IMG/VR virus record: IMGVR_UViG_3300019373_000007 | Location: 32,001 to 96,000 of that record | Strand: one strand, 5' to 3' | Origin: a virus | Taxonomy: Duplodnaviria; Caudoviricetes | Length of the DNA: 64,000 nucleotides | Shown: in pieces, positions 1 through 64,000 of the stretch | Layout of the letters: every line of letters starts with the position of its first letter | Position numbering within the stretch: the first letter of the stretch is position 1 | Program-made: the position numbers and the translations under genes | Notes under the pieces: model-generated | Seen by the model: the letters and a program-made list of their open reading frames with translations, nothing else | Database searches by the model: none | Told to the model about the DNA's origin: nothing

Positions 1-182
1 ATTGCAGAGGTAGAAGAGGTCTATGACAAGCAGAGCAAAGAAGAGAAAATGTAAGAATACTGCATACGATAGAGGCGGCGAGAAGGGAAGGATCCACTAT
101 CTCAAAGGATACGCAATGTATCACAAGAAGGACAGAGTAGCAATGAGAAAAGAAGCTAAGATTGCAGAGACGGAGGGGTAAC

Positions 183-386
183 ATGGCGGAATATATAGAT
201 AGAACGCAAATACCTTATGCAAAAATAACTTGTTTTGATAAGGGTTCATTAACTACAAGGGAGATGGTTGAAAGTGTGTCTATCGCAGATGTAATCGAAC
301 GTGCGGAGGTACTAGACCAAATCAAGGAGATCAGGGAGAGCATGGAGGGATTTAGTAATAGCTTTAAAAGCATAGACAACTATTAG
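183..386 (+). CDS. hypothetical phage protein
   Basis: ORF with GGAGG RBS before ATG 183; MAEYIDR start typical of small phage accessory proteins. Confidence 0.6.
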   Translation: MAEYIDRTQIPYAKITCFDKGSLTTREMVESVSIADVIERAEVLDQIKEIRESMEGFSNSFKSIDNY

Positions 387-453
387 TTAGTGAGGGTTGT
401 TGGTTACTGTATATCGCTTATAGACAAGCTGATTGTAGAAGTGCAGGGACAGG

Positions 454-714
454 ATGAAAGTAGAAATTGAAATAACGGAGCATGAATGGAATTATCTCAA
501 TAAGCTTGTCGAGAATGGTGACATATTAGGACATTATAAGAGGCTGATACTCAACGGAACACCAATGAGTAATAAAGGCCCGTGCATTCATGGTGATCTA
601 TGCAGAGAGTATTGGAACAAATTTCATGTAATATACTCAACCCAATGCCCTAAATGCGATAGATATGAACCTAAGTTACAGAAAGTGAGGGGACACGATG
701 AAAGTGTTGATTGA
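454..714 (+). CDS. hypothetical phage protein
   Basis: ORF track; similar to downstream ORF (MKV.IEI.E...NGT/IGT). Confidence 0.6.
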   Translation: MKVEIEITEHEWNYLNKLVENGDILGHYKRLILNGTPMSNKGPCIHGDLCREYWNKFHVIYSTQCPKCDRYEPKLQKVRGHDESVD

Positions 715-946
715 GATACCAGAAGACCACAAGAGAGTAATAGATAATCTTGTAAATGACGGCAAGGGATATTTGTTACCACAAGAAGTAGAAACAAGAT
801 TAGCAAAAGCAGTGAAAATCGGCACTGTTATCCCTGACAATGCTACTGATGGGGATGTGGTTGAAAAACTTTTCGGCAAAGATGTTTATTGTACTTTAAT
901 CCGTATGATGTATTCATCTTGTTGTGAGAAACTAAAGAAATGGTAG
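698..946 (+). CDS. hypothetical phage protein
   Basis: ORF track, GAGGGG RBS, overlaps previous ORF. Confidence 0.6.
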   Translation: MKVLIEIPEDHKRVIDNLVNDGKGYLLPQEVETRLAKAVKIGTVIPDNATDGDVVEKLFGKDVYCTLIRMMYSSCCEKLKKW

Positions 947-976
947 AACGCACCATATAGAAGAGAGGGAGAGTAG

Positions 977-1165
977 ATGAATTTTATCTCAATACACAAC
1001 GTAGCCGACAATGATTGGGTCTTGATAAATATTGACCAAATAGCAGTGATTTGCGAAAGAACGATTTCTATTAAGATGAGCGATGGTTCAGTAATTCGTA
1101 CGGATCCTTATAGCCTAAAGAAGATATCGGAACGAATTCGCGTAGGACTCATCTATGAGGATTAG
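977..1165 (+). CDS. hypothetical phage protein
   Basis: ORF track with RBS. Confidence 0.6.
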   Translation: MNFISIHNVADNDWVLINIDQIAVICERTISIKMSDGSVIRTDPYSLKKISERIRVGLIYED

Positions 1166-1174
1166 GGAGGAACA

Positions 1175-1336
1175 ATGACACTGATTGAATACATCGACTA
1201 CCAGAAGGCAATTCTAGATGAGGAATTAACAAAAGTTACAGAGCAAGACGTTATCATCATGATCAACGCTCAGCTTTACTTACTAGAGAAGATCAAGGAA
1301 GCCGTTGAGTCTGATGTAATTGAAACAATAGATTAG
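1175..1336 (+). CDS. small hypothetical protein (53 aa, below ORF-track cutoff)
   Basis: GGGAGG RBS, ATG 1175 to TAG 1336, MTLIEYIDYQKAIL... Confidence 0.6.
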   Translation: MTLIEYIDYQKAILDEELTKVTEQDVIIMINAQLYLLEKIKEAVESDVIETID

Positions 1337-1356
1337 ACGTTAGGAAGGAAGGGACA

Positions 1357-1596
1357 ATGGTCAATGAGAATTTCCTTACGCTACGTGTAGGGTCAAAAGT
1401 ATTCGTGTATGGAGCCGGTGCATTAGAGGAACACACAATTACAGCGTTCCATATAGCGAATTCTAACGGAGAGTTGAAATGCTACGTAGAATCAGAAGTA
1501 GGTCCGAAGAAGTGGTCTAGATCGTGCTCCCTCGATACATTCATTCACGGAATAGAGGTTGCACAAGATATGAGGATATCTGATATCAGGAGGTAA
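1357..1596 (+). CDS. hypothetical protein
   Basis: ORF track with RBS. Confidence 0.6.
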   Translation: MVNENFLTLRVGSKVFVYGAGALEEHTITAFHIANSNGELKCYVESEVGPKKWSRSCSLDTFIHGIEVAQDMRISDIRR

Positions 1597-1602
1597 GGTA
1601 TC

Positions 1603-1824
1603 ATGATGAAAGCAATTTGTCCAGAATGTAATAACAGGTCAGGGAATTGGATCTATAAGAATACAGAGCGACGCTACTCTGGAGACGGTTACGATTTCAC
1701 CGTCAACGTCAATTTGCCTTACTGTGAGAAGTGCGGTAGCTTAGTATATGATAGCGAGGTAGAAGATAAAATTCGCGAGGATGTGCATGCTATGATCGAG
1801 GAGAAGAAGGGAGAAGAGCATTAG
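1603..1824 (+). CDS. stand-alone YgiT/MqsA-type zinc-finger protein
   Basis: CPEC...FTVNVNLPYCEKCGSLVYD pattern of the MqsA N-terminal Zn ribbon; no HTH. Confidence 0.6.
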   Translation: MMKAICPECNNRSGNWIYKNTERRYSGDGYDFTVNVNLPYCEKCGSLVYDSEVEDKIREDVHAMIEEKKGEEH

Positions 1825-2378
1825 ATGGGAGCAAGATTACGTCATTTCAAAACAATATGCAAACACAAAGCGATTGTATTTCGTGAATGCAGAGCATGCG
1901 GAATCGCATGGCAGGGATTGATTCACGACTTGTCTAAATTCAGTATAACTGAATTTTCTGCAAGTGCTAAGTATTTTCAAGGAAACAGAAGCCCTATTGA
2001 AGCAGAGAAGGAAGATACGGATACTCTGTCGCATGGCTGCATCATAAGGGACACAACAAGCATCATTGGGAGTGGTGGACTGACTTCGATGATAACGGAA
2101 ACGTAGTAGCATATAAGATACCGTCACAGTATGTTATTGAGATGGTCTGCGATTGGATAGGCGCAGGGATGGCTTACAGCCCAGATAAGTGGACACAGGA
2201 AGAGCCTCTGAATTACTACAACAAGGTACGCAAGGGCAGACATTTTCATCCAGAAACAGAAAAGCTGCTTGTATTCCTACTTGAGACAATCGCTGCAAAG
2301 GGATTAGATGAGTTTCATCGCATCTGTAGGCAAGGGTATCCAACCATAACTGACTATGACGGATTGTATATTCCGTAA
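1825..2378 (+). pseudogene. DUF5662-like HD-type protein split by one frameshift near 2018
   Basis: HDLSKFS..EF, then shifted frame GYSVAWLHHKGHNKHHWEWW...VIEMVCDWIGAG joins ORFs 1825..2106 and 2142..2378. Confidence 0.75.
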
Positions 2379-2400
2379 GGACTGAAGGAGGTAGATAGAT

Positions 2401-3033
2401 ATGTCTAATGAAGACAAGCTAGCGTATGAGCGAGAGCAATTCAAAGATCACATCGCAACGTTTACAGATTACGGCAAGGTGAAGGTGCTTGATTTCAAGA
2501 ATCCAGCTACATCTAACTACGCAATTCGTTTCCTGTTTCAAGAAGACTGCTATACTTTGTGCATATCAGGAGACCTAGGGCATCTTGTTGCACATAACTA
2601 TAATAATATGTGTTACGCCAAATTCAATGATTTCACAGAGAACATAGGGTACTTTGCGAGCAAGGTTGTATGTCATGATCGCCCGTTTTACGAGTACAGC
2701 CCTTATAAGGCTCGAAGAGATCTTGTTGTGTATCTAGCTGAATATGATCTGAAATCCGAATATAGCTGGATGACAGATTCAGAGTTCCGGGAAGATATAA
2801 TAGAGACTGTCCTTGACGACCTGAATACAGATACTGGATTCGGGTCAAAAGCATATGAAATCCTCAGTGGAATTGATCCAGATGCGTGGATGTACATTTC
2901 CGATTTTGGGAAGGAGCCTACAACTATTCTAGAAACATACATGCTTGCATTCAAGCTAGCACAGGAGCAGCTGGCTCAGCATAAGGGACCATGCTCCGAT
3001 GGAGATCTACTTGTCCATACACTAACCAAGTAA
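2401..3033 (+). CDS. conserved hypothetical phage protein
   Basis: 210 aa ORF with RBS; ISGDLG motif. Confidence 0.75.
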   Translation: MSNEDKLAYEREQFKDHIATFTDYGKVKVLDFKNPATSNYAIRFLFQEDCYTLCISGDLGHLVAHNYNNMCYAKFNDFTENIGYFASKVVCHDRPFYEYSPYKARRDLVVYLAEYDLKSEYSWMTDSEFREDIIETVLDDLNTDTGFGSKAYEILSGIDPDAWMYISDFGKEPTTILETYMLAFKLAQEQLAQHKGPCSDGDLLVHTLTK

Positions 3034-3156
3034 GCATCTGCGCCATAGATAAAGTGTTCTGAGATATTGCTGAATCAGGTAGTACCTCAGATTCGTTATG
3101 TTGTCCAACCTGGATCCAATTCCAGTACGAAGCCAACACACGAAAGGAGAAACATT

Positions 3157-3405
3157 ATGGCTACAACATTTAACGGAAAAGAGATCTCATTTGATCCACA
3201 TGATTGGAAAGGAATTGCTGAACTGTGCAAGCGTCACAAAGAGTTTCCGATGCCTTGGGCAGGAAAGAACGAAGACGGTGAGAACATTTCAATCAGCGTC
3301 AACAAGGACAACATCACACTTGTGACATATCAGTCTAACAAGTGGATCCGCACAAACGTCTACTACCCGGAGGATTGCTCAACAGAGGAATTATTCAGCC
3401 ACTAA
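3157..3405 (+). CDS. hypothetical protein
   Basis: AAGGAG RBS before ATG 3157; ATTCGTTAT motif upstream. Confidence 0.65.
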   Translation: MATTFNGKEISFDPHDWKGIAELCKRHKEFPMPWAGKNEDGENISISVNKDNITLVTYQSNKWIRTNVYYPEDCSTEELFSH

Positions 3406-3487
3406 TCAGTTTCAGTCAAGCTTAGCGCTGAGCATTGAATTGACTTCGGTGTTCAGCGCCGCTTGCGCACAGGAAGGGACTAGCTCA

Positions 3488-3670
3488 ATGACAGTAAAAG
3501 ATCTTAAAATGATGCTCGAGTGGCTAGACGATGACATGGAAGTGTTCCTTGAAATCACAGACGCAGCTTATAATGTGCATCGTTATGAGATATCAGGATA
3601 CAACTCATATGACGGAGATAGCTTAAAACTAGAGGCTGAGGAACCACAGGACTTACAGGAGGTAGACTAA
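3488..3670 (+). CDS. hypothetical protein (MTVKDLK type)
   Basis: ATG 3488 in frame with ORF 3440..3670. Confidence 0.6.
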   Translation: MTVKDLKMMLEWLDDDMEVFLEITDAAYNVHRYEISGYNSYDGDSLKLEAEEPQDLQEVD

Positions 3671-3672
3671 TC

Positions 3673-3960
3673 ATGATAATGAGCGATGAATCAATGCCGA
3701 AGAGCTGTCACTATTGCAGAAAGAAGACTGTGTGCAAGGCTTATGGATCTGCTTTCTCAGCTTGCGCCGAAGATATAGACGTCCTCTTCGCTGCTACAAG
3801 GGACATGCGGCTTCCGAACTGCCCTTTGAAAGAGCTAATTACTTGCAGTGAGTGCTACCGATGGTCAACGACAGACCTATCAGGCCAATCTCACATGTGC
3901 AACAATTGGGGCTGCTATACGGATCCTGAATTCTATTGTAGAGATGCTTTCAAGCGATAG
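3673..3960 (+). CDS. Cys-rich hypothetical protein
   Basis: MPKSCxxC...CPLKE...CxxC...FYC pattern. Confidence 0.6.
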   Translation: MIMSDESMPKSCHYCRKKTVCKAYGSAFSACAEDIDVLFAATRDMRLPNCPLKELITCSECYRWSTTDLSGQSHMCNNWGCYTDPEFYCRDAFKR

Positions 3961-3993
3961 CGTCTGGCCAATTTGACAGAAAGGAAACAAGAT

Positions 3994-4596
3994 ATGGATT
4001 TGAATTTAGACCCTTACATGTCTGTAAAAGAAGCATTTGACCTAGTTGAGAGACAAGTTAAGAATAAGAAGGAAGCAGTAGATCAAGCAGAAGTAGAACT
4101 GGATCTGCTCAAGCAGCGTGCTTATATGACATACAAGCAGAAGTGTGACTACATCCTTTTCTACATACTCGATTTCAACGGAGCGCAGAGGTGGCTTAAC
4201 ATGATCATGCAGGGATGTGATACTGAAGGGCGAAAGCTTGACAGAAGAAGGAAGTACCCAGAAGAATCATCATTTCAAATGGTTCAATCTAAGCTTCGTC
4301 AGCTACTCAATCAGCCTACCTTAGAGGTAGTTTGCCTAGTAGCACATAACTTCACAACCGGCGGTTGGTCTATCAATTTCACACTTGATGATCACAAGTA
4401 TTCAATTCACATCCCTTTGCCGAATAAGATAACGTACGAAACCTATAAGGAACGAGGCAGAAGCGCGTTTGAATTGACAATCTTCAATGCGGATACATCA
4501 AACGTCCGCACATGGGCAGGCAGCACACTATTCGTAGACGAGCTGCCACAGGTGATGGAACAAGCTATCAGCCGTGCATCCGAAACACAAGAATAA
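3994..4596 (+). CDS. hypothetical protein
   Basis: ORF track; AAAGGA RBS before ATG 3994. Confidence 0.7.
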   Translation: MDLNLDPYMSVKEAFDLVERQVKNKKEAVDQAEVELDLLKQRAYMTYKQKCDYILFYILDFNGAQRWLNMIMQGCDTEGRKLDRRRKYPEESSFQMVQSKLRQLLNQPTLEVVCLVAHNFTTGGWSINFTLDDHKYSIHIPLPNKITYETYKERGRSAFELTIFNADTSNVRTWAGSTLFVDELPQVMEQAISRASETQE

Positions 4597-4607
4597 GAGA
4601 ACTAGTC

Positions 4608-4638
4608 AGCAAGCAGCTAAATACAGCTGCTTGTTTTA
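4608..4638 (+). terminator. intrinsic terminator
   Basis: AAGCAGCT-loop-AGCTGCTT followed by GTTTT. Confidence 0.6.
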
Positions 4639-4661
4639 ATTTGATTCTTATTCTTCACTAG

Positions 4662-4670
4662 AATCGTTAT
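4662..4670 (+). promoter_or_regulatory. phage promoter motif AATCGTTAT (representative copy)
   Basis: about 14 copies upstream of gene starts across the window (see findings). Confidence 0.7.
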
Positions 4671-4739
4671 GTGAGTAGCAACAATAAATCTACAATCAAA
4701 TAAGCTAGACATCAACGCAAATCAAGGAGGAATGAACTC

Positions 4740-5666
4740 ATGGCAGCTAACGTAGAAACATTATTTGTAACAAGAAAACCTGCATGGCACGGACAGGGAA
4801 TCGTCTTAGACGCTCCGCCTACTGCCGAAGACGCTATTGTAGCAGCAGGACTTGATTGGAAAGTAGAAGGTAGACCTATCTTCGATGGATCAGGGAATCA
4901 GATTACAGGATTCCAGGCTAACACACGAGACAAGGATGATAAAATCTTAGGAGTTGTATCTGATAGATATCAGATCATTCAGAACGAAGAAGCATTCGCA
5001 TTCGTAGACGGCCTTGTAGAAGAAGGATTGACATTTGAAACAGCAGGGTCGCTTAGAGGCGGAAAGCAGATTTGGGTGCTAGGCAATATGCCGGAACGGC
5101 TCGTACTCGGTGAGCAGTTTGCTCCGTACATCTGTTTCACAAATACACATGACGGTACAGGAGCTGTTCGAGTTTGCTTAACTCCTACCCGAGTTGTCTG
5201 TCAGAATACATTGAACTTAGCTCTTTCACATGCATCTAGATCATGGTCAACTAGACACATGGGAAGTATCGCATCTAGAATGACAGAAGCACAAGCAGCA
5301 TTAGGCATGATTGATTCATACTACGAATCATTGAATGAAGAAGCAGAGCTACTAGCTTCTATCAAAGTAACTGACAAGCAGATTGAGGACATGCTTGATA
5401 TGATGTATCAAGTCAAAGACGATGACTCCGAAGGCCGGAAAAGACGAATCGCACTCCTGAAGGAAAACTTCTTCATGTGCATGAATGCACCTGACCTAGC
5501 TAACTTCAAGGGTACAGCTTACGCAGTAGTAAATGCAGCTGCTGACTTTGCAGATCACGCAGAACCGTTACGGAGAACAGCTAACTTCGATGAAAACAGA
5601 TGGGGTCAGATTATTGTCGGACATCCATTTGTAGATCAGATTCACAAGCGAGTGTTAGCTGCATAA
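4740..5666 (+). CDS. DUF932 / phage-plasmid-like protein (TIGR03299 type)
   Basis: PAWHGQG, AGLDWKV, ETAGSLRGG, NTHDG, TPTRVVCQNTLNLAL motifs. Confidence 0.9.
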   Translation: MAANVETLFVTRKPAWHGQGIVLDAPPTAEDAIVAAGLDWKVEGRPIFDGSGNQITGFQANTRDKDDKILGVVSDRYQIIQNEEAFAFVDGLVEEGLTFETAGSLRGGKQIWVLGNMPERLVLGEQFAPYICFTNTHDGTGAVRVCLTPTRVVCQNTLNLALSHASRSWSTRHMGSIASRMTEAQAALGMIDSYYESLNEEAELLASIKVTDKQIEDMLDMMYQVKDDDSEGRKRRIALLKENFFMCMNAPDLANFKGTAYAVVNAAADFADHAEPLRRTANFDENRWGQIIVGHPFVDQIHKRVLAA

Positions 5667-5677
5667 GGAGGAACGTC

Positions 5678-6661
5678 ATGGTATCAAAAATCGGAAAAGT
5701 AATCGAGCGAATGCTCAATCATCATGAATGGTCAATGGAGGATATTTCAACTAAATGCGGAATAGCATCTGATCGACTTATACAATTATGCACAAGTGAG
5801 TGCGAGATGACTGAAGATGAGATTCAAGCTATTGCTAGCGGATTGCATCTTTCTAGAGGAGAAATTCTAGGCCGGAAGGTAGCTGGATTGAAAAGTACAC
5901 TCCCAGAGATCATCTCAGATTCATACACAGATCTTTCACTTGAAGACAAGAAGCGAGTTACAGTATCCTTGTGGCGCTACTTAGAAACAAAAGGACAGCC
6001 ACGCGAGCTTGAGGTTGCTGCTGATTTATATAGCGGACAGTCTGTTGGATGGAGAACAGGGAAAACCGCAATGAACATCAATTCAATAGCAGCTATTCAG
6101 TATTCATTTGAGGGCCTTGGAGTAACTAATCAGATGTTCCTGAATGAACTTGAAAAGACGATTACTAGCTGCTACGCTATGAATAAGATAGCGAAGTGGA
6201 AAGAAGAAGCAGGAGTATCCAACAGCCAGCTTGCTCAGATCTGTAACATCAATCAAGTAACACTTAGCCAATTATTCGGTCTAAGAGGTTTACATGTGTC
6301 AAAGAAGTACGCGACAAAGCTTTCGCTAGGTACAGGAATTGATTTGAGTGAGCTTGAATTGTGGCCAGGCCAGTTTGAAAGCGACGCTGCACTGAAGGAA
6401 CCGGCAGACAATACTGAGCCGGAAGCTTGTCCTGTAAGCGAGACTCAGCTACCTGAAGTAGACGATGACGGAGCCGAAGAACTCAAAGCAGCCCTTAAGG
6501 AGCCAGATCCATCTGTAGACTGTTCATCACTTGTATCACATATGATCCGTTCCGGTGAAGAAAAGCGAGCAAAGATGCTCAAGATGATTCCAAAACTGTC
6601 ACCTGCGCACATCGTAGAGTTATACACCAAAGTAGAAGAATATTTCTGGGAGGATATCTGA
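5678..6661 (+). CDS. XRE-type HTH protein with two HTH-like segments
   Basis: WSMEDISTKCGI and VSNSQLAQICNINQVTLSQL segments; AAGGAGG RBS before ATG 5678. Confidence 0.6.
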   Translation: MVSKIGKVIERMLNHHEWSMEDISTKCGIASDRLIQLCTSECEMTEDEIQAIASGLHLSRGEILGRKVAGLKSTLPEIISDSYTDLSLEDKKRVTVSLWRYLETKGQPRELEVAADLYSGQSVGWRTGKTAMNINSIAAIQYSFEGLGVTNQMFLNELEKTITSCYAMNKIAKWKEEAGVSNSQLAQICNINQVTLSQLFGLRGLHVSKKYATKLSLGTGIDLSELELWPGQFESDAALKEPADNTEPEACPVSETQLPEVDDDGAEELKAALKEPDPSVDCSSLVSHMIRSGEEKRAKMLKMIPKLSPAHIVELYTKVEEYFWEDI

Positions 6662-6662
6662 T

Positions 6663-7337
6663 ATGATCAATACCGTATTAGTTACCGGATCATGCTCAGG
6701 AATGGGCAAGGCAATTACATTAGAATTTCTTAACCATGGTCATCTTGTAGTCGGAATTGACCGGCTAGGATGTCCTAAGGACCTAGAGGAATACACTAAC
6801 TACAATCACTTTGTAGCAGATGTAGCGGATCCATCGTCGCTCCCGTCCATCGAGCGAGTTGAGATCTTGATCAACAATGCAGGAGTCCAAGGAACAGATA
6901 GCGACATCGATGTCAACCTTCGAGGTGTAATGAATTGCACTGAGAAGTATGCATTGAACAATCCATACATCACTGCTGTCCTCAATCAAGCATCAGCAGC
7001 TGCACATCTAGGAAACGACTTCCCACAGTATGTTGCATCTAAGGGCGGAGTAATTGCATACACCAAATGGACAGCAAAGGAGATAGCCAAGTACGGAGCT
7101 ACATGCAACAGCATTTCACTTGGGGGTGTAGTTACTCTTTCTAATGGGCCAGTAATCTACAGCGAAGAGCTGTGGCAGCAGGTCATGGACCTTACACCGT
7201 TGCATAAGTGGTGCTCTGAAGACGAAGTAGCCAAGTGGGTCTATTTCCTTACAACAGTAAACAAAAGTGCATCTGGCCAGGATTTCGTCATTGACAACCT
7301 AGAGAGCCTGAATGGCAGATTCGTGTGGAATGACTAA
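6663..7337 (+). CDS. short-chain dehydrogenase/reductase (SDR)
   Basis: TGSCSGMG Rossmann motif, NNAG, catalytic YVASK. Confidence 0.9.
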   Translation: MINTVLVTGSCSGMGKAITLEFLNHGHLVVGIDRLGCPKDLEEYTNYNHFVADVADPSSLPSIERVEILINNAGVQGTDSDIDVNLRGVMNCTEKYALNNPYITAVLNQASAAAHLGNDFPQYVASKGGVIAYTKWTAKEIAKYGATCNSISLGGVVTLSNGPVIYSEELWQQVMDLTPLHKWCSEDEVAKWVYFLTTVNKSASGQDFVIDNLESLNGRFVWND

Positions 7338-7375
7338 CCTTCTTTATCATAGAACAATCCATTAGGAGGCTTACT

Positions 7376-8494
7376 ATGAAGAGGATATCATCTGCGGATC
7401 TTATACAATACAATGCGAATAACAGGGGAACTCACACAGGAGATTGTGTTCGACGTTCCCTTTCTTTAGCTCTAGGAATGAGCTATCATGACCTAGCTAC
7501 TCAACTAGACGCCTTCACCAAAGAGAACTTTCTCGGATGGAAATATAACAACAGACGTGTCTACATGAAATGGCTCCAAGACAACTTCGGTCTTACTCGA
7601 GAGCCCGTCCCTGAAGAATATAAGACACTGAGTGACTTCGTTGACGCTAAGTGCACGAAAGGCACATGGCTAGTAGAAACAGGGAATCCTAAGAAGACCG
7701 GAGTGGATCACATTGTCTGTGTCAAGGACGGAAATGTATTTGATAGCTGGAACTCACTCGATGAATCTCCTAAATATTTCATCGCTGTTCCTGACAATCT
7801 ATCTAAGCCAGTGAATACTGAAGTATCCTTAGGGCAATTTCGAGATCAATACTCTTCGTGGATTGAAGCTCAAATAGACAAGCTCAGCGCCAAATACGGA
7901 TGGGCAGAGGATATGGGATACAAATGGAAGGTCTCATTCAAGACACAGTTCAATGCTCGTATCTCTATCACATTCGAGCTACCTCCGTGTGAATATGTTC
8001 CGCGTGAACGAAAGTATGCATACAACTTCGGGATAACAATCTCGCCTCAGATTGATCCAAACACTCTCGAGAAGAAAGTGCATGAAACACTCAACACTCG
8101 AATCTACGATAGAATGTATTCAGTCAATCAAGCAGAGATGAAGCTTGTAGAAGCAGACACAGTGAGACGTGCATCTGGACAAGAAGAATATACAGACTTC
8201 GCAGAGGACAACTGGATATCCGAATTCGAGAGACGATCCATCAATCAGCTTCCAGGATGGGTTCGACCGCTCATCAAATTTGTTGACTTCCAGGATCCAG
8301 GTAAGTATCATGATAGCTACACTCTACGAATAGCACCGCTTCCAGGAAGTAAGGCTTATGGAGACAAAGAAAACTTCCCTAACGGAATTCGTTTCGAGGC
8401 ATACACAGCTGATCAGCTCAAAGACATGCTGAGGAGATACAAGAGCAAAGACGAAATCCCTGACATAGATTACATCGTAGAAGAGGATTACTAA
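7376..8494 (+). CDS. hypothetical protein with MKR-type leader; N-terminal DCxxR...H..C...D.W putative cysteine-hydrolase-like domain
   Basis: MKRISSA start; GDCVRRSL...HIVCVKDG..FDSW. Confidence 0.6.
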   Translation: MKRISSADLIQYNANNRGTHTGDCVRRSLSLALGMSYHDLATQLDAFTKENFLGWKYNNRRVYMKWLQDNFGLTREPVPEEYKTLSDFVDAKCTKGTWLVETGNPKKTGVDHIVCVKDGNVFDSWNSLDESPKYFIAVPDNLSKPVNTEVSLGQFRDQYSSWIEAQIDKLSAKYGWAEDMGYKWKVSFKTQFNARISITFELPPCEYVPRERKYAYNFGITISPQIDPNTLEKKVHETLNTRIYDRMYSVNQAEMKLVEADTVRRASGQEEYTDFAEDNWISEFERRSINQLPGWVRPLIKFVDFQDPGKYHDSYTLRIAPLPGSKAYGDKENFPNGIRFEAYTADQLKDMLRRYKSKDEIPDIDYIVEEDY

Positions 8495-8521
8495 AAGTCA
8501 TTACATATGACTTTCAAATTA

Positions 8522-8591
8522 AGGCGAGATGAAATTTTAGATATGTCCAGGTAGAATTTTACGTCAACATATCTAGAATTTCATCTCGCCT
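8522..8591. terminator. long inverted repeat between convergent genes (probable bidirectional terminator)
   Basis: AGGCGAGATGAAATTTTAGATATGT ... ACATATCTAGAATTTCATCTCGCCT. Confidence 0.7.
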
Positions 8592-8625
8592 ATTTTGCAT
8601 TAGTGAGATTATAGTCGATCAGCTG

Positions 8626-9432
8626 TTATGAAAAGCAATCATGCACTTCTACTCGATAGAGAAGTTCTTGGTGCAACTTCTCTTTCGCTTCCGGCAGGAG
8701 CTTCTTGAGGTGCTCAAACGGAATATCCATCAAGGTCGCAATGTCGAGCAAATCCTTGTCTGAAAGATCAGATTCTCTGATAATCATCTCATGAATCAGC
8801 ATATCTGTCACAGTATCATAGTTGTCAGTAGCTGCTTTCATCTCCCCTAGCTCAACACGACTGTCCTCAATGAAGAGGGCATGTGTTTCTAAATCAGCAA
8901 CATACATGGATCCAAAAATGGCCTGAAGTGCTTGCATATCCTCTGGCGGCAAGTTAACTAGTTTCAAATCATCATAAGTTACCTTAGCCCAGTGCTTACC
9001 GAGCTGGTCTCCTGCTTTCATGCACATTGTGCGTCGCAAGCTATACTTGACCTGATCTAGCTCTCGCTCCATACATTCAGTTATACGTGGTTTGAAAAAT
9101 ACTCCGAAAGAAAGATCGCATCGATACTTCGGAGCGTACTTGAACTTCGTCCACATCTCGCAGAAGTGAAGAAGTGCAGATTGGAACTTATCCTCATAAG
9201 AAACAGAAGGATTGTTAATGAACTTGTGGCTCGCTATGTAGCCAAAAAATGTGTAGTTGAGCTCAACTACTGCGTCGCGTATATCCGTGTAAGTCGCACG
9301 CTCTTCGAGAGTGGTCTGTGGCAGGTAACTATACAATTCGATAGTGCGCTGCTTTCTGTACTCAGCTTCGGTCATCTCGTCTTTGTTCAACTTACTTGGA
9401 TACTTAGCGTCGATCTTTTTCCAGTCGACCAT
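8626..9432 (-). CDS. phage sigma-factor-like protein
   Basis: region-2-like RDAVVELNYTFFGYIA..SYEDKFQSA...KF...SFGVFFKPRI; C-terminal HTH-like segment. Confidence 0.65.
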   Translation of the reverse strand: MVDWKKIDAKYPSKLNKDEMTEAEYRKQRTIELYSYLPQTTLEERATYTDIRDAVVELNYTFFGYIASHKFINNPSVSYEDKFQSALLHFCEMWTKFKYAPKYRCDLSFGVFFKPRITECMERELDQVKYSLRRTMCMKAGDQLGKHWAKVTYDDLKLVNLPPEDMQALQAIFGSMYVADLETHALFIEDSRVELGEMKAATDNYDTVTDMLIHEMIIRESDLSDKDLLDIATLMDIPFEHLKKLLPEAKEKLHQELLYRVEVHDCFS

Positions 9433-9519
9433 TGCTAGTGATCCCCCTCATTAAAAATAGTTAGTACCGATGATGTGAGAACCCTCTATAGTTATCAAAT
9501 TTTAGCCCTTCTAGGACAT

Positions 9520-9548
9520 ATTATAAGAACATATGCATCAAAAATCAA
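9520..9548 (-). promoter_or_regulatory. sigmaA-type promoter for the sigma-like gene
   Basis: minus strand TTGATT-17 nt-TATAAT. Confidence 0.65.
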
Positions 9549-9595
9549 CTCCCACCAAAATTCTGCAAATGCACGTCTATGTAGTCCTGCGAAAG

Positions 9596-9899
9596 TTTCA
9601 GTGAAATTTACACTGAAAATAATTTTTGCAAAAATTTATCGTCAAATCACACTGAGATCACATCAACAACTTGATGTCCAATGGCTACATCTAGTCACCC
9701 ATCAGACAAGATCTCGTGGTTCAACACCCTAAAATTTTCAGTGTAAATTACACTGTTTTATGAATTTCAGTGTAAATTACACTGTGGAAATCCGGTTCAA
9801 ACCTCCATGAGTTTATCACTTTAAAGTGAAATTGGACTAAAGTGAACAGTGTAAAACACACTGAAAAATTTTTCAGTTTCAGTGAAATTTACACTGAAA
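9596..9899. repeat. five palindromic repeats CAGTG-N7-CACTG (candidate origin iterons or operator array)
   Basis: copies near 9596, 9737, 9765, 9847 and 9877 in a 1.1 kb noncoding gap between divergent genes. Confidence 0.75.
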
Positions 9900-10557
9900 T
9901 CCCCCGAAAAGTGCTCGCGTACGCGCGCAGTGAGTATACTCACAGTATACTTGTAGAATACTCGTCGATAGACGCTTCGCGATTATAACATTACCACAAT
10001 TAAGTTTTTAAAGAAATTAAATTAAGCGCGCGCACGCGCAAGCCTCTTCCTCTCCTCTTTTTGAAAATTCGTGAAACTGACTCTGAGAGTGTTCTGCTCT
10101 GATGCTATCGCATGATTGAACACATGCCGAAAATTGATGATGCCGAAAACGGGAGTTGATAGCTTCGCAAGAATTTCTGAAAAGACCCCTAGGGGGAAGT
10201 TTTTGAAAAATCGCTCAAGCATGCTTGTGCTATGCGTACGCATGTGTATGCAGCCGAATTCGCACATGTGTAGGGCATATGTGAAACAATGCGAAAGGCG
10301 TCGATAGCGTATTCAAAACATAGGCATTGATATGTTTTATGGGGTATCATCGTCTAGTTGAAAAATTTCTTAAAACGGGTCTTGATTTCTGACCTGAGGT
10401 ATATTATCATTGTCTATACACCCTTCTTCAAACACGTCAAATTTTAGCTAAAACTTATCTATCATCAGGCCGAGACGAGCCTGTCAAGACGAAATCGTTA
10501 AGTCCATTGTCCGTTGGGGAAATGTTTCGGACAGACTCTAAAAGGGAGGAACTAGAG

Positions 10558-11412
10558 ATGGCATACGAGAACAATGACAAACTGTCTACTGTTGAATCTA
10601 GCGCCGCTAGATGTTTACGTCTCCTTGAATCCATTCAGGAATCTGGTCATGGGTTACAGGCCAAGAACCGTCATAAGTGTCGCATGCTTGCTAGTCAATT
10701 CGAGGCCATGAGTAGAATGCTCTACGAGATAGCGTCTTATGAGCCTAAGAAGAAGATGTCTACTGCACATTCAGGTGACGAAGTAGATGTTCTCGATGAC
10801 CTTGACGACATTGTCGATTCGTCTGAAGAAAGCAATTCCGAGTACTCAGCAAAGATGATCTTGCATTCATTCGCAGTTCGCTTGAAGCTGTGTGCACAGG
10901 TCGGACTTGATACCGTAGAGATGAATAGATTCGCAGACGTAGTTTCGTTGTGGTACCACACAAGATACTTACCAGAGTGTCCTAATCCTAACTTCAGATA
11001 CCGAGCTGATCGGATATGTGAATGGATAGACGCTCTGATTTTGTGTTATGGCGCGTACATGCAGTCAGGCAAATGTACGGAATTCTTGTCTAAGATGCGA
11101 GATTGGGTCGTTGTCGTAAGTAGGGATGACGGTGAGTTGTGGCAGCTTCCTTACTTTGTTTCATCTTTCATCACATCACAGAATGTCGAAGACTTCACAT
11201 GTGAGGCAATCCTTGTAGAGAGGATATTCAAGAAAGCGATATACGACGATTCGTTTTATCCAATGCGGATGCATACAGTTGAGGACAAAGTCTTGACCTA
11301 CTATCCGGAACTAGCTGGTAAGAGTGTTGAGGAGCTACTTAGCCTTATTCATCATCCGCTGGCAACTACGTCGTCCTTTGACGCATCTAAATATCAGGAG
11401 GTGGCTCCGTAA
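10558..11412 (+). CDS. hypothetical protein, first gene of replication operon
   Basis: GGAGGA RBS before ATG 10558; AATCGTTA at 10493. Confidence 0.7.
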   Translation: MAYENNDKLSTVESSAARCLRLLESIQESGHGLQAKNRHKCRMLASQFEAMSRMLYEIASYEPKKKMSTAHSGDEVDVLDDLDDIVDSSEESNSEYSAKMILHSFAVRLKLCAQVGLDTVEMNRFADVVSLWYHTRYLPECPNPNFRYRADRICEWIDALILCYGAYMQSGKCTEFLSKMRDWVVVVSRDDGELWQLPYFVSSFITSQNVEDFTCEAILVERIFKKAIYDDSFYPMRMHTVEDKVLTYYPELAGKSVEELLSLIHHPLATTSSFDASKYQEVAP

Positions 11413-12650
11413 TGGCGTTGATCTACACAAGTTCAAACAAAATCAATTTCAATGACATATCGACTCGCTACGAAGTGCCTAAGGCATACAGAGCAAAACT
11501 CGGCAACATCCACAGCGATCTGATCATTTACGTCAATACACACTTCAGAAATACTATCAAGTATAAGCAGCGTGTGGTTGATGCATTGAATTTATTGACC
11601 TACTGTGTGCTCAACAACGAAGTGCCTCCGTTCGACTGGACTATTGATAATCCGCTAGGGTCAGTTCCGTCTGAGTATGATCGGGATGAAGTACTTCGGG
11701 CTTTAGGTGACTTCGCGTTGTCTGTTGACTCTATTGAGTGGGATTTAGCAGAGAGCGGCTATGACATAGCGATGGAACCATATCCAGAGCACAAAGAAGA
11801 GAAGGCAGTGCCCAAGATCAGTAAGCCTGCAACGAAGCCGGCTGAACCTGTAGTGACACCGTCTAGCTCATTGAGATCAATCAATCCGGAAGCACCTAGC
11901 ACGAAAAAGCTGACTATTGATACACCTAAAGAGGATCTGTACTTAGCTCCTCCGACTTATCCGAGATTCGATGCAACTAAGCCATGGCTTTCAATGGAGT
12001 ACGAAGGAGAGCAGTTTGCTATCTATACTACACTCCCTGAGATACCGACACGCCAGCGAGAGATTTCAGTAACGACTGATGTGAACCGCATGACAGACTC
12101 AGAGCTACTTGCATTGTTCCCTACTCGAACCATCGAGACCAGACCGGCAGTGATGTATGAAGGGATTCCAGGATTCGACTATCAGGATGAAGAGGACTTA
12201 GGTATCATCTATCCTATCCACGGATTCACAAGAGAGGAAGTCATCGACAACATCATCCGATATCCTCATCTTCACAAGAAGCTTAAGCGAAGAAATGAGA
12301 AGGGTGAATTGCGTCCAATATGGGTAGACGTAGAAATCGACGGCAAGCTAGTTCCTATTGATGACGTTTGGGAGCAGTTACCTGACTCTAAGCTAGTTCC
12401 CCGACACCGAGATATTGTTCGTGAATACATGACACGAAAGTACTTGCTAGAGCGTGACCATGGAATCCAGCATAAGTATCCTATGTATGGTACATTAGAA
12501 GAATTCTTAACACTTTTCATGCCAGCTTCGTTTTATATAGAGAGGGGTTACGAAGATGTTGTAGGAATCGCTCGCCAATGTGTCAAGAGCCGAGTTTCAT
12601 TCTTACAGTCTCGAAACCCTATGCTAAGGAGGTTACATTTGTATGAATAA
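11412..12650 (+). CDS. hypothetical protein (possible replication initiator, by position)
   Basis: 412 aa ORF coupled to loader and helicase genes; Pro-rich linker. Confidence 0.6.
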   Translation: MALIYTSSNKINFNDISTRYEVPKAYRAKLGNIHSDLIIYVNTHFRNTIKYKQRVVDALNLLTYCVLNNEVPPFDWTIDNPLGSVPSEYDRDEVLRALGDFALSVDSIEWDLAESGYDIAMEPYPEHKEEKAVPKISKPATKPAEPVVTPSSSLRSINPEAPSTKKLTIDTPKEDLYLAPPTYPRFDATKPWLSMEYEGEQFAIYTTLPEIPTRQREISVTTDVNRMTDSELLALFPTRTIETRPAVMYEGIPGFDYQDEEDLGIIYPIHGFTREEVIDNIIRYPHLHKKLKRRNEKGELRPIWVDVEIDGKLVPIDDVWEQLPDSKLVPRHRDIVREYMTRKYLLERDHGIQHKYPMYGTLEEFLTLFMPASFYIERGYEDVVGIARQCVKSRVSFLQSRNPMLRRLHLYE

Positions 12651-13254
12651 CTGCATCTTTGCTGCTAATTGCATAGACAGAGAGTCATGTGACGGGTCAT
12701 GCCCTGTATTAGCTCAGAATTCATACCTCCTAGAGAGAAATGAAATCTCAGTAACTAACTCCGCAGTGTTCCGAATGGATGAGCATGAGGTACAGAAGTA
12801 CAGTGCTTATGTGGAAAGCCGACAGCACGATTTAGCACATCCAATCAACACATATTCAACTACATCATCTACTTCTAGCGTAGCTGACAAGATTACATAT
12901 TGTGCAGTATGCCAGATGTGGAAAGGCAGTGGCCTTCATTGTGTAGTATATAATCTGAAATTCAATCAGTATCTAGAGACCGTCCAGAAGAGCTGGTCAT
13001 ATGGTGCTGATACATCGGAATCCGATTACATTAAGATATGGGCAACCAATGCTCAATTCCTAGTGATATCAGGATTAGATTATGTCAATTTCAAAGACTT
13101 TCCGAGCCAGACCTTATTGTCGTTGCTTCAAGAAAGGGACAAGCCGCAGTTGACTACTGTGCTTGTCACTCCTGCGTTGTCGGGATTAGTAGGGGAAGGT
13201 CCGTTCTTTGCGAAACTGACGCAATTACTATCAAAGAATAACAGGGCGGTATAA
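12643..13254 (+). CDS. DnaC/IstB-like helicase loader (degenerate P-loop)
   Basis: N-terminal Cys cluster; FLVISGLD..QTLLSLLQERDK..LTTVLVT; directly upstream of DnaB. Confidence 0.55.
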   Translation: MNNCIFAANCIDRESCDGSCPVLAQNSYLLERNEISVTNSAVFRMDEHEVQKYSAYVESRQHDLAHPINTYSTTSSTSSVADKITYCAVCQMWKGSGLHCVVYNLKFNQYLETVQKSWSYGADTSESDYIKIWATNAQFLVISGLDYVNFKDFPSQTLLSLLQERDKPQLTTVLVTPALSGLVGEGPFFAKLTQLLSKNNRAV

Positions 13255-13262
13255 GGGGAAAC

Positions 13263-14621
13263 ATGATCCAAGGAATTGAAGTTCAAGTAATATCAAAGCT
13301 CCTGACTACAGATCAGCAGAGCGACATAGATGCCCTTCTCAGTTATGACCAATCTTACTTCATGTCCTATGCTAAGGAGATGGCATACATACGAAATCAC
13401 TGGATCAAGTATCGCAGAATTCCTAGCATATTTGATTTTCAGCTAGAGTTTGCTGATTTTGTGCCCGTACAAGTTCCTGAGCCTGTAGAATACCTCAAAG
13501 AGAAGTTAAGGGACTACCGTCAGTACCTTCTTCTGATGGAGACATTCAACAAGATAAAGGACCTAGGCGAAGGAGACGTAGCCGATGCATGGAAGTACCT
13601 ATCCATGCAATGTATGGTTGCTGGATCATTCGGCAATTCCGAGCCGCTAGACATCATCAAAGATGCTCAGAAACGTGCAGATCAGGTAGCTGAATATGCT
13701 AGGCAGACTCGAATACCAACAGGATTCCCTGAGATAGACAAAGTGATGTATGGCGGACTCAGCACAGTTGAGGAGCTGCTAGTAATCATTGCAAGATCCA
13801 ATGCAGGAAAGTCATGGGTCTGCACAAAGATGATGGAATCTGCTCAGAAGAATGGATTTCCTGTAGCATATTACTCTCCAGAAATGCAAGCAGCCTATCT
13901 AGGTACTCGATTCGATACTTGGAGAGGAAAGTTCAGCAACAGTGACCTGTTCCAAGCTAAGTATTCAGTCGACTACATTAAATACATCAAGAGTCTCCCA
14001 GAAGATGAGACATCCGCTTACATTATCGAGGACAAAGATTTTCCGGACGGGGTGTCAGTCGGAGTCTTGGATCCATTCGTAAGCATGCACGGAATCAAGC
14101 TCCTAATCATTGATGGTTTGTCATATATGGTAGATGACCGAAAGGGAATCAATACACAAGAGAGATACAAGAACATTGCTGCTGGATTGTTCCAGCTGAG
14201 TAAGAAATACGGCTGTGCGGTTGTAGTAGCAATGCAGTCTAACCGAGAGGTCAAGAACAAAGACGATAAAGGCGAGTCAATTCCAGACCTTTACAATGCA
14301 GAAGGATCTGACCACCCAGGCCGAATTGCAACACAGGCCTTCGGTATTCGTCAGATATTTGAGAAGAGTGTCTTGGATATCAAGCTTCTGAAAGCAAGAA
14401 ATGCAAAGAATCAGAATCCCGTATTCTCTTATTCATGGGATATCAATACAGGAAAGATGGATTTCATTCCAAGTGATGACTCAGCTAGCCCCGCTGTTGT
14501 AGCACCTACAATAAGCGCGCCTAGCGTATCGGCACCTAAGTTTAATTCAGCACCTATCATATCATCTCCGCTATCACTGTTAGATGATTCGATGGATGAC
14601 GGAGATACAGTAGAATTCTAG
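13263..14621 (+). CDS. dnaB: replicative DNA helicase, DnaB family
   Basis: IPTGFPEIDK..GG, ARSNAGKS Walker A, YSPEM, LLIIDG, QSNRE, KARN. Confidence 0.9.
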   Translation: MIQGIEVQVISKLLTTDQQSDIDALLSYDQSYFMSYAKEMAYIRNHWIKYRRIPSIFDFQLEFADFVPVQVPEPVEYLKEKLRDYRQYLLLMETFNKIKDLGEGDVADAWKYLSMQCMVAGSFGNSEPLDIIKDAQKRADQVAEYARQTRIPTGFPEIDKVMYGGLSTVEELLVIIARSNAGKSWVCTKMMESAQKNGFPVAYYSPEMQAAYLGTRFDTWRGKFSNSDLFQAKYSVDYIKYIKSLPEDETSAYIIEDKDFPDGVSVGVLDPFVSMHGIKLLIIDGLSYMVDDRKGINTQERYKNIAAGLFQLSKKYGCAVVVAMQSNREVKNKDDKGESIPDLYNAEGSDHPGRIATQAFGIRQIFEKSVLDIKLLKARNAKNQNPVFSYSWDINTGKMDFIPSDDSASPAVVAPTISAPSVSAPKFNSAPIISSPLSLLDDSMDDGDTVEF

Positions 14622-14632
14622 GAGGAAATGAA

Positions 14633-15040
14633 GTGGAAACAATTCATGTAGTAGCAGCAATCATTTTCAAATTGACAGACGAAGGCACACTAGTGTTAGC
14701 TAGTCAACGAGGTAAAGGTAAATTCATAGGTAAGTGGGAGTTCCCTGGTGGTAAGGTGGAACCCGGCGAATCCTTGGATCAAGCAGTAAGACGCGAGATT
14801 GACGAGGAGCTAGGCGTGCAGCTAGTTAACGTCCAGCCAGCATACAGTATAGATACCGAAATCAGTGATAATTCCGTATGCATGCACTTCTTCTGGGCAC
14901 AGGCTGAGAACGAAGAATTCAAGCAGACTATTGAGTCACGCGCAACTCAGTGGGTAGCCGAATGTAGTTTATATGATTTAGATTGGATGGAAGCAGACAG
15001 AGAGGTTCTTCCTATGATAGCGAAGGACATCGCAGACTAA
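14633..15040 (+). CDS. NUDIX hydrolase (MutT-like)
   Basis: WEFPGGKVEPGES...AVRREIDEELG Nudix box. Confidence 0.9.
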   Translation: METIHVVAAIIFKLTDEGTLVLASQRGKGKFIGKWEFPGGKVEPGESLDQAVRREIDEELGVQLVNVQPAYSIDTEISDNSVCMHFFWAQAENEEFKQTIESRATQWVAECSLYDLDWMEADREVLPMIAKDIAD

Positions 15041-15113
15041 AGTTAGAATCGTTATGTAATCTGTAGTTACATCTCTTACATTCGGGGTGACGCAGAAACG
15101 CGTTGCCTCTTGT

Positions 15114-15200
15114 GAATCCATAGCTCAAGCAGAGCAGCCGAGGTCTTTTTCTAGTTCCTCAACTCCCGGCAAGACGGAGGTTCAAGTCCTCCTGGATTCA
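15114..15200 (+). tRNA. tRNA-like gene with enlarged anticodon arm; identity not assignable
   Basis: acceptor GAATCCA/TGGATTC, D arm GCTC/GAGC, T arm GGAGG-TTCAAGT-CCTCC; 26 nt between GCCG and CGGC. Confidence 0.6.
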
Positions 15201-15255
15201 ATTGGGCACTGCTGACATAGGGTGTCCTCCAGAAAATAACACAACAAACTTCAGA

Positions 15256-15340
15256 TCGCTGCTGATGGTAGAACGAATTGGTACATCTTCTATAGATCAG
15301 AGAACATGGTTCTAGCTGGGCGCAATTTCCAGTGCAGCGA
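15256..15340 (+). ncRNA. degenerate tRNA-like structure
   Basis: TCGCTGC/GCAGCGA closing stem, GATG/CATC arm, CTGGG-7 nt-TCCAG arm without TTC. Confidence 0.3.
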
Positions 15341-15434
15341 GTTGCTCCTCAATTGTGAGCAGGTCACGGCCGCAGACGATAAAGCGGCACTCATGCTTTC
15401 TGCAGGCATTGAATATCTCAGTGCCTGCTGTTCT

Positions 15435-15495
15435 GGACCCTTAGCTCAGTTGGTTAGAGCAACGTCACTATAGTGACGTTGCTGTGTGGTCCTCA
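15435..15495 (+). pseudogene. tRNA 5-prime half (Met/Ile2-like) ending in a perfect palindrome; T arm absent
   Basis: GGACCCTTAGCTCAGTTGGTTAGAGCA running into AGCAACGTCACTATAGTGACGTTGCT, then GGTCC. Confidence 0.6.
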
Positions 15496-15529
15496 TCACT
15501 TAGTAGTTTCTTAGTTGCGATAAGGATAA

Positions 15530-16115
15530 TTGAGCTCCGAAAAGAAAAGGGACAATCATAGAATACGAATGCTGTACATATCTTCTCAAGCTGGGGCTTA
15601 ATGTTTCTGCTCCTGTAGGGGATCTAGCCCCTTACGATCTTGTTGTAGACATTGATCATCGATTATATAGATTGCAATGCAAGAAATGCCACAATGCGAC
15701 TAAAGGCGCTTACGCGATGGAATGTACTACTAATATCAATACTCGCACTAAGCTTGAAACTTGCACTTATTCTCCGGATGATGTGGATTTTTCGCTACTT
15801 CATTAGATGGCAGAACTTACCTTATTCCATTCAGTGAAGTTGGTGAAAAAGCCGAATTTCGACTCAGATTTGAGGAGCCAGCAAATCATAATGTGAAAAA
15901 TATAAATTTCGGACCTTATTATTTAGCAGATCGTGTTGTTGCTTGTTTGCAGTCTGGGTGTGAGCTAACTTTTCCTCCTCCACCTTGGGCCAAGCAGAGT
16001 GCTGTGGACCAAGTGTATTATTGGATAAATGACGGATTCACTACTCGTAAATTTTTTTGGCCCTGAGTCAGCTATACCTTCGGGATGGGTTCGAGGCAGA
16101 AGGGATATTAAATAA
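15530..16115 (+). pseudogene. PD-(D/E)XK homing-type endonuclease with three homopolymer frameshifts
   Basis: reconstructed KGTIIEYEC..VSAPVGDLAPYDLVVD..YRLQCK..YSPDDVDFFAT..YLIP..WINDG..IPSGWVRGR; shifts near 15545, 15790 and 16055. Confidence 0.75.
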
Positions 16116-16152
16116 TTTACATACTTATTATAGTATTACAAAGGGAGACAAC

Positions 16153-16431
16153 ATGACATTACGAGAAGTACTTACTCAAGAGAATAAAGATACTATTGGC
16201 TATATTGAAGAACGCCTTCGACTAGATCCGGCTGTCTTCGGAGTGGACAGTATCTTTTCAGGTATGTTTGCAGTCAAAGATGGATCCATTGTATCTATTG
16301 ATGGTGACGTATACTCTCTTAATTCTGAAATTGACGGCTATCAATTCTGGGAAGCTACAGAAAATACAGAATTCTTCCACAAAGGAGATCTGTGCATGAC
16401 TGTCTTTCAAACATGTAGAATCACGAAGTAG
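16153..16431 (+). CDS. hypothetical protein
   Basis: GGGAG RBS before ATG 16153. Confidence 0.6.
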   Translation: MTLREVLTQENKDTIGYIEERLRLDPAVFGVDSIFSGMFAVKDGSIVSIDGDVYSLNSEIDGYQFWEATENTEFFHKGDLCMTVFQTCRITK

Positions 16432-16442
16432 GAGCATAGATA

Positions 16443-16769
16443 ATGAAATCAGATTGCACGTTTCTTGTTATCGGCGAAATTGAAAATGTACTCGCAGACC
16501 TAGCTGAGTCATCTGAAGTAGCCAGTCCACATGTACAGGCCTCTGCTATTCTTGACTACTTAGTAGCTCATGATCTAGCTATTGTCAAACAAAGCGAATG
16601 CAAGCAAGAGATTCAAGAGGCTTATGAAGAAGTAGAGCGAGCTCGCAACGAAGCTGAGACATGGAAGCGTGTATCTTATCAATCCGAACGCAGAGCTAGG
16701 CAGAAAGAATGCGACGCTATTATCAAGAAATTGCAGGACGTGGATGAGTACAGAAAACATCGGAGATAG
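16443..16769 (+). CDS. hypothetical protein
   Basis: ORF track with RBS. Confidence 0.6.
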   Translation: MKSDCTFLVIGEIENVLADLAESSEVASPHVQASAILDYLVAHDLAIVKQSECKQEIQEAYEEVERARNEAETWKRVSYQSERRARQKECDAIIKKLQDVDEYRKHRR

Positions 16770-16778
16770 GAGGTCATC

Positions 16779-17294
16779 ATGTCTGATCTAAACATGATAA
16801 AAATCATCGGAAGATGGACAATTACAATTGAATTAGAATACTCAGACAATGATGCTCCAGTAGCTGCTTCTGAATCTCTTATCAAGCCGCTCATGCTACC
16901 TGACGGAACATATGATCAGATTGCTCTAGACGAGTATGAAGATTTTGTAGTGAACGTCCTGGGAGTATTCGACAGATGCGGTTTTGAAGTCATTGAAGAG
17001 AGACAGAGCCCTCAATCTAAATCTTACTATTTTGACTTAGTTAAGTCTGAGCAAGAAAATAAAAAGGACTATAAGTACATTCTTTACATTCGATTATCTG
17101 ATCATCCACTATCTAAATTATCTGCAAGGAGACAAGATGAGTGGTTCGCTTCCCACGCAGAGGAGCAGAAGCAGCCTGCTACAAAGTCCAAACAGAAGTG
17201 GAAGGTGAAACGAATAACAGTAAACAAGGATACATATTATAGTTATGATGATGCACTAGAAGATATTGAAGCAAGATTGTCTTCTCTGGCGTAG
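16779..17294 (+). CDS. hypothetical protein with RxSDH motif; distant paralog of 57596..58141
   Basis: PVAAS, SKSYY, IRLSDH. Confidence 0.7.
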   Translation: MSDLNMIKIIGRWTITIELEYSDNDAPVAASESLIKPLMLPDGTYDQIALDEYEDFVVNVLGVFDRCGFEVIEERQSPQSKSYYFDLVKSEQENKKDYKYILYIRLSDHPLSKLSARRQDEWFASHAEEQKQPATKSKQKWKVKRITVNKDTYYSYDDALEDIEARLSSLA

Positions 17295-17299
17295 CATAG

Positions 17300-17470
17300 T
17301 TGACAAACTCAGGTTTCTGTCATACGATATAGATGTGAAGAAATCCCAAATCAACTATAACTGAATGAAATGGGTCGCAACTCCTTATGGAGTCTGACTA
17401 TAGATCAAAGCGCTGCAGTTGATTTAGGATTTCTTCACAACTTTTCTTAGATCAAGCGGCGCTTTTCTAT
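17300..17470 (+). promoter_or_regulatory. sigmaA promoter plus structured leader with alternative hairpins
   Basis: TTGACA-17-TACGAT; 17334-17356 pairs with 17417-17439; 17407-17429 pairs with 17445-17465, followed by a U-rich tract. Confidence 0.7.
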
Positions 17471-17484
17471 TTGGAGAAACAGTA

Positions 17485-18141
17485 ATGAAAAGATACGTCA
17501 AATCGACAAATAGGACAATATCGCTAGCTGATATATTATCAAAGATCGATTACTTTGTATTAGTTGATAGTTGTGATAACTTGAACTTGTCTGTTATAAA
17601 CGCACCAGATGAAGTTGATGATGATTCGGAATACTATGCTACTCTTCCTGACAGCCGCCTTGCTGAGCTCAGTGATAATGAGCTCCATTCAATCAATGAC
17701 CCTGAGATACTTGATCGTCTTGTACACTTGTGCAAGGAGCGACTTTCGTCTGATCAGCTTGCGATCTATAGGGAAGAAGCTAAAAAGAAAGTTCCACTAG
17801 ACGATGCAGCTAAAGTTGATCTGCTTCGCATGTTTAGTCAATGCAACAAAGTTTTCATAGAAAATCGTCGTAAAAATAATGATTTTAGGGCTACTTATGA
17901 ACTGACTGATGACGACATATTGGCTATCTTACATAATCTGAAGAAAAGCGACTTCGATTCCAGAACAAAAAGCATCAACTACGGGCACTTAGGTAATAAC
18001 TTAGTAATCATGCATCCGAACATTCTTATCCCACAGAAGGACATCATAGTAGGAGCTAACTTGTATATCAAAATTGATATTGATGAATCTACACATTCCG
18101 GTGTAGCGTTCATCTCAATACACCCTAGACAATTCGACTAG
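17485..18141 (+). CDS. MKR-leader protein with C-terminal MqsR-like (RelE-fold) toxin domain
   Basis: MKRYVKST; RRKNNDF..LTDDDILAILHNL...DF...LYIKIDI...VAFISIH resembles MqsR-family toxins. Confidence 0.6.
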   Translation: MKRYVKSTNRTISLADILSKIDYFVLVDSCDNLNLSVINAPDEVDDDSEYYATLPDSRLAELSDNELHSINDPEILDRLVHLCKERLSSDQLAIYREEAKKKVPLDDAAKVDLLRMFSQCNKVFIENRRKNNDFRATYELTDDDILAILHNLKKSDFDSRTKSINYGHLGNNLVIMHPNILIPQKDIIVGANLYIKIDIDESTHSGVAFISIHPRQFD

Positions 18142-18208
18142 ACGTTACAACCTAAAATAACAACAGAAGAAGACTCATGCAGATGAAATGCCAGAATGAA
18201 GTCTTCAC

Positions 18209-18268
18209 ACCGCAGTTCGTATTTTACAAGCCTTCACGAAATCCTGCGGTATATAAATCAAACACTAT
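18209..18268 (+). promoter_or_regulatory. preQ1-I-like riboswitch aptamer, copy 1
   Basis: stem ACCGCAG/CTGCGGT, loop TTCG...ATC, A-rich tail ending ACTA; upstream of queF. Confidence 0.6.
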
Positions 18269-18305
18269 TGATCTTAAGGCCTTCATATGTAACAAAATCG
18301 AGTAA

Positions 18306-18360
18306 GATCTTGCTAGTGTGAAGGGACGCACAGTTTCTAAGCATTAGCAAGGTCTTTTTA
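18306..18360 (+). terminator. terminator-like hairpin in queF leader
   Basis: AGATCTTGCTAGTG ... CATTAGCAAGGTCT followed by TTTT. Confidence 0.5.
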
Positions 18361-18374
18361 TATTGCGGTAATTC

Positions 18375-18430
18375 CCGGTGTTCGTATTCATTCCTTGACG
18401 AAATCCACCGGCTTTACAAAATAAAACTAT
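18375..18430 (+). promoter_or_regulatory. preQ1-I-like riboswitch aptamer, copy 2
   Basis: stem CCGGTG/CACCGG, loop TTCG...ATC, tail AAAATAAAACTA just before the queF RBS. Confidence 0.65.
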
Positions 18431-18451
18431 ATTTCAAGGAGGTTCACAAAC

Positions 18452-18961
18452 ATGAGTGAACAAAGAGAACAGGATTTATCCGAAGTAACATTATTAGGTA
18501 ATCAGAACACTAAGTACAAGTATGATTACGACCCATCTATCTTAGAGAAATTCGAGCGCAAGTTTGATGGGTCTGTTAAGGATGAGCAGATTGTCAGCTT
18601 GGATTGCTTTGAGTTTGCATCTAGATGTCCGAAGACCGGGCAGCCGGATTTCGCAACCATCCATATTTCTTACATTCCGAATAAATATATGGTAGAATCT
18701 AAGTCATTGAAGCTCTATCTCTTTAGTTTCCAACAGCATGGAGACTTTCATGAATCTTGCGTTCATATGATCATGCAGGATTTAATAGATCTGCTGGATC
18801 CATGCTATCTGGAAGTTTATGGTGACTTCAATAGCCGCGGCGGTATCTCAATCTTGCCATTCAGTGTATACGCTGATGAGGATCACATGGACATCAAGAA
18901 TGCTCGTCAGCTTACTATGATGCAGTATAGTGTAGAGCATAGACCGAGAACAGGCAGATAA
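18452..18961 (+). CDS. queF: preQ0 reductase (NADPH-dependent 7-cyano-7-deazaguanine reductase)
   Basis: [10 protein letters not shown], QueF motif [17 protein letters not shown]. Confidence 0.95.
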
Positions 18962-18976
18962 TGAGGAAAGCTTCGC

Positions 18977-19030
18977 ATGCAAGAAGAATGGGGATCCGTT
19001 GTCGGATATGATGGAATGTACGAGAACTGA
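18977..19030 (+). pseudogene. NUMOD4 endonuclease N-terminal remnant
   Basis: MQEEWGSVVGYDGMYEN* matches the NUMOD4 start pattern EEW..I.GY.G.YE. Confidence 0.5.
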
Positions 19031-19062
19031 GATATCGTTATAGTATTCAAGGAGGACTAATC

Positions 19063-19560
19063 ATGAAAATTTATGTAAGAGCAATGTCCTTGCCGAAAGC
19101 AGAAGCAATCAAGCGTGCGGGATACTATGCTGACGATATAATGGAGCATGTGATCAAGATAGTTGTTTATCATGACATTCGACATAAACAGATAGATCAC
19201 TGGATCGGAGAAATTTCAGGATGGCTGAAGTTTGTTGATGGATTGACTGTGAAGCCGTCTAATAGGCATCTCAAGCCTGCGATGATTCGTGATACTACTT
19301 TCGGTCCTATGGGAGATCACTTACAAGACTATGTAGGTTCGTTAGAGATGTTCCAAACAGCTAATAAGCGCGGGAAGTTCAACTACGAAGATAAGGAATC
19401 TTACCCATACAGAGAACCTGACGCACAGACCGCAAGCGATCTCATGAACATATGTTCTCATCTGATTGGAGTAGCCATTCCGATGCTCTGCGAAAAGAAA
19501 GACTACACAAGAGAAGATTATGTGCAAGTACTACAAGATGTATTCAGAGCATACATCTAA
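19063..19560 (+). CDS. MKR-type leader protein, DUF29-like
   Basis: MKIYVRA then MSL...IMEHVIKIVVY....HWIGEI. Confidence 0.55.
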   Translation: MKIYVRAMSLPKAEAIKRAGYYADDIMEHVIKIVVYHDIRHKQIDHWIGEISGWLKFVDGLTVKPSNRHLKPAMIRDTTFGPMGDHLQDYVGSLEMFQTANKRGKFNYEDKESYPYREPDAQTASDLMNICSHLIGVAIPMLCEKKDYTREDYVQVLQDVFRAYI

Positions 19561-19648
19561 TAACATTTGACACTACGATAGAATTAGAAACATGACTACA
19601 AGCCTGTTTCTATGCAGGCTTGTTTTATTTGTAAAGGAGGAAAATGCC

Positions 19649-20413
19649 ATGAAAAAGGCATTGATTTTAAATTCAGGCGGCATGGATTCTACAACTTTAG
19701 TAGGCATGGCTGTAGATAAGTACGGAGCAGAAAATATCATCACCGCCTCACTGTATTACGGACAGAAGCATGATAAGGAATTGAAGTGTGCACAGGCAGT
19801 AGCTGAGTACTACGGAGTTCGTCACATTGAAGAAGATATTTCATCTGTTATGAAGTATGCAGGAGAGGTTTGCTCACTTGTAAAGGGGTCGAAGGATGAG
19901 ATCATCGACAAGAGCTACGCAGACCAGATTGCAGAGAATGGAGAAGGCCGAGTAAGCACATATGTTCCATTCCGTAACGGGTTGTTCTTATCTATTGCAG
20001 CTGCTTATGCAGATAGCTTGTTCCCAGGACAGGAATGTGAAATCTGGTATGGAGCTCATGCAGATGATGCTGCAGGCCAGGCTTATGCAGATTGCTCTGA
20101 GGAATTCGCCTCAGCTATGGATCAGGCTATCAATATCGGGACATATGGAAACATTCATGTAGTGAGACCTCTCATCAGCATGAATAAGTCCGAAGTATGT
20201 GCCGAAGGCATCAAGTTAGGCGTTCCATATGAACTTACATGGAGCTGCTATCGCGGAGGAGACAAAGCGTGCGGAACGCGATGTGCAACTTGTTTAGACA
20301 GAATTGAAGCATTTCGAGCTAACGGTGTAATTGATCCTATTGAATACGATGCTGAAATAGATTGGTCCGGATGTAAGGAGATAAATTATAGGAAAGGAAT
20401 TTATCATGATTAA
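19649..20413 (+). CDS. queC: 7-cyano-7-deazaguanine synthase
   Basis: SGGMDS, YGQKH, YVPFRN, YADC, TWSCY..ACG..CATC..R. Confidence 0.95.
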   Translation: MKKALILNSGGMDSTTLVGMAVDKYGAENIITASLYYGQKHDKELKCAQAVAEYYGVRHIEEDISSVMKYAGEVCSLVKGSKDEIIDKSYADQIAENGEGRVSTYVPFRNGLFLSIAAAYADSLFPGQECEIWYGAHADDAAGQAYADCSEEFASAMDQAINIGTYGNIHVVRPLISMNKSEVCAEGIKLGVPYELTWSCYRGGDKACGTRCATCLDRIEAFRANGVIDPIEYDAEIDWSGCKEINYRKGIYHD

Positions 20414-21482
20414 TTCTGAGCTATCTGCCATCTCAGCTGAAGGAGAGCAATGGAGACAGATTGAAGATTTCTCTAGATACTGGATATCTGATTTAGGACG
20501 AGTTTATGACATTAAGTTGCATAAGATAGCTCGGACAGAAGTTGAATATGATGGATACATCTTAGTTAGTATGAGGAATGATAAGAACGAACCTAAAACT
20601 AAGAGAATTCATCGTCTTGTTGCCGAAGCATTTCTGCCTGATTGGAATCCTAACTGGCCCTGGACAGTTAATCACATAAATGGAAAGAAAGACGATAATA
20701 GTCTTGGCAATCTAGAGATGCTTACTACCAGCGACAACAGTAGGCACTACCAAACTGCAGAATGCTTTGCGGAATCTAGAAAATCTGTGCGTGCTGCTAC
20801 ATCTAAGAAGATGAAAGAAAAATGTAGCGACCCTAACTACGTTGCTGAGATGTCAAAGAGAATGAAAGCAGTATGGAGCGACCCAGCGAATCGAGAGATG
20901 TATGTACAGTGCCTCTATCAACGGCATTCTGACCTAAATGAGAGGAAACAGATTTCAGAGAGGATGAAAGAAGTGTGCTCAGATCCGAACTATCGAAAAG
21001 GAATGTCAGATCGTCAAAAGGAAAATTGGAATCGACCTGAGTATCGACAGGCAATAACATCTAAAAATCAAGACCGCATGTGGGTTCATGGCAGTCAGTC
21101 AGAGCGATGGATACATTCTCATGAGTTGGCTTCGTATTTGGAACAAGGCTACTTAGAAGGGAGATTGCCGAACACCATGAAACCGACTACAGCAGGCAAG
21201 ATAAGGATATCAAGGGGCAATGAGGGTAAGTTCGTCAATCCTTCTGAATTGGACAACTATCTCAGTTCTGGATGGAGATTGGGAAAATCAAAGAGACAGA
21301 TGGTACAATGTGTAGAGACGGGAGAGGTGTTCTCTAGCGTTGAAGAGTGTGTTTCTGCATTTGGTGCTACAGTAGATCTCATTCGAGCTCGATGCAAAGG
21401 GACAGCTACTACTTTCAGAAAGCTCAAGGAATTTACTTTCCGTTTCTATGAAGGCGAAGATCCATTCGCTGATATGCGATAA
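20406..21482 (+). CDS. free-standing HNH homing endonuclease (NUMOD4-HNH with DNA-binding repeats)
   Basis: EQWRQI..YWISDLGRV, IHRLVAEAF, VNHINGKKDDN..NLE; C-terminal VQCVETGEVF. Confidence 0.85.
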   Translation: MINSELSAISAEGEQWRQIEDFSRYWISDLGRVYDIKLHKIARTEVEYDGYILVSMRNDKNEPKTKRIHRLVAEAFLPDWNPNWPWTVNHINGKKDDNSLGNLEMLTTSDNSRHYQTAECFAESRKSVRAATSKKMKEKCSDPNYVAEMSKRMKAVWSDPANREMYVQCLYQRHSDLNERKQISERMKEVCSDPNYRKGMSDRQKENWNRPEYRQAITSKNQDRMWVHGSQSERWIHSHELASYLEQGYLEGRLPNTMKPTTAGKIRISRGNEGKFVNPSELDNYLSSGWRLGKSKRQMVQCVETGEVFSSVEECVSAFGATVDLIRARCKGTATTFRKLKEFTFRFYEGEDPFADMR

Positions 21483-21545
21483 TAATTAACTAATAACCGG
21501 GCGAGCAGGTTCATGCTCGCCTGTACACTATAAGGAGGTAGAAAT

Positions 21546-21983
21546 ATGTATACAGTGCAAACACGCGTCACATTTGAAGCAGCGCACCGCCTGTATGACG
21601 TAGATACGTATTCAAAAGAGTGCTCTGACTCTGTTCACGGGCATTCTTACGCAGTTACCATCGTTGTGGGTCGTGAGGATCTCAACGATGCAGGAATGGT
21701 GATTGACTTCAAGTTACTGAAGAAGGTAATCAAAGAAGTGATTGAAGACCAGTACGATCATTCACTCATCTTGCGAACATGCGATCCGCTACTAGCTGCA
21801 TTTGCTAAGTTAGCTCCAGAGCAGAAGATGAATGTTACTACTGAAAGCCCAACAGCAGAGTGGATGGCTGAGTCATTTGCAAGCTTATTGAGCTGTCGAT
21901 TCGCTTTGGAGGATGACGAGTTGCGTGTGCAGTCAGTTTCCGTTCAGGAAACGGAGAACAACATCGCCACATGGCGAGCATAA
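21546..21983 (+). CDS. queD: 6-carboxytetrahydropterin synthase
   Basis: FEAAHRL..C..HGHSY..GMVIDF..DH..PTAE..VQET. Confidence 0.95.
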   Translation: MYTVQTRVTFEAAHRLYDVDTYSKECSDSVHGHSYAVTIVVGREDLNDAGMVIDFKLLKKVIKEVIEDQYDHSLILRTCDPLLAAFAKLAPEQKMNVTTESPTAEWMAESFASLLSCRFALEDDELRVQSVSVQETENNIATWRA

Positions 21984-22001
21984 TTGAAAGGTGTATGTAG
22001 T

Positions 22002-22475
22002 ATGGTAAGCAAGAATGAAATCATGAAATTAGGTGTAGATCGCGCATTCGAGACGATGTCTCAGGGAATCGGAGGGCCATTCGGTGCAGTCATTGTGAAG
22101 GACGGAGAGGTCATCTCTGTAGCTTCTAATTCTGTGCTAGGTGATCATGACCCGACAGCTCACGCAGAGGTCAACGCTATTAGAGAAGCATGCAAGAAAT
22201 TAGGTACACATGACCTGACAGGATGTGAGATCTTTGCCTCAGGAGCCCCGTGTCCGATGTGTCAATCAGCCATCATCTGGGCAAACATCAAAAAGGTGTA
22301 TACTTCCGGAACAGTAACAGACGCTGCTGCTATCGGGTTCCGAGATGATTACATCTACAAGTTCATTGAAGGAGGATGCTTAGATTCTTCTGTATTAGAG
22401 ACGGAGCAGCTGGATCGGACACCTGCAGTGGAGTTATACACTGCTTATCATGAAATGAATAAAGAAATGTATTAA
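22002..22475 (+). CDS. nucleoside/guanine deaminase (CDA fold, GuaD-like)
   Basis: GGPFGAVIV, DPTAHAEVNAIR, PCPMC, IGFRDD. Confidence 0.9.
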   Translation: MVSKNEIMKLGVDRAFETMSQGIGGPFGAVIVKDGEVISVASNSVLGDHDPTAHAEVNAIREACKKLGTHDLTGCEIFASGAPCPMCQSAIIWANIKKVYTSGTVTDAAAIGFRDDYIYKFIEGGCLDSSVLETEQLDRTPAVELYTAYHEMNKEMY

Positions 22476-22495
22476 GGAAGGAGAAGCAACATCGT

Positions 22496-22879
22496 ATGAA
22501 AGAATATGTTACGTGGGATGAAGTCAGAGATTTCATCTACGGAAAAGTAGCTCCGATGCATCTAGACGAGGCATTTACTGGAGTTTACGGCTTGCCTAGA
22601 GGAGGTTTGTGCTTAGCAGTAATGATATCTCATGCGCTTAACATTCCGATGCTAGCTGCACCAGCTCCGGGATGCTTGATTGTAGACGACATATGTGATT
22701 CCGGAGAATCTCTTGTGCACTATTACAAGAATTCTTCAGGTGAGCGTCAGAATTACCGTATCGCTACTCTTTACTACAAGGAGAACGCGCTTGGAGTAGT
22801 CCCTGACCTGTATGATTTCGTCAAACGTGATAACTGGGTTGTTTTTCCGTGGGAATGCGATCCAATTTCACTAATTTAA
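22496..22879 (+). CDS. type I purine phosphoribosyltransferase (Gpt-like)
   Basis: GLPRGGL, LIVDDICDSGES PRPP loop, WVVFPWE. Confidence 0.9.
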   Translation: MKEYVTWDEVRDFIYGKVAPMHLDEAFTGVYGLPRGGLCLAVMISHALNIPMLAAPAPGCLIVDDICDSGESLVHYYKNSSGERQNYRIATLYYKENALGVVPDLYDFVKRDNWVVFPWECDPISLI

Positions 22880-22889
22880 GGAGGATTCT

Positions 22890-23558
22890 ATGAAAATCAA
22901 CGAGATTTTTTGCTCGCTCAACGGAGAAAGCGCCAGAACAGGGAAGAGAACCGTCTTCGTTCGTACATTCGGATGTAATCTGCGCTGTAGCTACTGTGAT
23001 ACAATGTATGCAGTTGAGGGCAACGACTATACTGACATGACTATCGAGGAGATCAAGGAGAAAGTCGACAGTTTTCACTGTAATCGTGTTACCCTCACAG
23101 GAGGAGAGCCTATGATCCAGAAGGATATGATGGATCTCATCTACCTACTCGACGGGGATTGCTGCAGGCTCTACGACATAGAGATAGAAACTAACGGCGC
23201 AGTTGATTTGACTGAGCTTGTTAAAGCTAGAAGGGATAGGGAGATCAGCGATTCACTCCTCATCACTATGGACTGGAAATGCCCTACAAGCGGAATGTTA
23301 GATGAGATGGTTGAGAATAACTTGTCTCTGCTATCTGACACAGACGTAGTGAAATATGTTGTTGGATCCATAGCTGACTTAGACGAAGCAATGCGAGTGC
23401 ATTCACTTACTCGAGCTCAACTCTACTTGAGCCCTGTATTCGGCAAGATTGAGCCAAAAGAAATCGCAGAGTACTTAGTAAAGGGTGAAATCAACGACGT
23501 TACACTACAAATCCAGCAGCATAAGGTGATTTATCCGCCAGACATGAGAGGGGTATAA
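22890..23558 (+). CDS. queE: 7-carboxy-7-deazaguanine synthase (radical SAM)
   Basis: [29 protein letters not shown]. Confidence 0.95.
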
Positions 23559-23563
23559 GAACT

Positions 23564-24148
23564 ATGGGATACAAGAAAATAGATACAGATAAGATTGAAC
23601 AGTTGACACGCGAATTCCTGATTGCGTTAGGGGATGACCCGGATAGAGAAGGATTGAAGAAAACTCCTCACCGCGTTGCGAAGATGTGCAATGAGATCTT
23701 TGAGGGAATGACTTATACAAACGCAGAAATTGGCACTATGTTCAATACTTGCTTCGAAGATGTAGAGACTGGCGACCTAGTAGTAGAGAGCAACATTCCG
23801 ATACATTCATTTTGTGAACATCATCTCATGCTCATGTACGATATGTCTGTAGCTATCGGATACCTGCCTAAGGGACGTGTAATCGGTCTCAGCAAGCTAG
23901 CTAGGATTGCTGATATGGTAGGCAAGCGCCTTCAACTACAGGAACGCATTGGATCCGACATTGCTGATATCTTACAAGACGTCCTAGGCACTGATGACAT
24001 CATTGTAGTTATCGAAGGCAAACATGGATGCATGACAGCACGTGGAATCAAAGCTAGAGAAGCAGTTACTAGAACAGCTACTTTGCGTGGCAAGTTCAAG
24101 TATGATTCTGACCTTCGTTCTGAATTCTACTCACTGATTGAGAATTAG
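23564..24148 (+). CDS. folE: GTP cyclohydrolase I
   Basis: [36 protein letters not shown]. Confidence 0.95.
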
Positions 24149-24202
24149 CATCGCACCTTACATAACGTCAAGTGAAAACAAGCAACCCTGAGGAGGTTTA
24201 TT

Positions 24203-24496
24203 ATGAAGCGATACGTAAGAAGCTCATTCTTAGATGATGACGATGAATTTGATGATATCGACACATGGGACTACAGCAGAGAAGAAGTCGTTCCTGCAAT
24301 AATGAAAGCACTTGTAGTGAAGAAACCAATCGCAGATATCATCTACGAGTGGTATGATGCAGAAGATGCATGGGAAGACCATGAATCACTTGAGGATTTC
24401 ATTTCTTATCTTAAAGATGACATCTACGACATGGCTGATGCATGCGATGATGAAGCACTTCGTGATAAGGTACTTGTAGCCCTTGCAGGAAAGTAA
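24203..24496 (+). CDS. small acidic MKR-leader protein
   Basis: MKRYVRSS start; very acidic; ACCTTACATA upstream. Confidence 0.7.
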   Translation: MKRYVRSSFLDDDDEFDDIDTWDYSREEVVPAIMKALVVKKPIADIIYEWYDAEDAWEDHESLEDFISYLKDDIYDMADACDDEALRDKVLVALAGK

Positions 24497-24542
24497 ATCG
24501 TCATCGGAGCAACTAGCTTGACTACACACAAGTCTAATCCAT

Positions 24543-24570
24543 CAAGGCCGCTGAATTTAGCGGCCTTTCT
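24543..24570 (+). terminator. intrinsic terminator
   Basis: AAGGCCGCT-loop-AGCGGCCTT followed by TCT. Confidence 0.6.
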
Positions 24571-24667
24571 CTATGATCTACAACACCTTATATTTATTCA
24601 GAGATACCTAGCGAGCTAGTTTGCTAGGATGTAATAAATCAGACAGTAAAGAAAAGGAGAATAGATA

Positions 24668-25129
24668 ATGGGAAAACTTATTTATGACGGAGTCGTTTAC
24701 GCAGGCGGCGTTGTAGTAGATTCAGCACTCAGCACAACAAGTACCAACCCGGTGCAGAATAAAGTAGTAGCAGAAGCAGTTAATACGATAAATACACATT
24801 TATCTAATAAAGCGGATAAGGTTTGGACGATTGCAGGCGGTACCGGAACCGTTGGCGGAGCCGTAACTGTGCCGACAACTGGAGTTAGCGAACTTCTGAT
24901 TGCTGGTGCACTTAACATTAACGGACAGGCGGAAATAAGCGGTTCGGTAATCATTCCTATGCATTTTCTAGCACAAGATAGAAATTTCCGCATACAGCTT
25001 GGTTACCATTCGGAAATTGGACAAATGCAGGTTTCTTATATTAAGAACAATGGCGCATTCTATATCACTGATGAGTATTATTCCATCGGCACTATTGCCG
25101 CACGTGCTATGGTTGTGTACTATCGTTAA
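24668..25129 (+). CDS. short tail-fibre / receptor-binding-like protein
   Basis: VDSALSTTSTNPVQNKVV motif common in phage fibre proteins; beta-rich C-terminus. Confidence 0.55.
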   Translation: MGKLIYDGVVYAGGVVVDSALSTTSTNPVQNKVVAEAVNTINTHLSNKADKVWTIAGGTGTVGGAVTVPTTGVSELLIAGALNINGQAEISGSVIIPMHFLAQDRNFRIQLGYHSEIGQMQVSYIKNNGAFYITDEYYSIGTIAARAMVVYYR

Positions 25130-25399
25130 TCAGTTAATCGCCCATATAGATAGAGATTTCCACGCCAGTTTGTACCGTATCATCTAATTGTGTATTTTAC
25201 CGACAGGCAGAAAGTAAATTAAAGGTAATCTTTATACAATTAAGTAATCTTGCCTACAGGGCATCATTATTACATCTTTATCTTATATAGCTTTTCAATT
25301 AGATTAGGGGTGAGTGGCATCATTGAACCGCCCGCCCCTCTCTTTTAAATTATAGAGCTCCGAGCTGTCGTAGCTCTTGCATCGAATAGGAGAAACAGA

Positions 25400-26101
25400 A
25401 TGGAAGGATGGCAAGCTGCCCTTACAATACTAGGATCACTTCTCGGGTCAGGAGCGGCATTTGGATTCGCTCAATTTTGGATCACTCGAAAAGATGAGAA
25501 AGAAAAAGAAGCAAAGATAAATCGCGAAGAGGAGATCAAACAAGAGATGCGCGACCATCTCACAGAAGTCAATGCTCAATGGAAAGAGGACTACTGTGAT
25601 AAGAATAGAGAATCTATTGCAGCTCTTCACGACGCGGTAGTGAAGGGTCTGCAAGATCGTGAAGATGTAGGTCGGCAGCGATATGAGGAGCATCATCTCG
25701 CTATTGAGAAAATGGCTTTAGATCATCAGAAGGAATTCCTAGAGCTCAAGAAGGCAATTGATAAGCTTACTTCCAACGAATCTGCAATAACCGAAAGCAT
25801 CGCAGCGTTGACAGAGACACAGACAGCAATAGGTGCAAGTTTGGTCGGACAAGCACATGATCGTATCATGTATCTTTCAGATAGAATTTCAGAGCGTGGC
25901 GGCATAACTAACAAGGAAAAAGCAACCATCAAATCAATGTATGTTCCGTATCGTAAGTTAGGCGGCAACGGAGAAGTGCAGGAAGCAGTTGAGTACATCC
26001 TGACCTTAGAAACAATATCTGAGGATGAAGCACGTAATCGCGATCGAGAAATCAAGAGCAAAGAGCTTGTTGAAATACAGAAGCTCACCCAACCTAAATA
26101 G
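25400..26101 (+). CDS. membrane-anchored coiled-coil protein (lysis-cassette-associated type)
   Basis: N-terminal TM helix; HDRI..L..RG.IT..E...MY.PY..LGGNG motif. Confidence 0.6.
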   Translation: MEGWQAALTILGSLLGSGAAFGFAQFWITRKDEKEKEAKINREEEIKQEMRDHLTEVNAQWKEDYCDKNRESIAALHDAVVKGLQDREDVGRQRYEEHHLAIEKMALDHQKEFLELKKAIDKLTSNESAITESIAALTETQTAIGASLVGQAHDRIMYLSDRISERGGITNKEKATIKSMYVPYRKLGGNGEVQEAVEYILTLETISEDEARNRDREIKSKELVEIQKLTQPK

Positions 26102-26186
26102 AACAACTAGAAGAGATCGCAAACAGCGGTCTCATTACTATGTTCAAATCGTTATGTGATCATTCAGTTGTTGGGGAAGTAAACAA

Positions 26187-26240
26187 CCGCAGTTCGGTAA
26201 CCAACCCATTCCTGCGGATTATAAATCAAATACCAAAAGG
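26187..26240 (+). promoter_or_regulatory. preQ1-I-like riboswitch aptamer, copy 3
   Basis: CCGCAG-TTCG...TTC-CTGCGG, then A-rich tail running into AAGGAGG RBS of yhhQ. Confidence 0.65.
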
Positions 26241-26253
26241 AGGAAATCTAGAG

Positions 26254-26976
26254 ATGATTTCAAAGACCAAGAGTCTTGTAGCGGACTATAAACTGCTGCT
26301 TGATAGCGTTCCAGCGCTGGTTACTACTATTTTTTGTATTGGCTCATGCTGGATGAATATTGCAGCCGGCAAAGTTATATTCAATGCATTCAACGTTGCA
26401 ATTACTGGGGGATTTTTAGCCTCTTTCTTGCCGTTCTTGTGCTTAGACATGGTGTCAAAGCGATTCGGTGCACGAGCTGCTATTCTGCTAAACTTGTTAT
26501 CTGCTGCATGTAATACAGTATTCGTTTTAGGCCTTAGCCTTGTTGCAGCTATTCCTACCGAACAAGATTACACTTCGTTCAATACTGTTTTAGGCGGCGT
26601 TTGGTTCATTACATTGTCTAGCATTGTAGCATTTGTTCTTTCCGGTGTAGCTAATTCTCTTCTTAACTCAGCGATCGGAAAGCTCTTTAACAATAAAACA
26701 AGTGCCATTGAATTTGCTACTCGAAGTTTTGTTTCTACATTCGTAGGACAAGCATTGGATAATTTCATCTTCATTGCAGGTGTATATGTTATCTTCGCTC
26801 CTATCTTCTGGGGAATGGATCCATTGCCAATCAAGACTTGCTTAGGAACTGCTATTGTCGGCGGATTCTTCGAACTGCTTTGCGAAGTTGTCACCGCTCC
26901 GATTGGTTATCGAGTAGTTAAGAATTGGGAACGGGATGGAATAGGAAGAGATTACATAGAGAAGCATAAAGCATAG
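26254..26976 (+). CDS. yhhQ: queuosine-precursor transporter (YhhQ/VUT family)
   Basis: multi-TM; NIAAGK, FLCLD...FG, S..AF, RSFVSTFVGQALDNFIF. Confidence 0.85.
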   Translation: MISKTKSLVADYKLLLDSVPALVTTIFCIGSCWMNIAAGKVIFNAFNVAITGGFLASFLPFLCLDMVSKRFGARAAILLNLLSAACNTVFVLGLSLVAAIPTEQDYTSFNTVLGGVWFITLSSIVAFVLSGVANSLLNSAIGKLFNNKTSAIEFATRSFVSTFVGQALDNFIFIAGVYVIFAPIFWGMDPLPIKTCLGTAIVGGFFELLCEVVTAPIGYRVVKNWERDGIGRDYIEKHKA

Positions 26977-27144
26977 CGTTAAAACAGCGGCCATGTTTTT
27001 GTCTATGCTAAGGACGCTCCGGAGGATACTGTAGAGTATGTTTACACATGCTACAAGCATTCTGGTAGATATAGAGAACTCGAGGCTAAATGGCTAGATA
27101 AGTTTAATTCTGCTCACAAGGATGACAGATTCTAAAGAAAGGGC

Positions 27145-27299
27145 TTGACGAATTCGCATCCACATCTTATAATATAGATGCGAAGTCAACTTACAATTGA
27201 ATTAAGAATACTAGCACACTAGTGCTTGTAGATAGTAAAACTGCTGATCTTTCATAGGTTGACTTCGCAAAAGAAACCAGATCGGCAGTTTTATTTTAT
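27145..27299 (+). promoter_or_regulatory. sigmaA promoter plus structured leader with crossing alternative stems
   Basis: TTGACG-17-TATAAT; 27179-27193 pairs with 27255-27269; 27236-27250 pairs with 27279-27293, then U-rich tract. Confidence 0.7.
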
Positions 27300-28696
27300 A
27301 TGAAATTACATCAGAAAACCAAGAAACTTTAGTTTCTTGGATGAATGATGCAGATTTAAGAAAGGAGGTGAAATAGAAAGATGGCTACATACTGTGTACA
27401 AAGCAATGTGATTCGAGGTCTTACAAAAGAACAATACTCCCTGCTTCGAGAAATGTGTCAATATTCAAACAACTTGTATAATGTTGCTCTCTATAATATT
27501 CGACAACATTACTTTAACACAAAGCAGTTTTTGACCTATGAAAGTAATTATCACGAATGTAAGACTAATGAAAACTATGCTTTGTTGCAGGCAGGAGTAT
27601 CTCAACAGATAATGAAAGTTGTAGACAGAAGTTTCAAATCTTTCTTTAATCTGATTAAGAAGTGCAAACTCGGAGATTATAGATACCACGATGTCAACAT
27701 TCCGCATTATCGAAAGAAAGGTGGATTGTTTGGACTAATTCTTTCTACTAATTCAATTGCTATCCGCAACGGCAAGTTTATGATTCCAATGAGCCGTACT
27801 TTTCGTGCTTTACACCCTGATATCAAAGACTTTGAAGTTACGTTTCCAGGACGATTAAAGAACAAGACTATTAAAGAAGTTAGGATTCTTCCGTACAACG
27901 ACGGAAGGTACTTTAAGATTCAATATGTGTATGAAGTAGAACAGGAATCTACAAATCTTGATAGAAATAACATGCTATCAATAGACCTCGGCATAGATAA
28001 TTTAGCAACTTGTGTTTCAACTATCGGGACACCGTTCATAATAGACGGACGTAAACTTAAATCAATCAACCACCGATGGAATAAAGAAATCGCAAGACTT
28101 CGTTCAATATCTATGAAACAAGGTCTTAAGACTACTGCTTGTATTCAAAGAATTACAACAAAAAGAAATAATCAAGTCAACGACTCTATCAAGAAGTCAG
28201 CAAGATATGTCGTTAACTATTGCATCAATAACAACATTGGAACTTTGATTGTTGGATACAATGCAGATTTCAAGAGGAACTCCAATCTTGGTAAAACAAA
28301 TAATCAGAATTTTGTTCAGATACCTTTAGGTGATTTGCGCCAACAGTTAGAGTTCTTGTGCTGGAAATATTCTGTTGAGTACATTGAACAAGAAGAAGCA
28401 TACACATCAAAAAGCAGTTTTCTTGACAACGATGAACTTCCCGAATACAAAGCGGAACAGCCTTACCAAGGGACATTCAGCGGAAAGCGCATAAAGAGAG
28501 GACTATATCAATCAAAAAATGGCACAATCCTCAATGCAGATGTAAATGGTGCTGCAAACATACTAAGAAAATGTAAGCAGAATGTCGATTTCGACAAACT
28601 GTGTAAGGGACTTTTGGCGAGTCCAGTAAGAATAAGGATATCTTAGATATCAAACTTCTTACGAATCCCATTGGCTTTAGCCGATGGGTACGTCAA
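27300..28696 (+). mobile_element. IS200/IS605-family (IS1341-type, tnpB-only) element
   Basis: left hairpin CCAAGAAACTTTAGTTTCTTGG; right hairpin CCCATTGGCTTTAGCCGATGGG ending ..TCAA; left boundary approximate. Confidence 0.8.
27381..28646 (+). CDS. tnpB: RNA-guided endonuclease TnpB
   Basis: NLYNVALY, SIDLGIDNLA (RuvC-I), QEEAYTSK, NADVNGAANI (RuvC-III). Confidence 0.92.
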   Translation: MATYCVQSNVIRGLTKEQYSLLREMCQYSNNLYNVALYNIRQHYFNTKQFLTYESNYHECKTNENYALLQAGVSQQIMKVVDRSFKSFFNLIKKCKLGDYRYHDVNIPHYRKKGGLFGLILSTNSIAIRNGKFMIPMSRTFRALHPDIKDFEVTFPGRLKNKTIKEVRILPYNDGRYFKIQYVYEVEQESTNLDRNNMLSIDLGIDNLATCVSTIGTPFIIDGRKLKSINHRWNKEIARLRSISMKQGLKTTACIQRITTKRNNQVNDSIKKSARYVVNYCINNNIGTLIVGYNADFKRNSNLGKTNNQNFVQIPLGDLRQQLEFLCWKYSVEYIEQEEAYTSKSSFLDNDELPEYKAEQPYQGTFSGKRIKRGLYQSKNGTILNADVNGAANILRKCKQNVDFDKLCKGLLASPVRIRIS

Positions 28697-28708
28697 TGGG
28701 AGGTAGCA

Positions 28709-29074
28709 ATGAAACGAGTAATCAATCAAGATGCTATTTTAGGAATGGCTAACTTGAATCCACGTAGAACTAACTTGCCTGTAATCATATGGGCAGATCA
28801 TAATGGAGTAGATCGTTCAGTATCGCATAGAAACAGCCCTCGAATCAAAATAAGTAAAGATGAGCATAGCGTCTCTGTTTCTATTGAAGAGCATCCTAGA
28901 ATCCTAGCTAGAACAAACGACATCCCTCAGAATGTCATGACGATGATTCAAGAAGGCATCGACTACGTTGCACGAAATTATGATATCTTTTTGAAGCATT
29001 ACTTAGACAATGATTTCTCTTTCGACGATGACGATCTGAAAGAGGCACTTCGTGAACGTGGCGACTACAAGTAA
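28709..29074 (+). CDS. MKR-leader protein with DUF4160-like domain
   Basis: MKRVINQDAILG then MANL.P.RT.LPVIIW...H..PRIK...YV..NY..FLKHY. Confidence 0.55.
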   Translation: MKRVINQDAILGMANLNPRRTNLPVIIWADHNGVDRSVSHRNSPRIKISKDEHSVSVSIEEHPRILARTNDIPQNVMTMIQEGIDYVARNYDIFLKHYLDNDFSFDDDDLKEALRERGDYK

Positions 29075-29087
29075 GGGAGGACAACAT

Positions 29088-29252
29088 ATGATTGAAATAC
29101 AAGGACAATACAACACAGCAAGAGTATTCACAGATAGTGCAGATGAAGCTCCTCAGGCCTACAGGCCGATTGATGAAATCATAGCTAACATCGAGCCTAC
29201 ATGTGATATTATCAACACAATCAAGCCGATCTACAACTTCAAGGCATCATAA
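29088..29252 (+). pseudogene. rtcB: RtcB RNA ligase remnant with large in-frame internal deletion
   Basis: RtcB-like N-terminus MIEIQGQYNTARVFTD fused to C-terminus DEAPQAY..I..II..I.PT....IKPIYNFKA. Confidence 0.8.
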
Positions 29253-29256
29253 ATGA

Positions 29257-29286
29257 TAGCGCAGTCAAACAAAGCTGCGCTATTTC
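29257..29286 (+). terminator. intrinsic terminator
   Basis: ATAGCGCAG-loop-CTGCGCTAT followed by TT. Confidence 0.6.
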
Positions 29287-29330
29287 TATGTAAGAATCGT
29301 TATATTCTGTAAGAGAAGGAGGTAGACGCA

Positions 29331-30836
29331 ATGTCATTAGAATTAGAGAATTTATCTGCTCTTTCCATTGGGCAGCTAGTTAATTTTAAGGAAGTAAAGC
29401 CTACAGAGGTAGTAGACTACTTTGCGGATCGCATCGAAAAGAGAAATCCTTCTATCAACGCATTTGTTTACACTAAGATAGACGAAGCGATGGAAGTAGC
29501 TAAGGAGCAAGAGAAGAAAATCATGTCCGGAATGTCTCCGGGAGTATTCGCTGGAGTTCCGGTTTGCTTGAAGGACTTTTTGCCTTCTAAGGAGGGATGG
29601 ACAAACAGTCATGGCGGTGTGCGAGCACTTATCCAGAGAGACCCAGAGGACTCCGAATTCACTAAGGCAGCAGAAGCAATGGGTGCTATTCCTATTGGAA
29701 AGGCCAACGCACCTGCTTTCGCTTTCAGAGGAATCACAGACAATCAGATGTATGGTCCTACTAGCACACCATTCAAGCCAGGATACAATTCGGGTGGATC
29801 GTCAGGAGGAACTGCTGCTGCAGTCGGCGACGGATTGGTTCCGTTAGGAGAAGGGTCAGACGGAGGCGGATCCATTAGAATACCATCCGCATGGTGCGGT
29901 TGCTTTGGATTCAAGCCGTCTGTCGGAGCTGTTCCTAGCGTATGCAGACCTGATGCTTGGACTGCAACACATCCATTCTGCTTCAATGGTGCAATTACGC
30001 GTACGGTAGAAGACAGTTTAGCTATATTCCGGATGATGTGTCACTACGACCTACATGATCCATTTAGTGTGCCTAGCTCAGTTATCTTCAACAAGAATAG
30101 TTCCTTTGTAGCTAACCAGACAATCCGCATTGGCCTTGTCAGAGACTTCGGAGTATTTCCAGTAGAAGATGAACTCTGGGAAGTAATCAAGAGAGCTGCT
30201 AAGATGGCTGAATCTTCTTTATCTGCTAACATCATTGTAGAAGAAGTGGATCCAGATAGCTTGTCACTTGCTCCATTCACCGCAGAGGACTTAGCTGAGA
30301 TGTGGTGCAGGATGATCTCTATCGATACATCCATTGACATGAACCTGTGGGCAAGATCCGGTAAGGTAGATATGCGTGACCCTGCTCTAGAGTATCAGCT
30401 CACTCCTGAATTCATTCATTGGGATAAGGTTGCGTCTACTCAGACAGGAATCATGGACTATCGCACATTCAACGAAATGCGAACTGCTGTCCTTGATATG
30501 CACATTGACTTATTCAGGAAGTACGATTTCATCATCAGCCCAGTTACATGTTGCAACCCTGTCCCTAATGATACATCTGAGAAGGTAACAGCAGGTCCTG
30601 CTACAATCAACGGACGGAAAGTAGATCAAGCAATCGGCTTCTGCGAAACATTCTTACAGAATTTCATCGGATATCCTGCAGCTTCTATCCCAGCAGGATT
30701 GTCTGCCGACGGCTTGCCTATCGGAATGCAGATTGTAGGAAAGAAGTATTCAGACCACAAGCTGTTCCAGCTGTCTCGAATCTACGAGAACGTCAACCCA
30801 TGGAGCTACTCTATCCCATTCAATAGAGCAATCTAG
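29331..30836 (+). CDS. amidase, amidase-signature (GatA-like) family
   Basis: GVPVCLKD, GGSSGG, GSDGGGSIRIPSAWCG, GLPIGMQIVG. Confidence 0.93.
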   Translation: MSLELENLSALSIGQLVNFKEVKPTEVVDYFADRIEKRNPSINAFVYTKIDEAMEVAKEQEKKIMSGMSPGVFAGVPVCLKDFLPSKEGWTNSHGGVRALIQRDPEDSEFTKAAEAMGAIPIGKANAPAFAFRGITDNQMYGPTSTPFKPGYNSGGSSGGTAAAVGDGLVPLGEGSDGGGSIRIPSAWCGCFGFKPSVGAVPSVCRPDAWTATHPFCFNGAITRTVEDSLAIFRMMCHYDLHDPFSVPSSVIFNKNSSFVANQTIRIGLVRDFGVFPVEDELWEVIKRAAKMAESSLSANIIVEEVDPDSLSLAPFTAEDLAEMWCRMISIDTSIDMNLWARSGKVDMRDPALEYQLTPEFIHWDKVASTQTGIMDYRTFNEMRTAVLDMHIDLFRKYDFIISPVTCCNPVPNDTSEKVTAGPATINGRKVDQAIGFCETFLQNFIGYPAASIPAGLSADGLPIGMQIVGKKYSDHKLFQLSRIYENVNPWSYSIPFNRAI

Positions 30837-30854
30837 TTAAAGGAGAGTATACAT

Positions 30855-31082
30855 ATGGATCCAAAAGAGTTCAAATCAGTAGCTAGCTTAGCTAAGGAGA
30901 AAGGTGCATCTAAGGTGTGGTTGTGCCCTAGATTAGTCACTAACACGTCATTCAACAGACCTCCATACCTAGCTGGCATTGAGTGCTCAGTGAACAGCAT
31001 TCCTGCAGAGATTAAGGAAAGACGAGTTACTCGCTACTTTTGTGAAAATAACACTCTCTGCATCATTTGGGAGAACAATTAG
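30855..31082 (+). CDS. hypothetical protein
   Basis: ORF track with RBS. Confidence 0.6.
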   Translation: MDPKEFKSVASLAKEKGASKVWLCPRLVTNTSFNRPPYLAGIECSVNSIPAEIKERRVTRYFCENNTLCIIWENN

Positions 31083-31255
31083 CTGCTAATATCGTGGTAA
31101 GATGTCAGGTTTAAATATTTTTATATAATTTTTGATTTTTCTCTTTATTTTCTGCACAATGTATCTTATAATATGTTTGTAGGTAATAAACGGGGGATAA
31201 ACATTATCAATTTTCGTCAATGCTTATCAACAATCCAAAAGGAGGACAATTAAAT

Positions 31256-31984
31256 ATGAACCTGACATCTTTCTATGAAACTAGAGACCTTTTCTTAGAG
31301 TACACTCAGTACTCCGCACCACTTAGCTTCGATGAGTGGGCAAAACTTCCAGAAGACGAAAACAACAAAGACTATTATCAGTCATCTGAATGCAAGAAGA
31401 CAGCTGTATTGTATCTTCAGTTCTTTCCGGAGATCATCGCTGCTTGGCAGATGGCTAATTCATATGATTTCATTCCTGCCGAAGACGGAGTTACCATCGT
31501 TCTTCAGTACCTCAGAAAGAACGCTCCTAAGATCGAGCAGGATAGTAAGAGATTTACAGCCTCTTATATCTATAGAGTAGCTTACAACTGCATGTATTGC
31601 ATCTGCCACGACCGCATCTGCGACAAGGAGAGATGGGCAAATGAGACACCTAACATCGTCGGATATGGCGATGACCAGGTCGACTTGTTTGATTTAGTAT
31701 CTACTGACGGACAGGACCCAGTACTTGACAAGCTGGAAAGAGAGACAATCGAGGCCCTCTTCTGGCACGAAATCAAGCAAGCAGGCCCTAAGGCAGAGAA
31801 GTTAGCTTACTATCTTCTTAATCAGGACAACGAATACAAGAAGGCAATCAGACCAAGCTCCAAGAAGTACATCGACGAGCTCAGCGCTATCAATCTCATT
31901 GATGAAGAGATCGAGCCATTGATGGAACAGCTTCGCAGCTGTCTTGCTAAGTTCGCTCCTTACTTCAACGTACTTACTGCATGA
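31256..31984 (+). CDS. second sigma-factor-like protein
   Basis: AEDG..IVLQYL...RFTASYIYRVAYN region-2-like; TATAAT at 31167 upstream. Confidence 0.45.
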   Translation: MNLTSFYETRDLFLEYTQYSAPLSFDEWAKLPEDENNKDYYQSSECKKTAVLYLQFFPEIIAAWQMANSYDFIPAEDGVTIVLQYLRKNAPKIEQDSKRFTASYIYRVAYNCMYCICHDRICDKERWANETPNIVGYGDDQVDLFDLVSTDGQDPVLDKLERETIEALFWHEIKQAGPKAEKLAYYLLNQDNEYKKAIRPSSKKYIDELSAINLIDEEIEPLMEQLRSCLAKFAPYFNVLTA

Positions 31985-32058
31985 ATCGTTATGTAGCATA
32001 ACATCTAGTAACATCCAAACATTGCAAAGATTTATATTCAACATACAGGAGGTCAATT

Positions 32059-32838
32059 ATGGCATTCAAAACATTATCATCATTCAACGAGGAACGAAAG
32101 GGTCAGTTCTTCACACTTCGCGACGACGGGGAATACGCAGATGTAATCTTTTTGTACAGGGGCATTGAAGATGTACTTGTAGCCGATGTACATTACGTCA
32201 AGTCAGATCAGTATTCCGGATACGTTCATTGCTGCGAGGGTGGCTGCCCTGCATGTAACAAGGGCTTGCGTAAGCAGACTAAGTTATTTATTCCACTTTA
32301 CAACATTGCTTCTCAGAAGATCGAGTTCTGGGACAGAGATGCAGCATTCGAACATCATTTAGTTAAGCAGGTGTTTGCTAACTATCCAAATCCAAGTGAG
32401 TATGTATTCCGTATCACACGTCACGGCGAGTACAGATCTCGTGAGACAGTATACAGCATCATCAGCCAGGGAACTAACAAGCAGCTTCCTTACGACTTGA
32501 TTCTGTCTATGAATAACATCACACTTCCGGATGGATACAGTGCAGTATGCCGCGAAGTAAGCACATTCGAGCTCGATTCTATGCTTAATGGATCCACTCC
32601 AGCAGCTACTACTCAGGATTATGCTAACTATGGAGCAATTCCTCGTCCTGCTGCTATTCCAGTTCCAGAGCCAATCGCAGACCCAGTACCAGATCCAGTA
32701 ACCATTCCAGCTCCTGAATATGGAACCGGTGCACCGGCTACACTGCCTACTCCTGAAGTAGATGTAGCACTACCTGACTTGCCTGTTCCGGAAGGCGGAG
32801 ACGATTCCCTCGATGACTTAAGCGACGTTGCTTTCTAG
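32059..32838 (+). CDS. single-stranded DNA-binding protein (gp32-like)
   Basis: FFTL.DDGE, H..C....CPAC Zn site, Pro-rich linker, acidic tail DDLSDVAF; precedes polymerase. Confidence 0.7.
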   Translation: MAFKTLSSFNEERKGQFFTLRDDGEYADVIFLYRGIEDVLVADVHYVKSDQYSGYVHCCEGGCPACNKGLRKQTKLFIPLYNIASQKIEFWDRDAAFEHHLVKQVFANYPNPSEYVFRITRHGEYRSRETVYSIISQGTNKQLPYDLILSMNNITLPDGYSAVCREVSTFELDSMLNGSTPAATTQDYANYGAIPRPAAIPVPEPIADPVPDPVTIPAPEYGTGAPATLPTPEVDVALPDLPVPEGGDDSLDDLSDVAF

Positions 32839-32866
32839 TTACACACCAAGGAGGGAGATCTAGTAC

Positions 32867-35800
32867 ATGAAGCTATTCAGTGCAGCGCAGATCGATAAGA
32901 TCAACGCTATAGCTGCTAAGAGCAACGAATCGCTCAAACCTGCAGCGTCTGGTGGAAAGCCTGCAAGCATCAACGATGAGCTGAACCAGATAACAAAAGA
33001 AGTTTTAGATTACTTTAAGGATTCTCCTGCAATCTTGATTAAGAATGCGAAAGAGTTACATGACTACGTGGACAAATGTATCGAAGCTGGCTACGCCGGC
33101 ATCGATACAGAGACCACCGGTCTTGACCGAATTCGCGACAAGATTGTAGGAGCTTCTTTATATTATCCAGGCGGAGTAGAATGCTATATTCCGTCTTGCC
33201 ACTTGCTTCCTATATTTGAGAAGCCATATCCTAACCAGTTGACATATGAAGTGATCGGGCAGGAATTTCAGCGGTTAGCTGATAATCATGTGCGGTTGAT
33301 ATTTGCGAATGCAGACTTCGACTTAGCGATGATCTACAAAGACCTGAAGGTGGACCTTGTTCCTGCTTGCTTCTTCGATGTAATCCTAGCTTGGCGATGC
33401 TTACGCGAAGATGAAAAGGACAATACATTGAAGGGCCTGTATGCTAAATACGTCATGAAAGGCCAGATAGAAGCCAAGAAGTTCCGAGATTTCTTCTCAC
33501 CAAAGCTGTTTCCTTACTCTAAGCCTGAAGTAGCAGGTCTTTATGCAGCAAACGATGCTAAGATCACATATGAATTATTCGTTTGGGAGCTCCAGTACAT
33601 CACTAAATCTAATCCTAAGTGTCAGAAGAATCACTTAGAGAAGATAGCAGACCTCATTTGGAATGTAGAGATGCCAATGATCCGTGTATGTGCTCACCTA
33701 CATAGAGTCGGAGTCATGCTAGATACATCAGTGATTCCTGCATTACATGAGCGATATGCTGATAATCTGAAAGCTGCTCAGGAAAAACTAGCTAAAGATA
33801 TTCAGCACTTGATTGACGAAAGAGATGTTCCAGGAAACAGAAAGAGACCGTTCCGAACCGGGGCTGATTTCAACGCAAATAGCCAGCCACATGTGAAGTA
33901 CTTGCTAAATACACTGCTTGCACTAGACGTAGATGGAACCGGTAAGGAAGTATTGAACGAAGTAAAAGATCCGTCAGCTAAGGACATCTTACAAGTACGC
34001 AAGGGAGTCAAGTTGCTAGGCACATACATTGATAAGATGCCTAACATTGCCGGTCCTGATGGTAGAGTTCATTGTACCTTCAAGAGCATTGGCGCAGATA
34101 CAGGCCGCATGTGCATCGCTAAGGGCACCCCTATTACTGTCCTCAACGGAACAAAGAACATTGAGGACATTGTCCCCGGTGACTTAGTTTACTGTTATGA
34201 CGAACGACGCAGTATACAGTTATCTCGAGTAAAGAATCTATGGCTCACTGGAAAAGACCGCGAGTGCGTAGACGTTAAGTGGCGGAGTAACGGATCCGGA
34301 GATATTGGGCATCTTATCTGTACTCCGGAACACAGAATCTTGAAGGAAGATGGCACATGGTGCAGAGCTGATGAACTCAAGTGCTATGATAGGTTAGTTA
34401 GTCTGCGACAGACATCCGACGGTGACGAGAATAACATACCGTTGAATCATGCTGTGCAGTCAGTAGCACCCGCAGGTAAATTCGATGTATATGATATTGA
34501 AGTAGAAACATATCATAATTTCATCGCAAGTGAGATTTGCGTGCATAACTCATCCGCCGATCCGAACTTACAGAATATACCGTCTAAGATGCATGATATC
34601 AGACATATGTTCCGTGCTAGCAACGGATACGTAATGATGTCATCTGACTTCTCTCAGCAGGAGCCGAAGCTCACAGCATTCTGTACCGGCGATCAACGAA
34701 TGATTGAAACATTCCAGACCGGAAAGGACATCTATGCAACACTTGCTTCTATCGGTTTAGGATTTCCATATGAGGAGTGCTTGGAGTTCAATCCTATCAC
34801 GCACGAGAATCAGCCCGAAGGTAAAGCCCGGCGGGGTATAGGCAAGGTGTTAGTATTGGGTAGACCGAGAGGTTAAACATCTTGCCGATAACCAATAATT
34901 TATGCCCCCTCAGTAGAAGCCTAAATGTAACAGACTACTGAGTGCAAACTTTGTGAACCTTATTACTCAAGGGTGTGCAGTAGACTAATATAGTAATCGC
35001 AGGAAATGGCGACTAACTGCTGTGCTAACAGGGAAGGCTAATCTAGTTTCTAGAAGTTAATCCTGTGCCAAGCCTTTTACCTTGTTTGGAGCAATTCACA
35101 TACAAGGAGTAAATTACACATGTACGAAGCTTATTTGATAACTAATAACGTCAATGGAAAACGATATGTCGGAATGACTAAGCAAGGCTACTTATCTCGA
35201 TTCAAAGATCATTGGTGGGAAGCTAATCATGACGTAAGGCATCAGTCGATGCTACATCTTGATATGGTCAAATATGGAATCGAATCATTTAGCGTCGAGT
35301 TATTAGAATCCGGCATAGCCGAAGAAGACCATCAAGAGAAGGAGCGCTATTACATTGCTACTTTAGGTACCTATTACGAGAATCCGCTAGGATACAATAT
35401 GACCCTAGGTGGAAACGGAACAGTCGGATATATCTTCACTGATGCTGATCGAGCTAAGGAAAGTGAGCAGCGTAAAGGATGTACATTCAGCGCCGAGCGC
35501 AATGCTCACATCAAAGAGATCATGACAGGCCGAGAGTACAAGCAGGAGTGGAAAGATGCGCTCAGCGCTGCTCGAATGGGCAGATTCGAGGGCGAAGAGA
35601 ATTCATTTTATGGCCGCCATCATTCAGAAGCTACCAAGCAAGCAATACGGAATGCCAACTCTAGCGAACAGATTGAACAGCTAGATAAATCAGGATGTCT
35701 TGTAAATACGTTCTTCAATCTAGCAGACGCAGGGAGATGGGTGTCCGAGAACGTTTCAAAAGCTAAGTACACTACATGTGCCACTCGTATTCGTGAGGTG

Positions 35801-37003
35801 TGCGTTAGCAGTAATCCTAAATGCACAGCTTATGGCTACAGGTGGAGAATAAAAGGAAGGTCAATCGACTAACGCATCTATCAATGAGATAGATGCATAG
35901 GAGGGAAGATGAGTTACCCTCCGAAGCGCAAAGATCGGTATTTAGGCACCGATATGATATAGTCAGGGCTCTTAGAAATAAGAGACGAACCGATAAATTA
36001 CGGAATGTCCACTTTCTCTATTGCAGATATGCTCTTCGGAGATGATGAGACAATGACGCAAGAAGAGAAGATGAAGAAGGCTGAGAACATACAACAGTCT
36101 CTGACGAAGGGATTCCCGCAGCTACAGAAGGCTATCGCAGACGCACAGATACGTACAGCGAAAGTCGGATATACAGAAACTATCTTAGGTAGAAGACGAC
36201 ATCACCCGGACATGCAACTTCCTAAGTATGAATTCAAGCCGATGAAGGGGTATATCAACCCCGATGTGGATCCATTAGACCCATCTACATTAACTACCAA
36301 GGAACAGATTCCACAACGCATCATCAACCAGCTCACCAAGGAGTTCAACGGCTATAAGTATTATGGTCAGAGAGTAAAGAGAACGAAAGAGCTCGCAGAA
36401 GAGAAGATCAAAGTCATTGATAACACATACAAGATCAACACAGCTTCTCGAGAGGTGTTTAACGGGATTATCCAGGGCAGCGCCGCAGATGTAACTAAAT
36501 TGGCAATGCTCAACCTTACAACAGATCCCGAATGGGAAGAAATCGGCGGTAGATTCCTCATTCCTGTACACGATGAGTTGATTGTCGAGGTTCCTTTTGA
36601 GAACAGGGAGAAGGGTGCCCAGATATTGTCACGGAATATGGAGAAAGCAGGTGACTTTCTTCCGTTCCCGCTGAAATGTGACGTAGAAACTACATTCAGA
36701 TGGTACGGCTTAGGAGTAGACGATATCCTGTCATTCGACAAGCCTACTTCACTAGATGTATCTACTATGAGCGAATCTAACATCAAGTGGATTCAGTGCA
36801 TGCTTATTGAGAACGAATTCATCATGCCGAAATATCCTCATGAAGATGGATCCAAGCTGATTGGTCTTGAGGCAGAAGGTGTAAACGGCAGATGGTCAGA
36901 TGAAATGTCCTCTGCTATCCGAAGCTACTGCAATCGTTATTCATTACAAGACGATCAATTCCTGGATCACATTGAGAAGAAGGTAATCTGGGGAGAATAT
37001 TAA
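32867..37003 (+). CDS. polA: family A DNA polymerase; exons 32867-34861 and 35993-37003; contains intein
   Basis: DTETTGL exo I, TGRM/SSADPNLQNIP, SDFSQQEP motif A, motif B restored as KVLVLG+INYGM, IQGSAAD, VHDEL motif C. Confidence 0.92.
34112..34549 (+). mobile_element. mini-intein (146 aa) in PolA
   Basis: C-IAKGT start, TPEHRI block B, VYDIEV..HNF..ICVHN then S. Confidence 0.92.
34862..35992 (+). mobile_element. group I intron in polA motif B
   Basis: 5-prime exon ends GGT, intron ends G; IGS TAATTTATGCCC pairs with GGGT/ATAAATTA; P7 elements TCGACTA and GATATAGTC. Confidence 0.9.
35120..35872 (+). CDS. intron-encoded GIY-YIG homing endonuclease with NUMOD3
   Basis: AYLITN.VNGKRYVG.T..R...H..E..E..I...GYN.T.GG; NSFYGRHHSEATK. 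Confidence 0.9.
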   Translation: MYEAYLITNNVNGKRYVGMTKQGYLSRFKDHWWEANHDVRHQSMLHLDMVKYGIESFSVELLESGIAEEDHQEKERYYIATLGTYYENPLGYNMTLGGNGTVGYIFTDADRAKESEQRKGCTFSAERNAHIKEIMTGREYKQEWKDALSAARMGRFEGEENSFYGRHHSEATKQAIRNANSSEQIEQLDKSGCLVNTFFNLADAGRWVSENVSKAKYTTCATRIREVCVSSNPKCTAYGYRWRIKGRSID

Positions 37004-37010
37004 GGAGGAC

Positions 37011-37205
37011 ATGTTAATGGACAGTCGATTGGGCATTGATATTGCATTAGCGGCAGTAGCTGCTTTAGCTGTAGTGAATTCCATCTATTGCAGAGCTAAG
37101 ATTCGTGATATGAAAACTTCTATCACACAACTCACTAACATGGTTTTGCGCAACAGATGGCGGGTCATTGACTTAGAATACGAATTGGAGGATCTAGATA
37201 GATGA
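37011..37205 (+). CDS. small membrane protein
   Basis: single TM helix; RBS. Confidence 0.6.
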   Translation: MLMDSRLGIDIALAAVAALAVVNSIYCRAKIRDMKTSITQLTNMVLRNRWRVIDLEYELEDLDR

Positions 37206-37576
37206 AGGGGCAGTGGCACATAGATGGTGAGATCTGGAAACCTATACCTGGATTTGGTGGATTCTACGAGATATCTTCACTCGGTAGAGTAAGGTCATGT
37301 AGTCGTACAACTGCTGTCCGCAGCGTTCACAGACGCGGCGGCGTAGTGCACGATGAGATGTGGCATCGTCCAGGAATGCTTCTGAAGCCTGTCAAGTGTG
37401 ATAATGGATACTACGTGCGTCTCTACAATGCTAATCACGAACGGAAGAGCGTTGCAATCAAGCGACTAGTAGCTGAAGCATTCATTCCTTCATTTAATCC
37501 CGAAAATCCAACAAATAGCATACGCGTCAGCCCTAAGACGGCTATTCCGACTGTGCATAACATTCAACTGAGGTGA
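37202..37576 (+). CDS. NUMOD4-domain protein, HNH site degenerate
   Basis: EIWKPIPGF..YEISSLGRV; KRLVAEAFIP without HNH residues. Confidence 0.75.
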   Translation: MKGQWHIDGEIWKPIPGFGGFYEISSLGRVRSCSRTTAVRSVHRRGGVVHDEMWHRPGMLLKPVKCDNGYYVRLYNANHERKSVAIKRLVAEAFIPSFNPENPTNSIRVSPKTAIPTVHNIQLR

Positions 37577-37965
37577 TCATGGAAGAACAATGGAAAGATA
37601 TACCAGGATTCGAGGGACTTTATCAAGTATCCTCGCAAGGAAGAATCAAACGGCTCGGTTATGAATCAGTGAAGTCATTTAAAACAGCTAGGCGTGGCGG
37701 CGATATGGAGCAGACCTGGCACATAGAAGAGCGAATACTTTCGCAGACAGTATACAATGAATCGTCGCATACGCGTTACGTAGGGCTAGTCGATGCATCG
37801 GGCAAGCGCCATCGGATTGCTGTTAAGCGACTAGTAGCGCAAGCCTTCATTCCAGGATATGACCCTAGTATGACAACTAATTCTATCGCCCTTAAAGATC
37901 CGGATCTGCCGATATCTGCAGATAACATTTACTTTGTTAAGCAGAATCGTTATAATCATATATGA
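37573..37965 (+). CDS. NUMOD4-domain protein, HNH site degenerate (tandem paralog)
   Basis: EQWKDIPGFEGLYQVSSQGRI; KRLVAQAFIP. Confidence 0.75.
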   Translation: MIMEEQWKDIPGFEGLYQVSSQGRIKRLGYESVKSFKTARRGGDMEQTWHIEERILSQTVYNESSHTRYVGLVDASGKRHRIAVKRLVAQAFIPGYDPSMTTNSIALKDPDLPISADNIYFVKQNRYNHI

Positions 37966-37995
37966 AACTAGTAAACCATCAAGGAGGGAAACTAA

Positions 37996-39102
37996 ATGAA
38001 ATTTACGTTATCGACTAAGCCGCTCAGCAATGCGCTGGACTTAGGTGTAATCAACGCTAACATCTCTAAGTTCTACCGCACAAGCTGCTTAGCTCAGTTA
38101 ACTGCTTCTAAGAACACACTCCGAATCAACTTAGAGGCAAGCTTCATCAAATCTGAGCTTCTTCTTAGAGGATCAGGTGATGCTGATGAAGAAGTAGTAT
38201 CATTTGTAGATTGTGCAGTTCTCAAGTCTCTTATCAGCACAATTGAAACATCCACAGTTACAATTGAATTCGTAGAAGGCGGTATCGTCATTCATTCCGG
38301 ATCTTCTAAGTTCAACTTGCCGAGTTTAGTAAGTGGTGCAGACGGCGTGTCATTGTCTCGCCCTGAAGTGAACAATGATCCATCTGCGGCTACTATCAAG
38401 TTAGCATCTGACGATTGGAAGTTCATTAAGAACTATCAGTTGTATGCTGCTGCAAGCTCATTCGTTCATCCTATCTACACTCGTGTATGGGTAGGCGCTG
38501 ACGGTAACGTCATTGTCGGTGATATCGACAACACATTGTTTACATTCTCTAAGAAGGGCCACTTAGGTACAACATGTTTGTTATCTGATACAATCATCAA
38601 CCTTCTCGAGAGCCTTCCGGAAGGAGCTCAGATTACACAGATGGGAACAAGCTATCGCGTAGAGGTATCTACTGATGCATTTGATTACGCTGCTCAGTTT
38701 ACTCCTCAGTATGAGTCTGAAGAGGGAGTAGGTAGTTACGAATCTGCTATCTTTTTAGAGAAGTCACAGTTGGATCCTGCTAATCAGATCAAGGTATCTA
38801 TCGCACCGGTGAAGAAGTTCTTAAGCCAGGCTGAGTTGCTTTCTTCTGCAGGCGGAGCTATTGAGCTATCCTATTCCGCAGGGCAGCTCAGCTTAAAGGA
38901 CGATAACATCGATTGTAAGGTTGCTGTAGAAGGAACTTGTAGCGATTTCACTTCTCAGTTCGATTTCTCTAACTTGAAGCTCATCTTAGGTAACATCGAT
39001 GAAGAGACCGCTAATATTTCTCCTATCATTGAAGAAGGTGTTACAGTAGGAATTCTCGTAGGAACTCCTAACCTGACTGTTCTTCTCGGAGGACTTGAAT
39101 AA
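37996..39102 (+). CDS. sliding clamp (DNA polymerase III beta-like)
   Basis: 368 aa, MKFT start, three-domain beta-clamp-like pattern, adjacent to clamp-loader genes. Confidence 0.7.
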   Translation: MKFTLSTKPLSNALDLGVINANISKFYRTSCLAQLTASKNTLRINLEASFIKSELLLRGSGDADEEVVSFVDCAVLKSLISTIETSTVTIEFVEGGIVIHSGSSKFNLPSLVSGADGVSLSRPEVNNDPSAATIKLASDDWKFIKNYQLYAAASSFVHPIYTRVWVGADGNVIVGDIDNTLFTFSKKGHLGTTCLLSDTIINLLESLPEGAQITQMGTSYRVEVSTDAFDYAAQFTPQYESEEGVGSYESAIFLEKSQLDPANQIKVSIAPVKKFLSQAELLSSAGGAIELSYSAGQLSLKDDNIDCKVAVEGTCSDFTSQFDFSNLKLILGNIDEETANISPIIEEGVTVGILVGTPNLTVLLGGLE

Positions 39103-39868
39103 GATGTTCAGGTCCGCTAATTTGCTTGCACACACAGTAAAGTTTAATTCAGACGCTAGCGCTAAGCTCCTAGAGACATATGATGAAGTTACACAAGCCG
39201 AATTAGTGGCTGCATCATCTGAGCCTAAGCATCGAACATTTGCTCCAAGCCAATTTCGATGCGACCGGATTAGCTGGTTTCGGTTGAGGGGAGTACAACC
39301 AGATAAGGTCGCCCAAGCAGACACTGCTCTGGACTTTACTGCTGTTGTAGGGACAGCTTGCCATGAAATGATTCAGCGGCGGCTGTCAGGAACAGCGGCT
39401 TGGTTAGATGTTGAGAAGCATCTAGCTGAGCACTGCTTGTTTCCGTATACATGCGAATCTAAAGGATATGAGACACTCATTGAGATAAATGATCCACCTG
39501 TTCGATTTGCATGTGATGGTCTTGTAGAGATTTCCGGTCAACGTTATCTACTAGAGATAAAGTCATCTGAGTATTCATCTTTTCAGGACCTAACAGAACC
39601 TAAGGAGCGACACATTGATCAGGTGAAATGCTATTGTGCATTGATCAATGTAGAAAATGCTCTTGTATTATACATCGATAGACAGTACGGTGACATGAAA
39701 TGCTTCCAGGTTCGTGTGCCCCTATATCAACGCGAGGATGTAATTTCTCGTATGAAGAAGGTAATGGATCTTGCAGAAGCACGCATTGCACCCGATAGAT
39801 TGCCTAAGGGTGATCCCTGGTGCTCATCTAGCATGTGCCCGTATTATCAGAAATGTAAGGAGTGGTAA
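39095..39868 (+). CDS. Cas4-like PD-(D/E)XK exonuclease
   Basis: PSQ..C.R, GTACHE, DG...LEIKS, Q..CY, C....CPY...C. Confidence 0.8.
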   Translation: MNKMFRSANLLAHTVKFNSDASAKLLETYDEVTQAELVAASSEPKHRTFAPSQFRCDRISWFRLRGVQPDKVAQADTALDFTAVVGTACHEMIQRRLSGTAAWLDVEKHLAEHCLFPYTCESKGYETLIEINDPPVRFACDGLVEISGQRYLLEIKSSEYSSFQDLTEPKERHIDQVKCYCALINVENALVLYIDRQYGDMKCFQVRVPLYQREDVISRMKKVMDLAEARIAPDRLPKGDPWCSSSMCPYYQKCKEW

Positions 39869-39869
39869 T

Positions 39870-40178
39870 ATGAAAATCGAGAGAAAAGAGCCCGTAAGCG
39901 ACGTCAATGTTGTAACACTTTCTACAGCTACATACAACAAGCTGAAGAATGAGAACATGAGAGGTCGCATGTTTCTAGATTACATTTTAGATCAGTCTAC
40001 CTACTCACGTGAAAGAGACGCTCTGGTAGTAGATTCTGAAACAGTAGTAACTGCACTCCAGTTTTGCTATGCAGACCTTTACAAGAGACAAGTAGAATCT
40101 GCGAAAGCAGAGCTAACACAAGTAAGAAGAAACGACGACGAAGTGGAGCTCACTGAATCTGTCGGAGACGAGGAGTAA
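39870..40178 (+). CDS. hypothetical protein
   Basis: AAGGAG RBS before ATG 39870. Confidence 0.65.
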   Translation: MKIERKEPVSDVNVVTLSTATYNKLKNENMRGRMFLDYILDQSTYSRERDALVVDSETVVTALQFCYADLYKRQVESAKAELTQVRRNDDEVELTESVGDEE

Positions 40179-40180
40179 CT

Positions 40181-42529
40181 ATGGCAGAGAATTTAGCCTC
40201 TAAGTATCGACCGAAGACATTAGATGACATCACTGAGCAGGGACTTGTTGTTGACATCATCCGCAACATCTGTAGTGCAGATACTATCTCAAACAGAAAC
40301 TTCCTGTTTGTGGGGCCTCCGGGCTGTGGAAAGACAACTTCGGCCCGTTGCATCGCTAACATATTGAATGAAGGAAAGGGCGAGCCGATTGAAATGGATG
40401 CTGCATCTCACAGCGGGGCAGCTGATATGCGTGAGATTGTCAATCAAGCCATGACCTATCCTGTTGGAATGAATTACAAGATATTCATAATTGACGAGTG
40501 TTTTCATGAAGATACACTTATAGCTACTAATCATGGCGAAGTTAGAATATCGTCTGTACGCAGAGGAGATATAGTGCAGGGCTTAGGTGAAGATCACCGA
40601 GTATTGAACGTCTTTAAGAATAAAGTAAGCCCGCTACGCTTAACAATCATTCATACTAATTCAAGGGACATATTAACAACTTGCGATCACTTATTCATGA
40701 CTGATGAGGGGTGGGTAGAAAGCAAGAATCTTGAGAAAGGTTGTGTGATTTATGGGAAGAGTGACGAAGCCCTGCGTAGTATGCGGCAAGATGTTCGAGA
40801 GCTACGAATCGGACCATCGACAAGCTTGTGGGAGAGAATGTGGGGAGATTCTCCGCAAACGGAATCTGACGAAATTCCATCAGAATTACAATCCGACTGG
40901 CTACACGAAAGAGTGTCCCGTATGCAAGAAGAAATTTTACACTCCGAAATCAGTGGATGCTATAACGTGTTCTGCGAAGTGTGGCAATATATGGAGGGTG
41001 CAGCAAGGCCGTTCGGACAAGCAACAACAGACTTGGCTAAGTCACAGATACTTATTTACTTGTCCGATATGTGGAAAGCAGGAATGGGTGAGAAAGAAAG
41101 AACCGAAGAAGTATTGCTCAGTCCAGTGCCAGGGAGCAGCCAAGCATCTTCAACATGTCCAGCAAGCGAAGCAGCGTATCGCTGTTTGCGAGATTTGTGG
41201 GAAAGAGTTTCATCCGAAATCAACTGGAGTCCGGACATGCTCGCAGAAGTGCAGGAATATTCTGATTGGGCGTATGCAAATGGGCACTCCTCGACCAGCA
41301 TCGTCAGAATGGATGAAGAATCACAATCCAATGAGCAATCCAGAGACGGTGAAGAAGACGTTAGCTACGAAAGAGAAAAATGGGACATTGCACATCGCAC
41401 CTGTTATGCGTGGTGGAAATGGTTCCTACACAGAGCCTCAGATGCGACTTTATCATGCTCTGGGGGACCAGTGGATATTGGAGTATCCTGTAAAGACGCA
41501 CGCTCCGAGGCACAACGAAATGGGGTATCCTACGAATTACAAAGTAGACCTAGGACGTCCCGATATTCAGCTAGCGATCGAGGTGGATGGTGTAGACCAC
41601 AATATGAAATCTCACAAATCGCTAGATCAAAAGAAGACGGAATGCTTGGAGAACTTAGGGTGGACAGTATTGAGATTTACCAACCAGGATATAATGACCA
41701 ATCTTTCGAGCGTTATTTCAGCCATTCAGAACTGCATAGCGAATATGTAGATATGTACGATCTTGAAGTAGAGGGTCACCCTTCTTATTTTGCTAATGGA
41801 TGCTTAGTGCATAACTGCCATTCTCTGAGCCAGCAGGCTTGGCAAGCTGCATTGAAGACGCTAGAAGAGCAGCCAGCTAAGAGCATGTTCTTGCTATGCA
41901 CAACTAACCCTGAGAAGATTCCGGCAACTATATTGTCACGAGTACAGACATTCCAGCTATCTAAGATCAGCTTAGATGGAATCAACAAGCGATTGCATTA
42001 TATCATTGATCAGGAGAATGCAGAAGGTCGAGGCATCAAAGCAGATGACGATGCAGTCCTTTACATCAGCAAGATGGCTAACGGAGGTATGCGAGATGCA
42101 ATCACATTGCTCGATAAGGCACTTGCTTACAGCAATGAAGTGTCCTTAACAACCATTCAGCAGGCTCTCGGATTGCCTAACTACGATACTTACTTCGACC
42201 TACTCAACGCACTAGTTAAGAAGGACAACAGTAAGATCATAGCTATTGTAAATGAAGTATACAATTCCGGAGTAAACTTCGTGAAGTGGTTCGAGAACTT
42301 CTTTGCATTCATCACTAACATTGTGAAGTATATCTACTTGCAGGATATCAATCAGACGATGATTCCAGCTACGTATCAAGAAAAGATCAAAGGGTACGGA
42401 GCGCAGCATGCAGCTCTATGCTTAAAGATATGTAACCGTCTAGCCGTGTTAAACGGCGAGCTACGCTCCTCTCAGTATTTACAGGAGTTAGCTATCTACT
42501 ATTTATGTACACCGTCAGCAAAGGGGTAA
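40181..42529 (+). CDS. dnaX: clamp loader DnaX (gamma/tau-like) with intein
   Basis: KYRPK, GPPGCGKTT, EMDAAS, IIDE/CH, LKTLEE, TILSR, GGMRDA. Confidence 0.92.
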   Translation: MAENLASKYRPKTLDDITEQGLVVDIIRNICSADTISNRNFLFVGPPGCGKTTSARCIANILNEGKGEPIEMDAASHSGAADMREIVNQAMTYPVGMNYKIFIIDECFHEDTLIATNHGEVRISSVRRGDIVQGLGEDHRVLNVFKNKVSPLRLTIIHTNSRDILTTCDHLFMTDEGWVESKNLEKGCVIYGKSDEALRSMRQDVRELRIGPSTSLWERMWGDSPQTESDEIPSELQSDWLHERVSRMQEEILHSEISGCYNVFCEVWQYMEGAARPFGQATTDLAKSQILIYLSDMWKAGMGEKERTEEVLLSPVPGSSQASSTCPASEAAYRCLRDLWERVSSEINWSPDMLAEVQEYSDWAYANGHSSTSIVRMDEESQSNEQSRDGEEDVSYEREKWDIAHRTCYAWWKWFLHRASDATLSCSGGPVDIGVSCKDARSEAQRNGVSYELQSRPRTSRYSASDRGGWCRPQYEISQIARSKEDGMLGELRVDSIEIYQPGYNDQSFERYFSHSELHSEYVDMYDLEVEGHPSYFANGCLVHNCHSLSQQAWQAALKTLEEQPAKSMFLLCTTNPEKIPATILSRVQTFQLSKISLDGINKRLHYIIDQENAEGRGIKADDDAVLYISKMANGGMRDAITLLDKALAYSNEVSLTTIQQALGLPNYDTYFDLLNALVKKDNSKIIAIVNEVYNSGVNFVKWFENFFAFITNIVKYIYLQDINQTMIPATYQEKIKGYGAQHAALCLKICNRLAVLNGELRSSQYLQELAIYYLCTPSAKG
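40499..41815 (+). mobile_element. intein (439 aa) in DnaX Walker B
   Basis: C-FHEDT start, TCDHLF block B, MYDLEV..HPSYFANGCLVHN then C. Confidence 0.9.
40752..41750 (+). CDS. zinc-finger-repeat plus Vsr/DUF559-like endonuclease nested in +1 frame inside the intein
   Basis: four CxxC...CSxxC-type repeats; YKVDL..LAIEVDG..H...D..K...L..LGWTVLRF.N. Confidence 0.85.
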   Translation: MGRVTKPCVVCGKMFESYESDHRQACGRECGEILRKRNLTKFHQNYNPTGYTKECPVCKKKFYTPKSVDAITCSAKCGNIWRVQQGRSDKQQQTWLSHRYLFTCPICGKQEWVRKKEPKKYCSVQCQGAAKHLQHVQQAKQRIAVCEICGKEFHPKSTGVRTCSQKCRNILIGRMQMGTPRPASSEWMKNHNPMSNPETVKKTLATKEKNGTLHIAPVMRGGNGSYTEPQMRLYHALGDQWILEYPVKTHAPRHNEMGYPTNYKVDLGRPDIQLAIEVDGVDHNMKSHKSLDQKKTECLENLGWTVLRFTNQDIMTNLSSVISAIQNCIANM

Positions 42530-42535
42530 TACGCC

Positions 42536-43057
42536 GTGAATTTCGATGAAGTAGTAAAGACACATCAAGATGACATCAATCAAGTCCAGAAGTGGGCAGA
42601 CGAGCAGTACGATGCTTACTTCGGTCCTCACTTTAAGGAACAGGCAGAGCTATACAAGCGAATCCATTCTAAGTCCTATGTTATTACTGACCAGGACCTT
42701 GAGTGGATCCTCACAACTTTGCCGCTAGAATTGATTGCTGTTTCTGAGGAGGTCAGCAAACTCAAGACTGCTCAAGAAGTCATCAAGATGCACATCAAAG
42801 AAGTCGAGAATGACACAATCAACAATCCTGAGATGGGAGATACTCGCACCAAGCGGCAAGAAGCCGCAGCACAGATAACGGCGGGTGATCGACTTCTCAG
42901 CTCTGTGTATACAATAATCTCCGAGAGAGTAGATAAGCAAGTTTCGTTCTCTAGGGAGTTGATCATGAGTGCCAAGAAGCTGTGGGACGCACGAAAGGAA
43001 TCTAACATGCTCCTGCCGACTCCCGGATCTCTTGGAGAATATGATTTCAATAAATAG
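42536..43057 (+). CDS. hypothetical helical protein
   Basis: ORF track between dnaX and recA. Confidence 0.7.
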   Translation: MNFDEVVKTHQDDINQVQKWADEQYDAYFGPHFKEQAELYKRIHSKSYVITDQDLEWILTTLPLELIAVSEEVSKLKTAQEVIKMHIKEVENDTINNPEMGDTRTKRQEAAAQITAGDRLLSSVYTIISERVDKQVSFSRELIMSAKKLWDARKESNMLLPTPGSLGEYDFNK

Positions 43058-43068
43058 GAGGATATAAG

Positions 43069-44262
43069 ATGTCTCAATATGAACAAATGCTTAACAAGGC
43101 AGCGAAGGACTGGAATTGCCCTGATATGTTCACTTCTGCTAAGCTGAACATTCCTAAGATTCCGTTCTCTGCACCTATGTTAAACTATGCGACATACGGA
43201 GGAGTTCCTAGGGGACGAATTAGTGAGTTCTGTGGGGCTCCAGGTAGCGGTAAGTCATCTACTGCTATTGATGTGTGTCATAACGCTAGAGAGCTATTCA
43301 ATAGAGAGTTTGAAGAAAAGGTTCAGGACTACCGTAACCGTATCGCAAAGGGCAAGAAAGAGTATTCAGGTCCATTGGAGGACTTACTCGACGCAGGTCC
43401 TAAGAAGATCCTCTATGCAGATATCGAGCATGGATATGACTTTACATGGGCAGCTAAGATGAATATCAAAGAAACTGATTTGGACGTCATGCAGCCGCCT
43501 GATGTAGCTGCTGAAAAGATACTTCAGTTCATTCAGGATCTTATCGAAGATGGGCAGCTGGGGTTAGTTGTTTTGGATTCTGTGCCTACATTAGCTACCG
43601 AAGCTCAGTTAAGTAAGAAGTACGGAGAGAGAACCGTAGCTTCCTTAGCCGGTCTCATGACTGATTTCCTTCGTAAGATTGTACCGCTTCTCACTAAGCA
43701 TGATTGTACTCTGATCCTCATCAATCAGATTCGACCTAATATGGAGAATCCATATGTTATCAATACGCCTGGCGGTGAAGCTATTAAGTTCTATTCTACA
43801 TTGAGAATGTTCTTCCGACTCGGAGCACCTGTAGACTTCGCAGGAAACGAGCTTCCGCAATCTACTGAGAATCCTAGCGGATACATTGTAAACGTTAAGT
43901 TACTGAAGCAGAAGGGAGCTGCATTCGATAGAAAGATAGCATCTTACTTCTTAATGGCTCAGTCAGGAATTCGACCTGATTATGATTACGCTAAGCTAGC
44001 AATCAACAAGTACGGAATCATCAAGAAGAGCGGTGGATGGTTCACGATGTGCAATCCAGTAACTGGTGAAATCCTTGAGGTTGACGGTAAGCCTGAGAAG
44101 GTCAACGGTCAGGTTAAGGTATATGCATATCTAGAGGAGCATCCAGATTACTATCGACTACTTCAGGAGTATATCTTAGCAGATATCAATGGAGTTGAAT
44201 TTGATCCGTCATCAATACTCCCAGATGACGTTCCTGTTATTGAACAGAACAAGGAGGAATAA
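43069..44262 (+). CDS. recA: RecA-family recombinase
   Basis: GGVPRGRISE..GAPGSGKS, DIEH, VLDSV, INQIR, TPGG.AIKFY, KSGGWF. Confidence 0.93.
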   Translation: MSQYEQMLNKAAKDWNCPDMFTSAKLNIPKIPFSAPMLNYATYGGVPRGRISEFCGAPGSGKSSTAIDVCHNARELFNREFEEKVQDYRNRIAKGKKEYSGPLEDLLDAGPKKILYADIEHGYDFTWAAKMNIKETDLDVMQPPDVAAEKILQFIQDLIEDGQLGLVVLDSVPTLATEAQLSKKYGERTVASLAGLMTDFLRKIVPLLTKHDCTLILINQIRPNMENPYVINTPGGEAIKFYSTLRMFFRLGAPVDFAGNELPQSTENPSGYIVNVKLLKQKGAAFDRKIASYFLMAQSGIRPDYDYAKLAINKYGIIKKSGGWFTMCNPVTGEILEVDGKPEKVNGQVKVYAYLEEHPDYYRLLQEYILADINGVEFDPSSILPDDVPVIEQNKEE

Positions 44263-44264
44263 AT

Positions 44265-44774
44265 ATGGCATCTACAAAGGACTATTCGTCCAAACAAGAA
44301 TCCATGATAGCCGAAGATTTAGGCTGGTCAGTTGTATCTGGAAGCGGAGCTGCTCCTGCTACACCCGGCGATGTTATCGGAGATGATTGGCTCGGAGAGT
44401 GCAAGACACACATGGATAAGACCAAGATCTTCTTCGACTACAATGTGTGGGTGAAGATTGAAGCAGAAGCATCTATGCGACATAGAAAGCCTGTTTTGTT
44501 TTGCGACGATGGAAGCCAGACCTTAGCAAGTACATGGGCAGTTTGCTACATGCATAACATCGAGAATCCAAGTAGTATCTTAGCTACAGATGTTCCATTT
44601 CCTGTCCGCAAAAACCTGAGCTTCAACTCAGGCGACCAGCTTCGCTACTTAACTAAGATGAGTAAGGACAACATGGGTGCTTTCTTCCGTGGTATCGTCT
44701 TTGAGTACCAGTGGAAAGATTACCATGTAGCTATTATGCCATACTACACATTCAAGGAGATCTGTGCAAAGTGA
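44265..44774 (+). CDS. Holliday junction resolvase (Hjc-like PD-(D/E)XK)
   Basis: QE..IA..LG...GSGA...GDV....ECKT. Confidence 0.75.
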   Translation: MASTKDYSSKQESMIAEDLGWSVVSGSGAAPATPGDVIGDDWLGECKTHMDKTKIFFDYNVWVKIEAEASMRHRKPVLFCDDGSQTLASTWAVCYMHNIENPSSILATDVPFPVRKNLSFNSGDQLRYLTKMSKDNMGAFFRGIVFEYQWKDYHVAIMPYYTFKEICAK

Positions 44775-45697
44775 TTGACATTCAGGAATTAGGGCTATCC
44801 ATCTTAAGCGATAGCCCTAAGAAATTTTATGTACTCGGTGGGCCTGAATATGGTGTAAAGGACAAGTACTTAGATCATCTCTGGAAGCTCTACGGGAAGA
44901 AAGAAGAATATGCACACGTAGAAGATGTCATCAACATGATGTCAACTCGCCGATTGATTCCACTTCAGCCGACGCTGTATGTTGTGCGCTATGATGACGC
45001 ATTCGTCAGCAAGATTGACGGTGTGTATGCAGAAAAGATCCGGAAGACAAACATCATAGGAACTATCGTCTGCATATACATTGACGATAAGCACATCAAT
45101 AAGATTGACAAGTTTCTCCCTGAATGCGTTTGCACTATAAGCTTAGTCAATCCTAAGTTTGTAGAGCGATATCTGCATCAAGACTTCCCTAAGCTAGATG
45201 ATAGATCAATTAGGATCGCAACTGATGCCGGTGACAACTACGGTCATTCCAGAAACATCTGCCGGTCTATGTCATGCACAGATGTAGAGGTACTCGCTCG
45301 AATGTCTGAGAAAGAGATCTGTTCATTCTTCGGATGTCACGATGCTTCTACAGAAAAGAATATCCAAGTAGCAATCGCGGCTCGCAACTTCCCTGCATTC
45401 TATTCAGCATTGTCAGAGTATTCCGGTGACTTGTCCACAGTCTACTATTCATTCTTGCAGACAATGATTGAATTAGAGAAGATCAAGTCAAGCAAGTACT
45501 CGAATTCGGAGTTACGCGACTATGCTAAGGCGTGGTCTATAGAAGATATCTACTACATGTTTATGAACGTCTACAAGCATCTGGAGCTATCTAGGTCTAG
45601 TCAATCCACTGACATCAGCTGCAGTTTGATTTATCTTGCGAGTCTATTCACGTTTCAGCATGTACCTAGTCCGGAGGTGATGGAATATGGAGCTTAA
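44771..45697 (+). CDS. clamp loader delta-like subunit
   Basis: KFYVLGGPEYG N-terminus typical of HolA; coupled to HolB-like gene. Confidence 0.6.
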   Translation: MIDIQELGLSILSDSPKKFYVLGGPEYGVKDKYLDHLWKLYGKKEEYAHVEDVINMMSTRRLIPLQPTLYVVRYDDAFVSKIDGVYAEKIRKTNIIGTIVCIYIDDKHINKIDKFLPECVCTISLVNPKFVERYLHQDFPKLDDRSIRIATDAGDNYGHSRNICRSMSCTDVEVLARMSEKEICSFFGCHDASTEKNIQVAIAARNFPAFYSALSEYSGDLSTVYYSFLQTMIELEKIKSSKYSNSELRDYAKAWSIEDIYYMFMNVYKHLELSRSSQSTDISCSLIYLASLFTFQHVPSPEVMEYGA

Positions 45698-46469
45698 GTG
45701 TCAGCAGCAAGCAATGAACAATCTCGCTCAGCTAGCCGAATCTGGCCGTCAGAGCATTCTAGTAGAAGGCCCTCAGGGATGCGGTAAGAGCTATTTAGCG
45801 AAGCAGTTTGCTACTATCTTGATGGTGTCAGACTTTGTTACGGTACCACCCAAGGTAGCAGATATCAGAGAAGCTATAGATGGATGTTACAACATCAACA
45901 ACCCTGTCGTGATTTCTATAGAGAATCTCGACTTAGGCGTACCTGCAGCGTCCTACACATTGCTCAAGTTCCTGGAGGAGCCGTTACCTTATGTCTACAT
46001 TGTAGTAACTTGCAGGAATTTGAAGGGAGTACCGGATACTATCATCAGCCGAAGCGCAGTTGTTTCTGTGGATCCGCCTACGCAAGCAGACCTAGTCACA
46101 TATGCTTCTCAGATGGATTACGCATCTGCTAATCTTGCACATCAGCGAGGTGTATGGTCACTGACTCGTACATTCCAAGATGTAGATGAAGTCCTTCACA
46201 TGACACCAGACCAGCTATCCTTCTTCGACAAGACAGATACATTCACTGGATTCAGAGACAGCGTATCTACTATTGTATGGAACTGGTCTCATTATACAGA
46301 TGGCAGGGAATGTAACATAGCATTCTCTATTCGCAAGATAATGGAGCTGAACCGCACACCTTTTGTAACTAAGAGCTGTTTAGATACGCTGAGAGAACTA
46401 TCGACAGGCCGAGTAGCACAGCATGCTATATTATCAAAGCTAGCATTCAACTTGAAATACTGCGAATAA
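45687..46469 (+). CDS. clamp loader delta-prime-like subunit
   Basis: GPQGCGKS, VADIRE, LLKFLEEP, TIISR. Confidence 0.8.
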   Translation: MELKCQQQAMNNLAQLAESGRQSILVEGPQGCGKSYLAKQFATILMVSDFVTVPPKVADIREAIDGCYNINNPVVISIENLDLGVPAASYTLLKFLEEPLPYVYIVVTCRNLKGVPDTIISRSAVVSVDPPTQADLVTYASQMDYASANLAHQRGVWSLTRTFQDVDEVLHMTPDQLSFFDKTDTFTGFRDSVSTIVWNWSHYTDGRECNIAFSIRKIMELNRTPFVTKSCLDTLRELSTGRVAQHAILSKLAFNLKYCE

Positions 46470-46514
46470 TCGTTATATACATATACAGAACACTCATAGG
46501 AGGAAAACAAAGTA

Positions 46515-46733
46515 ATGGCAAAGACAAAGAAACAGGACGGAAGCTTGAAGTACAGCGGTAAGCAGGAAGGCAAGACTACTACCTTCGCAGAGCTTGTTAA
46601 AACTCGTACAGATGAGATGCGAGCTAACATTCGCCCAGGATTCATGACTAAGGTATCATGGATGGGCAAGGAAGCTATTGTATACTCTAAGTCAATCGAC
46701 GAGCTCACTTCTCCTATTGCACATAATAAGTAA
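46515..46733 (+). CDS. small basic hypothetical protein
   Basis: ORF with RBS and AATCGTTAT upstream. Confidence 0.6.
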   Translation: MAKTKKQDGSLKYSGKQEGKTTTFAELVKTRTDEMRANIRPGFMTKVSWMGKEAIVYSKSIDELTSPIAHNK

Positions 46734-47848
46734 TGGCACCCGAAGTGAAACTAGAGTGGAAAGCTGTCCCTGAATTCCATACATATGAAGTATCTTCTGC
46801 AGGGGATATCAGGAATGTAAAAACAGGAAAGATATTGAAACACGCTGTTCCTAAGTTAGTTCCTACTGCTGCTCCTTGCGTAAGCTTAGTACGTGAATCT
46901 AAAATTCGTGTATTTGAAGTGAGATTCATTGTAGCTTGCGCATTTCTCGGAGTAGATATCAATGCTCGACCAAAACCGAAGATTGAATATATTGATGGAG
47001 ATAAGAGTAACAATTGTGTAGCGAACTTGAGGATCAAATCATCTGAATCCCTTCCTGGAGAAGAGTGGCGACCCATTGAGGGTTTTGAAGATAGCTATGC
47101 AGTATCTAATTTAGGGAGAGTAAAAAGATTAGCAAGAGTCGATGTATATAAGACTAAGAATCGAGCTAAAAGCACTACTAGGCCCGTCAGCGAGCTAATC
47201 TTGAAGTCAACAGAAACAGATGAGTACTACCAAGTCAACCTGATATATGGAGAAAAATCAGAATACAGGACCGTTCATCGATTAGTAGCAACAGCATTCA
47301 TCCCAAATCCGGAAAATCTTCCTCAAGTAAATCATATCAACGGGAACAAGCATGATAATCGAGTTGCGAACCTAGAATGGTGCTCTGCGCAAGCGAATGT
47401 ACAGCATTCTATACAAACTGGATTGCGTGATTTACATCAAGTAGGAGTTGACAGGAGTCCTAAGCAACTCTGCTGTTGTGAACTTGACATGACGTTTGCT
47501 ACAATAAGGCAAGCTAGTAGAGACCTCAATATTCCCGAAGTCTACTTAGGTCAATGTATAAAAGAAGGCAAGGAGTGTCACGGATATCACTTCGAGCTGA
47601 TTACAATTGATCGTAGAATCAAATGTCTAGATACAGGACAGATTTTCTTAAGTGAACAACAAGCTAAAGAAGAGTTAGGTCTGCCAAGTAAGGGTATACT
47701 AGATTCAATTGCAAGGCAAACTTGCTATGACGGGTATACATTTTACCTGGTTCGGGATTTGGATAAAATTGATGAAAAAGAATATTTACAGGCAGCTCGA
47801 GCAAAGTATTCACAATGGCCTCGAGCTCACAAACGATGGGAGGACTAG
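46733..47848 (+). CDS. HNH homing endonuclease with duplicated NUMOD4-HNH module
   Basis: first module degenerate (IEYIDGDKSNN), second intact (VHRLVA..VNHINGNKHDNRVANLEW). Confidence 0.85.
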   Translation: MAPEVKLEWKAVPEFHTYEVSSAGDIRNVKTGKILKHAVPKLVPTAAPCVSLVRESKIRVFEVRFIVACAFLGVDINARPKPKIEYIDGDKSNNCVANLRIKSSESLPGEEWRPIEGFEDSYAVSNLGRVKRLARVDVYKTKNRAKSTTRPVSELILKSTETDEYYQVNLIYGEKSEYRTVHRLVATAFIPNPENLPQVNHINGNKHDNRVANLEWCSAQANVQHSIQTGLRDLHQVGVDRSPKQLCCCELDMTFATIRQASRDLNIPEVYLGQCIKEGKECHGYHFELITIDRRIKCLDTGQIFLSEQQAKEELGLPSKGILDSIARQTCYDGYTFYLVRDLDKIDEKEYLQAARAKYSQWPRAHKRWED

Positions 47849-47850
47849 GA

Positions 47851-48840
47851 ATGGAACAACACTATTGCTTCTCTGGCTCGCTAACACTTTCGATGGCGGA
47901 TGAGCTGGAGCGTCTCATGCATGAAGGCAAGTGGCAGCCGGCAGATGCTCTTGTATCTCAGCTAGATAAGTCCGGAATCGCATCTATGATGTCGCATATG
48001 GAACGAGGAATCATCAAATCATTATTCATCGACTCTGGTGCTTACTCAGTTCATACAGGACGCATCAAAGTAACTAATGACGAAGAGCTGAAAGCTTTTG
48101 TTGATGATTACATCGATTTTGTAAACAGTATTGACGATAAGATCTTAGCTGTTGCTCAGGTTGACCACATTCCAGGTGTATTTAAGCAGCCTAAGAAGCC
48201 CGAGGATTATGTAGAGTCTGTAAAGCTGTCTTGGGATAACTTCTTGTATATGCTTCCGAAGATGAAGAGCCCTGAGAAGCTCTTGTATGTATTTCATCAG
48301 GGTGAATCATTCGATGCACTTCAGCACATCTTGGATTGGAGAGATGAGAATGGAAAGCCACTTCAGTATTTAGGAATATCTCCATCTAACGACCGTCCTG
48401 TAGGCGACAAGGATATCTACTTAAAGGAAGTGTACGACTTCATCGCTAAGTCAAGCAATCCTACGATTCATACTCATCTATTTGGATACACATCACTTCC
48501 TGGATTGCCTAAGTTTCCTTGGTACTCATGCGATAGCGTATCTCATCGACTTCGCGCTGCATATAACAAAGTATTCACTCGAGACTATGGTACAATTTCG
48601 TTCTCGATGACCCGAGAGGCTCGGACAACAGCCGATAAGTGCTTCTTTGAGATAGCTGATGAGGAAACTCTTCGCAAGTTTGATGAATTGCTCGACTATT
48701 ATGGATTCACTCGAGAGCAGATGATGGAGGAGTCCTCTGCTAGAACCGCACTTGATATGTGTGAGGTTCAGCGCTACTGCGCAGAGAATCCTTACGCTCC
48801 AGAGAAGATACTTCGAGCAAGGAAACTATTCAAGATCTAA
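47851..48840 (+). CDS. TGT-fold 7-deazaguanine DNA transglycosylase (DpdA-like)
   Basis: LFIDSGAYS, D.IPG, VFHQGE, YLGIS, HLFG, PWYSCDS; que genes present in same genome. Confidence 0.75.
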   Translation: MEQHYCFSGSLTLSMADELERLMHEGKWQPADALVSQLDKSGIASMMSHMERGIIKSLFIDSGAYSVHTGRIKVTNDEELKAFVDDYIDFVNSIDDKILAVAQVDHIPGVFKQPKKPEDYVESVKLSWDNFLYMLPKMKSPEKLLYVFHQGESFDALQHILDWRDENGKPLQYLGISPSNDRPVGDKDIYLKEVYDFIAKSSNPTIHTHLFGYTSLPGLPKFPWYSCDSVSHRLRAAYNKVFTRDYGTISFSMTREARTTADKCFFEIADEETLRKFDELLDYYGFTREQMMEESSARTALDMCEVQRYCAENPYAPEKILRARKLFKI

Positions 48841-48887
48841 CATGATTTCGCATCAAATCGTTATGATAGCATAAGGAGGGCTGAAAC

Positions 48888-49157
48888 ATGATAGCATTAT
48901 CGTCAGATACTCAGCTGGCCTATCTTGCGTTAGCGTTAGTAGTCGTAAACATTGTCATGATCATATGGCAATCGCACAGAGTCAACTTAGTGAATAGAGA
49001 GATATTCTTAATGAAGTATGCATACGTGATACTTTCTAGAAGCATTGCAGCTATCGAAGAAAAAGATGTATCTACTGAGCAAGCAGTAATGGAGATGCAC
49101 AGCATCGCAAAAGAAGTAGCCGAACTAAAAGATAGGATAGAGAGTTTATCTGCATAG
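48888..49157 (+). CDS. small membrane protein
   Basis: N-terminal TM helix. Confidence 0.6.
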   Translation: MIALSSDTQLAYLALALVVVNIVMIIWQSHRVNLVNREIFLMKYAYVILSRSIAAIEEKDVSTEQAVMEMHSIAKEVAELKDRIESLSA

Positions 49158-49271
49158 CACGCAGATAAGGTAAACAAAATAAGAGGTCTTAGCCAAATTC
49201 CAGGGCTAGGACCTTTTATACTTTCAGAATAGAAATTCGTGATACATCACTATTTATGGAGGTTGTTCAAT

Positions 49272-49538
49272 ATGGCACTCATTCCTAGAGATAAACTAAC
49301 GGAGCTAGTAACTGCTGAACAAGCCAAGAGCACAGCTCAAAGTTCCGCAGCAGATATCCAGCTGCAAGCAGTTGCATACGCAATCAACTGTGCAGCTAAT
49401 ACAGGCGAGACGCGCACAGAGTTCAAAGAGACTATGCTTCCGGAAACAGAATCCGCTCTCGAAGCAAAGGGCTATAAAGTGCAATTCATCGGACAGGCAG
49501 TTGCAACGGATATCGCTCTTATTTCATGGAGTGAGTAA
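49272..49538 (+). CDS. hypothetical protein
   Basis: GGAGG RBS before ATG 49272. Confidence 0.65.
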   Translation: MALIPRDKLTELVTAEQAKSTAQSSAADIQLQAVAYAINCAANTGETRTEFKETMLPETESALEAKGYKVQFIGQAVATDIALISWSE

Positions 49539-49940
49539 ATGGAACTCAATGAGCTGAGAATTGATGCATGTCCGTATCGTGAAATAGGGAAACACACGCC
49601 TGTCCTCAATCATGATGAGATTCCTTATCACTTATTCGTCATGCTGAATCCTGAGATGACTCGAGATTGCACAATGTATGAAGTGCACGAGCTCGACAAA
49701 GAAGATAGCCCAATTATCTTCCCTGACACATTCATGCGAGTGTCTCCTACATGGATCCGTGTAATCACAGATCATCTTAACAAGAAGGTAGGGCAACACA
49801 TTTACCGAATGGCCTTTGTAGACAAGATCACAACAGACACATTCTTCCTGTATTTCTCTTATATCATTCAGGACGATAATCCAGATAAGCCTTACATCTA
49901 TATGAACAGAGAGAAGCCGAATAACGACTTAGAGGAGTAG
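49539..49940 (+). CDS. hypothetical protein
   Basis: ORF track. Confidence 0.7.
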   Translation: MELNELRIDACPYREIGKHTPVLNHDEIPYHLFVMLNPEMTRDCTMYEVHELDKEDSPIIFPDTFMRVSPTWIRVITDHLNKKVGQHIYRMAFVDKITTDTFFLYFSYIIQDDNPDKPYIYMNREKPNNDLEE

Positions 49941-49942
49941 TT

Positions 49943-50665
49943 ATGATAACACAAGTAATATTTGCAAGCAAAGTGTATAAGACAAGTAGACGGAAACAAG
50001 CTATTCAGTCCGCATTGATGCTTCCGAATAATGAAGGACTTGTTCAGCAGCTAGCTGACGCGCTAGACGAGGAATACAGACCACTTGCTCAAGATCCTAA
50101 TGATCCAACTACACAGAAAGCTGATGAAGCAAAAGATCCATTGGATCCAGGCTTAGATGATGATTTCGACGTAGAAAGCAATCTGGTACATGTAAGTGAT
50201 AATCCAGGAGGAAGCGGCCCATTAGGCCCGAAGCCGTCTGCTGATGACATAGACGTAGATGGTCCAGATGGTGATGGTCCTGATATGGAGGATAAGCCAG
50301 ATGGCGATGAACCTGATGTAGAGGAGGGAGTAGACGATAGTGCTCCAGAAGAGCCTGTAGAAGAGTCAACTAAGATCAATGCTTGCTGCGACTTAGACGT
50401 GTCCCTCATCAAAGGCACACTCAACGCTAATGCAGATACAGCAGGTGTCGCTCGAATCGTTACAAAAGAAAAGGAATTATGGATCTACTACAACGACGAC
50501 ATCAACATGAACGATGTGATGATTGACGTAGTTGATTACCTGAATGCATCTGGTCAAACTAATCTCGAATTCAACAGATTAGCACGATCAGACAACGCAA
50601 TGGTATTCATCATAAATGAGCAGAAACAAGAAATCAAGCCGAATGAGGCTGAGGAGGAAAGCTAA
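49943..50665 (+). CDS. acidic low-complexity protein (possible virion internal or scaffold-like)
   Basis: D/E/P-rich middle flanked by VIFAS and KINAC motifs. Confidence 0.65.
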   Translation: MITQVIFASKVYKTSRRKQAIQSALMLPNNEGLVQQLADALDEEYRPLAQDPNDPTTQKADEAKDPLDPGLDDDFDVESNLVHVSDNPGGSGPLGPKPSADDIDVDGPDGDGPDMEDKPDGDEPDVEEGVDDSAPEEPVEESTKINACCDLDVSLIKGTLNANADTAGVARIVTKEKELWIYYNDDINMNDVMIDVVDYLNASGQTNLEFNRLARSDNAMVFIINEQKQEIKPNEAEEES

Positions 50666-50958
50666 TGAACTATGACGTATTAGTATCATTTGCAGGATAT
50701 GTAGGTTCAGAGCAACTGTATTCAGTAGATGCAAATGACGAGGACGAAGCTATCGATCTTGCAATAGATGAGGCCGCAGACGACCTTTCTTCAGAGGAAA
50801 CAATCAACCAAGGAGATGGCGAATGGCTAGTCGAGATCAACTTCGCTGGATTAGCAGGCATTACAGAGTCATACGAAGTATACGGACCTAGTGAGGACGA
50901 CGCTATTGAAGCTGCCCTCGAGTTAGCAAAGGACGATCTTTCAGGGGAGATAAACTAA
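50665..50958 (+). CDS. very acidic protein made of two internal repeats
   Basis: FAG..G....Y.V....ED.AI..A...A.DDLS occurs twice. Confidence 0.7.
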   Translation: MNYDVLVSFAGYVGSEQLYSVDANDEDEAIDLAIDEAADDLSSEETINQGDGEWLVEINFAGLAGITESYEVYGPSEDDAIEAALELAKDDLSGEIN

Positions 50959-51171
50959 TGAAGAGTAGTTAAAGCAAGCTTCGATAAGTATGCAATCGGA
51001 GGATACACAAAGCAGGTCATCAACGCGCTAGTTAAGCACAACGAGCAGATGAAGTCCCTTCGTGAATTTCAACGTCGTCTGGAACAGTTCGGTATCGACG
51101 ACCTCGACAATGATGAGCTTACAGAAGCATACAACATGTACAATGATATACTAACATCTACGGAGGTATAG
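50958..51171 (+). pseudogene. MKR-leader gene with frameshift in the leader
   Basis: ATGAAGAGTAGTTAAAGCAAGC; restoring one AG gives MKRVVKASFDKYAIGG... open to TAG 51171. Confidence 0.65.
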
Positions 51172-51173
51172 TT

Positions 51174-51521
51174 TTGAAGAGAGTAATCAAAGCTTCACAA
51201 GTAGAGGCAGCAGATACGTACAAAGGATATGAAGACATCAACGAGTATGCACGCAATACTGCACGCGACGATATAGAATTCGAGATTCCGCAGATTTGGT
51301 CAATTCAATTCTTCGGAGATAAGAACTACATGATAAGTGACTGTGAAGTCCACGTCATGGCTCGCACATATGCAGAAGCAGAGAAGCAAGCTAAGTTCCT
51401 CTGCAGAGTATGGGATTACGACTTCGACAAGTGCACAATTCAGTACGCTTATCTACCTAGATCCTGGTGGAATAACCACGAAGTGAAGTTAGAAGGCTTC
51501 GTGCAATACGTAGAGGAATAA
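51174..51521 (+). CDS. MKR-leader protein
   Basis: TTG start, MKRVIKASQVEAA. Confidence 0.75.
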   Translation: MKRVIKASQVEAADTYKGYEDINEYARNTARDDIEFEIPQIWSIQFFGDKNYMISDCEVHVMARTYAEAEKQAKFLCRVWDYDFDKCTIQYAYLPRSWWNNHEVKLEGFVQYVEE

Positions 51522-51524
51522 CAT

Positions 51525-51887
51525 ATGAAGCGATACATCAGAAGTTCAAGTGCAGAGTTTACAACATTAGCCGAAGCTAAGCAGATCATAGATTCTATTA
51601 ACATGACCGAAGGACGTCGCAAAGCACTCTACGACATACAGGAGTGGAATGTCAGCCCTGATGACGTCGCTAGACTTGCAGGTAAGTATTCAAGCGGAGC
51701 AATGAGATTCACAGGTTCAGTTCCTGTAGTATCAGTTTCGTACGGTGAAAGCGATAAAGTAGACACTGCATTTATCTTAGAATACGAGGACGGGACTCGA
51801 CGCATGTATGGATGGAAACGCTCTTCTATAGATCCTCAGATAGATGATGGCGTATTTTGTTATTGGGCATACGTCAAGCGAGTTTAA
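51525..51887 (+). CDS. MKR-leader protein
   Basis: MKRYIRSSS. Confidence 0.75.
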   Translation: MKRYIRSSSAEFTTLAEAKQIIDSINMTEGRRKALYDIQEWNVSPDDVARLAGKYSSGAMRFTGSVPVVSVSYGESDKVDTAFILEYEDGTRRMYGWKRSSIDPQIDDGVFCYWAYVKRV

Positions 51888-51901
51888 GGAGACAATTTAT
51901 T

Positions 51902-52225
51902 ATGAAACGAGTAATCAAAGCAAGTTCATCCTCAGCCAAGTCAACATACAGCAGAATACTAGATGCTGTAAGCAAGTTAGACGACCCTAAGGAACCATGG
52001 ACTGACTCAATGGCATTCATCGATGGCCTAGCACGGGACGAGCAAATTGGATTGCATATTTATCATTATGATGACGACTATCAAGCTGTCATTGACTTAG
52101 ATGATGGATCCAGAATCAATTCACCCCGTGTCGGTACTTTTGAAGAAGCTAAGGATGCATTCGGTGAATTAGCTCAGCGATACACACGACAGGCATCTAA
52201 GCAAGGCGACCTTAAGGAGGAGTAG
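51902..52225 (+). CDS. MKR-leader protein
   Basis: MKRVIKASSSS; AAGGAG RBS. Confidence 0.75.
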   Translation: MKRVIKASSSSAKSTYSRILDAVSKLDDPKEPWTDSMAFIDGLARDEQIGLHIYHYDDDYQAVIDLDDGSRINSPRVGTFEEAKDAFGELAQRYTRQASKQGDLKEE

Positions 52226-52228
52226 AAG

Positions 52229-52729
52229 ATGAAGCGAGTAATCAAAGCAAGCGATTCCGAAAAGAAGGGATACGAGTATAGAGGATTCTACATTCACGAG
52301 ACTACCTTCGGATACGATGTATGGCTCAAGGGTAGAAAGGTCTTAGATGATGAATACGCAACTAAAGATGAAGCAGAAGCTGCTGTAGATGAAGTAGTAA
52401 GAGATGAAAATGTAGAATCCGCTACTTCCATTACAGCTCACTTCGCTGCTCCACCTTTCGAGACAAAATACAGTGTTCATTGGATAAGCCCAGAAGGCAA
52501 AGATTGCACATTGGCTGGATCCGATTCTATTGAGGACGTACAGAGCCAAGCAAAGAATCAAGCACGTCAGATTTACAACAGTGCATTTGAAACAGATGAG
52601 CGTAAGATTCACTTCTTAGAGAACATCTACATTGTAGAAGATGAGACCGAGCGTGATGCAATGCTCACTGATACGGAGGACTACATCAATCGACTCATCT
52701 CAAAGATTGAGAGTAGATCTGAGAAATAA
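52229..52729 (+). CDS. MKR-leader protein, apparently two domains joined by VESATSITAH
   Basis: MKRVIKASD. Confidence 0.75.
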   Translation: MKRVIKASDSEKKGYEYRGFYIHETTFGYDVWLKGRKVLDDEYATKDEAEAAVDEVVRDENVESATSITAHFAAPPFETKYSVHWISPEGKDCTLAGSDSIEDVQSQAKNQARQIYNSAFETDERKIHFLENIYIVEDETERDAMLTDTEDYINRLISKIESRSEK

Positions 52730-52747
52730 ACCAGGAGGATAATAAGT

Positions 52748-53131
52748 ATGATTGAATACGCAGGAGACGTTACTCCTAGAGATGTAGCAGATGCTGTAGA
52801 AAGCATGCTATCCAGCAGACGCGCAATCATGGATTCGGGATGTGAAGTAAATGTAACAGTAGGCGATGACATGATTCCACATTTGACTGTGATTGCTCCT
52901 AGGAGTGCACACATGCGTGTGCGCATGGAGACAAGCGACGTCGTTAGCCGAGACGGAATGGAGGGATATGAATTCATTCCTACACTCGAGAGACTCGACC
53001 CTAACGAAATAACAATGCATGAATACGACGCAGTAGATATTCGACGGTTCTATGCAGCTCAAGCTAAAGTAGTAGATGCCCTATATGACATCTACAATCA
53101 GGAGTTCTATCCAGAGCAGTATTTTGATTGA
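52748..53131 (+). CDS. hypothetical protein
   Basis: ORF with RBS; internal VESM motif. Confidence 0.7.
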   Translation: MIEYAGDVTPRDVADAVESMLSSRRAIMDSGCEVNVTVGDDMIPHLTVIAPRSAHMRVRMETSDVVSRDGMEGYEFIPTLERLDPNEITMHEYDAVDIRRFYAAQAKVVDALYDIYNQEFYPEQYFD

Positions 53132-53147
53132 TAAGAGAGGTTGACAC

Positions 53148-53552
53148 ATGAAGAAAGTAGTAGCAGCTCATCTACAAACCGGCAAGCCTGCTGGATACTA
53201 TACATTGGAAGAAGCTATTGACAATCTGCCTGATAGAGATTTCTGGAAGGTATGGAATGCTGCAGCCGATTTCGCACAAGCATCTAATTCTAAATACGTA
53301 TTTCCGAAAGTTTATCCGATGCATCGACTTAACTCTGAATATGAATCACTTGAGCCACTTCAGATACTGGCCTTGACTTCTCACGGACGTTTTCGGACAA
53401 GTGACAAGTACTTCTATGAAGATTATAGCGGATTGCATTCTTTCAACAATGTTGATAGTCATGATTACCCTAGTGTAGATTATGACGAGCTCATCCCAAC
53501 TATCTTGAAGATGAAACGGACAGGTGTCAAATCCATTGATGCTATCTTATAA
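53148..53552 (+). CDS. MKR-like leader protein; related to 55487..55894
   Basis: MKKVVAAH; shared V(Y/F)PM...F...D.Y pattern. Confidence 0.7.
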   Translation: MKKVVAAHLQTGKPAGYYTLEEAIDNLPDRDFWKVWNAAADFAQASNSKYVFPKVYPMHRLNSEYESLEPLQILALTSHGRFRTSDKYFYEDYSGLHSFNNVDSHDYPSVDYDELIPTILKMKRTGVKSIDAIL

Positions 53553-53566
53553 GGAGTGATTGACTA

Positions 53567-53920
53567 ATGAAGAGAAAACTATCTGAATCAGCAATTAAAG
53601 CATCTCAATCAACAGGTAAGGTATCGCTCTATGTAGAGTGGATATCAGGAGACGAGATGGCTAAGGGAAACTTAGTTGTACGCAGCGCTTCTATCGAGCG
53701 TCCTACACTCCTGGAGGCGTTAATGGTTATGCTCAACACAGTAGAGGTTCCAGAAGTTCCTGCTCCTGAAGACGTTAAGGAGATGGATCCATACGACATC
53801 ATTGATCACATTCAATACTACAATGGCTCAGACATTACATGTGATGCAATCATTGTGCTAAAGAACATATCCGACGGCTCTGAGTATATTGACAATAAAC
53901 TCCCTGCGGAGCGTCTGTAG
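53567..53920 (+). CDS. MKR-leader protein
   Basis: MKRKLSESAIKAS. Confidence 0.7.
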   Translation: MKRKLSESAIKASQSTGKVSLYVEWISGDEMAKGNLVVRSASIERPTLLEALMVMLNTVEVPEVPAPEDVKEMDPYDIIDHIQYYNGSDITCDAIIVLKNISDGSEYIDNKLPAERL

Positions 53921-53946
53921 GTGGTACTATCTATAGGAGGATTATT

Positions 53947-54324
53947 ATGAAACGTTACATTAGATCTAACATCGATGACTTCGACGAGTATGACGAATAC
54001 GACGAAGGCTCTGCAAGCGAGATATACAATCAGCTATGTGAGGAGCATAACTTCTTCGACATAGAAAATGCAGTAGCTGATGAGTTAGGTGTTTACTTAG
54101 ATTTCTCAAGTGTCCGTGGTGACGAGGGAGAAGTATTCATCTTTTCAGATGAAGATCATGAAAACTCCGATTCAGATATGTGGATGGGAGACGATGATGC
54201 ACTCATCACAAAGGTATCATTCAGCGACTATGTAGATGGAGTTAAGGAAGCAACTTCCGGTGATGAAGGACAGTGGGAACAGAAGTATAGATCATACTTA
54301 GAGGGGCTCATTGAAGGAGAATAG
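53947..54324 (+). CDS. very acidic MKR-leader protein
   Basis: MKRYIRSN. Confidence 0.75.
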   Translation: MKRYIRSNIDDFDEYDEYDEGSASEIYNQLCEEHNFFDIENAVADELGVYLDFSSVRGDEGEVFIFSDEDHENSDSDMWMGDDDALITKVSFSDYVDGVKEATSGDEGQWEQKYRSYLEGLIEGE

Positions 54325-54326
54325 AT

Positions 54327-54752
54327 ATGAAACGAGTAATCACAGCTAGTGCTGAAATTAAGCCGTGGTCAGCTTCGGAAGAGAAGAGATCTAGAGCGAT
54401 ATCCGATAAGATCAACTCTAAGCTATTCGCAGGAGACGAATTCGAGGAATTCTACGAAACAGACGGAGATGACAATCCAGTAGCTACTTTCAACTTAAGC
54501 ATACCAGGAAGAGCAGACACAGAGATATCTATCTACAGAGAGTATCTTGTTTACGCTCAGAATTGGGATGAAAACGACATTAGAGTCAAGCAAGGCAAGC
54601 GTGTACCTGGAACAACATATTTCTCAGTAGCCGATAACGGAGACGTAATCGACGAAAACTTCGTGGGCTACGCTACAAAAGAAGATGCAATCCACGCAGC
54701 AGAGATCTACATGGATGAATTACGTCGTAGATTTGAGAAATACAATCACTAA
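54327..54752 (+). CDS. MKR-leader protein
   Basis: MKRVITASA. Confidence 0.75.
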   Translation: MKRVITASAEIKPWSASEEKRSRAISDKINSKLFAGDEFEEFYETDGDDNPVATFNLSIPGRADTEISIYREYLVYAQNWDENDIRVKQGKRVPGTTYFSVADNGDVIDENFVGYATKEDAIHAAEIYMDELRRRFEKYNH

Positions 54753-54798
54753 GTTAGCTACAAGCCATGCGCCGGCTTTCTTGCTATAATTTCCTGCC

Positions 54799-54830
54799 AG
54801 TAAAGGTCGTCAGAAATGGCGACTTTTACT
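54799..54830 (+). terminator. intrinsic terminator
   Basis: AGTAAAGGTCGTCA-GAAA-TGGCGACTTTTACT. Confidence 0.65.
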
Positions 54831-54867
54831 ATGTCGAATCGTTATAGTATCTAACAGGAGGTTTATC

Positions 54868-55236
54868 ATGGAGAAGGGAATAGAAATTGCAAGCAATATT
54901 CAGAAAACAGCCGATATCCTAGAATCTGCATTAAAGGGAGGTCAAACAAACGACTTCAACAGCACTGAGATTGATGCTATGGAGAAGGCTGTCGCTATTC
55001 TGCGCAGCATTCGTAAAGTGTACTGCAAAGAAGACAAAGATGAAGAGTTCCCGCTAGAATCATATCCAAGTGTACTTCCTACGCTAGAAGGATTGCATGA
55101 CCTGATAGAGTCTAAGGGCTATGTATTCATATCATGCTACGGAAAAGCTGGATCCACTAAATCAGCGTCGATGTGCTACATGCTAGAAGACGCAAACACA
55201 ATCAACGAGCTCTATAAAACGAAAGGAGACGAGTAG
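54868..55236 (+). CDS. hypothetical protein
   Basis: ORF with AATCGTTAT motif and RBS. Confidence 0.7.
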   Translation: MEKGIEIASNIQKTADILESALKGGQTNDFNSTEIDAMEKAVAILRSIRKVYCKEDKDEEFPLESYPSVLPTLEGLHDLIESKGYVFISCYGKAGSTKSASMCYMLEDANTINELYKTKGDE

Positions 55237-55401
55237 ATGTATCAATGTTTTCATTGTGGACACAACACAGTCATATGGGATTCTGATTTCGACTTCGACG
55301 ATTTCGGATATGAAGGCGAAGGGCTTGTCCATCAGCTACACTGCACTAACTGCGGAGCGGAGATTGAATACAAAATTCCAGACAAACAAGATGAAGAGTA
55401 A
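55237..55401 (+). CDS. small zinc-ribbon protein (54 aa, missed by ORF track)
   Basis: MYQCFHCG...VIWDSDFD...LHCTNCGAEIEY; AAGGAG RBS. Confidence 0.7.
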   Translation: MYQCFHCGHNTVIWDSDFDFDDFGYEGEGLVHQLHCTNCGAEIEYKIPDKQDEE

Positions 55402-55404
55402 CAT

Positions 55405-55440
55405 CGAGCCTGCTAGTTGTTCACTGGCGGGCTTGTTTTA
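55405..55440 (+). terminator. intrinsic terminator
   Basis: GAGCCTGCTAGT-loop-ACTGGCGGGCTT followed by GTTTT. Confidence 0.6.
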
Positions 55441-55486
55441 TGATACAACCTTCAATATCACTATATAGAATCACTATCATAGGAGG

Positions 55487-55894
55487 ATGATTATGAAAAG
55501 AGTAGTAGCTAACGCTATAGATGAAGACCGCGAAGCTAAGCGGATCGCAATTCGCTCTGTATTAGAGAATATGAGCAACGAAGACCTAAGACAGTTCTTC
55601 AATTACATGTGCTATGAGTTCCTGGATGATACTATGACGCAGGTATTTCCGATGACAGATTTTGATGGGCACATGGACATGGCAGAATATTCATATCTCG
55701 ACGTAGCTCAGCTTGGTGCTGATTCTTCACATTTCAGCTCCGAAGATGCTTACTGCCGAATCATGGACGGAGAGCTCCTTAGCGCAGCAAATGTATCTGA
55801 ATTAGTTGATATTGATCAGATAGCAAACACCATCATTGCGCATCCGGGCGAAGATTACGACGACGATGACATCAACGAAATTCTAGGCCACTAG
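55487..55894 (+). CDS. MKR-leader protein
   Basis: (MI)MKRVVANA; ACCTTCAATA upstream. Confidence 0.75.
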   Translation: MIMKRVVANAIDEDREAKRIAIRSVLENMSNEDLRQFFNYMCYEFLDDTMTQVFPMTDFDGHMDMAEYSYLDVAQLGADSSHFSSEDAYCRIMDGELLSAANVSELVDIDQIANTIIAHPGEDYDDDDINEILGH

Positions 55895-55903
55895 GAGGCA
55901 CAT

Positions 55904-56926
55904 ATGAAACGAGTAATCAGCCAATCTGTCCTAGCACAAGGCTGCGAGGTATGCGACCTTACATACAAAGATGTCCTTCAGATGCTGAAACGCGCACTTG
56001 CACGTAATGATGCTGAAACAGTCCGGAAGTTACAGAGGTCTCAATACTACGACGACGCTGTAGAGACTATTCAGTATGCGATGCAAGGAAAGCGGATCCA
56101 TGCTGCTACAATACTCGCAAGCGAAACAAGTGATGTATTTGATGTAACCACTACAGGCGCATCTTATTATGACAACTTCCTGAATGAGAAAGACCTGAAG
56201 TACATGCAGGATGCTAAGAACATGACCGGCTCTATTGAGATGATCACACCTGCCGAGTATTACAAGACGTGCTCTGAGGACATATTCGACGGTAGATCTA
56301 GTGTAGATGACCTGAAGGAGCAGCGTGAGTATTCAAAAGATCCAGATACAGGTGAGCGTCTTGTAGACGAGTATGAAGCAGCTATGAAGCAGGGAGACAA
56401 GTTCCCATTGTGCTATCTCAACTATGCGAGCAGCAACCAGGAAGGTCTGCATCGCATGTATGCTGCCGGCGAAGCCTTTGGTTGGGACGTCAAATTTCCA
56501 GTGTTAGTTATTCGACCATATGATATGGACCGATATAATAAACAACGTCAGAATGAGGCGATCAACGACTATCAACGGTATTCTCTTGAAAACGTTGTAA
56601 AGGATGCAGTAGATGAAGTATCTGATTGGGATGCACCTGTTCCAGATAACGTAGTTGAGATTGTGAAAGAAGCTGTCGAGAGATGCGCTGAGTCTTATGA
56701 GGATGATCCGCATACAATCGAAGTAGACGTCGAGCGTGAAGACGAGGATCACTTGAATGTATGCTTAACTAAGTTCGATGGAATTGACGTTGAGCTCTGT
56801 CGTCCGATATCGTTATGGCTAGATGACATGTATAAGACTACAGAAGACACAGAAGGTCCTGACGACTTAGATGACATTGATGATAACCTCGATGACCTAG
56901 ACATCAGCGACTTGTTGTTCTTATAG
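55904..56926 (+). CDS. MKR-leader protein with ParB/Srx-like domain
   Basis: MKRVISQSVLA; Y...M..GDKFP..L...QEGLHR..AA...PVLVI. Confidence 0.6.
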   Translation: MKRVISQSVLAQGCEVCDLTYKDVLQMLKRALARNDAETVRKLQRSQYYDDAVETIQYAMQGKRIHAATILASETSDVFDVTTTGASYYDNFLNEKDLKYMQDAKNMTGSIEMITPAEYYKTCSEDIFDGRSSVDDLKEQREYSKDPDTGERLVDEYEAAMKQGDKFPLCYLNYASSNQEGLHRMYAAGEAFGWDVKFPVLVIRPYDMDRYNKQRQNEAINDYQRYSLENVVKDAVDEVSDWDAPVPDNVVEIVKEAVERCAESYEDDPHTIEVDVEREDEDHLNVCLTKFDGIDVELCRPISLWLDDMYKTTEDTEGPDDLDDIDDNLDDLDISDLLFL

Positions 56927-56934
56927 GAGGACAT

Positions 56935-57264
56935 ATGAAGCGAGTAATTAAGAGTGCAGAAAGCACAGGTGTTGATCTTTCATTTGTGTTCGACGGCAAG
57001 ACATACTACTTACCTCGGTGGTGTGAGTTCTGGCCTGCAGATGAGGTAGAAAAGGCTAAGCAGTCTGCAATTGATGGAATGAAGGCGCGCCGCGCTAAAT
57101 ACAGCGATGATGATTCAGTAGTTCCTAGCGAAAATGAAGAAGACATTGTCCGCAAGTTGAAAGAAGCTGGATACACTCGGAGCGAGATAGATTCAATCAT
57201 CTACGACATCTCACGAGGGATGACATTAGACGCAGCTATGCAGAATATTAGGGAGGGCTTCTAG
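56935..57264 (+). CDS. MKR-leader protein
   Basis: MKRVIKSA. Confidence 0.75.
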   Translation: MKRVIKSAESTGVDLSFVFDGKTYYLPRWCEFWPADEVEKAKQSAIDGMKARRAKYSDDDSVVPSENEEDIVRKLKEAGYTRSEIDSIIYDISRGMTLDAAMQNIREGF

Positions 57265-57266
57265 CA

Positions 57267-57560
57267 ATGAAGAGAGTAATAAAAGCTTCACAGACAAAGA
57301 TCGAGCCGAACGGAAAAATCCAAGTAGGTATGTGGTGGAGTGTTGACGGTCATCACATGGAGATAACATCTGTAGACGGGGATACTTGTACGCTAACAGA
57401 GGATTGGATTGCAGAAGATAGCGGAAAGGACTGTAGTGAGTCTGACACCTACGGAATAGGCAAAGACGAAGATGGCGTAGAGTATGCATATGCACTCGAC
57501 TATCCAAAGTTCAAGCTGTATTCTACATCTGCTTTCAATTATCCTTACGACTCTTTCTAA
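57267..57560 (+). CDS. MKR-leader protein
   Basis: MKRVIKASQ. Confidence 0.75.
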   Translation: MKRVIKASQTKIEPNGKIQVGMWWSVDGHHMEITSVDGDTCTLTEDWIAEDSGKDCSESDTYGIGKDEDGVEYAYALDYPKFKLYSTSAFNYPYDSF

Positions 57561-57595
57561 AGATCGTTATGTAAGCATCACAGGAGGAAGATAGG

Positions 57596-58141
57596 ATGAA
57601 AACACTTGTTCTTAAACTTGATATCTTGCTTGAGATAGACGAAGTTCCTGTAGCTGCTGCATCAATGGGGAGTGAACCCGAAAACGTACCTGAAGAAATG
57701 AATCAGCTCAATGCAGCTGTAGATAATTTGCTGAAAAGCATGGGCTTTTGTCTGATTGGTCAATACAGCGATAATCCGAGTACACGAAACGGAGGATGGG
57801 CATTCTATAATTCTTACATCATGGTAGACGGGGATAATAAGATCAAGTTAATCGTGGCCATGCGGACTGCTGATCATGCATCTAAGCCGAATATAGCTAG
57901 AAAGAACATCAATCGTATGAAGGGTGAAGTAGATGTCGAATTACGCAACAAGCTTGCTAAAGAAAGATACAATCTTAATAAAGATGACGTAGAGCTGGTC
58001 GATGCCTACTACAAGAAGAATAAGTTGTCAGTAAAGTATTACCTAGGTAAGGGTGATAAGTACGGAGAACCTGTCGATTCTTTAGATAAGTTTATCAGTT
58101 ATCTGAAGGAACGAATTCTTCGCTTGATTAAGAAGCATTAG
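57596..58141 (+). CDS. hypothetical protein; distant paralog of 16779..17294
   Basis: PVAAAS, MRTADH. Confidence 0.7.
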   Translation: MKTLVLKLDILLEIDEVPVAAASMGSEPENVPEEMNQLNAAVDNLLKSMGFCLIGQYSDNPSTRNGGWAFYNSYIMVDGDNKIKLIVAMRTADHASKPNIARKNINRMKGEVDVELRNKLAKERYNLNKDDVELVDAYYKKNKLSVKYYLGKGDKYGEPVDSLDKFISYLKERILRLIKKH

Positions 58142-58153
58142 TGAGGTTACCCT

Positions 58154-58429
58154 ATGAAAAGAATACTAACTACTTCAAAGCAACGTGCAGCACGTCTTAT
58201 AGAAAGGTTTCCAAAAGAAGCAGTTGATCTTGTGAGAGAGTACAAGGATGAAATAGAAAACTTATCTGTTTATCACTTCGACGGGTATAGTTGGGTCAAA
58301 GAAAGCGGAGAAGATGAAATGGATTCAATTGAAGCTTGTTACGTCCGCGAGGGACAAGATGAAGGATTGCTAAATGGATACGAAGATCTAGAGATGATTT
58401 ACGAGGCACTCTGTACATTGGAGGATTAA
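58154..58429 (+). CDS. MKR-leader protein
   Basis: MKRILTTS. Confidence 0.7.
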   Translation: MKRILTTSKQRAARLIERFPKEAVDLVREYKDEIENLSVYHFDGYSWVKESGEDEMDSIEACYVREGQDEGLLNGYEDLEMIYEALCTLED

Positions 58430-58430
58430 C

Positions 58431-58712
58431 ATGAAACGCATTATCAAAGCTAGCGAAGATCTGCTGAAACGTGAGTTTCAGCTAGGCGCAAGATACAAAC
58501 TTTATCGCAAAGATGGGTCAGATGCAGTCCGCACCTTCCGAGTAATCAACTTGTCACAGAAGAATAAGGCGATTAAAGTCAAAGGTGGAATCAACGGCAT
58601 ATTCAAGATCAAGGATTCTAATAAAGGAGACGAGCAGATACTGCTCCTAGGAATGGGAGATCGCAACTACCTTAGCCCATCTTCTAAGGACATTATTATA
58701 GAGGAGGGATAA
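58431..58712 (+). CDS. MKR-leader protein (basic)
   Basis: MKRIIKASE. Confidence 0.75.
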   Translation: MKRIIKASEDLLKREFQLGARYKLYRKDGSDAVRTFRVINLSQKNKAIKVKGGINGIFKIKDSNKGDEQILLLGMGDRNYLSPSSKDIIIEEG

Positions 58713-58713
58713 C

Positions 58714-59079
58714 ATGAAACGAGTAATCAATCGAGAAGCAGCTAAGAAAACTAAGCAAGTAAACAAGGAACTAGCTATTGACATGCTAAAGAGCCTTAGC
58801 GACAGTAAGCGAGCTGCTCTTAGCAAGGCATTGGATAGGACATCTGCTCTTACTAGCACTTACGCATTTCCGTTCGGAACATTACGCATCTACAAAGAGG
58901 GATGGTACTTGACGTGCGAAGGGACCCGGTCTGATTTCAGCGTGTGGTTTGCTGACAATGACGGTGAGCTAGTAGAGGGGCGGAAGCCAAGTGAAAGTAA
59001 ACTTTCATTTCTCTACGAAGAGAGCTTAACTTTCAATGATTTGGGAGAGGACTTCTGGCATTCTATCTCAGGCGAATAG
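58714..59079 (+). CDS. MKR-leader protein
   Basis: MKRVINREAA. Confidence 0.75.
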   Translation: MKRVINREAAKKTKQVNKELAIDMLKSLSDSKRAALSKALDRTSALTSTYAFPFGTLRIYKEGWYLTCEGTRSDFSVWFADNDGELVEGRKPSESKLSFLYEESLTFNDLGEDFWHSISGE

Positions 59080-59086
59080 TGATCCG

Positions 59087-59114
59087 TAGGCGAGACTTAG
59101 TTCTCGCCTATTTC
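59087..59114 (+). terminator. intrinsic terminator closing the MKR array
   Basis: TAGGCGAGA-loop-TCTCGCCTA followed by TTT. Confidence 0.65.
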
Positions 59115-59157
59115 TATGTACGAATCGTTAAGTTGATACAATAGGAGGGAAGTAAAG

Positions 59158-59616
59158 ATGACAACTATATTCACAACACAGTTACTTTCGGATTACTACT
59201 CAGGTAAGATGAGCAAGTACCGAATCGGTACAGATAAGACTAGAGTCTATATTCTAGTTGGAACCGACTTAGTAGTTGTAGTTCCGAAGAAAGACTTCAT
59301 CTTCGATGCACGGAAGCTGTTCAAAGGATGTGGAAGGATTCCAGACACAGGAATCCAGACGTTGAAGGACTGGGCTAAGTCATCACACGAGTTGAGATAT
59401 AGTCACAGCTATCATAGCTTCACGGACTCGAAGCACGGGGGCGTTGATATTTATGCTACACCAGAAGGTGTGTCTTTCAATGTTCTTAGATATTCTCTAA
59501 TTACGTTGACAGCTCATCCTTATTCTGTTAAGGCAGCTGCACATCATGGTCCTATAGTAGTATTTGACAAAGACTCTGGATTAGCTGGGTTCATTGCCTA
59601 TCCGGTCAGGTTATAA
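59158..59616 (+). CDS. hypothetical protein
   Basis: ORF with AATCGTTA motif and RBS. Confidence 0.7.
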   Translation: MTTIFTTQLLSDYYSGKMSKYRIGTDKTRVYILVGTDLVVVVPKKDFIFDARKLFKGCGRIPDTGIQTLKDWAKSSHELRYSHSYHSFTDSKHGGVDIYATPEGVSFNVLRYSLITLTAHPYSVKAAAHHGPIVVFDKDSGLAGFIAYPVRL

Positions 59617-59626
59617 GGAGAACAGT

Positions 59627-60019
59627 ATGCATAATACAACGTACGCAGACACTACTGGCGATGTAAAGCTAGTCATTGACGGCGACAAGCTAGTCGTTAA
59701 CATGTATGTCGGTGATTATGAGTGCAGTCTTGTGGTACTCACTAAAAAGATATTTCAGAAGATGTTGAAGGAATGGGGCAGTACTGAAGTACTAAATGAT
59801 GTTAGCACAGCTAACAGCACAGAGAGGAAGATGCCAGAAGGAGAATTCAACTTCATCTTAGATAAGGTCATGAATCGTCTATGTGATAACCCAGGCCCCT
59901 GCGAGATTTGTCGCAACAGGAACAACGGACACTGCAGCAGGCAGTATGGATTAGACGATATCATCTCAGAGATTAGATACCAAGGGGAGTGTTACTATCA
60001 TGGAGGTCCGAAAGAATGA
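59627..60019 (+). CDS. hypothetical protein
   Basis: AAGGAG RBS before ATG 59627. Confidence 0.6.
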   Translation: MHNTTYADTTGDVKLVIDGDKLVVNMYVGDYECSLVVLTKKIFQKMLKEWGSTEVLNDVSTANSTERKMPEGEFNFILDKVMNRLCDNPGPCEICRNRNNGHCSRQYGLDDIISEIRYQGECYYHGGPKE

Positions 60020-60222
60020 TCTATAAACGAGTAGGCTCAGGGATATTTCCTGTAGTCGTAGATCTAGAAGAGCGCAAGCGACGTGCAGCAGAAGTGCTTC
60101 AGATGCACGCCAACGAAGGCCAGATGCCGGTGTTTCTTACATGCCTTGAGGCTGAGGTGCTGGAGGAAGCACTCGACCTTTATCTTGCAAAGCACGCTGA
60201 AGGAGGACAAAATAATGGATGA
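60016..60222 (+). CDS. hypothetical protein
   Basis: GGAGG RBS, ATGA coupling. Confidence 0.6.
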   Translation: MIYKRVGSGIFPVVVDLEERKRRAAEVLQMHANEGQMPVFLTCLEAEVLEEALDLYLAKHAEGGQNNG

Positions 60223-60499
60223 TGCCCATTTACTAATCAACGGAATGAGATACTGCGAGGCACATAGAAGTTGGGGTGGGAGCTGCTCCGGCTGTCCGCT
60301 TGAAGATGAAATGTGCATCAGCCGCAGTGGTCAGTTGCGTTTCGTTGACGAGAAGCCGAAAAACGAACATGTTGCAGCAATCAACTTCGCTCACTTCGTA
60401 GACCAATTCAAGAACATGGTGAATCAAATCAATTCATGGGCTACGTCTGAGGGATTGATTCCACCAAATCTACCTACAGGAGGTTCAAACGTATCATGA
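60215..60499 (+). CDS. hypothetical Cys-containing protein
   Basis: AGGAGG RBS; C..CPL..C. Confidence 0.6.
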   Translation: MDDAHLLINGMRYCEAHRSWGGSCSGCPLEDEMCISRSGQLRFVDEKPKNEHVAAINFAHFVDQFKNMVNQINSWATSEGLIPPNLPTGGSNVS

Positions 60500-60876
60500 G
60501 TATGACAATGTTAGGCAGCAGACAACATAAGCAAGATGAACCATTCTACTTATATACAGTAGATAGAGACACATTCAGGATTCATGCGCGTAGAATTGAT
60601 TACTATACACGAGTTGGCGCAGGTTCTTACATGTGGAAAGATAACAGCCGATGGAGATACATCTATGAGTTAAAGATAGATACTCTGTCAGGCAATACTA
60701 TGTATTCACGTAATGGTGATGTAGCAGAGATGAGTAAGGTCATCTTGCAAGCATACATCGAAAGAGAACAAGCTGCATCTACTAAACTAGAGAAATGCAA
60801 GCGTGACCTCGCACGTCTGTATCAAGCTAATCCTTACTTAGCAAACAGCAGAGACGCAAGTGTTGAGTGGGACTAG
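60496..60876 (+). CDS. hypothetical protein
   Basis: ORF track. Confidence 0.65.
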   Translation: MSMTMLGSRQHKQDEPFYLYTVDRDTFRIHARRIDYYTRVGAGSYMWKDNSRWRYIYELKIDTLSGNTMYSRNGDVAEMSKVILQAYIEREQAASTKLEKCKRDLARLYQANPYLANSRDASVEWD

Positions 60877-60896
60877 ACGCACATAGGAGGAAGATA

Positions 60897-61215
60897 ATGA
60901 ACAGCAAGAAAATCAGAATCAATTGCGGTCCTGCAGGAGGCGATGCATGCTCTCCTTACTACATCACATTCCCAGATGGCATGACTGCTAGAGAATTCAT
61001 CATGGAGCAGCTAAGCGACGAAAGGGAATGGGGGATACTTCACCATTAAGCCAGAAGAAGACGAAGGATGGGACTGGTTGACACTTGAATACCGATACGG
61101 AAAGGTAATCCACGAAAATCCGAAACCACTCCCTGAGGTTATCTTAGATAGACCTATCAAGAAAGCATCAGGTAGTGGCGGATGGAGTCGATCTGACTTC
61201 ATTCTTGTTGTATAA
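60897..61215 (+). pseudogene. hypothetical phage gene frameshifted in a G5 run near 61030
   Basis: GGDACSPY...EWG continues as YFTI...EYRYG...SGGWSRSDF in another frame. Confidence 0.65.
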
Positions 61216-61236
61216 TAACTAGGAGGAAAACTAAGT

Positions 61237-61635
61237 ATGAAGTATTACTGTTTAGAAATAGCCATGCCCGACGACATGGATCCATCCAACGTGACTGTGA
61301 GCTATCCTATGGACGGAACGACAGTCACAGCATCACTTTCAGATCAAGCTATCGTAGACATAGCCGATGATTTAGGATTCTCAATGTCCATTGAAGAATT
61401 ACCACAGGATGCTGTAGCTATTCTCAAATATGACCCTTACATGGATTATGAGGACATGGAATCTATCCACCGATATGTTGAATCTGCGCTACAGAGAACA
61501 ACGCTTGGATTTGTAGGAGACATAGATCTACTCATTGAAAACGCACCGGAAGCTATCGATATGTTAGAGAAGATGATCGCAAAGATCAAGATTAAACAGG
61601 GAACACCAAACACATCTAAAATAATTCTTTCATAA
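61237..61635 (+). CDS. hypothetical protein
   Basis: ORF with RBS. Confidence 0.7.
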   Translation: MKYYCLEIAMPDDMDPSNVTVSYPMDGTTVTASLSDQAIVDIADDLGFSMSIEELPQDAVAILKYDPYMDYEDMESIHRYVESALQRTTLGFVGDIDLLIENAPEAIDMLEKMIAKIKIKQGTPNTSKIILS

Positions 61636-61737
61636 TCATCACAAATTTAACTGTTCCTTGTAAATTTCACCTTTAATAACTATGTAGTGAAGTAGAAATC
61701 ACTCAGATGCGTGTCAATACGCACAGGTACTTGAGAC

Positions 61738-62070
61738 ATGAAGAAAAAAGAGACCCTAAGCCTAACCGAATCATCTGACTTTCAATACTTACTAGAACTG
61801 ATGATGCCCTTGAATGAAACGCCGGAATTCGCGTGGCTACCTGAGCTATTTGCAGTAGTTGGACACGAGAGTTTGATCAAGTTGTGTAGAGTATGCGGCG
61901 GTGAGACAATCAAGATACCGACACTAAACCAGCTTTCCGCATCCATCGAAGCACTTGAGTGGTTCTACGTCATCTACATTACGAAGAAGAAAAGATTCAA
62001 GAGTGTTCCCGATGAATTGAAACCATTGGTATTGAAGATCAAGGAGATCATTGATGCTGGAAACAATTAA
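61738..62070 (+). CDS. Mor/C-like transcription regulator domain protein
   Basis: LFAVVGHESLIKLCRVCGGETIKIP resembles the Mor dimerisation segment. Confidence 0.5.
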   Translation: MKKKETLSLTESSDFQYLLELMMPLNETPEFAWLPELFAVVGHESLIKLCRVCGGETIKIPTLNQLSASIEALEWFYVIYITKKKRFKSVPDELKPLVLKIKEIIDAGNN

Positions 62071-62248
62071 GGAGCTAATCAAAGAAGCAGAGAATCTAGA
62101 CTTCGGTGAGTACTATCTAGATTACGTGTTATCTGTTCAAGAATCCGCATTAGACGCAGATGTTGAGGAGGCAAGACGTAAGCTAGTGAGTATCTCACAG
62201 ATCAACGAGATGGAAAAGAATATCAACGGGATGATTGATTCCCTTTAA
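62051..62248 (+). CDS. hypothetical protein
   Basis: ORF track. Confidence 0.55.
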   Translation: MMLETIKELIKEAENLDFGEYYLDYVLSVQESALDADVEEARRKLVSISQINEMEKNINGMIDSL

Positions 62249-62260
62249 GGAGCAAGCATC

Positions 62261-62704
62261 ATGTTCAATAGAGATGTAACCTATACAGCGATGGACATAC
62301 AGAAAGCGTATAACAAGATGTATTCAGAATTCCGCAACTACTTGTGGGATATGGATACAATCGTTATGTTAGGCGACATCGAGCTAGAAGCATACAACTT
62401 GTTCATCGACTTAGATAAGTTGAAGAGCTTACTAGAGAGAATGAAGTCACAGATCAGCGGGGCGAAAGCTAAACCTGATGATTTCGAGGATCTCTTAGAG
62501 AAGATAGAAGAGTTCATCGAAGTAGTTGACAAGATGAATGAACAGGGCAATCAGTCGATTCCGATCTTTAACTTAGTCGCAGATCCAGACAAGGGACAGG
62601 AGGATACCGAAGATGAGAATAAAGAAGAAGAACGTGACCGCGTCCGCAGAGTTACAAGAGACTCCGATGGAGGAGCTGAGAGTAACAGACCAGCAGAAGT
62701 ATAG
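62261..62704 (+). CDS. hypothetical protein
   Basis: ORF track. Confidence 0.65.
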   Translation: MFNRDVTYTAMDIQKAYNKMYSEFRNYLWDMDTIVMLGDIELEAYNLFIDLDKLKSLLERMKSQISGAKAKPDDFEDLLEKIEEFIEVVDKMNEQGNQSIPIFNLVADPDKGQEDTEDENKEEERDRVRRVTRDSDGGAESNRPAEV

Positions 62705-62849
62705 TGCTATCATCGATAGCATCAAGGGTGTTATCGCAGCTCTCGCAGATATAGCTGGTGATGATCCAGTAGCAAGAGATTCACTTGCAAACCTGAGTGC
62801 TGTTGCACTTGAGCTACAAACTGCACAGGAAGGTACACAGTTATGCTAA
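62613..62849 (+). CDS. hypothetical protein with basic leader ending VTAS
   Basis: MRIKKKNVTASA; AGGAGG RBS. Confidence 0.6.
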   Translation: MRIKKKNVTASAELQETPMEELRVTDQQKYSAIIDSIKGVIAALADIAGDDPVARDSLANLSAVALELQTAQEGTQLC

Positions 62850-63142
62850 AGATCAAAGAAACAGAAGTAGAGAACTTTCTCGATATATTCGATACACATC
62901 TGAATGAGATTGAGGACAAGGAAGAAAGAGTAGAGCTGAAGCTGTTCCACAACGGAATAGTAGCACTTAAGATGGGTGATAAATTCAGCATCTCAGCTGA
63001 CCTCGGTCTTGAAAGCACAAAGGATCCAGACGACCCTGCATTTGACCTGTACTGCCAGTTAGCTAACACATTCATGGATGGTGGAATCGGAGACACAGTA
63101 GATATGCTGGTGGGCTTGAATGCAGAAGCACACATGAGCTAA
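62843..63142 (+). CDS. hypothetical protein
   Basis: ORF track. Confidence 0.65.
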   Translation: MLKIKETEVENFLDIFDTHLNEIEDKEERVELKLFHNGIVALKMGDKFSISADLGLESTKDPDDPAFDLYCQLANTFMDGGIGDTVDMLVGLNAEAHMS

Positions 63143-63152
63143 TCAAAAACAT

Positions 63153-63392
63153 ATGATAACAGATAGTGATTATAGATTAACAAAACGACAATCTAGTAAT
63201 TATCAGAAACTGCTCGGAACCATGAGAAGATTCACACATGCAACAATAGAAGTAGTAAACCCGATAGTCACATGGACACGAATCAACAATTCCGTAGCGA
63301 TTCGATTCAAAGACGGACATTGTTTGATCGTATCGCTAGATAACATCAAAGATTGTCACAAGAAGATGGAATCATTAGCCTGCAAACCATGA
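63153..63392 (+). CDS. hypothetical protein
   Basis: ORF track. Confidence 0.5.
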   Translation: MITDSDYRLTKRQSSNYQKLLGTMRRFTHATIEVVNPIVTWTRINNSVAIRFKDGHCLIVSLDNIKDCHKKMESLACKP

Positions 63393-63483
63393 TGGTTCTT
63401 CTTGCCATATGTATATACAACACAATATATGAGGATAGAGAATTTCGGTTCCCTATCCTTATATATTTTTGTAACGACAAACT

Positions 63484-64000
63484 GTGTCGAAAGGTAGAAT
63501 AGGCAAGGCAAAAAATACGGAAACAGAAATACTACAACAAGCGCAAGCATACAGTAGGACAAGTGATCAGTCACTTAAGTCCATTGATGCACATGTGCAG
63601 ACATTAGATAGCAACTTAGCAGAGTTGACTGATTTCCTGAAATCATCACAGTCAGCTGTAAACGGAGGAATGGCTCCGGGACAATCTGCTGCAAGACGAG
63701 CCTCAACAGACCCTGCAAACAAGTGGCAAATCAATAGAGACGATTCATCTCCATTCGGCAATGATCCATTCAGCGGAAGCAGAAGACGAAGCAACGTTCG
63801 GTCAGGAAGATGGTTCGATGATTTCACCGATAAAGTAGAGCAAGAATTCTGGCGTGGATTAGGTGCAGCTGATATATCTCGCAACATTGCGAAGTCACTT
63901 GCACAGATGTCCCAGAAGACCGGCAAGAGCTTAGATGAGATGTTCGATACAGCTGCAAGAGATTTCGGAAGGTCACTTGCAGACGCTGCTAAGAAAGATC
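63484..64000 (+). CDS. 5-prime part of a long ORF running off the window (possibly tape-measure-like)
   Basis: frame open after TAA 63472 to the window end (KAKNTETEILQQAQ...); start codon uncertain (GTG 63484 or ATA 63499). Confidence 0.45.
   Translation, partial: MSKGRIGKAKNTETEILQQAQAYSRTSDQSLKSIDAHVQTLDSNLAELTDFLKSSQSAVNGGMAPGQSAARRASTDPANKWQINRDDSSPFGNDPFSGSRRRSNVRSGRWFDDFTDKVEQEFWRGLGAADISRNIAKSLAQMSQKTGKSLDEMFDTAARDFGRSLADAAKKD

Follow-up and report, generated by a model that had tools for sequence, protein, structure and literature searches.

The consensus models of types I to III of the class I preQ1 riboswitch reportedly go back to McCown 2014. Class I as a whole is defined by a G5-C18 floor pair, U6, the specificity base C17 and an A-rich L3, to which type I adds U7, U16 and a CUA tail, as given in the available parts of PMC11625349 and PMC8752633. 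Metabolite riboswitches have been called "a rare feature in phages" (available text of PMC9004378), and the accessible part of PMC6884629 leaves open whether free preQ1 is the product of phage QueF or whether the enzyme reduces preQ0 already present in DNA. We found no literature linking preQ1 riboswitches to phage 7-deazaguanine genes, and the word "riboswitch" does not occur in the two main papers on the latter; long-loop members may still figure in McCown 2014 or in the supplementary alignments of PMC8752633.

Three elements with stretched loops, W1, W2 and W3, were found in the window, i.e., the whole stretch of 64,000 nucleotides of gut-phage DNA analyzed here (Table 1). We consider it probable (about 0.78) that class I type I preQ1 riboswitches gave rise to these elements and that they function as ligand-sensing aptamers, most likely as OFF switches. 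The stretched elements are most likely a new, phage-borne variant of this known riboswitch class.

Table 1. Elements W1-W3, their parts and the associated genes (positions in the window; paired segments are separated by a slash).
Feature	Position	Strand	Evidence
W1 aptamer	18210-18268	+	Sequence; fold; model R2, 80.4 bits (W1 itself a member of R2)
W1 P1, 6 bp	18210-18215/18244-18249		Read from sequence
W1 loop, 28 nt (5' end UUCGUA, 3' end AUC)	18216-18243
W1 inner UUCGU/ACGAA	18216-18220/18236-18240
W1 loop stretch GCCUU, complement of AAGGC 18276-18280	18230-18234	+	5-bp duplex, -6.6 kcal/mol
W1 ACUA closing the A-rich tail	18264-18267
AAGGCCUU, tail partner of W1 loop, candidate anti-terminator strand	18276-18283	+	Predicted
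Long terminator-like hairpin: 16 bp, internal loop, 6 bp, then U5	18304-18359	+	Fold
W2 aptamer	18375-18430	+	Sequence; fold; R2, 81.0 bits (W2 itself a member of R2)
W2 P1, 6 bp	18375-18380/18406-18411		Read from sequence
W2 loop, 25 nt (begins UUCG, ends AUC, as in W1)	18381-18405
W2 inner UUCGU/ACGAA	18381-18385/18398-18402
W2 putative anti-Shine-Dalgarno stretch UUCCUUGA in enlarged loop	18391-18398	+	8-bp duplex with 18434-18441, -10.0 kcal/mol
W2 ACUA closing the A-rich tail	18426-18429
queF ribosome-binding site (GGAGG 18438-18442), partner of W2 loop stretch	18434-18442	+	Sequence, duplex; 9 nt before ATG
queF, preQ1 synthase, 169 aa	18452-18961	+	Pfam QueF, 2e-31; NCBIfam TIGR03139, 133.8 bits (cut-off 86.9)
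Rest of 7-deazaguanine cluster	19592-24148	+	Pfam
QueC	19592-20413	+	Pfam
HNH endonuclease	20406-21482	+	Pfam
QueD	21546-21983	+	Pfam
dCMP-type deaminase	21984-22475	+	Pfam
PRT-like	22496-22879	+	Pfam
Radical-SAM QueE-like	22890-23558	+	Pfam
FolE	23564-24148	+	Pfam
W3, third aptamer	26187-26243	+	Python descriptor; R2, 36.7 bits, E 1.6e-5 (not a member of R2)
W3 P1 (loop 19 nt)	26187-26192/26212-26217
W3 loop GGUA/tail UACC	26196-26199/26231-26234		Pairing
W3 GGAGG	26239-26243
YhhQ/Vut_1-type queuosine-precursor transporter gene	26254-26976	+	Pfam Vut_1, 3.2e-22; NCBIfam TIGR00697, 46.7 bits (just under cut-off 50.95)

Anatomy and Genomic Context of the Elements

W1 and W2 share a core composed of a 6-bp P1 closed by G-C, UUC directly after it, UC with the specificity C directly before the 3' strand, and an A-rich tail running into ACUA and a further U (ACUAU). 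The GUA that follows UUC is able to pair with UAU of the tail, which corresponds to the usual short P2. Between P2 and the specificity C the loop is enlarged by about 13-16 nt, and the insert bears a CCUU-type stretch, a putative anti-Shine-Dalgarno element. The initial annotation had described two hairpins with TTCG...ATC loops and ACTA tails, the loops being longer than usual and containing complementary TTCGT...ACGAA; the sequence bears this out for both elements (loops of 25-28 nt against 12), and the ends given there (18209, 18268 and 18430) agree with ours to within 1-2 bases. The anti-Shine-Dalgarno character of the loop insert and the third copy, at 26187, had both escaped it.

The stems of W1 and W2 differ at two positions, each changed on both sides (C-G to G-C and A-U to U-A). 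Both hairpins fold better than most shuffled sequences (W1: -13.4 kcal/mol, z -3.5, 2 of 200 shuffles equally good; W2: -12.3 kcal/mol, z -2.5, 3 of 200), and the loop word common to them, GTTCGTAT..CGAAATCC, occurs twice in the window, with 0.00 occurrences expected from 100 shuffles. A scan of the whole 134.5-kb record with model R2 gave exactly three places, W1, W2 and W3.

No match to Pfam TGT or QueA was found in the record, which is 89% complete, and no DpdA-like protein was detected among 22 ORFs with PHROGs and NCBIfam, although distant DpdA forms could escape such a search. The idea that the phage makes a modified guanine base for DNA modification is not borne out by this gene content, given the lack of a TGT/DpdA-type gene with Pfam TGT.

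Relatives and Covariation

Seven close copies (subtype a, loops of 21-29 nt) were identified in contigs of uncultured phages. The commoner subtype b comprises 41 real, distinct copies among viral contigs and an overlapping set of 42 among metagenome contigs. The P1 stem could be assessed free of ascertainment, as the sequence-only search pattern was silent on it. Such a pattern gave 47 distinct matches in viral contigs, 41 of them real, with 17 different stems (5-6 of six flanking pairs in 40 copies, a shift by one base in the remaining one), the other six being chance matches with 2-3 pairs; in metagenome contigs 42 of the 107 distinct matches were real and 65 were due to chance. The first viral pattern scan had returned at least 112 stretches, nearly all of them chance, and one new copy (L032). 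Two MAFFT alignments (A1 and A3) that split the stem or the loop were excluded from the counts.

Both the P1 stem and the loop-tail pseudoknot are backed by covariation. In alignments that were fitted to models, with many subtype-b columns set by the search pattern and many copies being close relatives, P1 is paired in 95.9% of cells in A7 (56.6% in shuffles), where all six pairs are changed on both sides, and in 98.3% in A8; over A7 and A8 changes on both sides affect 5-6 of the six pairs. The closing G-C is present in all 40 distinct subtype-b rows of A8 and all seven subtype-a rows of A6. The loop-tail pseudoknot of subtype b is 87.3% paired, against 70.1+-1.5% in shuffles, none of 500 reaching the observed value, and its covariation (0.633) exceeds both that in shuffles (0.305) and that in slid registers (0.004-0.389); in one copy CUCAU/AUGAG replaces CCUU/AAGG. 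In subtype a, loop-tail duplexes of 5-8 bp are formed in all seven copies, and in the five copies preceding a ribosome-binding site (RBS) the position on the 3' side of CCUU is a G-C (two), U-A (two) or A-U (one) pair.

The mean duplex energy of own loop-tail pairs (-6.70 kcal/mol) did not differ significantly from that of swapped ones (-6.54 kcal/mol; 1710 of 5000 permutations as low), so that much of the loop-tail fit reflects a general fit of CCUU to any RBS. Covariation is silent on the short P2 (GUA/UAU) and on the inner UUCGU/ACGAA stem, since both are invariant, the latter in all seven subtype-a copies; subtype b has no consistent equivalent of the inner stem (UGU/ACA or UUUU/GAAA, in differing registers). 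The copies of subtype b occur only before QueF-like or YhhQ/Vut_1 ORFs, and these genes had not been used to find the copies; ten downstream ORFs sampled by Pfam comprised nine Vut_1 and one QueF.

Among the genomes searched, the stretched aptamers were found only in phage-type contigs, which does not imply their absence from bacteria. The strict subtype-a pattern gave six stretches across all bacterial species genomes, none with the stem and two of them a promoter; the subtype-b pattern had no match in 401 genomes of one phylum and a single match, due to chance, in 401 genomes of another; and model R1 gave none in 146 Clostridia genomes among the candidates scored. In phage isolates, blastn of positions 17400-19600 matched one record, inside queF only. 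The stretch is also represented in two faecal RNA-library runs, by short contigs of identical sequence that are uninformative on its transcription, ends or level.

Relation to Class I Type I and the Rfam Model

All class I type I signature bases are present in W1, W2 and the seven subtype-a copies (alignment A6), including UU after P1, UC before the 3' strand and the C of the CUA tail, which in type I forms the second (beta) ligand site. Subtype b departs from this arrangement, with UC in only 10 of 41 copies and the tail AUAA, as does W3 with its tail AUACC. UU after P1 together with the specificity C before the 3' strand is found in all seven subtype-a copies (A6) and in 41 of 41 subtype-b copies, where the search pattern had set the specificity C and not the UU. 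The tails of both subtypes (11-18 nt, mostly A) are predicted to provide an L3 able to line the P1 minor groove.

The search with the Rfam PreQ1 model suggested in the initial annotation did not recover W1 or W2. At gathering thresholds and at E<=10, none of the three elements matched any Rfam family, including PreQ1 (RF00522), whether scanned in the window, in slices of 96-601 bases or in their own record; the motif was without match in five related loci, and the covariance models of preQ1-II and preQ1-III gave no match at E<=10. With loops of 25-28 nt and no RF00522 match at E<=10, W1 and W2 are not small aptamers of the usual format (30-34 nt, loop of about 7-12 nt, score over RF00522 gathering). 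A loop insertion of such size would cause the model to fail, and its threshold is harsh in general, since only one of the 11 genuine matches in 121 Clostridia genomes passes the 39-bit cut-off. These genuine matches have 12-nt loops (e.g., UUCGUAACCAUC) and tails ending in AAAACUA(A)GGAG. The subtype-a model R2 recovers four of the 11 in the same places (12.3-14.2 bits), and its alignment to bacterial type I aptamers matches base for base in UUCGUA, AUC, P1 and AAAACUA, the sole gap being 16-20 nt in the loop. The retained type I core, this insertion and the covarying relatives agree with the earlier suggestion that the loop insert marks a new subtype. More generally, the view that these elements are class I preQ1-like aptamers of a variant form, placed ahead of a phage queF, is supported by the Pfam and NCBIfam identification of QueF, the signature bases, the model alignment, the covariation and the gene link.

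Proposed Regulation

Binding of preQ1, the product of QueF, would dock the W2 tail onto P1 and bring the RBS, located 6 nt past ACUA, beside the loop insert; positions 18391-18398 would then pair with 18434-18441, in a helix that crosses P2, and block translation of queF. W2 would in this way operate as an OFF switch providing product feedback on queF, and W3 would act on the precursor importer gene as W2 does on queF.

The reverse polarity appears improbable. In that case the inner UUCGU/ACGAA stem and the loop-RBS pairing would hide the RBS until the ligand took UUCGU and freed it; the inner stem and the ligand-bound core indeed compete for the same five bases (18381-18385), and the stem abuts the anti-Shine-Dalgarno stretch without a spacer, as in H-type pseudoknots. 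However, subtype b has no consistent inner stem, every preQ1 riboswitch characterized so far is an OFF switch (PMC11625349, in part), and in four relatives (L011, L132, L130 and L173) the tail strand complementary to the loop is also part of a predicted anti-terminator (-11.6 kcal/mol, z -5.2) competing with a 13-bp terminator and U-run, so that a pseudoknot held by the ligand would favor termination. It is similarly doubtful that loop enlargement and minor changes in the core have retuned the same fold to preQ0, another phage 7-deazaguanine or guanine. The pocket-ceiling adenine (A12) of the type I structure, as described in the accessible part of PMC8752633, is U or C at the aligned subtype-a position (A6), in subtype b the tail UA is preceded by A instead of C and the specificity C by C, G or U and in no copy by A, ligand-changed variants are known in other aptamer classes (PMC11625349, in part), and the chemistry of phage QueF is itself unsettled in the available text of PMC6884629. 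On the other hand, W1 and W2 keep all class I ligand-reading positions (the G-C floor, U6, U7, the specificity C, the A-rich tail and the tail C), which argues against the altered ligand preference proposed earlier; an OFF switch before QueF fits the product preQ1, not the substrate preQ0, and the controlled genes (QueF and YhhQ type) form the classical preQ1 regulon. Least probable is a conserved leader that senses no metabolite and either masks the RBS constitutively or is bound by a protein: CCUU/AAGG is a generic anti-Shine-Dalgarno pairing and the own-versus-swapped comparison was not significant, but the ordered presence of every preQ1 pocket base only before QueF and precursor-transporter genes would then be a remarkable coincidence.

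W1 is probably a transcriptional switch, which is less certain than the translational role of W2. The terminator-like hairpin reported earlier between the two elements is present and strong (18304-18356, with U5 at 18355-18359; -29.6 kcal/mol, z -7.0, none of 200 shuffles as good); a simple terminator scan found no terminators and left it unlisted; its rule allows loops of 3-8 nt only. The W1 loop would pair with AAGGC (18276-18280) just ahead of this hairpin and U-run, and, by analogy with relatives having a clear anti-terminator and terminator, W1 would most likely decide whether transcription reaches W2 and queF. Two candidate anti-terminator pairings exist: 18276-18283 with 18304-18311 (7 of 8 pairs by eye) and the folded one, 18280-18288 with 18316-18324, the latter alternative being no better than shuffles (z -1.46). 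Of the combination of one transcriptional and one translational switch proposed in the initial annotation, the translational half would fit the predicted 8-bp loop-RBS duplex of W2, and the transcriptional half is plausible, though weakly backed, for W1. The weak anti-terminator statistics would also suit an orphaned W1, left, e.g., when the transporter gene moved, with 18304-18359 being the terminator of the upstream operon and W2 alone regulating queF. The usual layout of the relatives is switch-transporter-switch-queF at distances of 0.8-1.5 kb, whereas here the transporter and W3 lie 7.7 kb downstream; an ATG-TAA (18287-18292) located 7 nt past the AAGG of W1 resembles a start-site remnant; and in the closest relative (L003) the upstream copy matching W1 has a promoter-like site and a further ORF behind it, with no terminator. 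Such an origin nevertheless seems rather unlikely, as the W1 core is intact, the L003 counterpart keeps the stem, core words and loop-tail pairing (GUCUU/AAGGC) though about 40% of the insert differs, and an aptamer directly followed by a U-run hairpin is a standard transcriptional platform.

Implications

Tentatively, and with odds somewhat short of even, we suggest that the elements constitute a fourth, phage-borne subtype of class I, in which a strand dedicated to anti-Shine-Dalgarno (or anti-anti-terminator) pairing is provided by an insertion into L2, the bound RNA is doubly pseudoknotted with three helices (P1, the short P2 and, as a new one, that between loop and RBS), and subtype a still binds two stacked preQ1 molecules. 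A minimal aptamer could then gain a separate regulatory strand through loop insertion, and the elements offer a natural test case of whether full burial of the RBS can be added to the two-ligand type I pocket. Distinct copies, in partly overlapping sets, number in the dozens in uncultured phages and precede exactly two genes, those of QueF and the precursor importer. This suggests that the pool of free preQ1 is metered by phages in the course of infection, which bears on the substrate of QueF, the free base or DNA; if phages sense the free base, their QueF would make free preQ1 rather than reduce preQ0 in DNA. As the catalogue model is blind to the stretched copies, Rfam-based surveys undercount virome riboswitches.

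Comparison With Known Systems

Like the tandem glycine riboswitches and the tandem TPP riboswitch of Bacillus anthracis (cited in the accessible part of PMC11625349), the queF leader carries two aptamers of one kind; unlike in those systems, each aptamer here has its own apparent platform, a terminator-like hairpin and then an RBS. Among the relatives a gene mostly has a single switch, and the tandem arrangement may therefore be no more than a local accident. The preQ1-II riboswitch (RF01054) likewise buries the RBS in a pseudoknot and has an extra element inserted in a loop, resembling in both respects the arrangement predicted for the stretched elements. It differs from them in its fold and pocket (trans pairing by a cytosine, according to the available text of PMC11625349), and its Rfam model gave no match at E<=10.

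The type III E. coli 30-mer, as far as it is described in the available part of PMC10622847, shares with the stretched elements UU after P1, an A-rich tail of variable length and, as predicted for them, loop pyrimidines that form Watson-Crick pairs with AAGG of the RBS and hide it entirely. In type III the loop is the smallest (bases 6-12) and the 3' strand of P1 is preceded by AC, whereas the loops described here comprise 18-29 nt, A is never the base before the specificity C (none of 41 subtype-b and none of seven subtype-a copies; W1 and W2 have U there), and additional conserved words, GUA and GA(A/C)A, flank CCUU.

The closest resemblance in core bases is to type I (RF00522), represented by the Carnobacterium antarcticum 34-mer in the accessible part of PMC8752633: a G-C-closed P1, UUCG(U)A, AUC with the specificity C and the AAAACUA tail are common to both, as are an RBS close behind the tail and a location before queuosine-precursor genes. 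The stretched elements differ from type I in the replaced ceiling adenine, the absence of an Rfam match and their occurrence only in phage-type contigs; in the loop, which at 25-28 nt here (21-29 nt in subtype a) against 12 nt accommodates an insert with the putative anti-Shine-Dalgarno stretch; and in the RBS, which is half-buried in P2 in type I and here lies about 6 nt beyond ACUA, where it is predicted to pair with the loop insert.

Locus and Architecture of the Aptamers

The class I preQ1-like aptamers W1 and W2 (18210-18268 and 18375-18430) lie within a 310-base gap between an unnamed ORF and queF; the whole record is 134.5 kb long, with an estimated completeness of 89%, and the window covers its bases 32001-96000. 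Genes for QueC, an HNH endonuclease, QueD, a deaminase, a PRT-like protein, a radical-SAM QueE-like protein and FolE follow queF on its 3' side, and a DnaB-type helicase and a Nudix hydrolase are encoded 5' of it; the region is a phage replication region carrying the full preQ1 pathway. The HNH endonuclease gene, situated between queC and queD, looks like a homing-endonuclease insertion into the pathway operon. Close to the deazaguanine cluster, an amidase-family protein is encoded that could be involved in the tailoring of a 7-deazaguanine derivative, and an IS605 OrfB/TnpB-like gene is located directly past the transporter gene.

Features of the window (R2, covariance model built from the long-loop subtype a)
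Feature	Position	Size or structure	Remarks
tRNA gene	15114-15200	87 nt	46.4 bits; 26-nt insert in anticodon/variable region of the Rfam alignment
Unnamed ORF	17485-18141		
Inverted repeat GAAGACU/AGUCUUC	18169-18206	7 bp, 24-nt loop	ends 3 nt 5' of the W1 stem
W1	stem 18210-18215 with 18244-18249	6 bp, 28-nt loop	
Inter-aptamer hairpin	18304-18356	followed by U5	-29.6 kcal/mol, z -7.0 (fold against shuffles)
W2	stem 18375-18380 with 18406-18411	6 bp, 25-nt loop	
queF, preQ1 synthase	18452-18961	169 aa	Pfam QueF, 2e-31; NCBIfam TIGR03139, 133.8 bits (cut-off 86.9)
HNH endonuclease with NUMOD4 motif	20406-21482	358 aa	8-base overlap with the end of queC
W3 aptamer	26187-26243		R2 (26185-26243), 36.7 bits, E 1.6e-5; no Rfam match
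YhhQ/Vut_1 transporter ORF	26254-26976		directly behind W3; Pfam Vut_1; NCBIfam queuosine precursor transporter, 46.7 bits, just below cut-off
IS605 OrfB/TnpB-like ORF	27381-28646	421 aa	Pfam OrfB_IS605, 5e-26; Cas12f-like TNB domain
Amidase-family ORF	29331-30836	501 aa	Pfam Amidase, 4e-84; NCBIfam matches all far under cut-offs

W1 and W2 are a real feature and an apparently new variant of class I preQ1 aptamers; no phage preQ1 riboswitch or fourth subtype was found in the literature searched, although long-loop members may already stand in McCown 2014 or supplements. Both loops start with UUCGUA, end with AAAUC and contain a UUCGU/ACGAA complement, and past each stem there is an A-rich tail with an ACUAU end. 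Between the two stems there are two double changes, both of which preserve pairing; W1 and W2 fold more stably than their shuffles (z -3.5 and -2.5, respectively), and the loop word common to them occurs twice in the window, with 0.00 occurrences expected. The description in the initial annotation, namely two hairpins with their loop ends, A-rich tails, the TTCGT...ACGAA complement and the intervening hairpin, was thus borne out in the sequence in all its parts.

The Rfam PreQ1 model, proposed there as a check, failed to match W1 or W2. At the gathering level, the sole Rfam 15 match in the window was the tRNA gene; nothing was found over 18000-18600 at E<=10, scans of short slices around W1 and W3 yielded no preQ1 family, and RF00522 searched against the whole record gave just two chance-level matches (10.9 and 10.6 bits), neither at the aptamers. 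This failure carries little weight, because in a sample of 121 Clostridia genomes PreQ1 matches at E<=0.001 were found in 11 (loci L391-L401), and only one of these exceeded the gathering cut-off of 39 bits, the rest scoring 28.5-32.9 bits. Most of these evident type I aptamers are therefore overlooked in routine annotation.

Relatives and Covariation of the P1 Stem

A similar element was present directly upstream of the gene in five of 11 loci of QueF relatives in viral contigs; in the other six, the leader was absent or different. A wider protein search, of which the best 80 of 381 loci were kept, followed by simple descriptors and two covariance models (R1 and R2), led to two subtypes. Subtype a comprises seven copies in five records: W1, W2, two copies from L003, and a single copy from each of L004, L032 and L173. 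Its strict pattern was found in three viral contigs, all known beforehand, and in six stretches, none of them with the stem, among 185,579 bacterial and archaeal species represented by one genome each. Subtype b is commoner; its loop of 18-22 nt reads UU(U/A)UGUA, CCU(U) and GA(A/C)A-N-C, and its tail contains AAA(U/C)AAAAAUAA. R1 produced 30 matches at E<=1 in 82 sources, and 68 matches (41 distinct) in 66 sources; at E<=1 it did not find subtype a. R2 matched subtype b weakly (13.6-27 bits) and, across the whole record, matched W1, W2, W3 and no other place. In the collections searched, the variants were found in phage-type contigs only; none were found in the bacterial genomes searched, where the small sample for subtype b means that absence is not implied.

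In the QueF-relative loci L006, L007, L008 and L010 (about 2600-2995), a leader or switch is absent before queF, and the gene ending just 5' of it has what we take to be a QueA-like C-terminal sequence. This combination points, tentatively, to a use of the pathway for tRNA queuosine and not for DNA in some of these phages.

The P1 stem is real and covarying. In model-fitted alignments 95.9% of cells were paired, a count that includes four probable false rows, compared with 56.6% in shuffled ones, and both-side changes were observed in all six pairs; on the subtype-b alignment (A8) the fraction was 98.3%. As model-fitted alignments lean towards structure, a pattern of loop and tail words alone, with unconstrained flanks, served as an independent test. 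In viral contigs it yielded 59 stretches with 47 distinct matches, 40 of which had five or six of six flanking pairs; one further real copy showed a one-base register shift, and 17 different stem sequences were represented. The other six matches had 2-3 pairs and no UUU ahead of the word. Metagenome contigs yielded at least 119 stretches and at least 107 distinct matches; among the matches listed, 42 were real and 65 chance, the latter having 0-4 pairs in all but one case.

W3 and Downstream Genes

W3, the third aptamer of the record, has a 19-nt loop, shorter than those of W1 and W2, which contains UAACCA; the CCUU insert is absent, and P2 is canonical, with four pairs (GGUA with UACC). On these features W3 is an intermediate form. 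Although gene information was not used in the pattern scans, the ORFs behind real subtype-b copies were of two kinds only, encoding either a QueF-like protein, recognized by eye from an N-terminus resembling that of the window's QueF, or a membrane protein of 216-253 aa. Pfam assigned nine of 10 sampled downstream ORFs to Vut_1 and one to QueF. Classical preQ1 riboswitch targets include QueF and the YhhQ-type importer (PMC10622847).

Pairing of the Loop Insert

The loop of every copy contains a CCU(U) stretch, complementary to AGG(A) of the ribosome-binding site (RBS) or, in some copies, to bases preceding a terminator. In subtype b, 87.3% of cells of the five-pair loop-tail helix were paired versus 70.1+-1.5% after shuffling (reached in 0 of 500 shuffles); the covariation score was 0.633 versus 0.305, with 0.004-0.389 in slid registers, and a large part of this signal comes from a matched shift: copies with CC one base farther from the GA word have GG one base nearer the AUAA word. 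In place of the usual pair, CUCAU with AUGAG occurs in one copy, and AACCU with AGGUU in four terminator-type ones. The base that follows CCUU in subtype a is paired in the five copies preceding an RBS (G-C, G-C, U-A, U-A and A-U). It is mismatched in W1 and in the corresponding L003 copy, whose loop-tail pairs are GCCUU with AAGGC and GUCUU with AAGGC, respectively. The W2 duplex (18391-18398 with 18434-18441; 8 bp, -10.0 kcal/mol) covers the RBS GGAGG, 9 nt 5' of the ATG. Loops fitted their own tails no better than those of other copies (1710 of 5000 permutations); the pairing is therefore largely a generic one of anti-Shine-Dalgarno with Shine-Dalgarno.

Proposed Switching

From its anatomy and the behavior of the known class, we infer that W2 is a translational OFF switch. 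The QueF product preQ1 would be held between P1 and a short P2 (GUA 18384-18386 with UAU 18428-18430), and the A-rich tail would dock on P1, bringing the RBS, 6 nt past ACUA, to the L2 insert, with which it would pair. In ligand-free W2 the UUCGU/ACGAA stem could form using pocket bases, leaving the tail undocked and the RBS free. The relative L011 has a 13-bp terminator and, behind it, a U-run; the 5' half of this terminator also pairs, as an anti-terminator (-11.6 kcal/mol, z -5.2), with the very tail strand to which the loop pairs. Termination would thus be favored when ligand holds the pseudoknot together. Terminator-type relatives provide the best indirect support for OFF polarity.

Four diverged relatives, L011 (2935-2945), L132, L130 and L173, have the word AAUCG(U)UAUA in common, placed after the aptamer tail and before the hairpin of the terminator; AAAUCG follows both W1 (18296-18300) and its L003 counterpart. 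A spacer or a promoter element of the phage would be possible roles for this word.

The initial annotation had raised the possibility of one transcriptional and one translational switch. The translational part agrees with our reading of W2; for W1, a transcriptional logic like that of L011 is possible, as AAGGCCUU at 18276-18283 is able to pair with the lower end of the large hairpin, while the nascent-RNA fold at W1, pairing 18280-18288 with 18316-18324, is no better than shuffles. Alternatively, W1 could be an orphan, and the tandem a remnant of a one-switch-per-gene layout after the transporter gene had moved. In most relatives, each gene does have a switch of its own, the transporter coming first and QueF second; an ATG directly followed by TAA (18287-18292), 7 nt past the AAGG of W1, fits such a remnant, and behind the L003 counterpart of W1 come a promoter-like site and an ORF of 124 aa. 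We consider it less likely than not that W1 is an orphan. The ATG-TAA itself, a start-stop mini-ORF or what is left of a lost gene start, is missing in the closest relative, L003.

The initial annotation assumed that the base serves DNA modification. Neither TGT-family nor QueA genes were found in the record, about 11% of the genome possibly being missing, and a PHROGs/NCBIfam scan of 22 ORFs gave no DpdA-like match, although such models could miss remote forms of DpdA. dPreQ1 has been reported in phages with QueF (PMC6884629); the same source describes one QueF-type virus without known DpdA and leaves undecided whether the phage QueF substrate is free preQ0 or DNA-bound preQ0. If the switch senses the free base, this would argue for the free-base route of phage QueF.

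Comparison with Known Class I preQ1 Riboswitches

Class I aptamers are described as an H-type pseudoknot with a G-C floor atop P1, U6 after P1, the specificity C right before the 3' strand of P1, and an A-rich L3; type I additionally has U7, a U preceding the specificity C, and a tail with CUA, in which the C reads a second, stacked ligand (PMC11625349; PMC8752633). At the sequence level, W1 and W2 have every one of these class I and type I features. Subtype b has drifted further from type I, with an extra U, A instead of C in the tail, and C, G or U before the specificity C (A in 0 of 41). It resembles type III in that the whole AAGG is hidden (PMC10622847), but lacks the AC and the tiny loop of that type. 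In Clostridia genomes, type I aptamers have 12-nt loops, UUCGAAACCAUC or UUCGUAACCAUC, and tails ending in AAAACUA(A)GGAG; R2 matches four of the 11 Clostridia type I loci, exactly at the Rfam positions. In the R2 alignment UUCGUA, AUC, the stem and AAAACUA are common to subtype a and bacterial type I, whereas 16-20 bases of the subtype-a loop and a few of its tail have no counterpart in the bacterial RNAs. Judging by this alignment, subtype a thus appears to be a type I aptamer carrying an L2 insertion.

Follow-up and report, generated by a model that had tools for sequence, protein, structure and literature searches.

A phage leader RNA with interleaved helices and a possible role of the transcript's own 5' end in attenuation

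Several described systems let a leader RNA decide whether the gene that follows is expressed. In the trp attenuator, segment 1 is a further partner that restores termination. In phage lambda, the strong promoter pR' is followed within ~100-200 nt by the terminator tR' (6S RNA), which is read through by Q and gates the downstream genes. Regarding the 5' end of RNAs, 5'-terminal stabiliser hairpins protect when the helix lies at the very 5' end, and in Bacillus subtilis pyrG the extra, non-templated G residues, added when CTP is low, pair with the 5' strand of the terminator. Reiterative G addition at the pyrG start is described as preventing attenuation (PMC4448216). For the pT181 attenuator, the account given in PMC4878617 has a 5' antiterminator strand that forms first and stops termination, which an antisense RNA restores. 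In phage T4, as presented in PMC2988022, a promoter lies inside a hairpin for I-TevI, I-TevII, I-TevIII, segB and mobE, as well as e and soc, only read-through RNAs have both arms, those from the internal promoter being devoid of the 5' one, and the hairpin hides the ribosome site and thereby controls translation. Finally, in the "tug-of-war" outlined in bioRxiv 10.64898/2026.06.17.733018, a stable RNA structure without terminator nucleotides still lowers termination, this structure being located immediately upstream of the terminator and usually being a ligand-bound aptamer.

The leader considered here belongs to a tailed-phage genome of 134.5 kb and lies in the window, i.e. the whole 64-kb stretch of DNA analysed, where an earlier note had pointed to positions 27145-27299. 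What it observed there is confirmed, namely a near-consensus promoter, inverted repeats in the crossing order A, B, A', B' followed by a U-rich run, a small internal hairpin, the same order of parts in another copy at 17300-17484, and a tnpB element separating the leader from its gene; the interpretation it proposed is partly supported. The parts of this leader, hereafter W2, are the following.

27145 to 27173, + strand: promoter TTGACG-17-TATAAT, sigma-70-type, 11 of the 12 consensus positions
About 27145 to 27160, + strand: A0, the -35/spacer part of the promoter, complementary to strand A
27179 to 27193, + strand: strand A, starting at the predicted +1, partner of A'
27209 to 27230, + strand: small variable hairpin (connecting loop L1), in the minimum-energy and centroid structures alike
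27234 to 27250, + strand: strand B, 5' arm of the predicted terminator stem, 17 bp with B'
27255 to 27269, + strand: strand A', partner of A, located within the terminator hairpin
27279 to 27299, + strand: strand B' (27279-27295) merging into the U tract (27289-27299), read from the inverted repeat and the T-rich run

By inverted-repeat search, A and A' (27179-27193 / 27255-27269) are 93% complementary over 15 nt, with 14 uninterrupted base pairs counted from the predicted +1 (G27180, the 7th nucleotide past the -10). The B/B' repeat (27229-27250 / 27279-27300) is 82% complementary over 22 nt and holds an unbroken core of 17 bp (27234-27250 / 27279-27295); the T-rich run at 27289-27299 comes last along the RNA and the two helices are interleaved. 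Besides, a repeat spanning the promoter and the 5' end (27150-27165 / 27172-27187) is 81% complementary, and the A0:A duplex reaches -16.8 kcal/mol (p 0.0015 against 2000 shuffles). The TAGAT that the earlier note saw ahead of B is present in W2 (27229-27233) but is not a conserved motif, occurring in just three of six leaders; as it pairs with the interrupted U tract, it belongs to an extension of the terminator stem and does not form a separate motif.

The first copy, W1, is made of the same elements.

17300 to 17484, + strand: leader copy 1, with the element order of W2 and the best match to covariance model R1 in the whole window
17300 to 17328, + strand: promoter TTGACA-17-TACGAT, 10 of the 12 consensus positions
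17335 to 17465, + strand: +1 at G17335, A at 17335-17356, B at 17407-17416, A' at 17417-17438 and B' at 17456-17465, then the U tract
17485 to 18141, + strand: downstream ORF of 218 aa

Its A-type repeat (17331-17356 / 17417-17442) covers 26 nt with 92% complementarity and its B-type repeat (17407-17416 / 17456-17465) 10 nt with 90%. Folding z-scores are -4.24 (W2) and -5.42 (W1), and for neither leader did any of 200 shuffles fold equally well. Crossing helices alone are not the evidence, since a scan of the genome for any two crossing helices of 9-10 bp followed by a T run did no better than chance (three found, against two to eight in 10 shuffles) and also failed to recover the W2 locus. 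When promoter-like sites served as anchors (40 sites with at least 10/12 consensus positions, both strands, whole 134.5-kb genome), the two leaders of the window took the first and second ranks for a long-range helix from the predicted +1, at 15 and 13 bp, the next two sites reaching 11 bp and all others at most 8 bp. The third helix in that ranking (11 bp, genome position 133858) apparently lies in coding sequence without a terminator and was rejected, as was a match in the window at 8490-8615, which is a long hairpin between convergent ORFs. Neither leader showed DNA similarity to cultured phages or contained tandem repeats, the three arrays found across 17000-29500 all being outside the leaders.

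The layout is common to five leaders, W1, W2 and those of three related phage fragments (L001, L011 and L020), to which a compact leader, L332, is a candidate sixth; it was the sole match among the loci listed when covariance model R2 was run on 100 promoter-pattern loci (825 kb), and a weak one (E 0.17). In all five, the promoter scores 10-12/12, an uninterrupted helix of 10-21 bp begins exactly at the 7th nucleotide past the -10, B adjoins the A' strand, and after B' come the U tract and then the ribosome site of the gene. Across leaders, 0-6 nt join B to the A' strand and 12-30 nt separate the U tract from the start codon. The predicted terminators have stems of 9-19 bp with a T run, and extended folds of -22 to -27 kcal/mol. 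A conventional + strand terminator was found between the upstream ORF and the leader promoter in none of the five; together with the short distance from the U tract to the start codon, this means that the gene would be reachable only through the terminator of the leader.

Cognate A:A' duplexes amount to -21 to -32 kcal/mol vs. -3 to -12 for non-cognate ones, and B:B' duplexes to -14 to -22 vs. -3 to -14 kcal/mol. In a model-guided alignment of four sequences, fitted to the model structure, both members are changed in 15 of 19 A:A' pairs and pairing holds in 97.3% of cells, while slid controls pair in 32-47% of cells and none of 500 mononucleotide shuffles matches the alignment; the covariation on which the earlier note had staked its claim is present, in a sample of five or six sequences from few related phage fragments. 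A MAFFT alignment of four leaders left the helices unaligned and was not used for structure. Regarding homology, a model from W1, L020 and L001 recovers L011 (58.2 bits, E 4.9e-09), and model R1, built from L011 only, ranks W1 first across the whole 64 kb, at 25.1 bits and E 0.0033, with both W1 and W2 appearing once filters are off and neither under default filters. The covariance-model scores of W2 are weak (12.7 bits at E 2.4, and 11.9 bits at E 1.1), and its putative membership is based on layout and orthologous position rather than on a significant sequence or structure score.

Further members were sought in several ways. A promoter-plus-ATAG pattern in viral contigs gave, among 120 matches listed, six that passed a helix filter; four of them had unconvincing G-U-rich helices of 8-11 bp and were set aside, L011 and the window copy being convincing among the matches listed. 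A B'/U-tract pattern returned three stretches, one belonging to the L001 contig; the other two, ordinary terminators with short loops that follow ORFs, were discarded. Model R2, which is insensitive to divergent leaders such as W2, found no further leader in 328 kb made up of 16 DnaB-linked loci and 10 additional ones, with a single 61-nt match at E 0.23, none in five whole related phage records, and a single match at E 0.44 in the remaining 26 loci of the family of the protein encoded after W2. Rfam has no gathering-score match in the window and only chance-level matches to W1 and W2 at E up to 10, in agreement with the undescribed RNA class suggested by the earlier note, and a keyword search of the open-access literature returned no paper recognised as describing the leader.

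Compared with the systems above, these leaders resemble pT181 and trp in that the RNA would choose between an intrinsic terminator and an alternative helix made with an upstream segment. Unlike in those systems, the strand that would pre-empt termination consists of the very first nucleotides of the RNA and leaves the terminator base free of overlap; there is neither antisense promoter nor leader peptide, and the role of third partner would fall to that half of the leader's promoter which stays untranscribed. The likeness to T4 lies in the arms, A0 in the -35/spacer and A from +1, which flank the -10 (p 0.0015-0.061 for their complementarity, 0.027 in L332), as well as in the fact that L332 precedes an ORF read by eye as an HNH-type endonuclease; in contrast to T4, the arm has the antiterminator strand as its partner and termination is what it would control; the ribosome site is downstream of the U tract and in neither arm. 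Unlike the "tug-of-war" structures, the phage structure has one of its strands within the terminator hairpin and shows no evident ligand pocket. As in pyrG, attenuation would depend on what happens where the transcript begins, but the strand used by the phage is templated, spans 10-26 nt and is specific to each copy. As in lambda pR'-tR', a strong promoter is followed by a close terminator that has to be passed before the downstream gene; to our knowledge, the conserved pairing of the 5' end with the terminator has no counterpart in the lambda system. Other classes fit less well: the leaders have no opposite-strand promoter of the kind used in antisense-RNA attenuation (pT181/pIP501), no Rfam class match or conserved core as in riboswitches, and, with respect to ToxIN-like type III toxin-antitoxin systems, no antitoxin tandem repeats, unrelated downstream genes and many homologues of the 121-aa gene devoid of a leader.

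The reading that we put first, at a probability of roughly 40%, is that of an attenuator with competing terminator and antiterminator folds, the antiterminator strand being provided by the 5' end of the RNA itself. A strong constitutive promoter would yield an RNA in which the initial 10-26 nt (A) bind A', located about 60-100 nt further on, and A' would sit inside a long intrinsic terminator having B:B' and the U tract as its base and, as its upper stem, the 5' part of A' paired with the linker ahead of B'. Since A' is transcribed before B', RNAs from the own promoter should fold A:A' first, which would hinder the terminator and let the polymerase continue into the gene 12-30 nt downstream. 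For the leader alone, the forced A:A' and forced B:B' folds differ by at most 2.5 kcal/mol in W1, W2 and L020, and the A:A' fold is favoured by 7.2 kcal/mol in L001 and 12.5 in L011. The terminator "loop" pairs internally above shuffled loops (p 0.006, 0.475, 0.046, 0.154 and 0.036, two of the five leaders being individually not significant; Fisher 0.0016), which would make A' common to both folds. From such features we infer that termination and read-through occur, and that the origin of the transcript is the signal.

This last point comes from the promoter. Its region from -42 to -8 is complementary to A in the five leaders (p 0.061, 0.0015, 0.0035, 0.0035 and 0.0065; Fisher 1.5e-07), as well as in L332 (p 0.027), whereas the control region from -100 to -66 is not (p 0.07-0.85). 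RNAs coming from upstream genes would carry A0 and could fold A0:A, whereby A' would be freed and the full terminator would form, so that the cassette would block incoming transcription and pass its own transcripts. With 70 nt of native upstream RNA, the computed balance tilts to the terminator fold in 5/5 leaders and the minimum-energy fold switches in L001 and L020. Against shuffled upstream sequences, this shift is significant in L001 (p 0.003) and L020 (p 0.020); L011 is borderline (0.060), and the two copies of the window show no such shift (0.585 and 0.419). Even without upstream RNA, the terminator fold of W2 and of L332 is equal or better. The promoter complementarity to the 5' end thus suggests that transcript origin sets the switch, with W1 and W2 providing weak cases. 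A0:A, at -10 to -17 kcal/mol, is far weaker and shorter than A:A' and leaves part of A free in the members with long helices, through which A' could quickly displace A0. That the cassette is altogether a self-contained, factor-free transcriptional insulator, i.e. a four-segment switch (A0, A, A' and the terminator) reading transcript origin, is a more ambitious proposal that we regard as unlikely, at about one chance in four.

The alternative that survives best, itself unlikely though of comparable weight to the insulator, starts from the fact that A:A' and B:B' have no nucleotides in common and hence could form simultaneously. The leader would then give a discrete and very stable RNA, ~115-130 nt in length, whose fold would be a large H-type pseudoknot; A and B' would occupy neighbouring stretches of the uninterrupted B-A' strand and form a stacked helix of ~30 bp, and termination would be constitutive and leaky; the buried 5' end would shield this RNA and the read-through mRNA from 5'-end-dependent decay, or the duplex would be an RNase III site, and the short RNA may also act on its own. 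Part of the geometry is in keeping with it, as B adjoins A' in all leaders, at 0-6 nt for a junction that has 0-2 nt in H-type pseudoknots, and the lengths of the two helices vary inversely, with a sum of 29-32 bp in five of six leaders, which fits stacking better than a balanced switch. The linker from A' to B' also grows with the A:A' helix, counting 10, 14, 16, 17, 20 and 21 nt for helices of ~14, 10, 21, 21, 22 and 29 bp. The helix starts from +1 in 5/5, as a 5'-end protector requires, and if the energy of B:B' (-14 to -22 kcal/mol) is counted on top of the A:A' fold, no other state would be as stable as the pseudoknot, provided that it is sterically allowed. Having a linker of 16-20 nt cross a helix of 21-26 bp is tight. 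Coexisting helices explain neither why the promoter region is complementary to A nor the extra pairing within the terminator "loop".

Somewhat less probable still is a switch set in trans on strand A or the loop, either by an antisense RNA of pT181/pIP501 type or by an RNA-binding protein or antitermination factor of the phage or the host. A 5' strand pre-empting a terminator does resemble the pT181 scheme as described in PMC4878617, and the folds are near-isoenergetic in three of five leaders. Against it, within the leaders, opposite-strand promoters are limited to 9/12 matches at non-equivalent positions, and the unpaired regions, which are not conserved among leaders, offer neither a conserved ligand-binding core nor a conserved sequence for recognition by a protein, Rfam being likewise without match. 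Complementary sites for W1 or W2 in the 134.5-kb genome do not exceed chance, the best extra matches being of 12-14 nt at E of at least 0.06, and this equally leaves the short RNA of the pseudoknot model without a trans target. Since the downstream genes differ, autoregulation by the gene product is unlikely as well. A DNA-level element, either a mobile element of the miniature inverted-repeat type or an operator palindrome surrounding the promoter, is highly improbable. The repeats are long and almost perfect (22 bp in L020), an inverted repeat flanks the -10, repeats of this kind coincide with the -35 of a second promoter in a separate set of nine phage loci, and the cassette precedes some gene homologues and not others, but the repeat sequences are wholly different between copies, even in one genome, with pairing kept including G-U, which argues for selection on RNA pairing rather than recent transposition or the operator of a single protein, and the strand-specific features (helix from +1, U tract, place before the ribosome site) are constant.

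In the window, W2 is parted from its gene by a mobile element.

27300 to 28696, + strand: tnpB-only IS200/IS605-family element, recognised from domain matches, hairpins and comparison with L011
27319 to 27340, + strand: left-end hairpin of the element
27381 to 28646, + strand: tnpB
28667 to 28688, + strand: right-end hairpin of the element
28697 to 29074, + strand: ribosome site GGGAGG and 121-aa ORF (28709-29074) of a phage protein family without annotation, the leader's gene before the insertion

The TnpB protein matches OrfB_IS605 (E 5.4e-26) and Cas12f1-like_TNB (E 7.6e-07), and relatives are encoded in 574 of 600 candidate stretches, the best at 75% identity, in Bacillota assemblies. In line with tnpB-only members of the IS200/IS605 family, the element has subterminal hairpins at both ends, a conserved right end and no target duplication; terminal inverted repeats and tnpA are absent. 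Its left junction comes directly after TTTATTTTAT (27290-27299), a string common to the IS-free L011, so that the break given in the earlier note is correct within a 1-nt ambiguity, and the insertion is immediately 3' of a short T-rich word. The right end reads ...GTCAA at 28696, as in the six closest of nine relatives compared (L179-L182, L184 and L185), the other three ending in ...TCAA. Contigs from four public runs, two of them "RNA" libraries that may contain DNA, span both junctions, and the IS-free joint is absent from them. The element landed in the U tract of W2, leaving the leader intact and placing tnpB between it and the 121-aa gene. A scan detected no promoter-like site in the left end, and tnpB therefore probably depends on the leader promoter.

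As the earlier note had expected of IS-free relatives, L011 and L001 carry such a leader directly before the homologous gene (12-25 nt ahead; 75% and 51% protein identity, respectively). Many homologues of the 121-aa gene have no leader, the cassette being ahead of some and missing from others. The gene itself had been called DUF4160-like and toxin-like, neither of which is supported. The 121-aa protein has 54 relatives, none carrying a name; DUF4160 matches 0/35 family members even at E ≤10, so that any relationship to it would have to be remote, and neither Pfam at E ≤0.01 (121-aa and 218-aa proteins) nor PHROGs (121-aa protein) returned anything. Its predicted structure is confident (pLDDT 82.9); Foldseek returned nothing at E ≤0.001, the highest Z from VIA-align was 4.6, and tblastn against cultured phages gave no hit. 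Between the 121-aa and 218-aa proteins no relationship is detectable (best E 0.085). In L011, a neighbouring 143-aa ORF has a HIHV motif that looks DUF4160-like by eye, without Pfam match, and its profile comparison with the 121-aa family gives a probability of 3.7%. Relatives of the 218-aa protein and of a 164/171-aa family were found in none of the viral contigs searched. The leaders hence precede differing genes, i.e. the 121-aa family, a 218-aa ORF, a 164-aa ORF and, in L332, what reads by eye as an HNH endonuclease.

Even on modest readings, the leader is an uncatalogued structured RNA, and a tnpB element sitting in a terminator U tract behind a strong promoter is in a position to borrow transcription there. 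If the attenuator read from these sequences proves true, it would constitute a terminator selective for transcript origin by RNA pairing alone, with no protein or ligand, and a compact, sequence-programmable part for synthetic biology; it would account for the way in which phages keep small accessory or mobile genes, such as the 121-aa family, small ORFs and a likely homing endonuclease, insulated from the operons around them. Were the insulator to hold, it would be the termination counterpart of the translational control exerted in T4 by a promoter inside a hairpin, and could be a general route by which phages plug accessory or mobile genes into foreign operons.

The leader at 27145-27299 (copy 2) is built from the same parts as that at 17300-17484 (copy 1), in agreement with its description in the earlier note as a second copy of one architecture. 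Helix A:A' starts from the predicted 5' end of the RNA and helix B:B' forms the base of a putative terminator; at copy 2, the claimed order A, B, A', B' is borne out by the inverted-repeat coordinates:

17300-17484, + strand: leader copy 1, strand order identical to copy 2; promoter TTGACA-17-TACGAT (10/12); A/A' 26 nt at 92%, B/B' 10 nt at 90%
27145-27173, + strand: promoter of copy 2, TTGACG-17-TATAAT (11/12)
27180-27193, + strand: strand A, from G27180, the 7th nt after the -10
27209-27230, + strand: small hairpin between A and A'
27234-27250, + strand: strand B, 17 bp with B'
27255-27269, + strand: strand A', pairing with A (15 nt, 93%)
27279-27295, + strand: strand B', running into the T-rich run 27289-27299
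27319-27340: left-end hairpin of the insertion sequence (IS)
28667-28688: right-end hairpin of the IS

Counted from the predicted transcription start (+1), A:A' of copy 2 comprises 14 uninterrupted bp, and the helices of copy 1 are followed by a U tract, then by the ribosome site and start of a 218-aa ORF. Both leaders fold far better than their shuffled versions (z -4.24 for copy 2 and -5.42 for copy 1, with 0/200 shuffles as good for either). When all 40 promoter-like sites in the genome are ranked by the length of a long-range helix beginning at +1, they take the first two places (15 and 13 bp, followed by 11, 11 and the rest at 8 bp or less). Since a crude genome scan for any crossing helices did no better than chance, the signal is carried by promoter anchoring and helix lengths, not by crossing alone. 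As for the words said to be shared, the ATAGATG start holds within this phage as a promoter discriminator, its place being taken by ATAGTTG, AATAGTG or TAAATTG in other leaders, and TAGAT before B recurs in 3/6 leaders but is no separate motif, since its complementary partner is the interrupted U tract.

Copy 2 is intact yet cut off from the 121-aa gene downstream (28709-29074) by a tnpB insertion, the proposed separation being confirmed by domains, ends and comparison with the IS-free related locus L011. ORF 27381-28646 encodes TnpB (OrfB_IS605, E 5.4e-26; Cas12f1-like TNB, E 7.6e-07), whose relatives in Bacillota assemblies reach 75% identity. Among nine 3' flanks compared, the right end ...GTCAA at 28696 is kept in the six closest relatives (L179-L182, L184 and L185), the remaining three ending in ...TCAA. 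Across the insertion site L011 reads ...GCTTTATTTTAT-aaagagaatgatatATG and the window ...GTTTTATTTTAT-[IS]-tgggaggtagcaATG; this comparison places the element at 27300-28696 (1 nt ambiguous), within the U tract. A T-rich word stands immediately 5' of it, the common situation for IS200/IS605-type elements, and the terminator stem and U run are undamaged. The orientation of tnpB is that of the leader, no promoter-like site turned up when the left end of the IS was scanned, and transcription of tnpB probably depends on the leader promoter. Both junctions are bridged by contigs of four public runs, which are uninformative on transcription; none of these contigs carries the IS-free joint.

Regarding the downstream proteins, the earlier labels had to be dropped: they are not DUF4160 by any test run, nothing marks them as toxins, and the 218-aa and 121-aa proteins are not detectably related to each other. 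An MKR(Y/W)(I/V)(K/H) start is common to many unrelated small ORFs of these phages (window 17485 and 28709; L011:1659, 2049 and 2540; L020:597 and 1123; L004, L018 and L037), and could reflect either a translation-start module that they have in common or a signal at the N-terminus. At its end, the 54-aa ORF at 29088-29252 matches the final ~50 residues of RtcB RNA ligase (E 1.8e-4, below the Pfam cut-off); its start is also RtcB-like by eye, and the ORF is probably a remnant after internal deletion.

The 121-aa protein has 54 relatives, none with an assigned name, from which 41 loci were obtained, some contigs being counted twice. As had been predicted, IS-free relatives have a leader with this layout immediately ahead of the homologous gene, at L001 (51% identity; the same locus as L003 and L015) and at L011 (75%). 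At the related locus L020 the leader precedes a 164-aa ORF, a homologue of the ORF that immediately precedes copy 1 in the window (E 7e-08), and then a 121-aa family member. Inspection and model searches found no leader before other homologues, e.g. L010 and L012; in the former, a promoter precedes the gene at a distance of 30 nt. Because downstream genes vary and some homologues come without a leader, the cassette is modular, neither gene-bound nor constant. Immediately upstream of the L020 leader promoter lie five tandem copies of a 13-nt unit (L020:330-394; TACTAAGAAATTC), possibly regulator-binding sites.

Two covariance models were built, R1 from L011 alone and R2 from copy 1, L020 and L001. 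With filters off, the best match of R1 in the whole window is copy 1 (25.1 bits, E 0.0033). R1 also matches L020 (19.4 bits) and L001 (17.9 bits), and R2 recovers the left-out L011 (58.2 bits, E 4.9e-09). Copy 2 is matched at exactly the right coordinates, yet without significance (R1: 12.7 bits, E 2.4, rank 6/8; R2: 11.9 bits, E 1.1, rank 10/14), and R1 with default filters reported neither copy. In 5/5 leaders a helix of 10-21 uninterrupted pairs starts from the predicted +1, its first 10 positions pairing 10/10 within a leader vs. 4-9/10 between leaders. The covariation called for was found, 15/19 A:A' pairs being changed on both sides with 97.3% of cells pairing, in a four-sequence alignment that was fitted to the model and hence is biased toward structure; 0/500 shuffles reach this percentage and slid controls give 32-47%. 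Duplex energies are far better for cognate than for non-cognate strands, for A:A' and B:B' alike. The Rfam search gave no match for the leaders, as the suggestion of an undescribed class implied. The leader is a real, conserved, uncatalogued structured RNA present twice in this phage, in a family so far of five leaders plus one candidate, with copy 2 as its most divergent member. A very long hairpin between convergent ORFs (8513-8596, arms ~25 bp), with a weak leader-model match on both strands, is probably a two-way terminator.

The sixth, candidate leader, L332, came from a scan for the promoter plus 5' strand, with at least 106 distinct matches. Among the matches listed, 13 have a helix of 9 bp or more from +1, namely the three known leaders, a group of nine double-promoter loci and L332. 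The latter is compact (A 10 bp, B:B' 19 bp, U tract) and lies ~20 nt before an ORF resembling, by eye, an HNH-type endonuclease; it is the sole match of R2 among those listed for 825 kb of promoter-pattern loci (26.3 bits, E 0.17), and reaches E 0.017 with filters off on 81.5 kb. The nine viral loci, among the matches listed (L267, L268, L286, L292, L305, L338, L345, L355 and L362), have a common promoter and the RNA start GTCAAGAGG, which pairs ~100 nt onward with CCTCTTGAC; this partner is the -35 region of another consensus promoter, and the -35 of the first promoter carries the same flank. The result is a pair of tandem A-tract-flanked promoters with palindromic -35/+1 arms, which may be an evolutionary relative of the A0/A/A' arrangement described below.

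The virus record (134.5 kb, 89% complete by its own estimate) holds replication genes and genes pointing to 7-deazaguanine modification. A Vut_1/YhhQ-type transporter (Pfam; 26140-26976) lies immediately upstream of copy 2, and QueF-, QueC-, QueD- and QueE-like ORFs, recognized by eye, lie downstream of copy 1 (18452-18961; 19592-20413) and of the L001 leader (L001:3563-5878); because of these neighbors, both copies are placed at the edges of a likely 7-deazaguanine module. The ORF upstream of the L011 leader (L011:67-1227) weakly matches the Mom DNA-modification family (E 7.2e-06, slightly under the cut-off). Intein splicing domains occur in the family A DNA polymerase and the clamp-loader ATPase (32867-34876; 40181-42529), with several HNH/NUMOD4 endonuclease ORFs in the vicinity.

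Five facts lead to a four-segment scheme of A0 (the -35/spacer part of the leader promoter), A, A' and terminator. The ribosome site lies 12-30 nt past the U tract with no other promoter between, so that the gene is reached only via the terminator. In 5/5 leaders the stretch between the upstream ORF and the leader promoter is free of conventional + strand terminators, and upstream transcription therefore runs into the cassette. The terminator stem is predicted to extend beyond 10 bp into what would otherwise be a 40-nt loop, by pairing of the 5' part of A' with the linker that leads to B' (p 0.006, 0.475, 0.046, 0.154 and 0.036; Fisher 0.0016). Hairpins of -22 to -27 kcal/mol result, and A' would be used both in A:A' and in the upper part of the terminator stem. 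When the leader is folded by itself, the two folds are predicted to be close in energy (terminator minus A:A', in kcal/mol: copy 1 +2.5, copy 2 -0.4, L001 +7.2, L011 +12.5, L020 +1.1). Finally, A0 is complementary to A in the five leaders (p 0.061, 0.0015, 0.0035, 0.0035 and 0.0065; Fisher 1.5e-07) and in L332 (p 0.027), complementarity to A in a control region being not significant. RNA from the cassette's own promoter, lacking A0, would fold A:A' first and read through the terminator; in RNA arriving from upstream, A0:A could fold and the terminator would then form. Adding 70 nt of native upstream RNA shifts the balance toward the terminator fold in 5/5 leaders, and in L001 and L020 it changes which fold is best. 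With shuffled upstream sequence as the reference, only L001 (p 0.003) and L020 (p 0.020) show a significant shift; it is borderline in L011 (p 0.060) and absent in both window copies (p 0.585 and 0.419). For this reason the attenuator reading, though preferred, is tentative, and transcript origin is only inferred to set the fold.

The main rival is a large pseudoknot in which both helices form together; the product would be a short RNA, stable and with its 5' end buried, and the terminator would act constitutively but leak. It accords with A:A' and B:B' having no common nucleotides, with B adjoining A', with an A'-to-B' linker that lengthens with A:A', and with inverse helix lengths that sum to about 29-32 bp in 5/6 leaders, by a hand count over both copies, L001, L011, L020 and L332 that is too small for statistics. 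Control of the switch by a trans-acting factor is less likely: no conserved antisense promoter was found in the leaders, their unpaired regions are not conserved, and complementary sites elsewhere in the genome are no better than expected by chance. Nor is a DNA-level element likely, since the repeats vary from copy to copy and yet pairing, G-U included, persists.

Returning to attenuation, trp-type attenuators work by a segment-based logic and pyrG attenuation involves pairing of the 5' end; the four-segment logic of the former is similar to that of the leader, in which transcription starts between segments 1 and 2. Resemblances extend to pT181-type attenuation, where sequestering a 5' antiterminator strand allows termination (PMC4878617), to the dependence of pyrG attenuation on events at the transcript 5' end (PMC4448216), and to the recent account of non-overlapping RNA structures that suppress termination at an adjacent terminator (bioRxiv 10.64898/2026.06.17.733018). 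The promoter-inside-hairpin control of phage T4 I-TevI, segB, mobE, e and soc is also alike in logic, but acts on the ribosome site instead of a terminator (PMC2988022). Keyword searches of an open-access literature library found no published description of the leader, which most likely represents terminator/antiterminator control in a new form.

Follow-up and report, generated by a model that had tools for sequence, protein, structure and literature searches.

Why should some 30 otherwise unrelated proteins of a single phage begin with the same few residues? The genome concerned, that of an uncultured gut phage, is 134,514 bp long with 207 open reading frames (ORFs), 20 of which begin with the strict form of a short leader, while about ten more carry a variant of it. 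The window analysed here is a stretch of 64,000 nucleotides of this 134-kb genome, and between its positions 50958 and 59079 fifteen intact genes and one frameshifted gene begin with M-K-R-[V/Y]-[I/V]-K-[A/S]-[S/T]. The reading that we favour, with a probability of about 0.55, is that the leader would be a propeptide comparable to the capsid targeting sequence (CTS) of T4, with a new signal and probably a new protease specificity; since the tag resembles a site that the head-maturation protease of the phage itself would cut, it probably marks proteins for loading into the capsid.

The shared N-terminus is real. All 15 leader starts that the first-pass annotation had listed between 50958 and 59079 are ORF starts on the + strand with the residues given for them, and each is preceded by a Shine-Dalgarno sequence. 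A six-frame scan of the window with the regular expression M[KR][KR][VIYL][VIL] returned 16 matches, all on the + strand and all at ATG ORF starts, and none on the - strand. The frameshifted copy is likewise genuine: ATG AAG AG, two bases short, is followed by GTA GTT AAA GCA AGC, the RVVKAS... frame then remaining open for 75 codons, and contigs from two further runs that span the site show no indel there. The features of the first sub-cluster (49211-54752) are as follows, P2 and P1 denoting promoter-like motifs of structural and early/middle type respectively.

49211..49220, + strand: P2 promoter-like motif ACCTTTTATA, heading the block 49272-54752 that holds the first leader sub-cluster
49943..50665, + strand: 240-aa acidic protein, variant N-terminus MITQVIFAS; V-I-F-A-S is residues 5-9 and scores 4.5 with the independent site matrix described below
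50958..51171, + strand: frameshifted leader gene, 2-base loss between ATG and RVVKAS..., open in the next frame
51174..51521, + strand: leader gene (TTG)KRVIKAS, 115 aa, TTG start
51525..51887, + strand: leader gene MKRYIRSS, 120 aa
51902..52225, + strand: leader gene MKRVIKAS, 107 aa
52229..52729, + strand: leader gene MKRVIKAS, 166 aa
53148..53552, + strand: weaker leader gene MKKVVAAH, 134 aa
53567..53920, + strand: long-leader gene MKRKLSESAIKAS, 117 aa; A-I-K-A-S is residues 9-13, predicted cut between A and S
53947..54324, + strand: leader gene MKRYIRSN, 125 aa, very acidic
54327..54752, + strand: leader gene MKRVITAS, 141 aa

The second sub-cluster (54838-59124) is interrupted by leaderless genes.

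54838..54846, + strand: P1 promoter-like motif ATCGTTATA, preceding two leaderless genes, 54868-55236 and 55237-55401
55405..55435, + strand: terminator-like hairpin of 13 pairs, closing the P1 unit of 54868-55401
55448..55457, + strand: P2 promoter-like motif ACCTTCAATA, 45 nt upstream of the second leader sub-cluster
55493..55894, + strand: leader gene MKRVVANA, 133 aa
55904..56926, + strand: leader gene MKRVISQSVLA, 340 aa
56935..57264, + strand: leader gene MKRVIKSA, 109 aa
57267..57560, + strand: leader gene MKRVIKAS, 97 aa; the homolog in relative L043 also bears the leader
57563..57571, + strand: P1 promoter-like motif, preceding leaderless gene 57596-58141
58154..58429, + strand: leader gene MKRILTTS, 91 aa, lacking a clear [VI]-x-A site
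58431..58712, + strand: leader gene MKRIIKAS, 93 aa, the sole basic cargo (pI 9.9)
58714..59079, + strand: leader gene MKRVINRE, 121 aa
59086..59111, + strand: terminator-like hairpin at the cluster end; the next P1 motif is at 59124

Five dispersed copies had also been proposed, of which three proved to be strict leaders and two (7376 and 19063) variants only.

7376..8494, + strand: dispersed variant MKRISSAD, 372 aa; nearest upstream motif P1
17485..18141, + strand: dispersed leader gene MKRYVKST, 218 aa; nearest upstream motif P1
19063..19560, + strand: dispersed variant MKIYVRAM, 165 aa; P1 motif 28 nt upstream
24203..24496, + strand: dispersed leader gene MKRYVRSS, 97 aa; P2-like motif ACCTTACATA at 24155, 48 nt upstream
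28709..29074, + strand: dispersed leader gene MKRVINQD, 121 aa

The leader is selected as a peptide, is portable between unrelated cargo proteins and occurs throughout the clade. Across 37 proteins its successive residues are M (37), K (36), R (34), V (20) or Y (13), I (27) or V (7), K (20), A (16) or S (11) and S (18) or T (5), and past residue 8 no position is conserved. Among the 20 leader genes mean pairwise nucleotide identity rises from 0.25 at -40 to -17 and 0.35 across the Shine-Dalgarno region to 0.60 for codons 1-8, then drops to 0.26 for codons 9-16, and the synonymous codons vary: in this phage and two relatives Arg3 is encoded by CGA (16), AGA (11), CGC (4) and CGT (3), and the leader Ser by both TCN and AGY. 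The earlier view that selection appears to act on the peptide is thereby upheld, the peptide and not the DNA being what is conserved, as is the claim that the proteins are mostly unrelated beyond the leader, for once the first 12 residues are removed no leader protein matches another by BLASTP at E<0.01. The cargo proteins are 53 to 372 residues long, and none has a match in Pfam or an informative one in PHROG. The leader proteins are indeed acidic, as had been remarked (median pI 4.86), but this does not set them apart from the rest of the proteome (median 5.13), a pI below 5.5 being found in 14 of 20 leader proteins against 63% of other proteins.

Every relative examined has the leader, on largely different cargo and despite differences in codon usage and G+C content. 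Only two of 21 cargo proteins have homologs among seven relative sequences, both homologs being leader-bearing, and the capsid proteins of relatives with this near-complete cargo turnover are 62-63% identical. In the family of the 28709 protein, close members carry the leader and distant ones have other N-termini (P0047-P0053); in that of the 55904 protein, the strict tag opens 85 of 120 homologs, the remainder being mostly one-residue or long variants, while a few begin at the conserved core and two have an internal ...YVKAST or ...YISAST behind a leaderless N-domain. Since distant members of two cargo families lack it, the leader is a portable module. No close relative has been cultured (the best match of the protease is to a Streptococcus phage, at 24% identity), which counts against our reading.

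These patterns bear on two explanations that we regard as highly improbable. The conserved start might work as RNA, as a translation-initiation or recombination cassette of which the peptide is a by-product; many well-translated genes have Lys as their second codon and early codons rich in A, and third positions in codons 2-8 of the leader genes are still 0.48 identical. However, Arg3 draws on four codons from two boxes and Ser on both of its codon sets, DNA identity is no higher than background just before the Shine-Dalgarno sequence or from codon 9 on, the tag is maintained in relatives that differ in codon usage and G+C content, and the most abundant structural proteins are untagged, the capsid protein starting with MVVRAS. 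Very unlikely too is an old paralogous family of which the N-terminus alone is still recognisable, although the genes are clustered on one strand and similar in size and, in relative L041, five of nine leader proteins have a leader-bearing paralog; in this genome no pair is alike beyond residue 12 at E<0.01, cargo lengths vary over the range given above, and two families include untagged members.

The interpretation given in the first-pass annotation is supported in part, its analogy with the T4 internal proteins being in keeping with the head machinery of this phage. The capsid protein matches Pfam Gp23 (E 3.8e-17, residue 76 onward), 27 of 30 protease homologs match Peptidase_S77 (PF03420, best E 1.6e-11), and the sole fold match of the protease-domain model at E<=0.001 is T4 gp21 (5jbl; E 2e-4, TM 0.60). 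This gp21-type (S77) protease is fused to a long coiled-coil scaffold, in whose variable sequence 30 protease-scaffold homologs of 48-55% identity reveal invariant or near-invariant islands: I152-A153-A154-S155-x-D157 directly behind the protease domain, T350-V351 (ETVTAS), and T407-A408-x-T410 (PVTAST) near the C-terminus. Sites of the form [V/I]-x-A with S, T, A or G behind them abound in these islands and in the variable propeptide of the capsid protein; four such propeptides contain 13 [VI]-x-A-[STGAN] sites against 2.2 +/- 1.4 when shuffled (0 of 2000 shuffles reaching 13), and the last site adjoins the conserved mature start ATNTSNI. Given this richness, and given that the propeptide of this phage has no Glu, we infer that the protease cuts after Ala (between A and S of I-K-A-S in the leader) rather than after Glu as in T4. 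The cut formerly predicted behind the small residue of [VI]-x-[AS] is thus matched both by the recurring motif of the protease-scaffold and by the motif enriched in the capsid propeptides.

A site matrix built independently, from scaffold and capsid-protein sites only, and applied to the first 20 residues gave a median of 2.45 for leader proteins against -0.8 for other ORFs (Mann-Whitney p = 3.4e-4). Among 485 pooled ORFs the site Ala has a peak of 22 cases at residue 7 and another of 9 cases at residue 12; the long leaders of this phage and of its relatives finish with the same [VI]-x-A, and many protease homologs have an N-terminal extension of their own with I-K-A or I-K-S. Several points count against this reading of the site. 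The residue before Ala is K or R in leaders but T, A, M or N in scaffold and capsid-protein sites, so that canonical leaders reach only 2.5-4.5 bits with the independent matrix; residue 7 is Ser instead of Ala in 11 of the 37 leaders; a few (MKRILTTS, MKRVINRE, MKRVINQD) have no clear cleavage-type site; and [VI]-x-A-[ST] is short, while the scaffold islands could be conserved for structural reasons.

Each gene was also classed by its nearest upstream motif. In 8 of 8 relatives, 7 of them clearly, the first gene of the head operon is preceded by the P2 motif, ACCTT-N-[TA]ATA, and in this genome P2 is nearest for 20/20 structural-module genes, 3/24 replication genes and 27/132 others. It is nearest for 13/19 short-leader genes and 7/10 variant or long-leader genes, counts that depend on one another, since two operons contain 13 of the leader genes. 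In L041 and L043 P2 directly precedes leader genes within the head module. One leader-bearing gene of 70 aa lies within the head operon, two genes upstream of the protease, and genes at the matching position in L040 and L047 have leader-like N-termini. The motif thus suggests that leader genes and structural operons are mostly co-regulated, 'late' being a label that derives solely from association with structural genes. The leader is tied to late expression incompletely, since P1 is nearest to 9 of 29 leader or variant genes, four of them dispersed copies among replication and nucleotide genes; this counts against the reading, as does relative G001, where leader genes follow AT-rich TATATAAT-like boxes instead of P2.

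In the T4-like reading, the leader would consist of two overlapping parts, an invariant M-K-R-[V/Y]-[I/V] head and a [V/I]-x-[A/S] site, then S or T, the latter being the presumed target of the phage's own prohead protease. Leader genes would be expressed together with structural genes; the leader would carry its protein into the core of the prohead during assembly, as the T4 sequence does; the protease would trim 7 residues, or 10-17 in the long forms; and the mature protein would be kept in the head, able to exit with the DNA. Cleavage, head targeting and co-injection are all predicted from sequence, and a cargo role such as anti-defence or host takeover is suggested by analogy. The implied head load, 10-14% of all gene products and far above the few internal proteins of T4, counts against it.

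Two other accounts of the leader are less probable than this, yet less remote than those dismissed above. The leader could be a signal for protease processing only, on transient prohead-core or scaffold accessories or on pro-proteins activated by the cut, neither retained nor injected. All the evidence from the cleavage motif would fit equally well, and the scaffold too seems to be cleaved in several places and presumably leaves the head; we nevertheless think this unlikely, because near-complete cargo turnover (two of 21 shared between relatives whose capsid proteins are 62-63% identical) would suit accessory genes better than assembly components, and several cargo proteins are folded and multi-domain, the 55904 model having a mean pLDDT of 88.4. 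Alternatively, some other machinery might recognise the free N-terminus: a protease or unfoldase of the host, for timed degradation, or a chaperonin, or a factor that localises the protein. The leader would then resemble the protease motif by coincidence. The tag stands exactly at residue 1 in 37 proteins with M-K-R invariant, so a function needing a free N-terminus could be meant; the full word is not reused internally (V-I-K-A-S occurs inside proteins 13 times against 23.5 +/- 4.9 in shuffles, which counts against a cleavage signal), nine leader or variant genes follow the early/middle-type motif, and the N-terminus of the T4 head protein reportedly directs proteins to GroEL. Even so this account seems doubtful, for long leaders and the internal copies behind a leaderless N-domain keep [VI]-x-A away from residue 1, the same short motif is enriched in the propeptides of capsid proteins, and relatives have leader genes within their head operons.

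Known systems offer partial parallels to the propeptide that we propose. As with the T4 CTS, a short N-terminal propeptide would be common to otherwise unrelated, fast-turning-over small proteins in a phage with a gp23-type capsid protein and a gp21-type protease. The first 10 residues of a T4 internal protein suffice for packaging, and targeting and processing are assigned to different residues (PMC9026906), a division which the leader, as read from its sequence, would share. It differs in sequence, in length (7-8 residues against 10), in the predicted cut (after Ala/Ser, not Glu), in the number of carriers (about 20-30 per genome against a handful) and in having the protease fused to the scaffold, and the present system is known from sequence alone. 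In phiKZ-like giants (SPN3US, phiKZ, 201phi2-1) many head-packaged proteins have N-terminal propeptides, removed by a gp21-like protease at a short motif, with extra sites inside the propeptides (PMC5694885, PMC10052503). Putative propeptides, a short motif and a gp21-like protease recur here, removal being predicted; those proteases, however, cut after Glu (A-x-E or S/A/G-x-E), their propeptides are mostly long and share no single tag, and the present genome is 134 kb in size.

The herpesvirus assemblin (UL26-type) also has its protease domain fused N-terminal to a scaffold, with two conserved sites, one where these parts join and one close to the C-terminus. The shape of the site, hydrophobic-x-A then S/T, is similar too, the pseudorabies virus sites being YLQA-T and VQA-S (PMC4498786). 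The present virus, by contrast, is bacterial, and its protease-domain model gave no fold match to a herpesvirus protease at E<=0.001. Phage prohead proteases are reportedly homologous to the herpesvirus protease, and herpesviruses are not known to load tagged accessory proteins as a set like the present one. In staphylococcal phage 80alpha the host protease Prp cuts an L27-like motif at the N-termini of capsid and scaffold proteins. The common ground would be a dedicated protease that removes a short motif shared by the N-termini of head proteins in phages of Gram-positive hosts, but there the enzyme belongs to the host, the motif differs, and it is confined to the capsid and scaffold proteins, with no accessory set.

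The 55904 protein has a second, internal leader-like stretch, KRIHAATILAS, at about residues 62-72, and its AF2 model is disordered at residues 1-8 and 63-72. Its core contains an invariant QEGLHRM, and ParB/Srx-like and gp25-like folds are weak leads only.

Twenty of the 207 ORFs in the phage genome, a single virus record of 134,514 bp of which bases 32001-96000 form the window, begin with the strict form of one N-terminal leader or tag (M-K-R-[V/Y]-[I/V]-K-[A/S]-[S/T]), and about ten more carry variants recognised by eye, among them MKIYVRAM, MKRISSAD, MITQVIFAS, MKRKLSESAIKAS, MRRKTIVKPSHKKVMSA and MMKKFTVSPKQRVTAA. Almost every gene is on the + strand, preceded by a strong ribosome-binding site of the AGGAGG type. 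Every start named for the tag in the first-pass annotation is an ORF start with the residues read there, and a six-frame scan with M[KR][KR][VIYL][VIL] returned 16 matches, all on the + strand and all at ATG gene starts. The copy at 50958, described as frameshifted, has indeed lost two bases within an Arg codon, a loss also seen in contigs from two other runs. A logo of 37 proteins from this phage and two relatives reads M, K, R, V/Y, I/V, K, A/S, S/T, and conservation ends there. As in a T4-type system, one short N-terminal peptide is common to otherwise unrelated proteins of one phage, and it can serve as a marker of true start codons in these genomes.

Pairwise DNA identity among the leader genes is 0.60 in codons 1-8 and falls to a background of 0.25-0.26 ahead of the ribosome-binding site and beyond codon 8. 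The synonymous variation reported earlier is borne out, with Arg3 and the serines drawing codons from different boxes. Because the codon boxes differ and DNA identity is confined to codons 1-8, selection acts on the peptide, and a signal at the RNA level is poorly supported. So is an old paralogy of the tagged proteins, of which the common start would be the remnant; trimmed of their first 12 residues, the leader proteins of this genome show no match to one another at E<0.01. Neither they nor the leader proteins of two uncultured relatives, G001 and G002, match Pfam above cut-off, and PHROG matches are to unknown-function families only. The leader proteins of the window phage are acidic, as had been claimed, but no more so than the remaining proteome. 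In the 37 leaders, residues 9-14 are unconserved and for the most part polar or acidic, unlike the hydrophobic core, some 10 residues long or longer, that a Sec, Tat or lipoprotein secretion signal would have.

The tag recurs among uncultured relatives. G001 and G002 came from a search with a degenerate nucleotide version of the tag, for which controls gave 0; the pattern is multi-copy and strand-specific in both, with 9 reverse and 0 forward matches in G001 (129,489 bp) and 6 reverse and 0 forward in G002 (a 26,971-bp fragment), and their capsid proteins share 62-63% identity with that of the window phage. Five further relatives were obtained via the protease gene, and the two of these with many small genes, L041 and L043, again carry the tag. 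Both also show a second, longer leader class, with a basic start followed by FTKYPSNY or F[TR]VD...KK and ending in [VI]-x-A, on many small proteins of the head module:

L041, 2628-8429: head-module proteins with the longer leader
L043, 4047-7746, 15433 and 16887: head-module proteins with the longer leader

Cultured phages are distant: the leader cluster (50958-59079) has no megablast match to cultured phage records, the capsid protein reaches at best 26.6% identity to any record of the phage collection, with no close cultured phage, and a 41-kb stretch of Bacillus phage vB_BceM-HSE3, the nearest cultured phage by capsid protein (26% identity), contains no leader of this kind.

Homologs in the available sequences of relatives were found for 2 of the 21 cargo proteins (those behind the tag) of the window phage, and both homologs are tagged. 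In the family of the gene starting at 28709, closer members begin MKR[YVLW][IVL].. and distant ones place unrelated N-termini before the same conserved core. In the largest cargo protein, 55904-56926, the conserved core includes an invariant QEGLHRM and the tail is acidic. The strict tag stands at the start of 85 of this protein's 120 homologs, and most of the others have one-residue or long variants; a handful begin directly at the core, and two have a leaderless N-domain with an internal ...YVKAST or ...YISAST behind it. The protein of the window phage itself retains a second, internal leader-like stretch, which is disordered, together with residues 1-8, in a structural model that is confident elsewhere (mean pLDDT 88.4). 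Judged from these comparisons of sequence, the tag is a portable module of the whole clade. For the 55904 protein Foldseek returned nothing at E<=0.001, VIA-align matched sulfiredoxin, Osa and ParB-like chains (Z 4.1-5.9) and gp25-like chains (Z 6.4-6.5), all below the tool's reliable level, and Atlas matches scored <0.9; a ParB/sulfiredoxin-like middle domain and a gp25-like C-terminal domain may be taken as weak leads.

Tail, baseplate and head genes lie elsewhere in the genome, outside the window. The capsid protein belongs to the T4 gp23 family (Pfam Gp23, E 3.8e-17, match from residue 76), and its gene is preceded by that of a 458-residue protein in which a protease domain is followed by a long coiled coil. 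This protease-scaffold protein has >1250 metagenome homologs. Peptidase_S77 (PF03420, the T4 gp21 family) is matched by 27 of 30 sampled protease homologs, and a conserved His and Ser, H56 and S111, are invariant in 30 homologs; the protease sequence of the window phage alone reaches no Pfam match at E<=0.01. At E<=0.001 a model of its protease domain (mean pLDDT 69.6) matches T4 gp21 chains (5jbl) only, and its best matches among well-annotated phages are cyanophage gp21 genes. When the protease-scaffold alignment was compared as a profile with solved structures, it matched coiled coils only. A gp23-family capsid protein and a gp21-family (S77) prohead protease are encoded in one genome. A complex predicted between protease residues 1-148 and residues 1-40 of the leader protein at 57267 scored 0.01, which is uninformative either way.

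The proteases of T4, phiKZ-like phages and SPN3US cut after glutamate, according to PMC5694885. Such a cut cannot hold in this phage, because residues 1-67 of the capsid protein contain no glutamate. Leader positions 1-8 likewise hold no conserved Glu, and show neither an [L/I]-x-E site nor likeness to the T4 tag sequence; a Glu-type cut (x-x-E) shortly after the leader, suggested by a glutamate at residues 9-13 in many leaders, was rejected on the same glutamate-free propeptide. The recurrent motif is instead [V/I]-x-A with S, T, A or G as the next residue. Among 30 protease-scaffold homologs (~50% identity), the scaffold is variable apart from three islands of invariant or near-invariant positions:

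I-A-A-S-x-D, directly behind the protease domain
T-V-T-A-S, in the middle of the scaffold
V-T-A-S-T, ~50 residues before the C-terminus

Four capsid proteins together have 13 sites of the full recurrent motif in their variable propeptides, against 2.2 +/- 1.4 after shuffling (0 of 2000 shuffles reach 13), with the final site adjoining the start of the conserved part of the protein, and many protease homologs bear an N-terminal extension with I-K-A or I-K-S. The I-K-A preceding S in the leader and the ends of the long leaders have the same shape as the scaffold and capsid-protein sites; a matrix built from the latter sites only gives leader N-termini a median of 2.45 and other ORFs -0.8 (p = 3.4e-4). 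We infer from these sequences that the protease here would cut after Ala, at [V/I]-x-A.

Two promoter-like motifs, P1 (AATCGTTAWGT, often preceded by a hairpin) and P2 (ACCTT-N-[TA]ATA), recur in intergenic + strand DNA, P1 before replication-type genes and P2 before structural operons:

P1: window 48857, 54838, 57563 and 59124
P2: window 24155, 49211, 55448 and 61669

P2 stands upstream of the first head-operon gene in all eight genomes or fragments examined, clearly in 7, and P1 is conserved too; in G001 the two clean motifs of the other genomes were not resolved. The two leader blocks open with P2 sites, one at 49211 and the other at 55448, and there are strong hairpins at 55405 and 59086. 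Separate P1 sites serve the interspersed leaderless genes (54868, 55237 and 57596) and the gene at 59158, the first beyond the cluster. A search for sigma-70-type promoters in 46000-64000 found 38 against 40.6 expected.

Nearest upstream motif of genes in this genome (structural-module genes are partly assigned by position only; leader genes are clustered, so that the counts are not independent)
Structural-module genes: P2 20, P1 0
Replication or nucleotide genes: P2 3, P1 21
Short-leader genes: P2 13, P1 6
Variant or long-leader genes: P2 7, P1 3
Other genes: P2 27, P1 105

P2 genes would constitute a 'late' class, as inferred only from their association with structural genes. Leader genes also occur among the head genes of L041 and L043, immediately downstream of P2 sites. 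A leader-bearing gene of 70 residues lies two genes upstream of the protease, and the relatives L040 and L047 have leader-like counterparts in the same place.

The first-pass annotation had proposed the tag as a capsid-targeting or cleavage signal, and a system resembling the T4 capsid targeting sequence (CTS) is the most economical account of it. The first ten residues of a T4 internal protein suffice for packaging, targeting and processing depend on different residues, and T4-related phages have further proteins with CTS-like starts (all from PMC9026906). The tag would work like the T4 CTS without belonging to its sequence family, outside which it is placed because the defining Glu site was sought and not found; tag sequence, probable protease specificity and number of carriers all differ from T4. 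Several observations count against a T4-like role: the residue preceding Ala is K/R in leaders and T/A/M/N in the putative scaffold and capsid-protein sites, Ser takes the place of Ala at residue 7 in about one third of leaders, a few leaders have no clear site, the full V-I-K-A-S word is not enriched inside proteins, and nine leader or variant genes lie behind P1. Two further rivals are more plausible than an RNA-level signal or old paralogy: a processing signal that does not retain its cargo in the head, with which the shared site shape would agree equally, and some other reader of the free N-terminus.

A further parallel is with herpesvirus assemblin (S21), a protease-scaffold fusion that is cut at its junction for release and near its C-terminus for maturation; the pseudorabies virus sites are YLQA-T and VQA-S (both from PMC4498786). 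The phage protein is likewise a fusion, with conserved IAAS junction and VTAS C-terminal islands at which cleavage would be expected. In the fold search with the phage protease, T4 gp21 chains alone reached E<=0.001, and no herpesvirus protease did. The most far-reaching reading is that in a large clade of uncultured gut phages a portable tag of 7-8 residues loads 20-30 different, rapidly exchanged accessory proteins, at least a tenth of the genes, into the capsid for co-injection, and that a gp21-family protease has switched from Glu to Ala, with site shape and fusion as in herpesviruses; we hold this tentatively, at a probability of roughly one in three. If it is true, the tag would be a sequence-only marker of head-carried, first-delivered proteins in an uncultured clade and a direct route to candidate counter-defence or takeover proteins in gut phages without a known host. 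The specificity of the gp21 protease family would then not be fixed on glutamate, phage and herpesvirus capsid maturation would be closer in site shape and gene architecture, and phages of Gram-positive-like hosts could be engineered with a very short packaging tag, a use to which the T4 tag has already been put. Literature searches, with subscription journals largely outside their coverage, did not find the strings MKRVIK, MKRYIK, MKRYIR or longer forms, and topical searches returned only work on T4, phiKZ-like phages, P1 and herpesviruses.

Replication genes in the window include a DnaB-like helicase, a family A polymerase, clamp-loader subunits and a RecA-like protein. A gene set for synthesis of 7-deazaguanine (queuosine precursor) occupies 18452-24148, which suggests modified DNA in the phage:

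18452-18961, QueF-like
19649-20413, QueC
21546-21983, PTPS/QueD
21984-22475, dCMP-deaminase-like gene within the region
22890-23558, radical-SAM QueE-like
23564-24148, GTP cyclohydrolase I

The polymerase (32867-37003) is intein-bearing and is divided into two ORFs by a GIY-YIG endonuclease gene (35120-35872); a second intein is found in a clamp-loader subunit gene (40181-42529). There are HNH/NUMOD genes at 20406-21482, 37202-37965 and 46835-47848, and a TnpB-like gene (27381-28646) combines OrfB_IS605 with a Cas12f-like TNB domain. DUF5662 is spread over two adjacent ORFs, 1825-2106 (profile positions 4-64) and 2142-2378 (positions 108-154), and the gene may be split or interrupted. A 54-residue ORF at 29088-29252 may be a gene remnant; it resembles the final 48 residues of RtcB RNA ligase, with an E of 1.8e-4 that falls short of the Pfam cut-off. 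Window 15114-15200, which has no good ORFs, gives an Rfam tRNA match of 46.4 bits; ARAGORN reports no tRNA in the window. Finally, the same phage, compared over 49150-59140, is present at >=99% identity in several animal faecal metagenome runs from different studies, two of them from libraries labelled RNA or metatranscriptomic that are known as contigs only, without transcription or transcript-end information.
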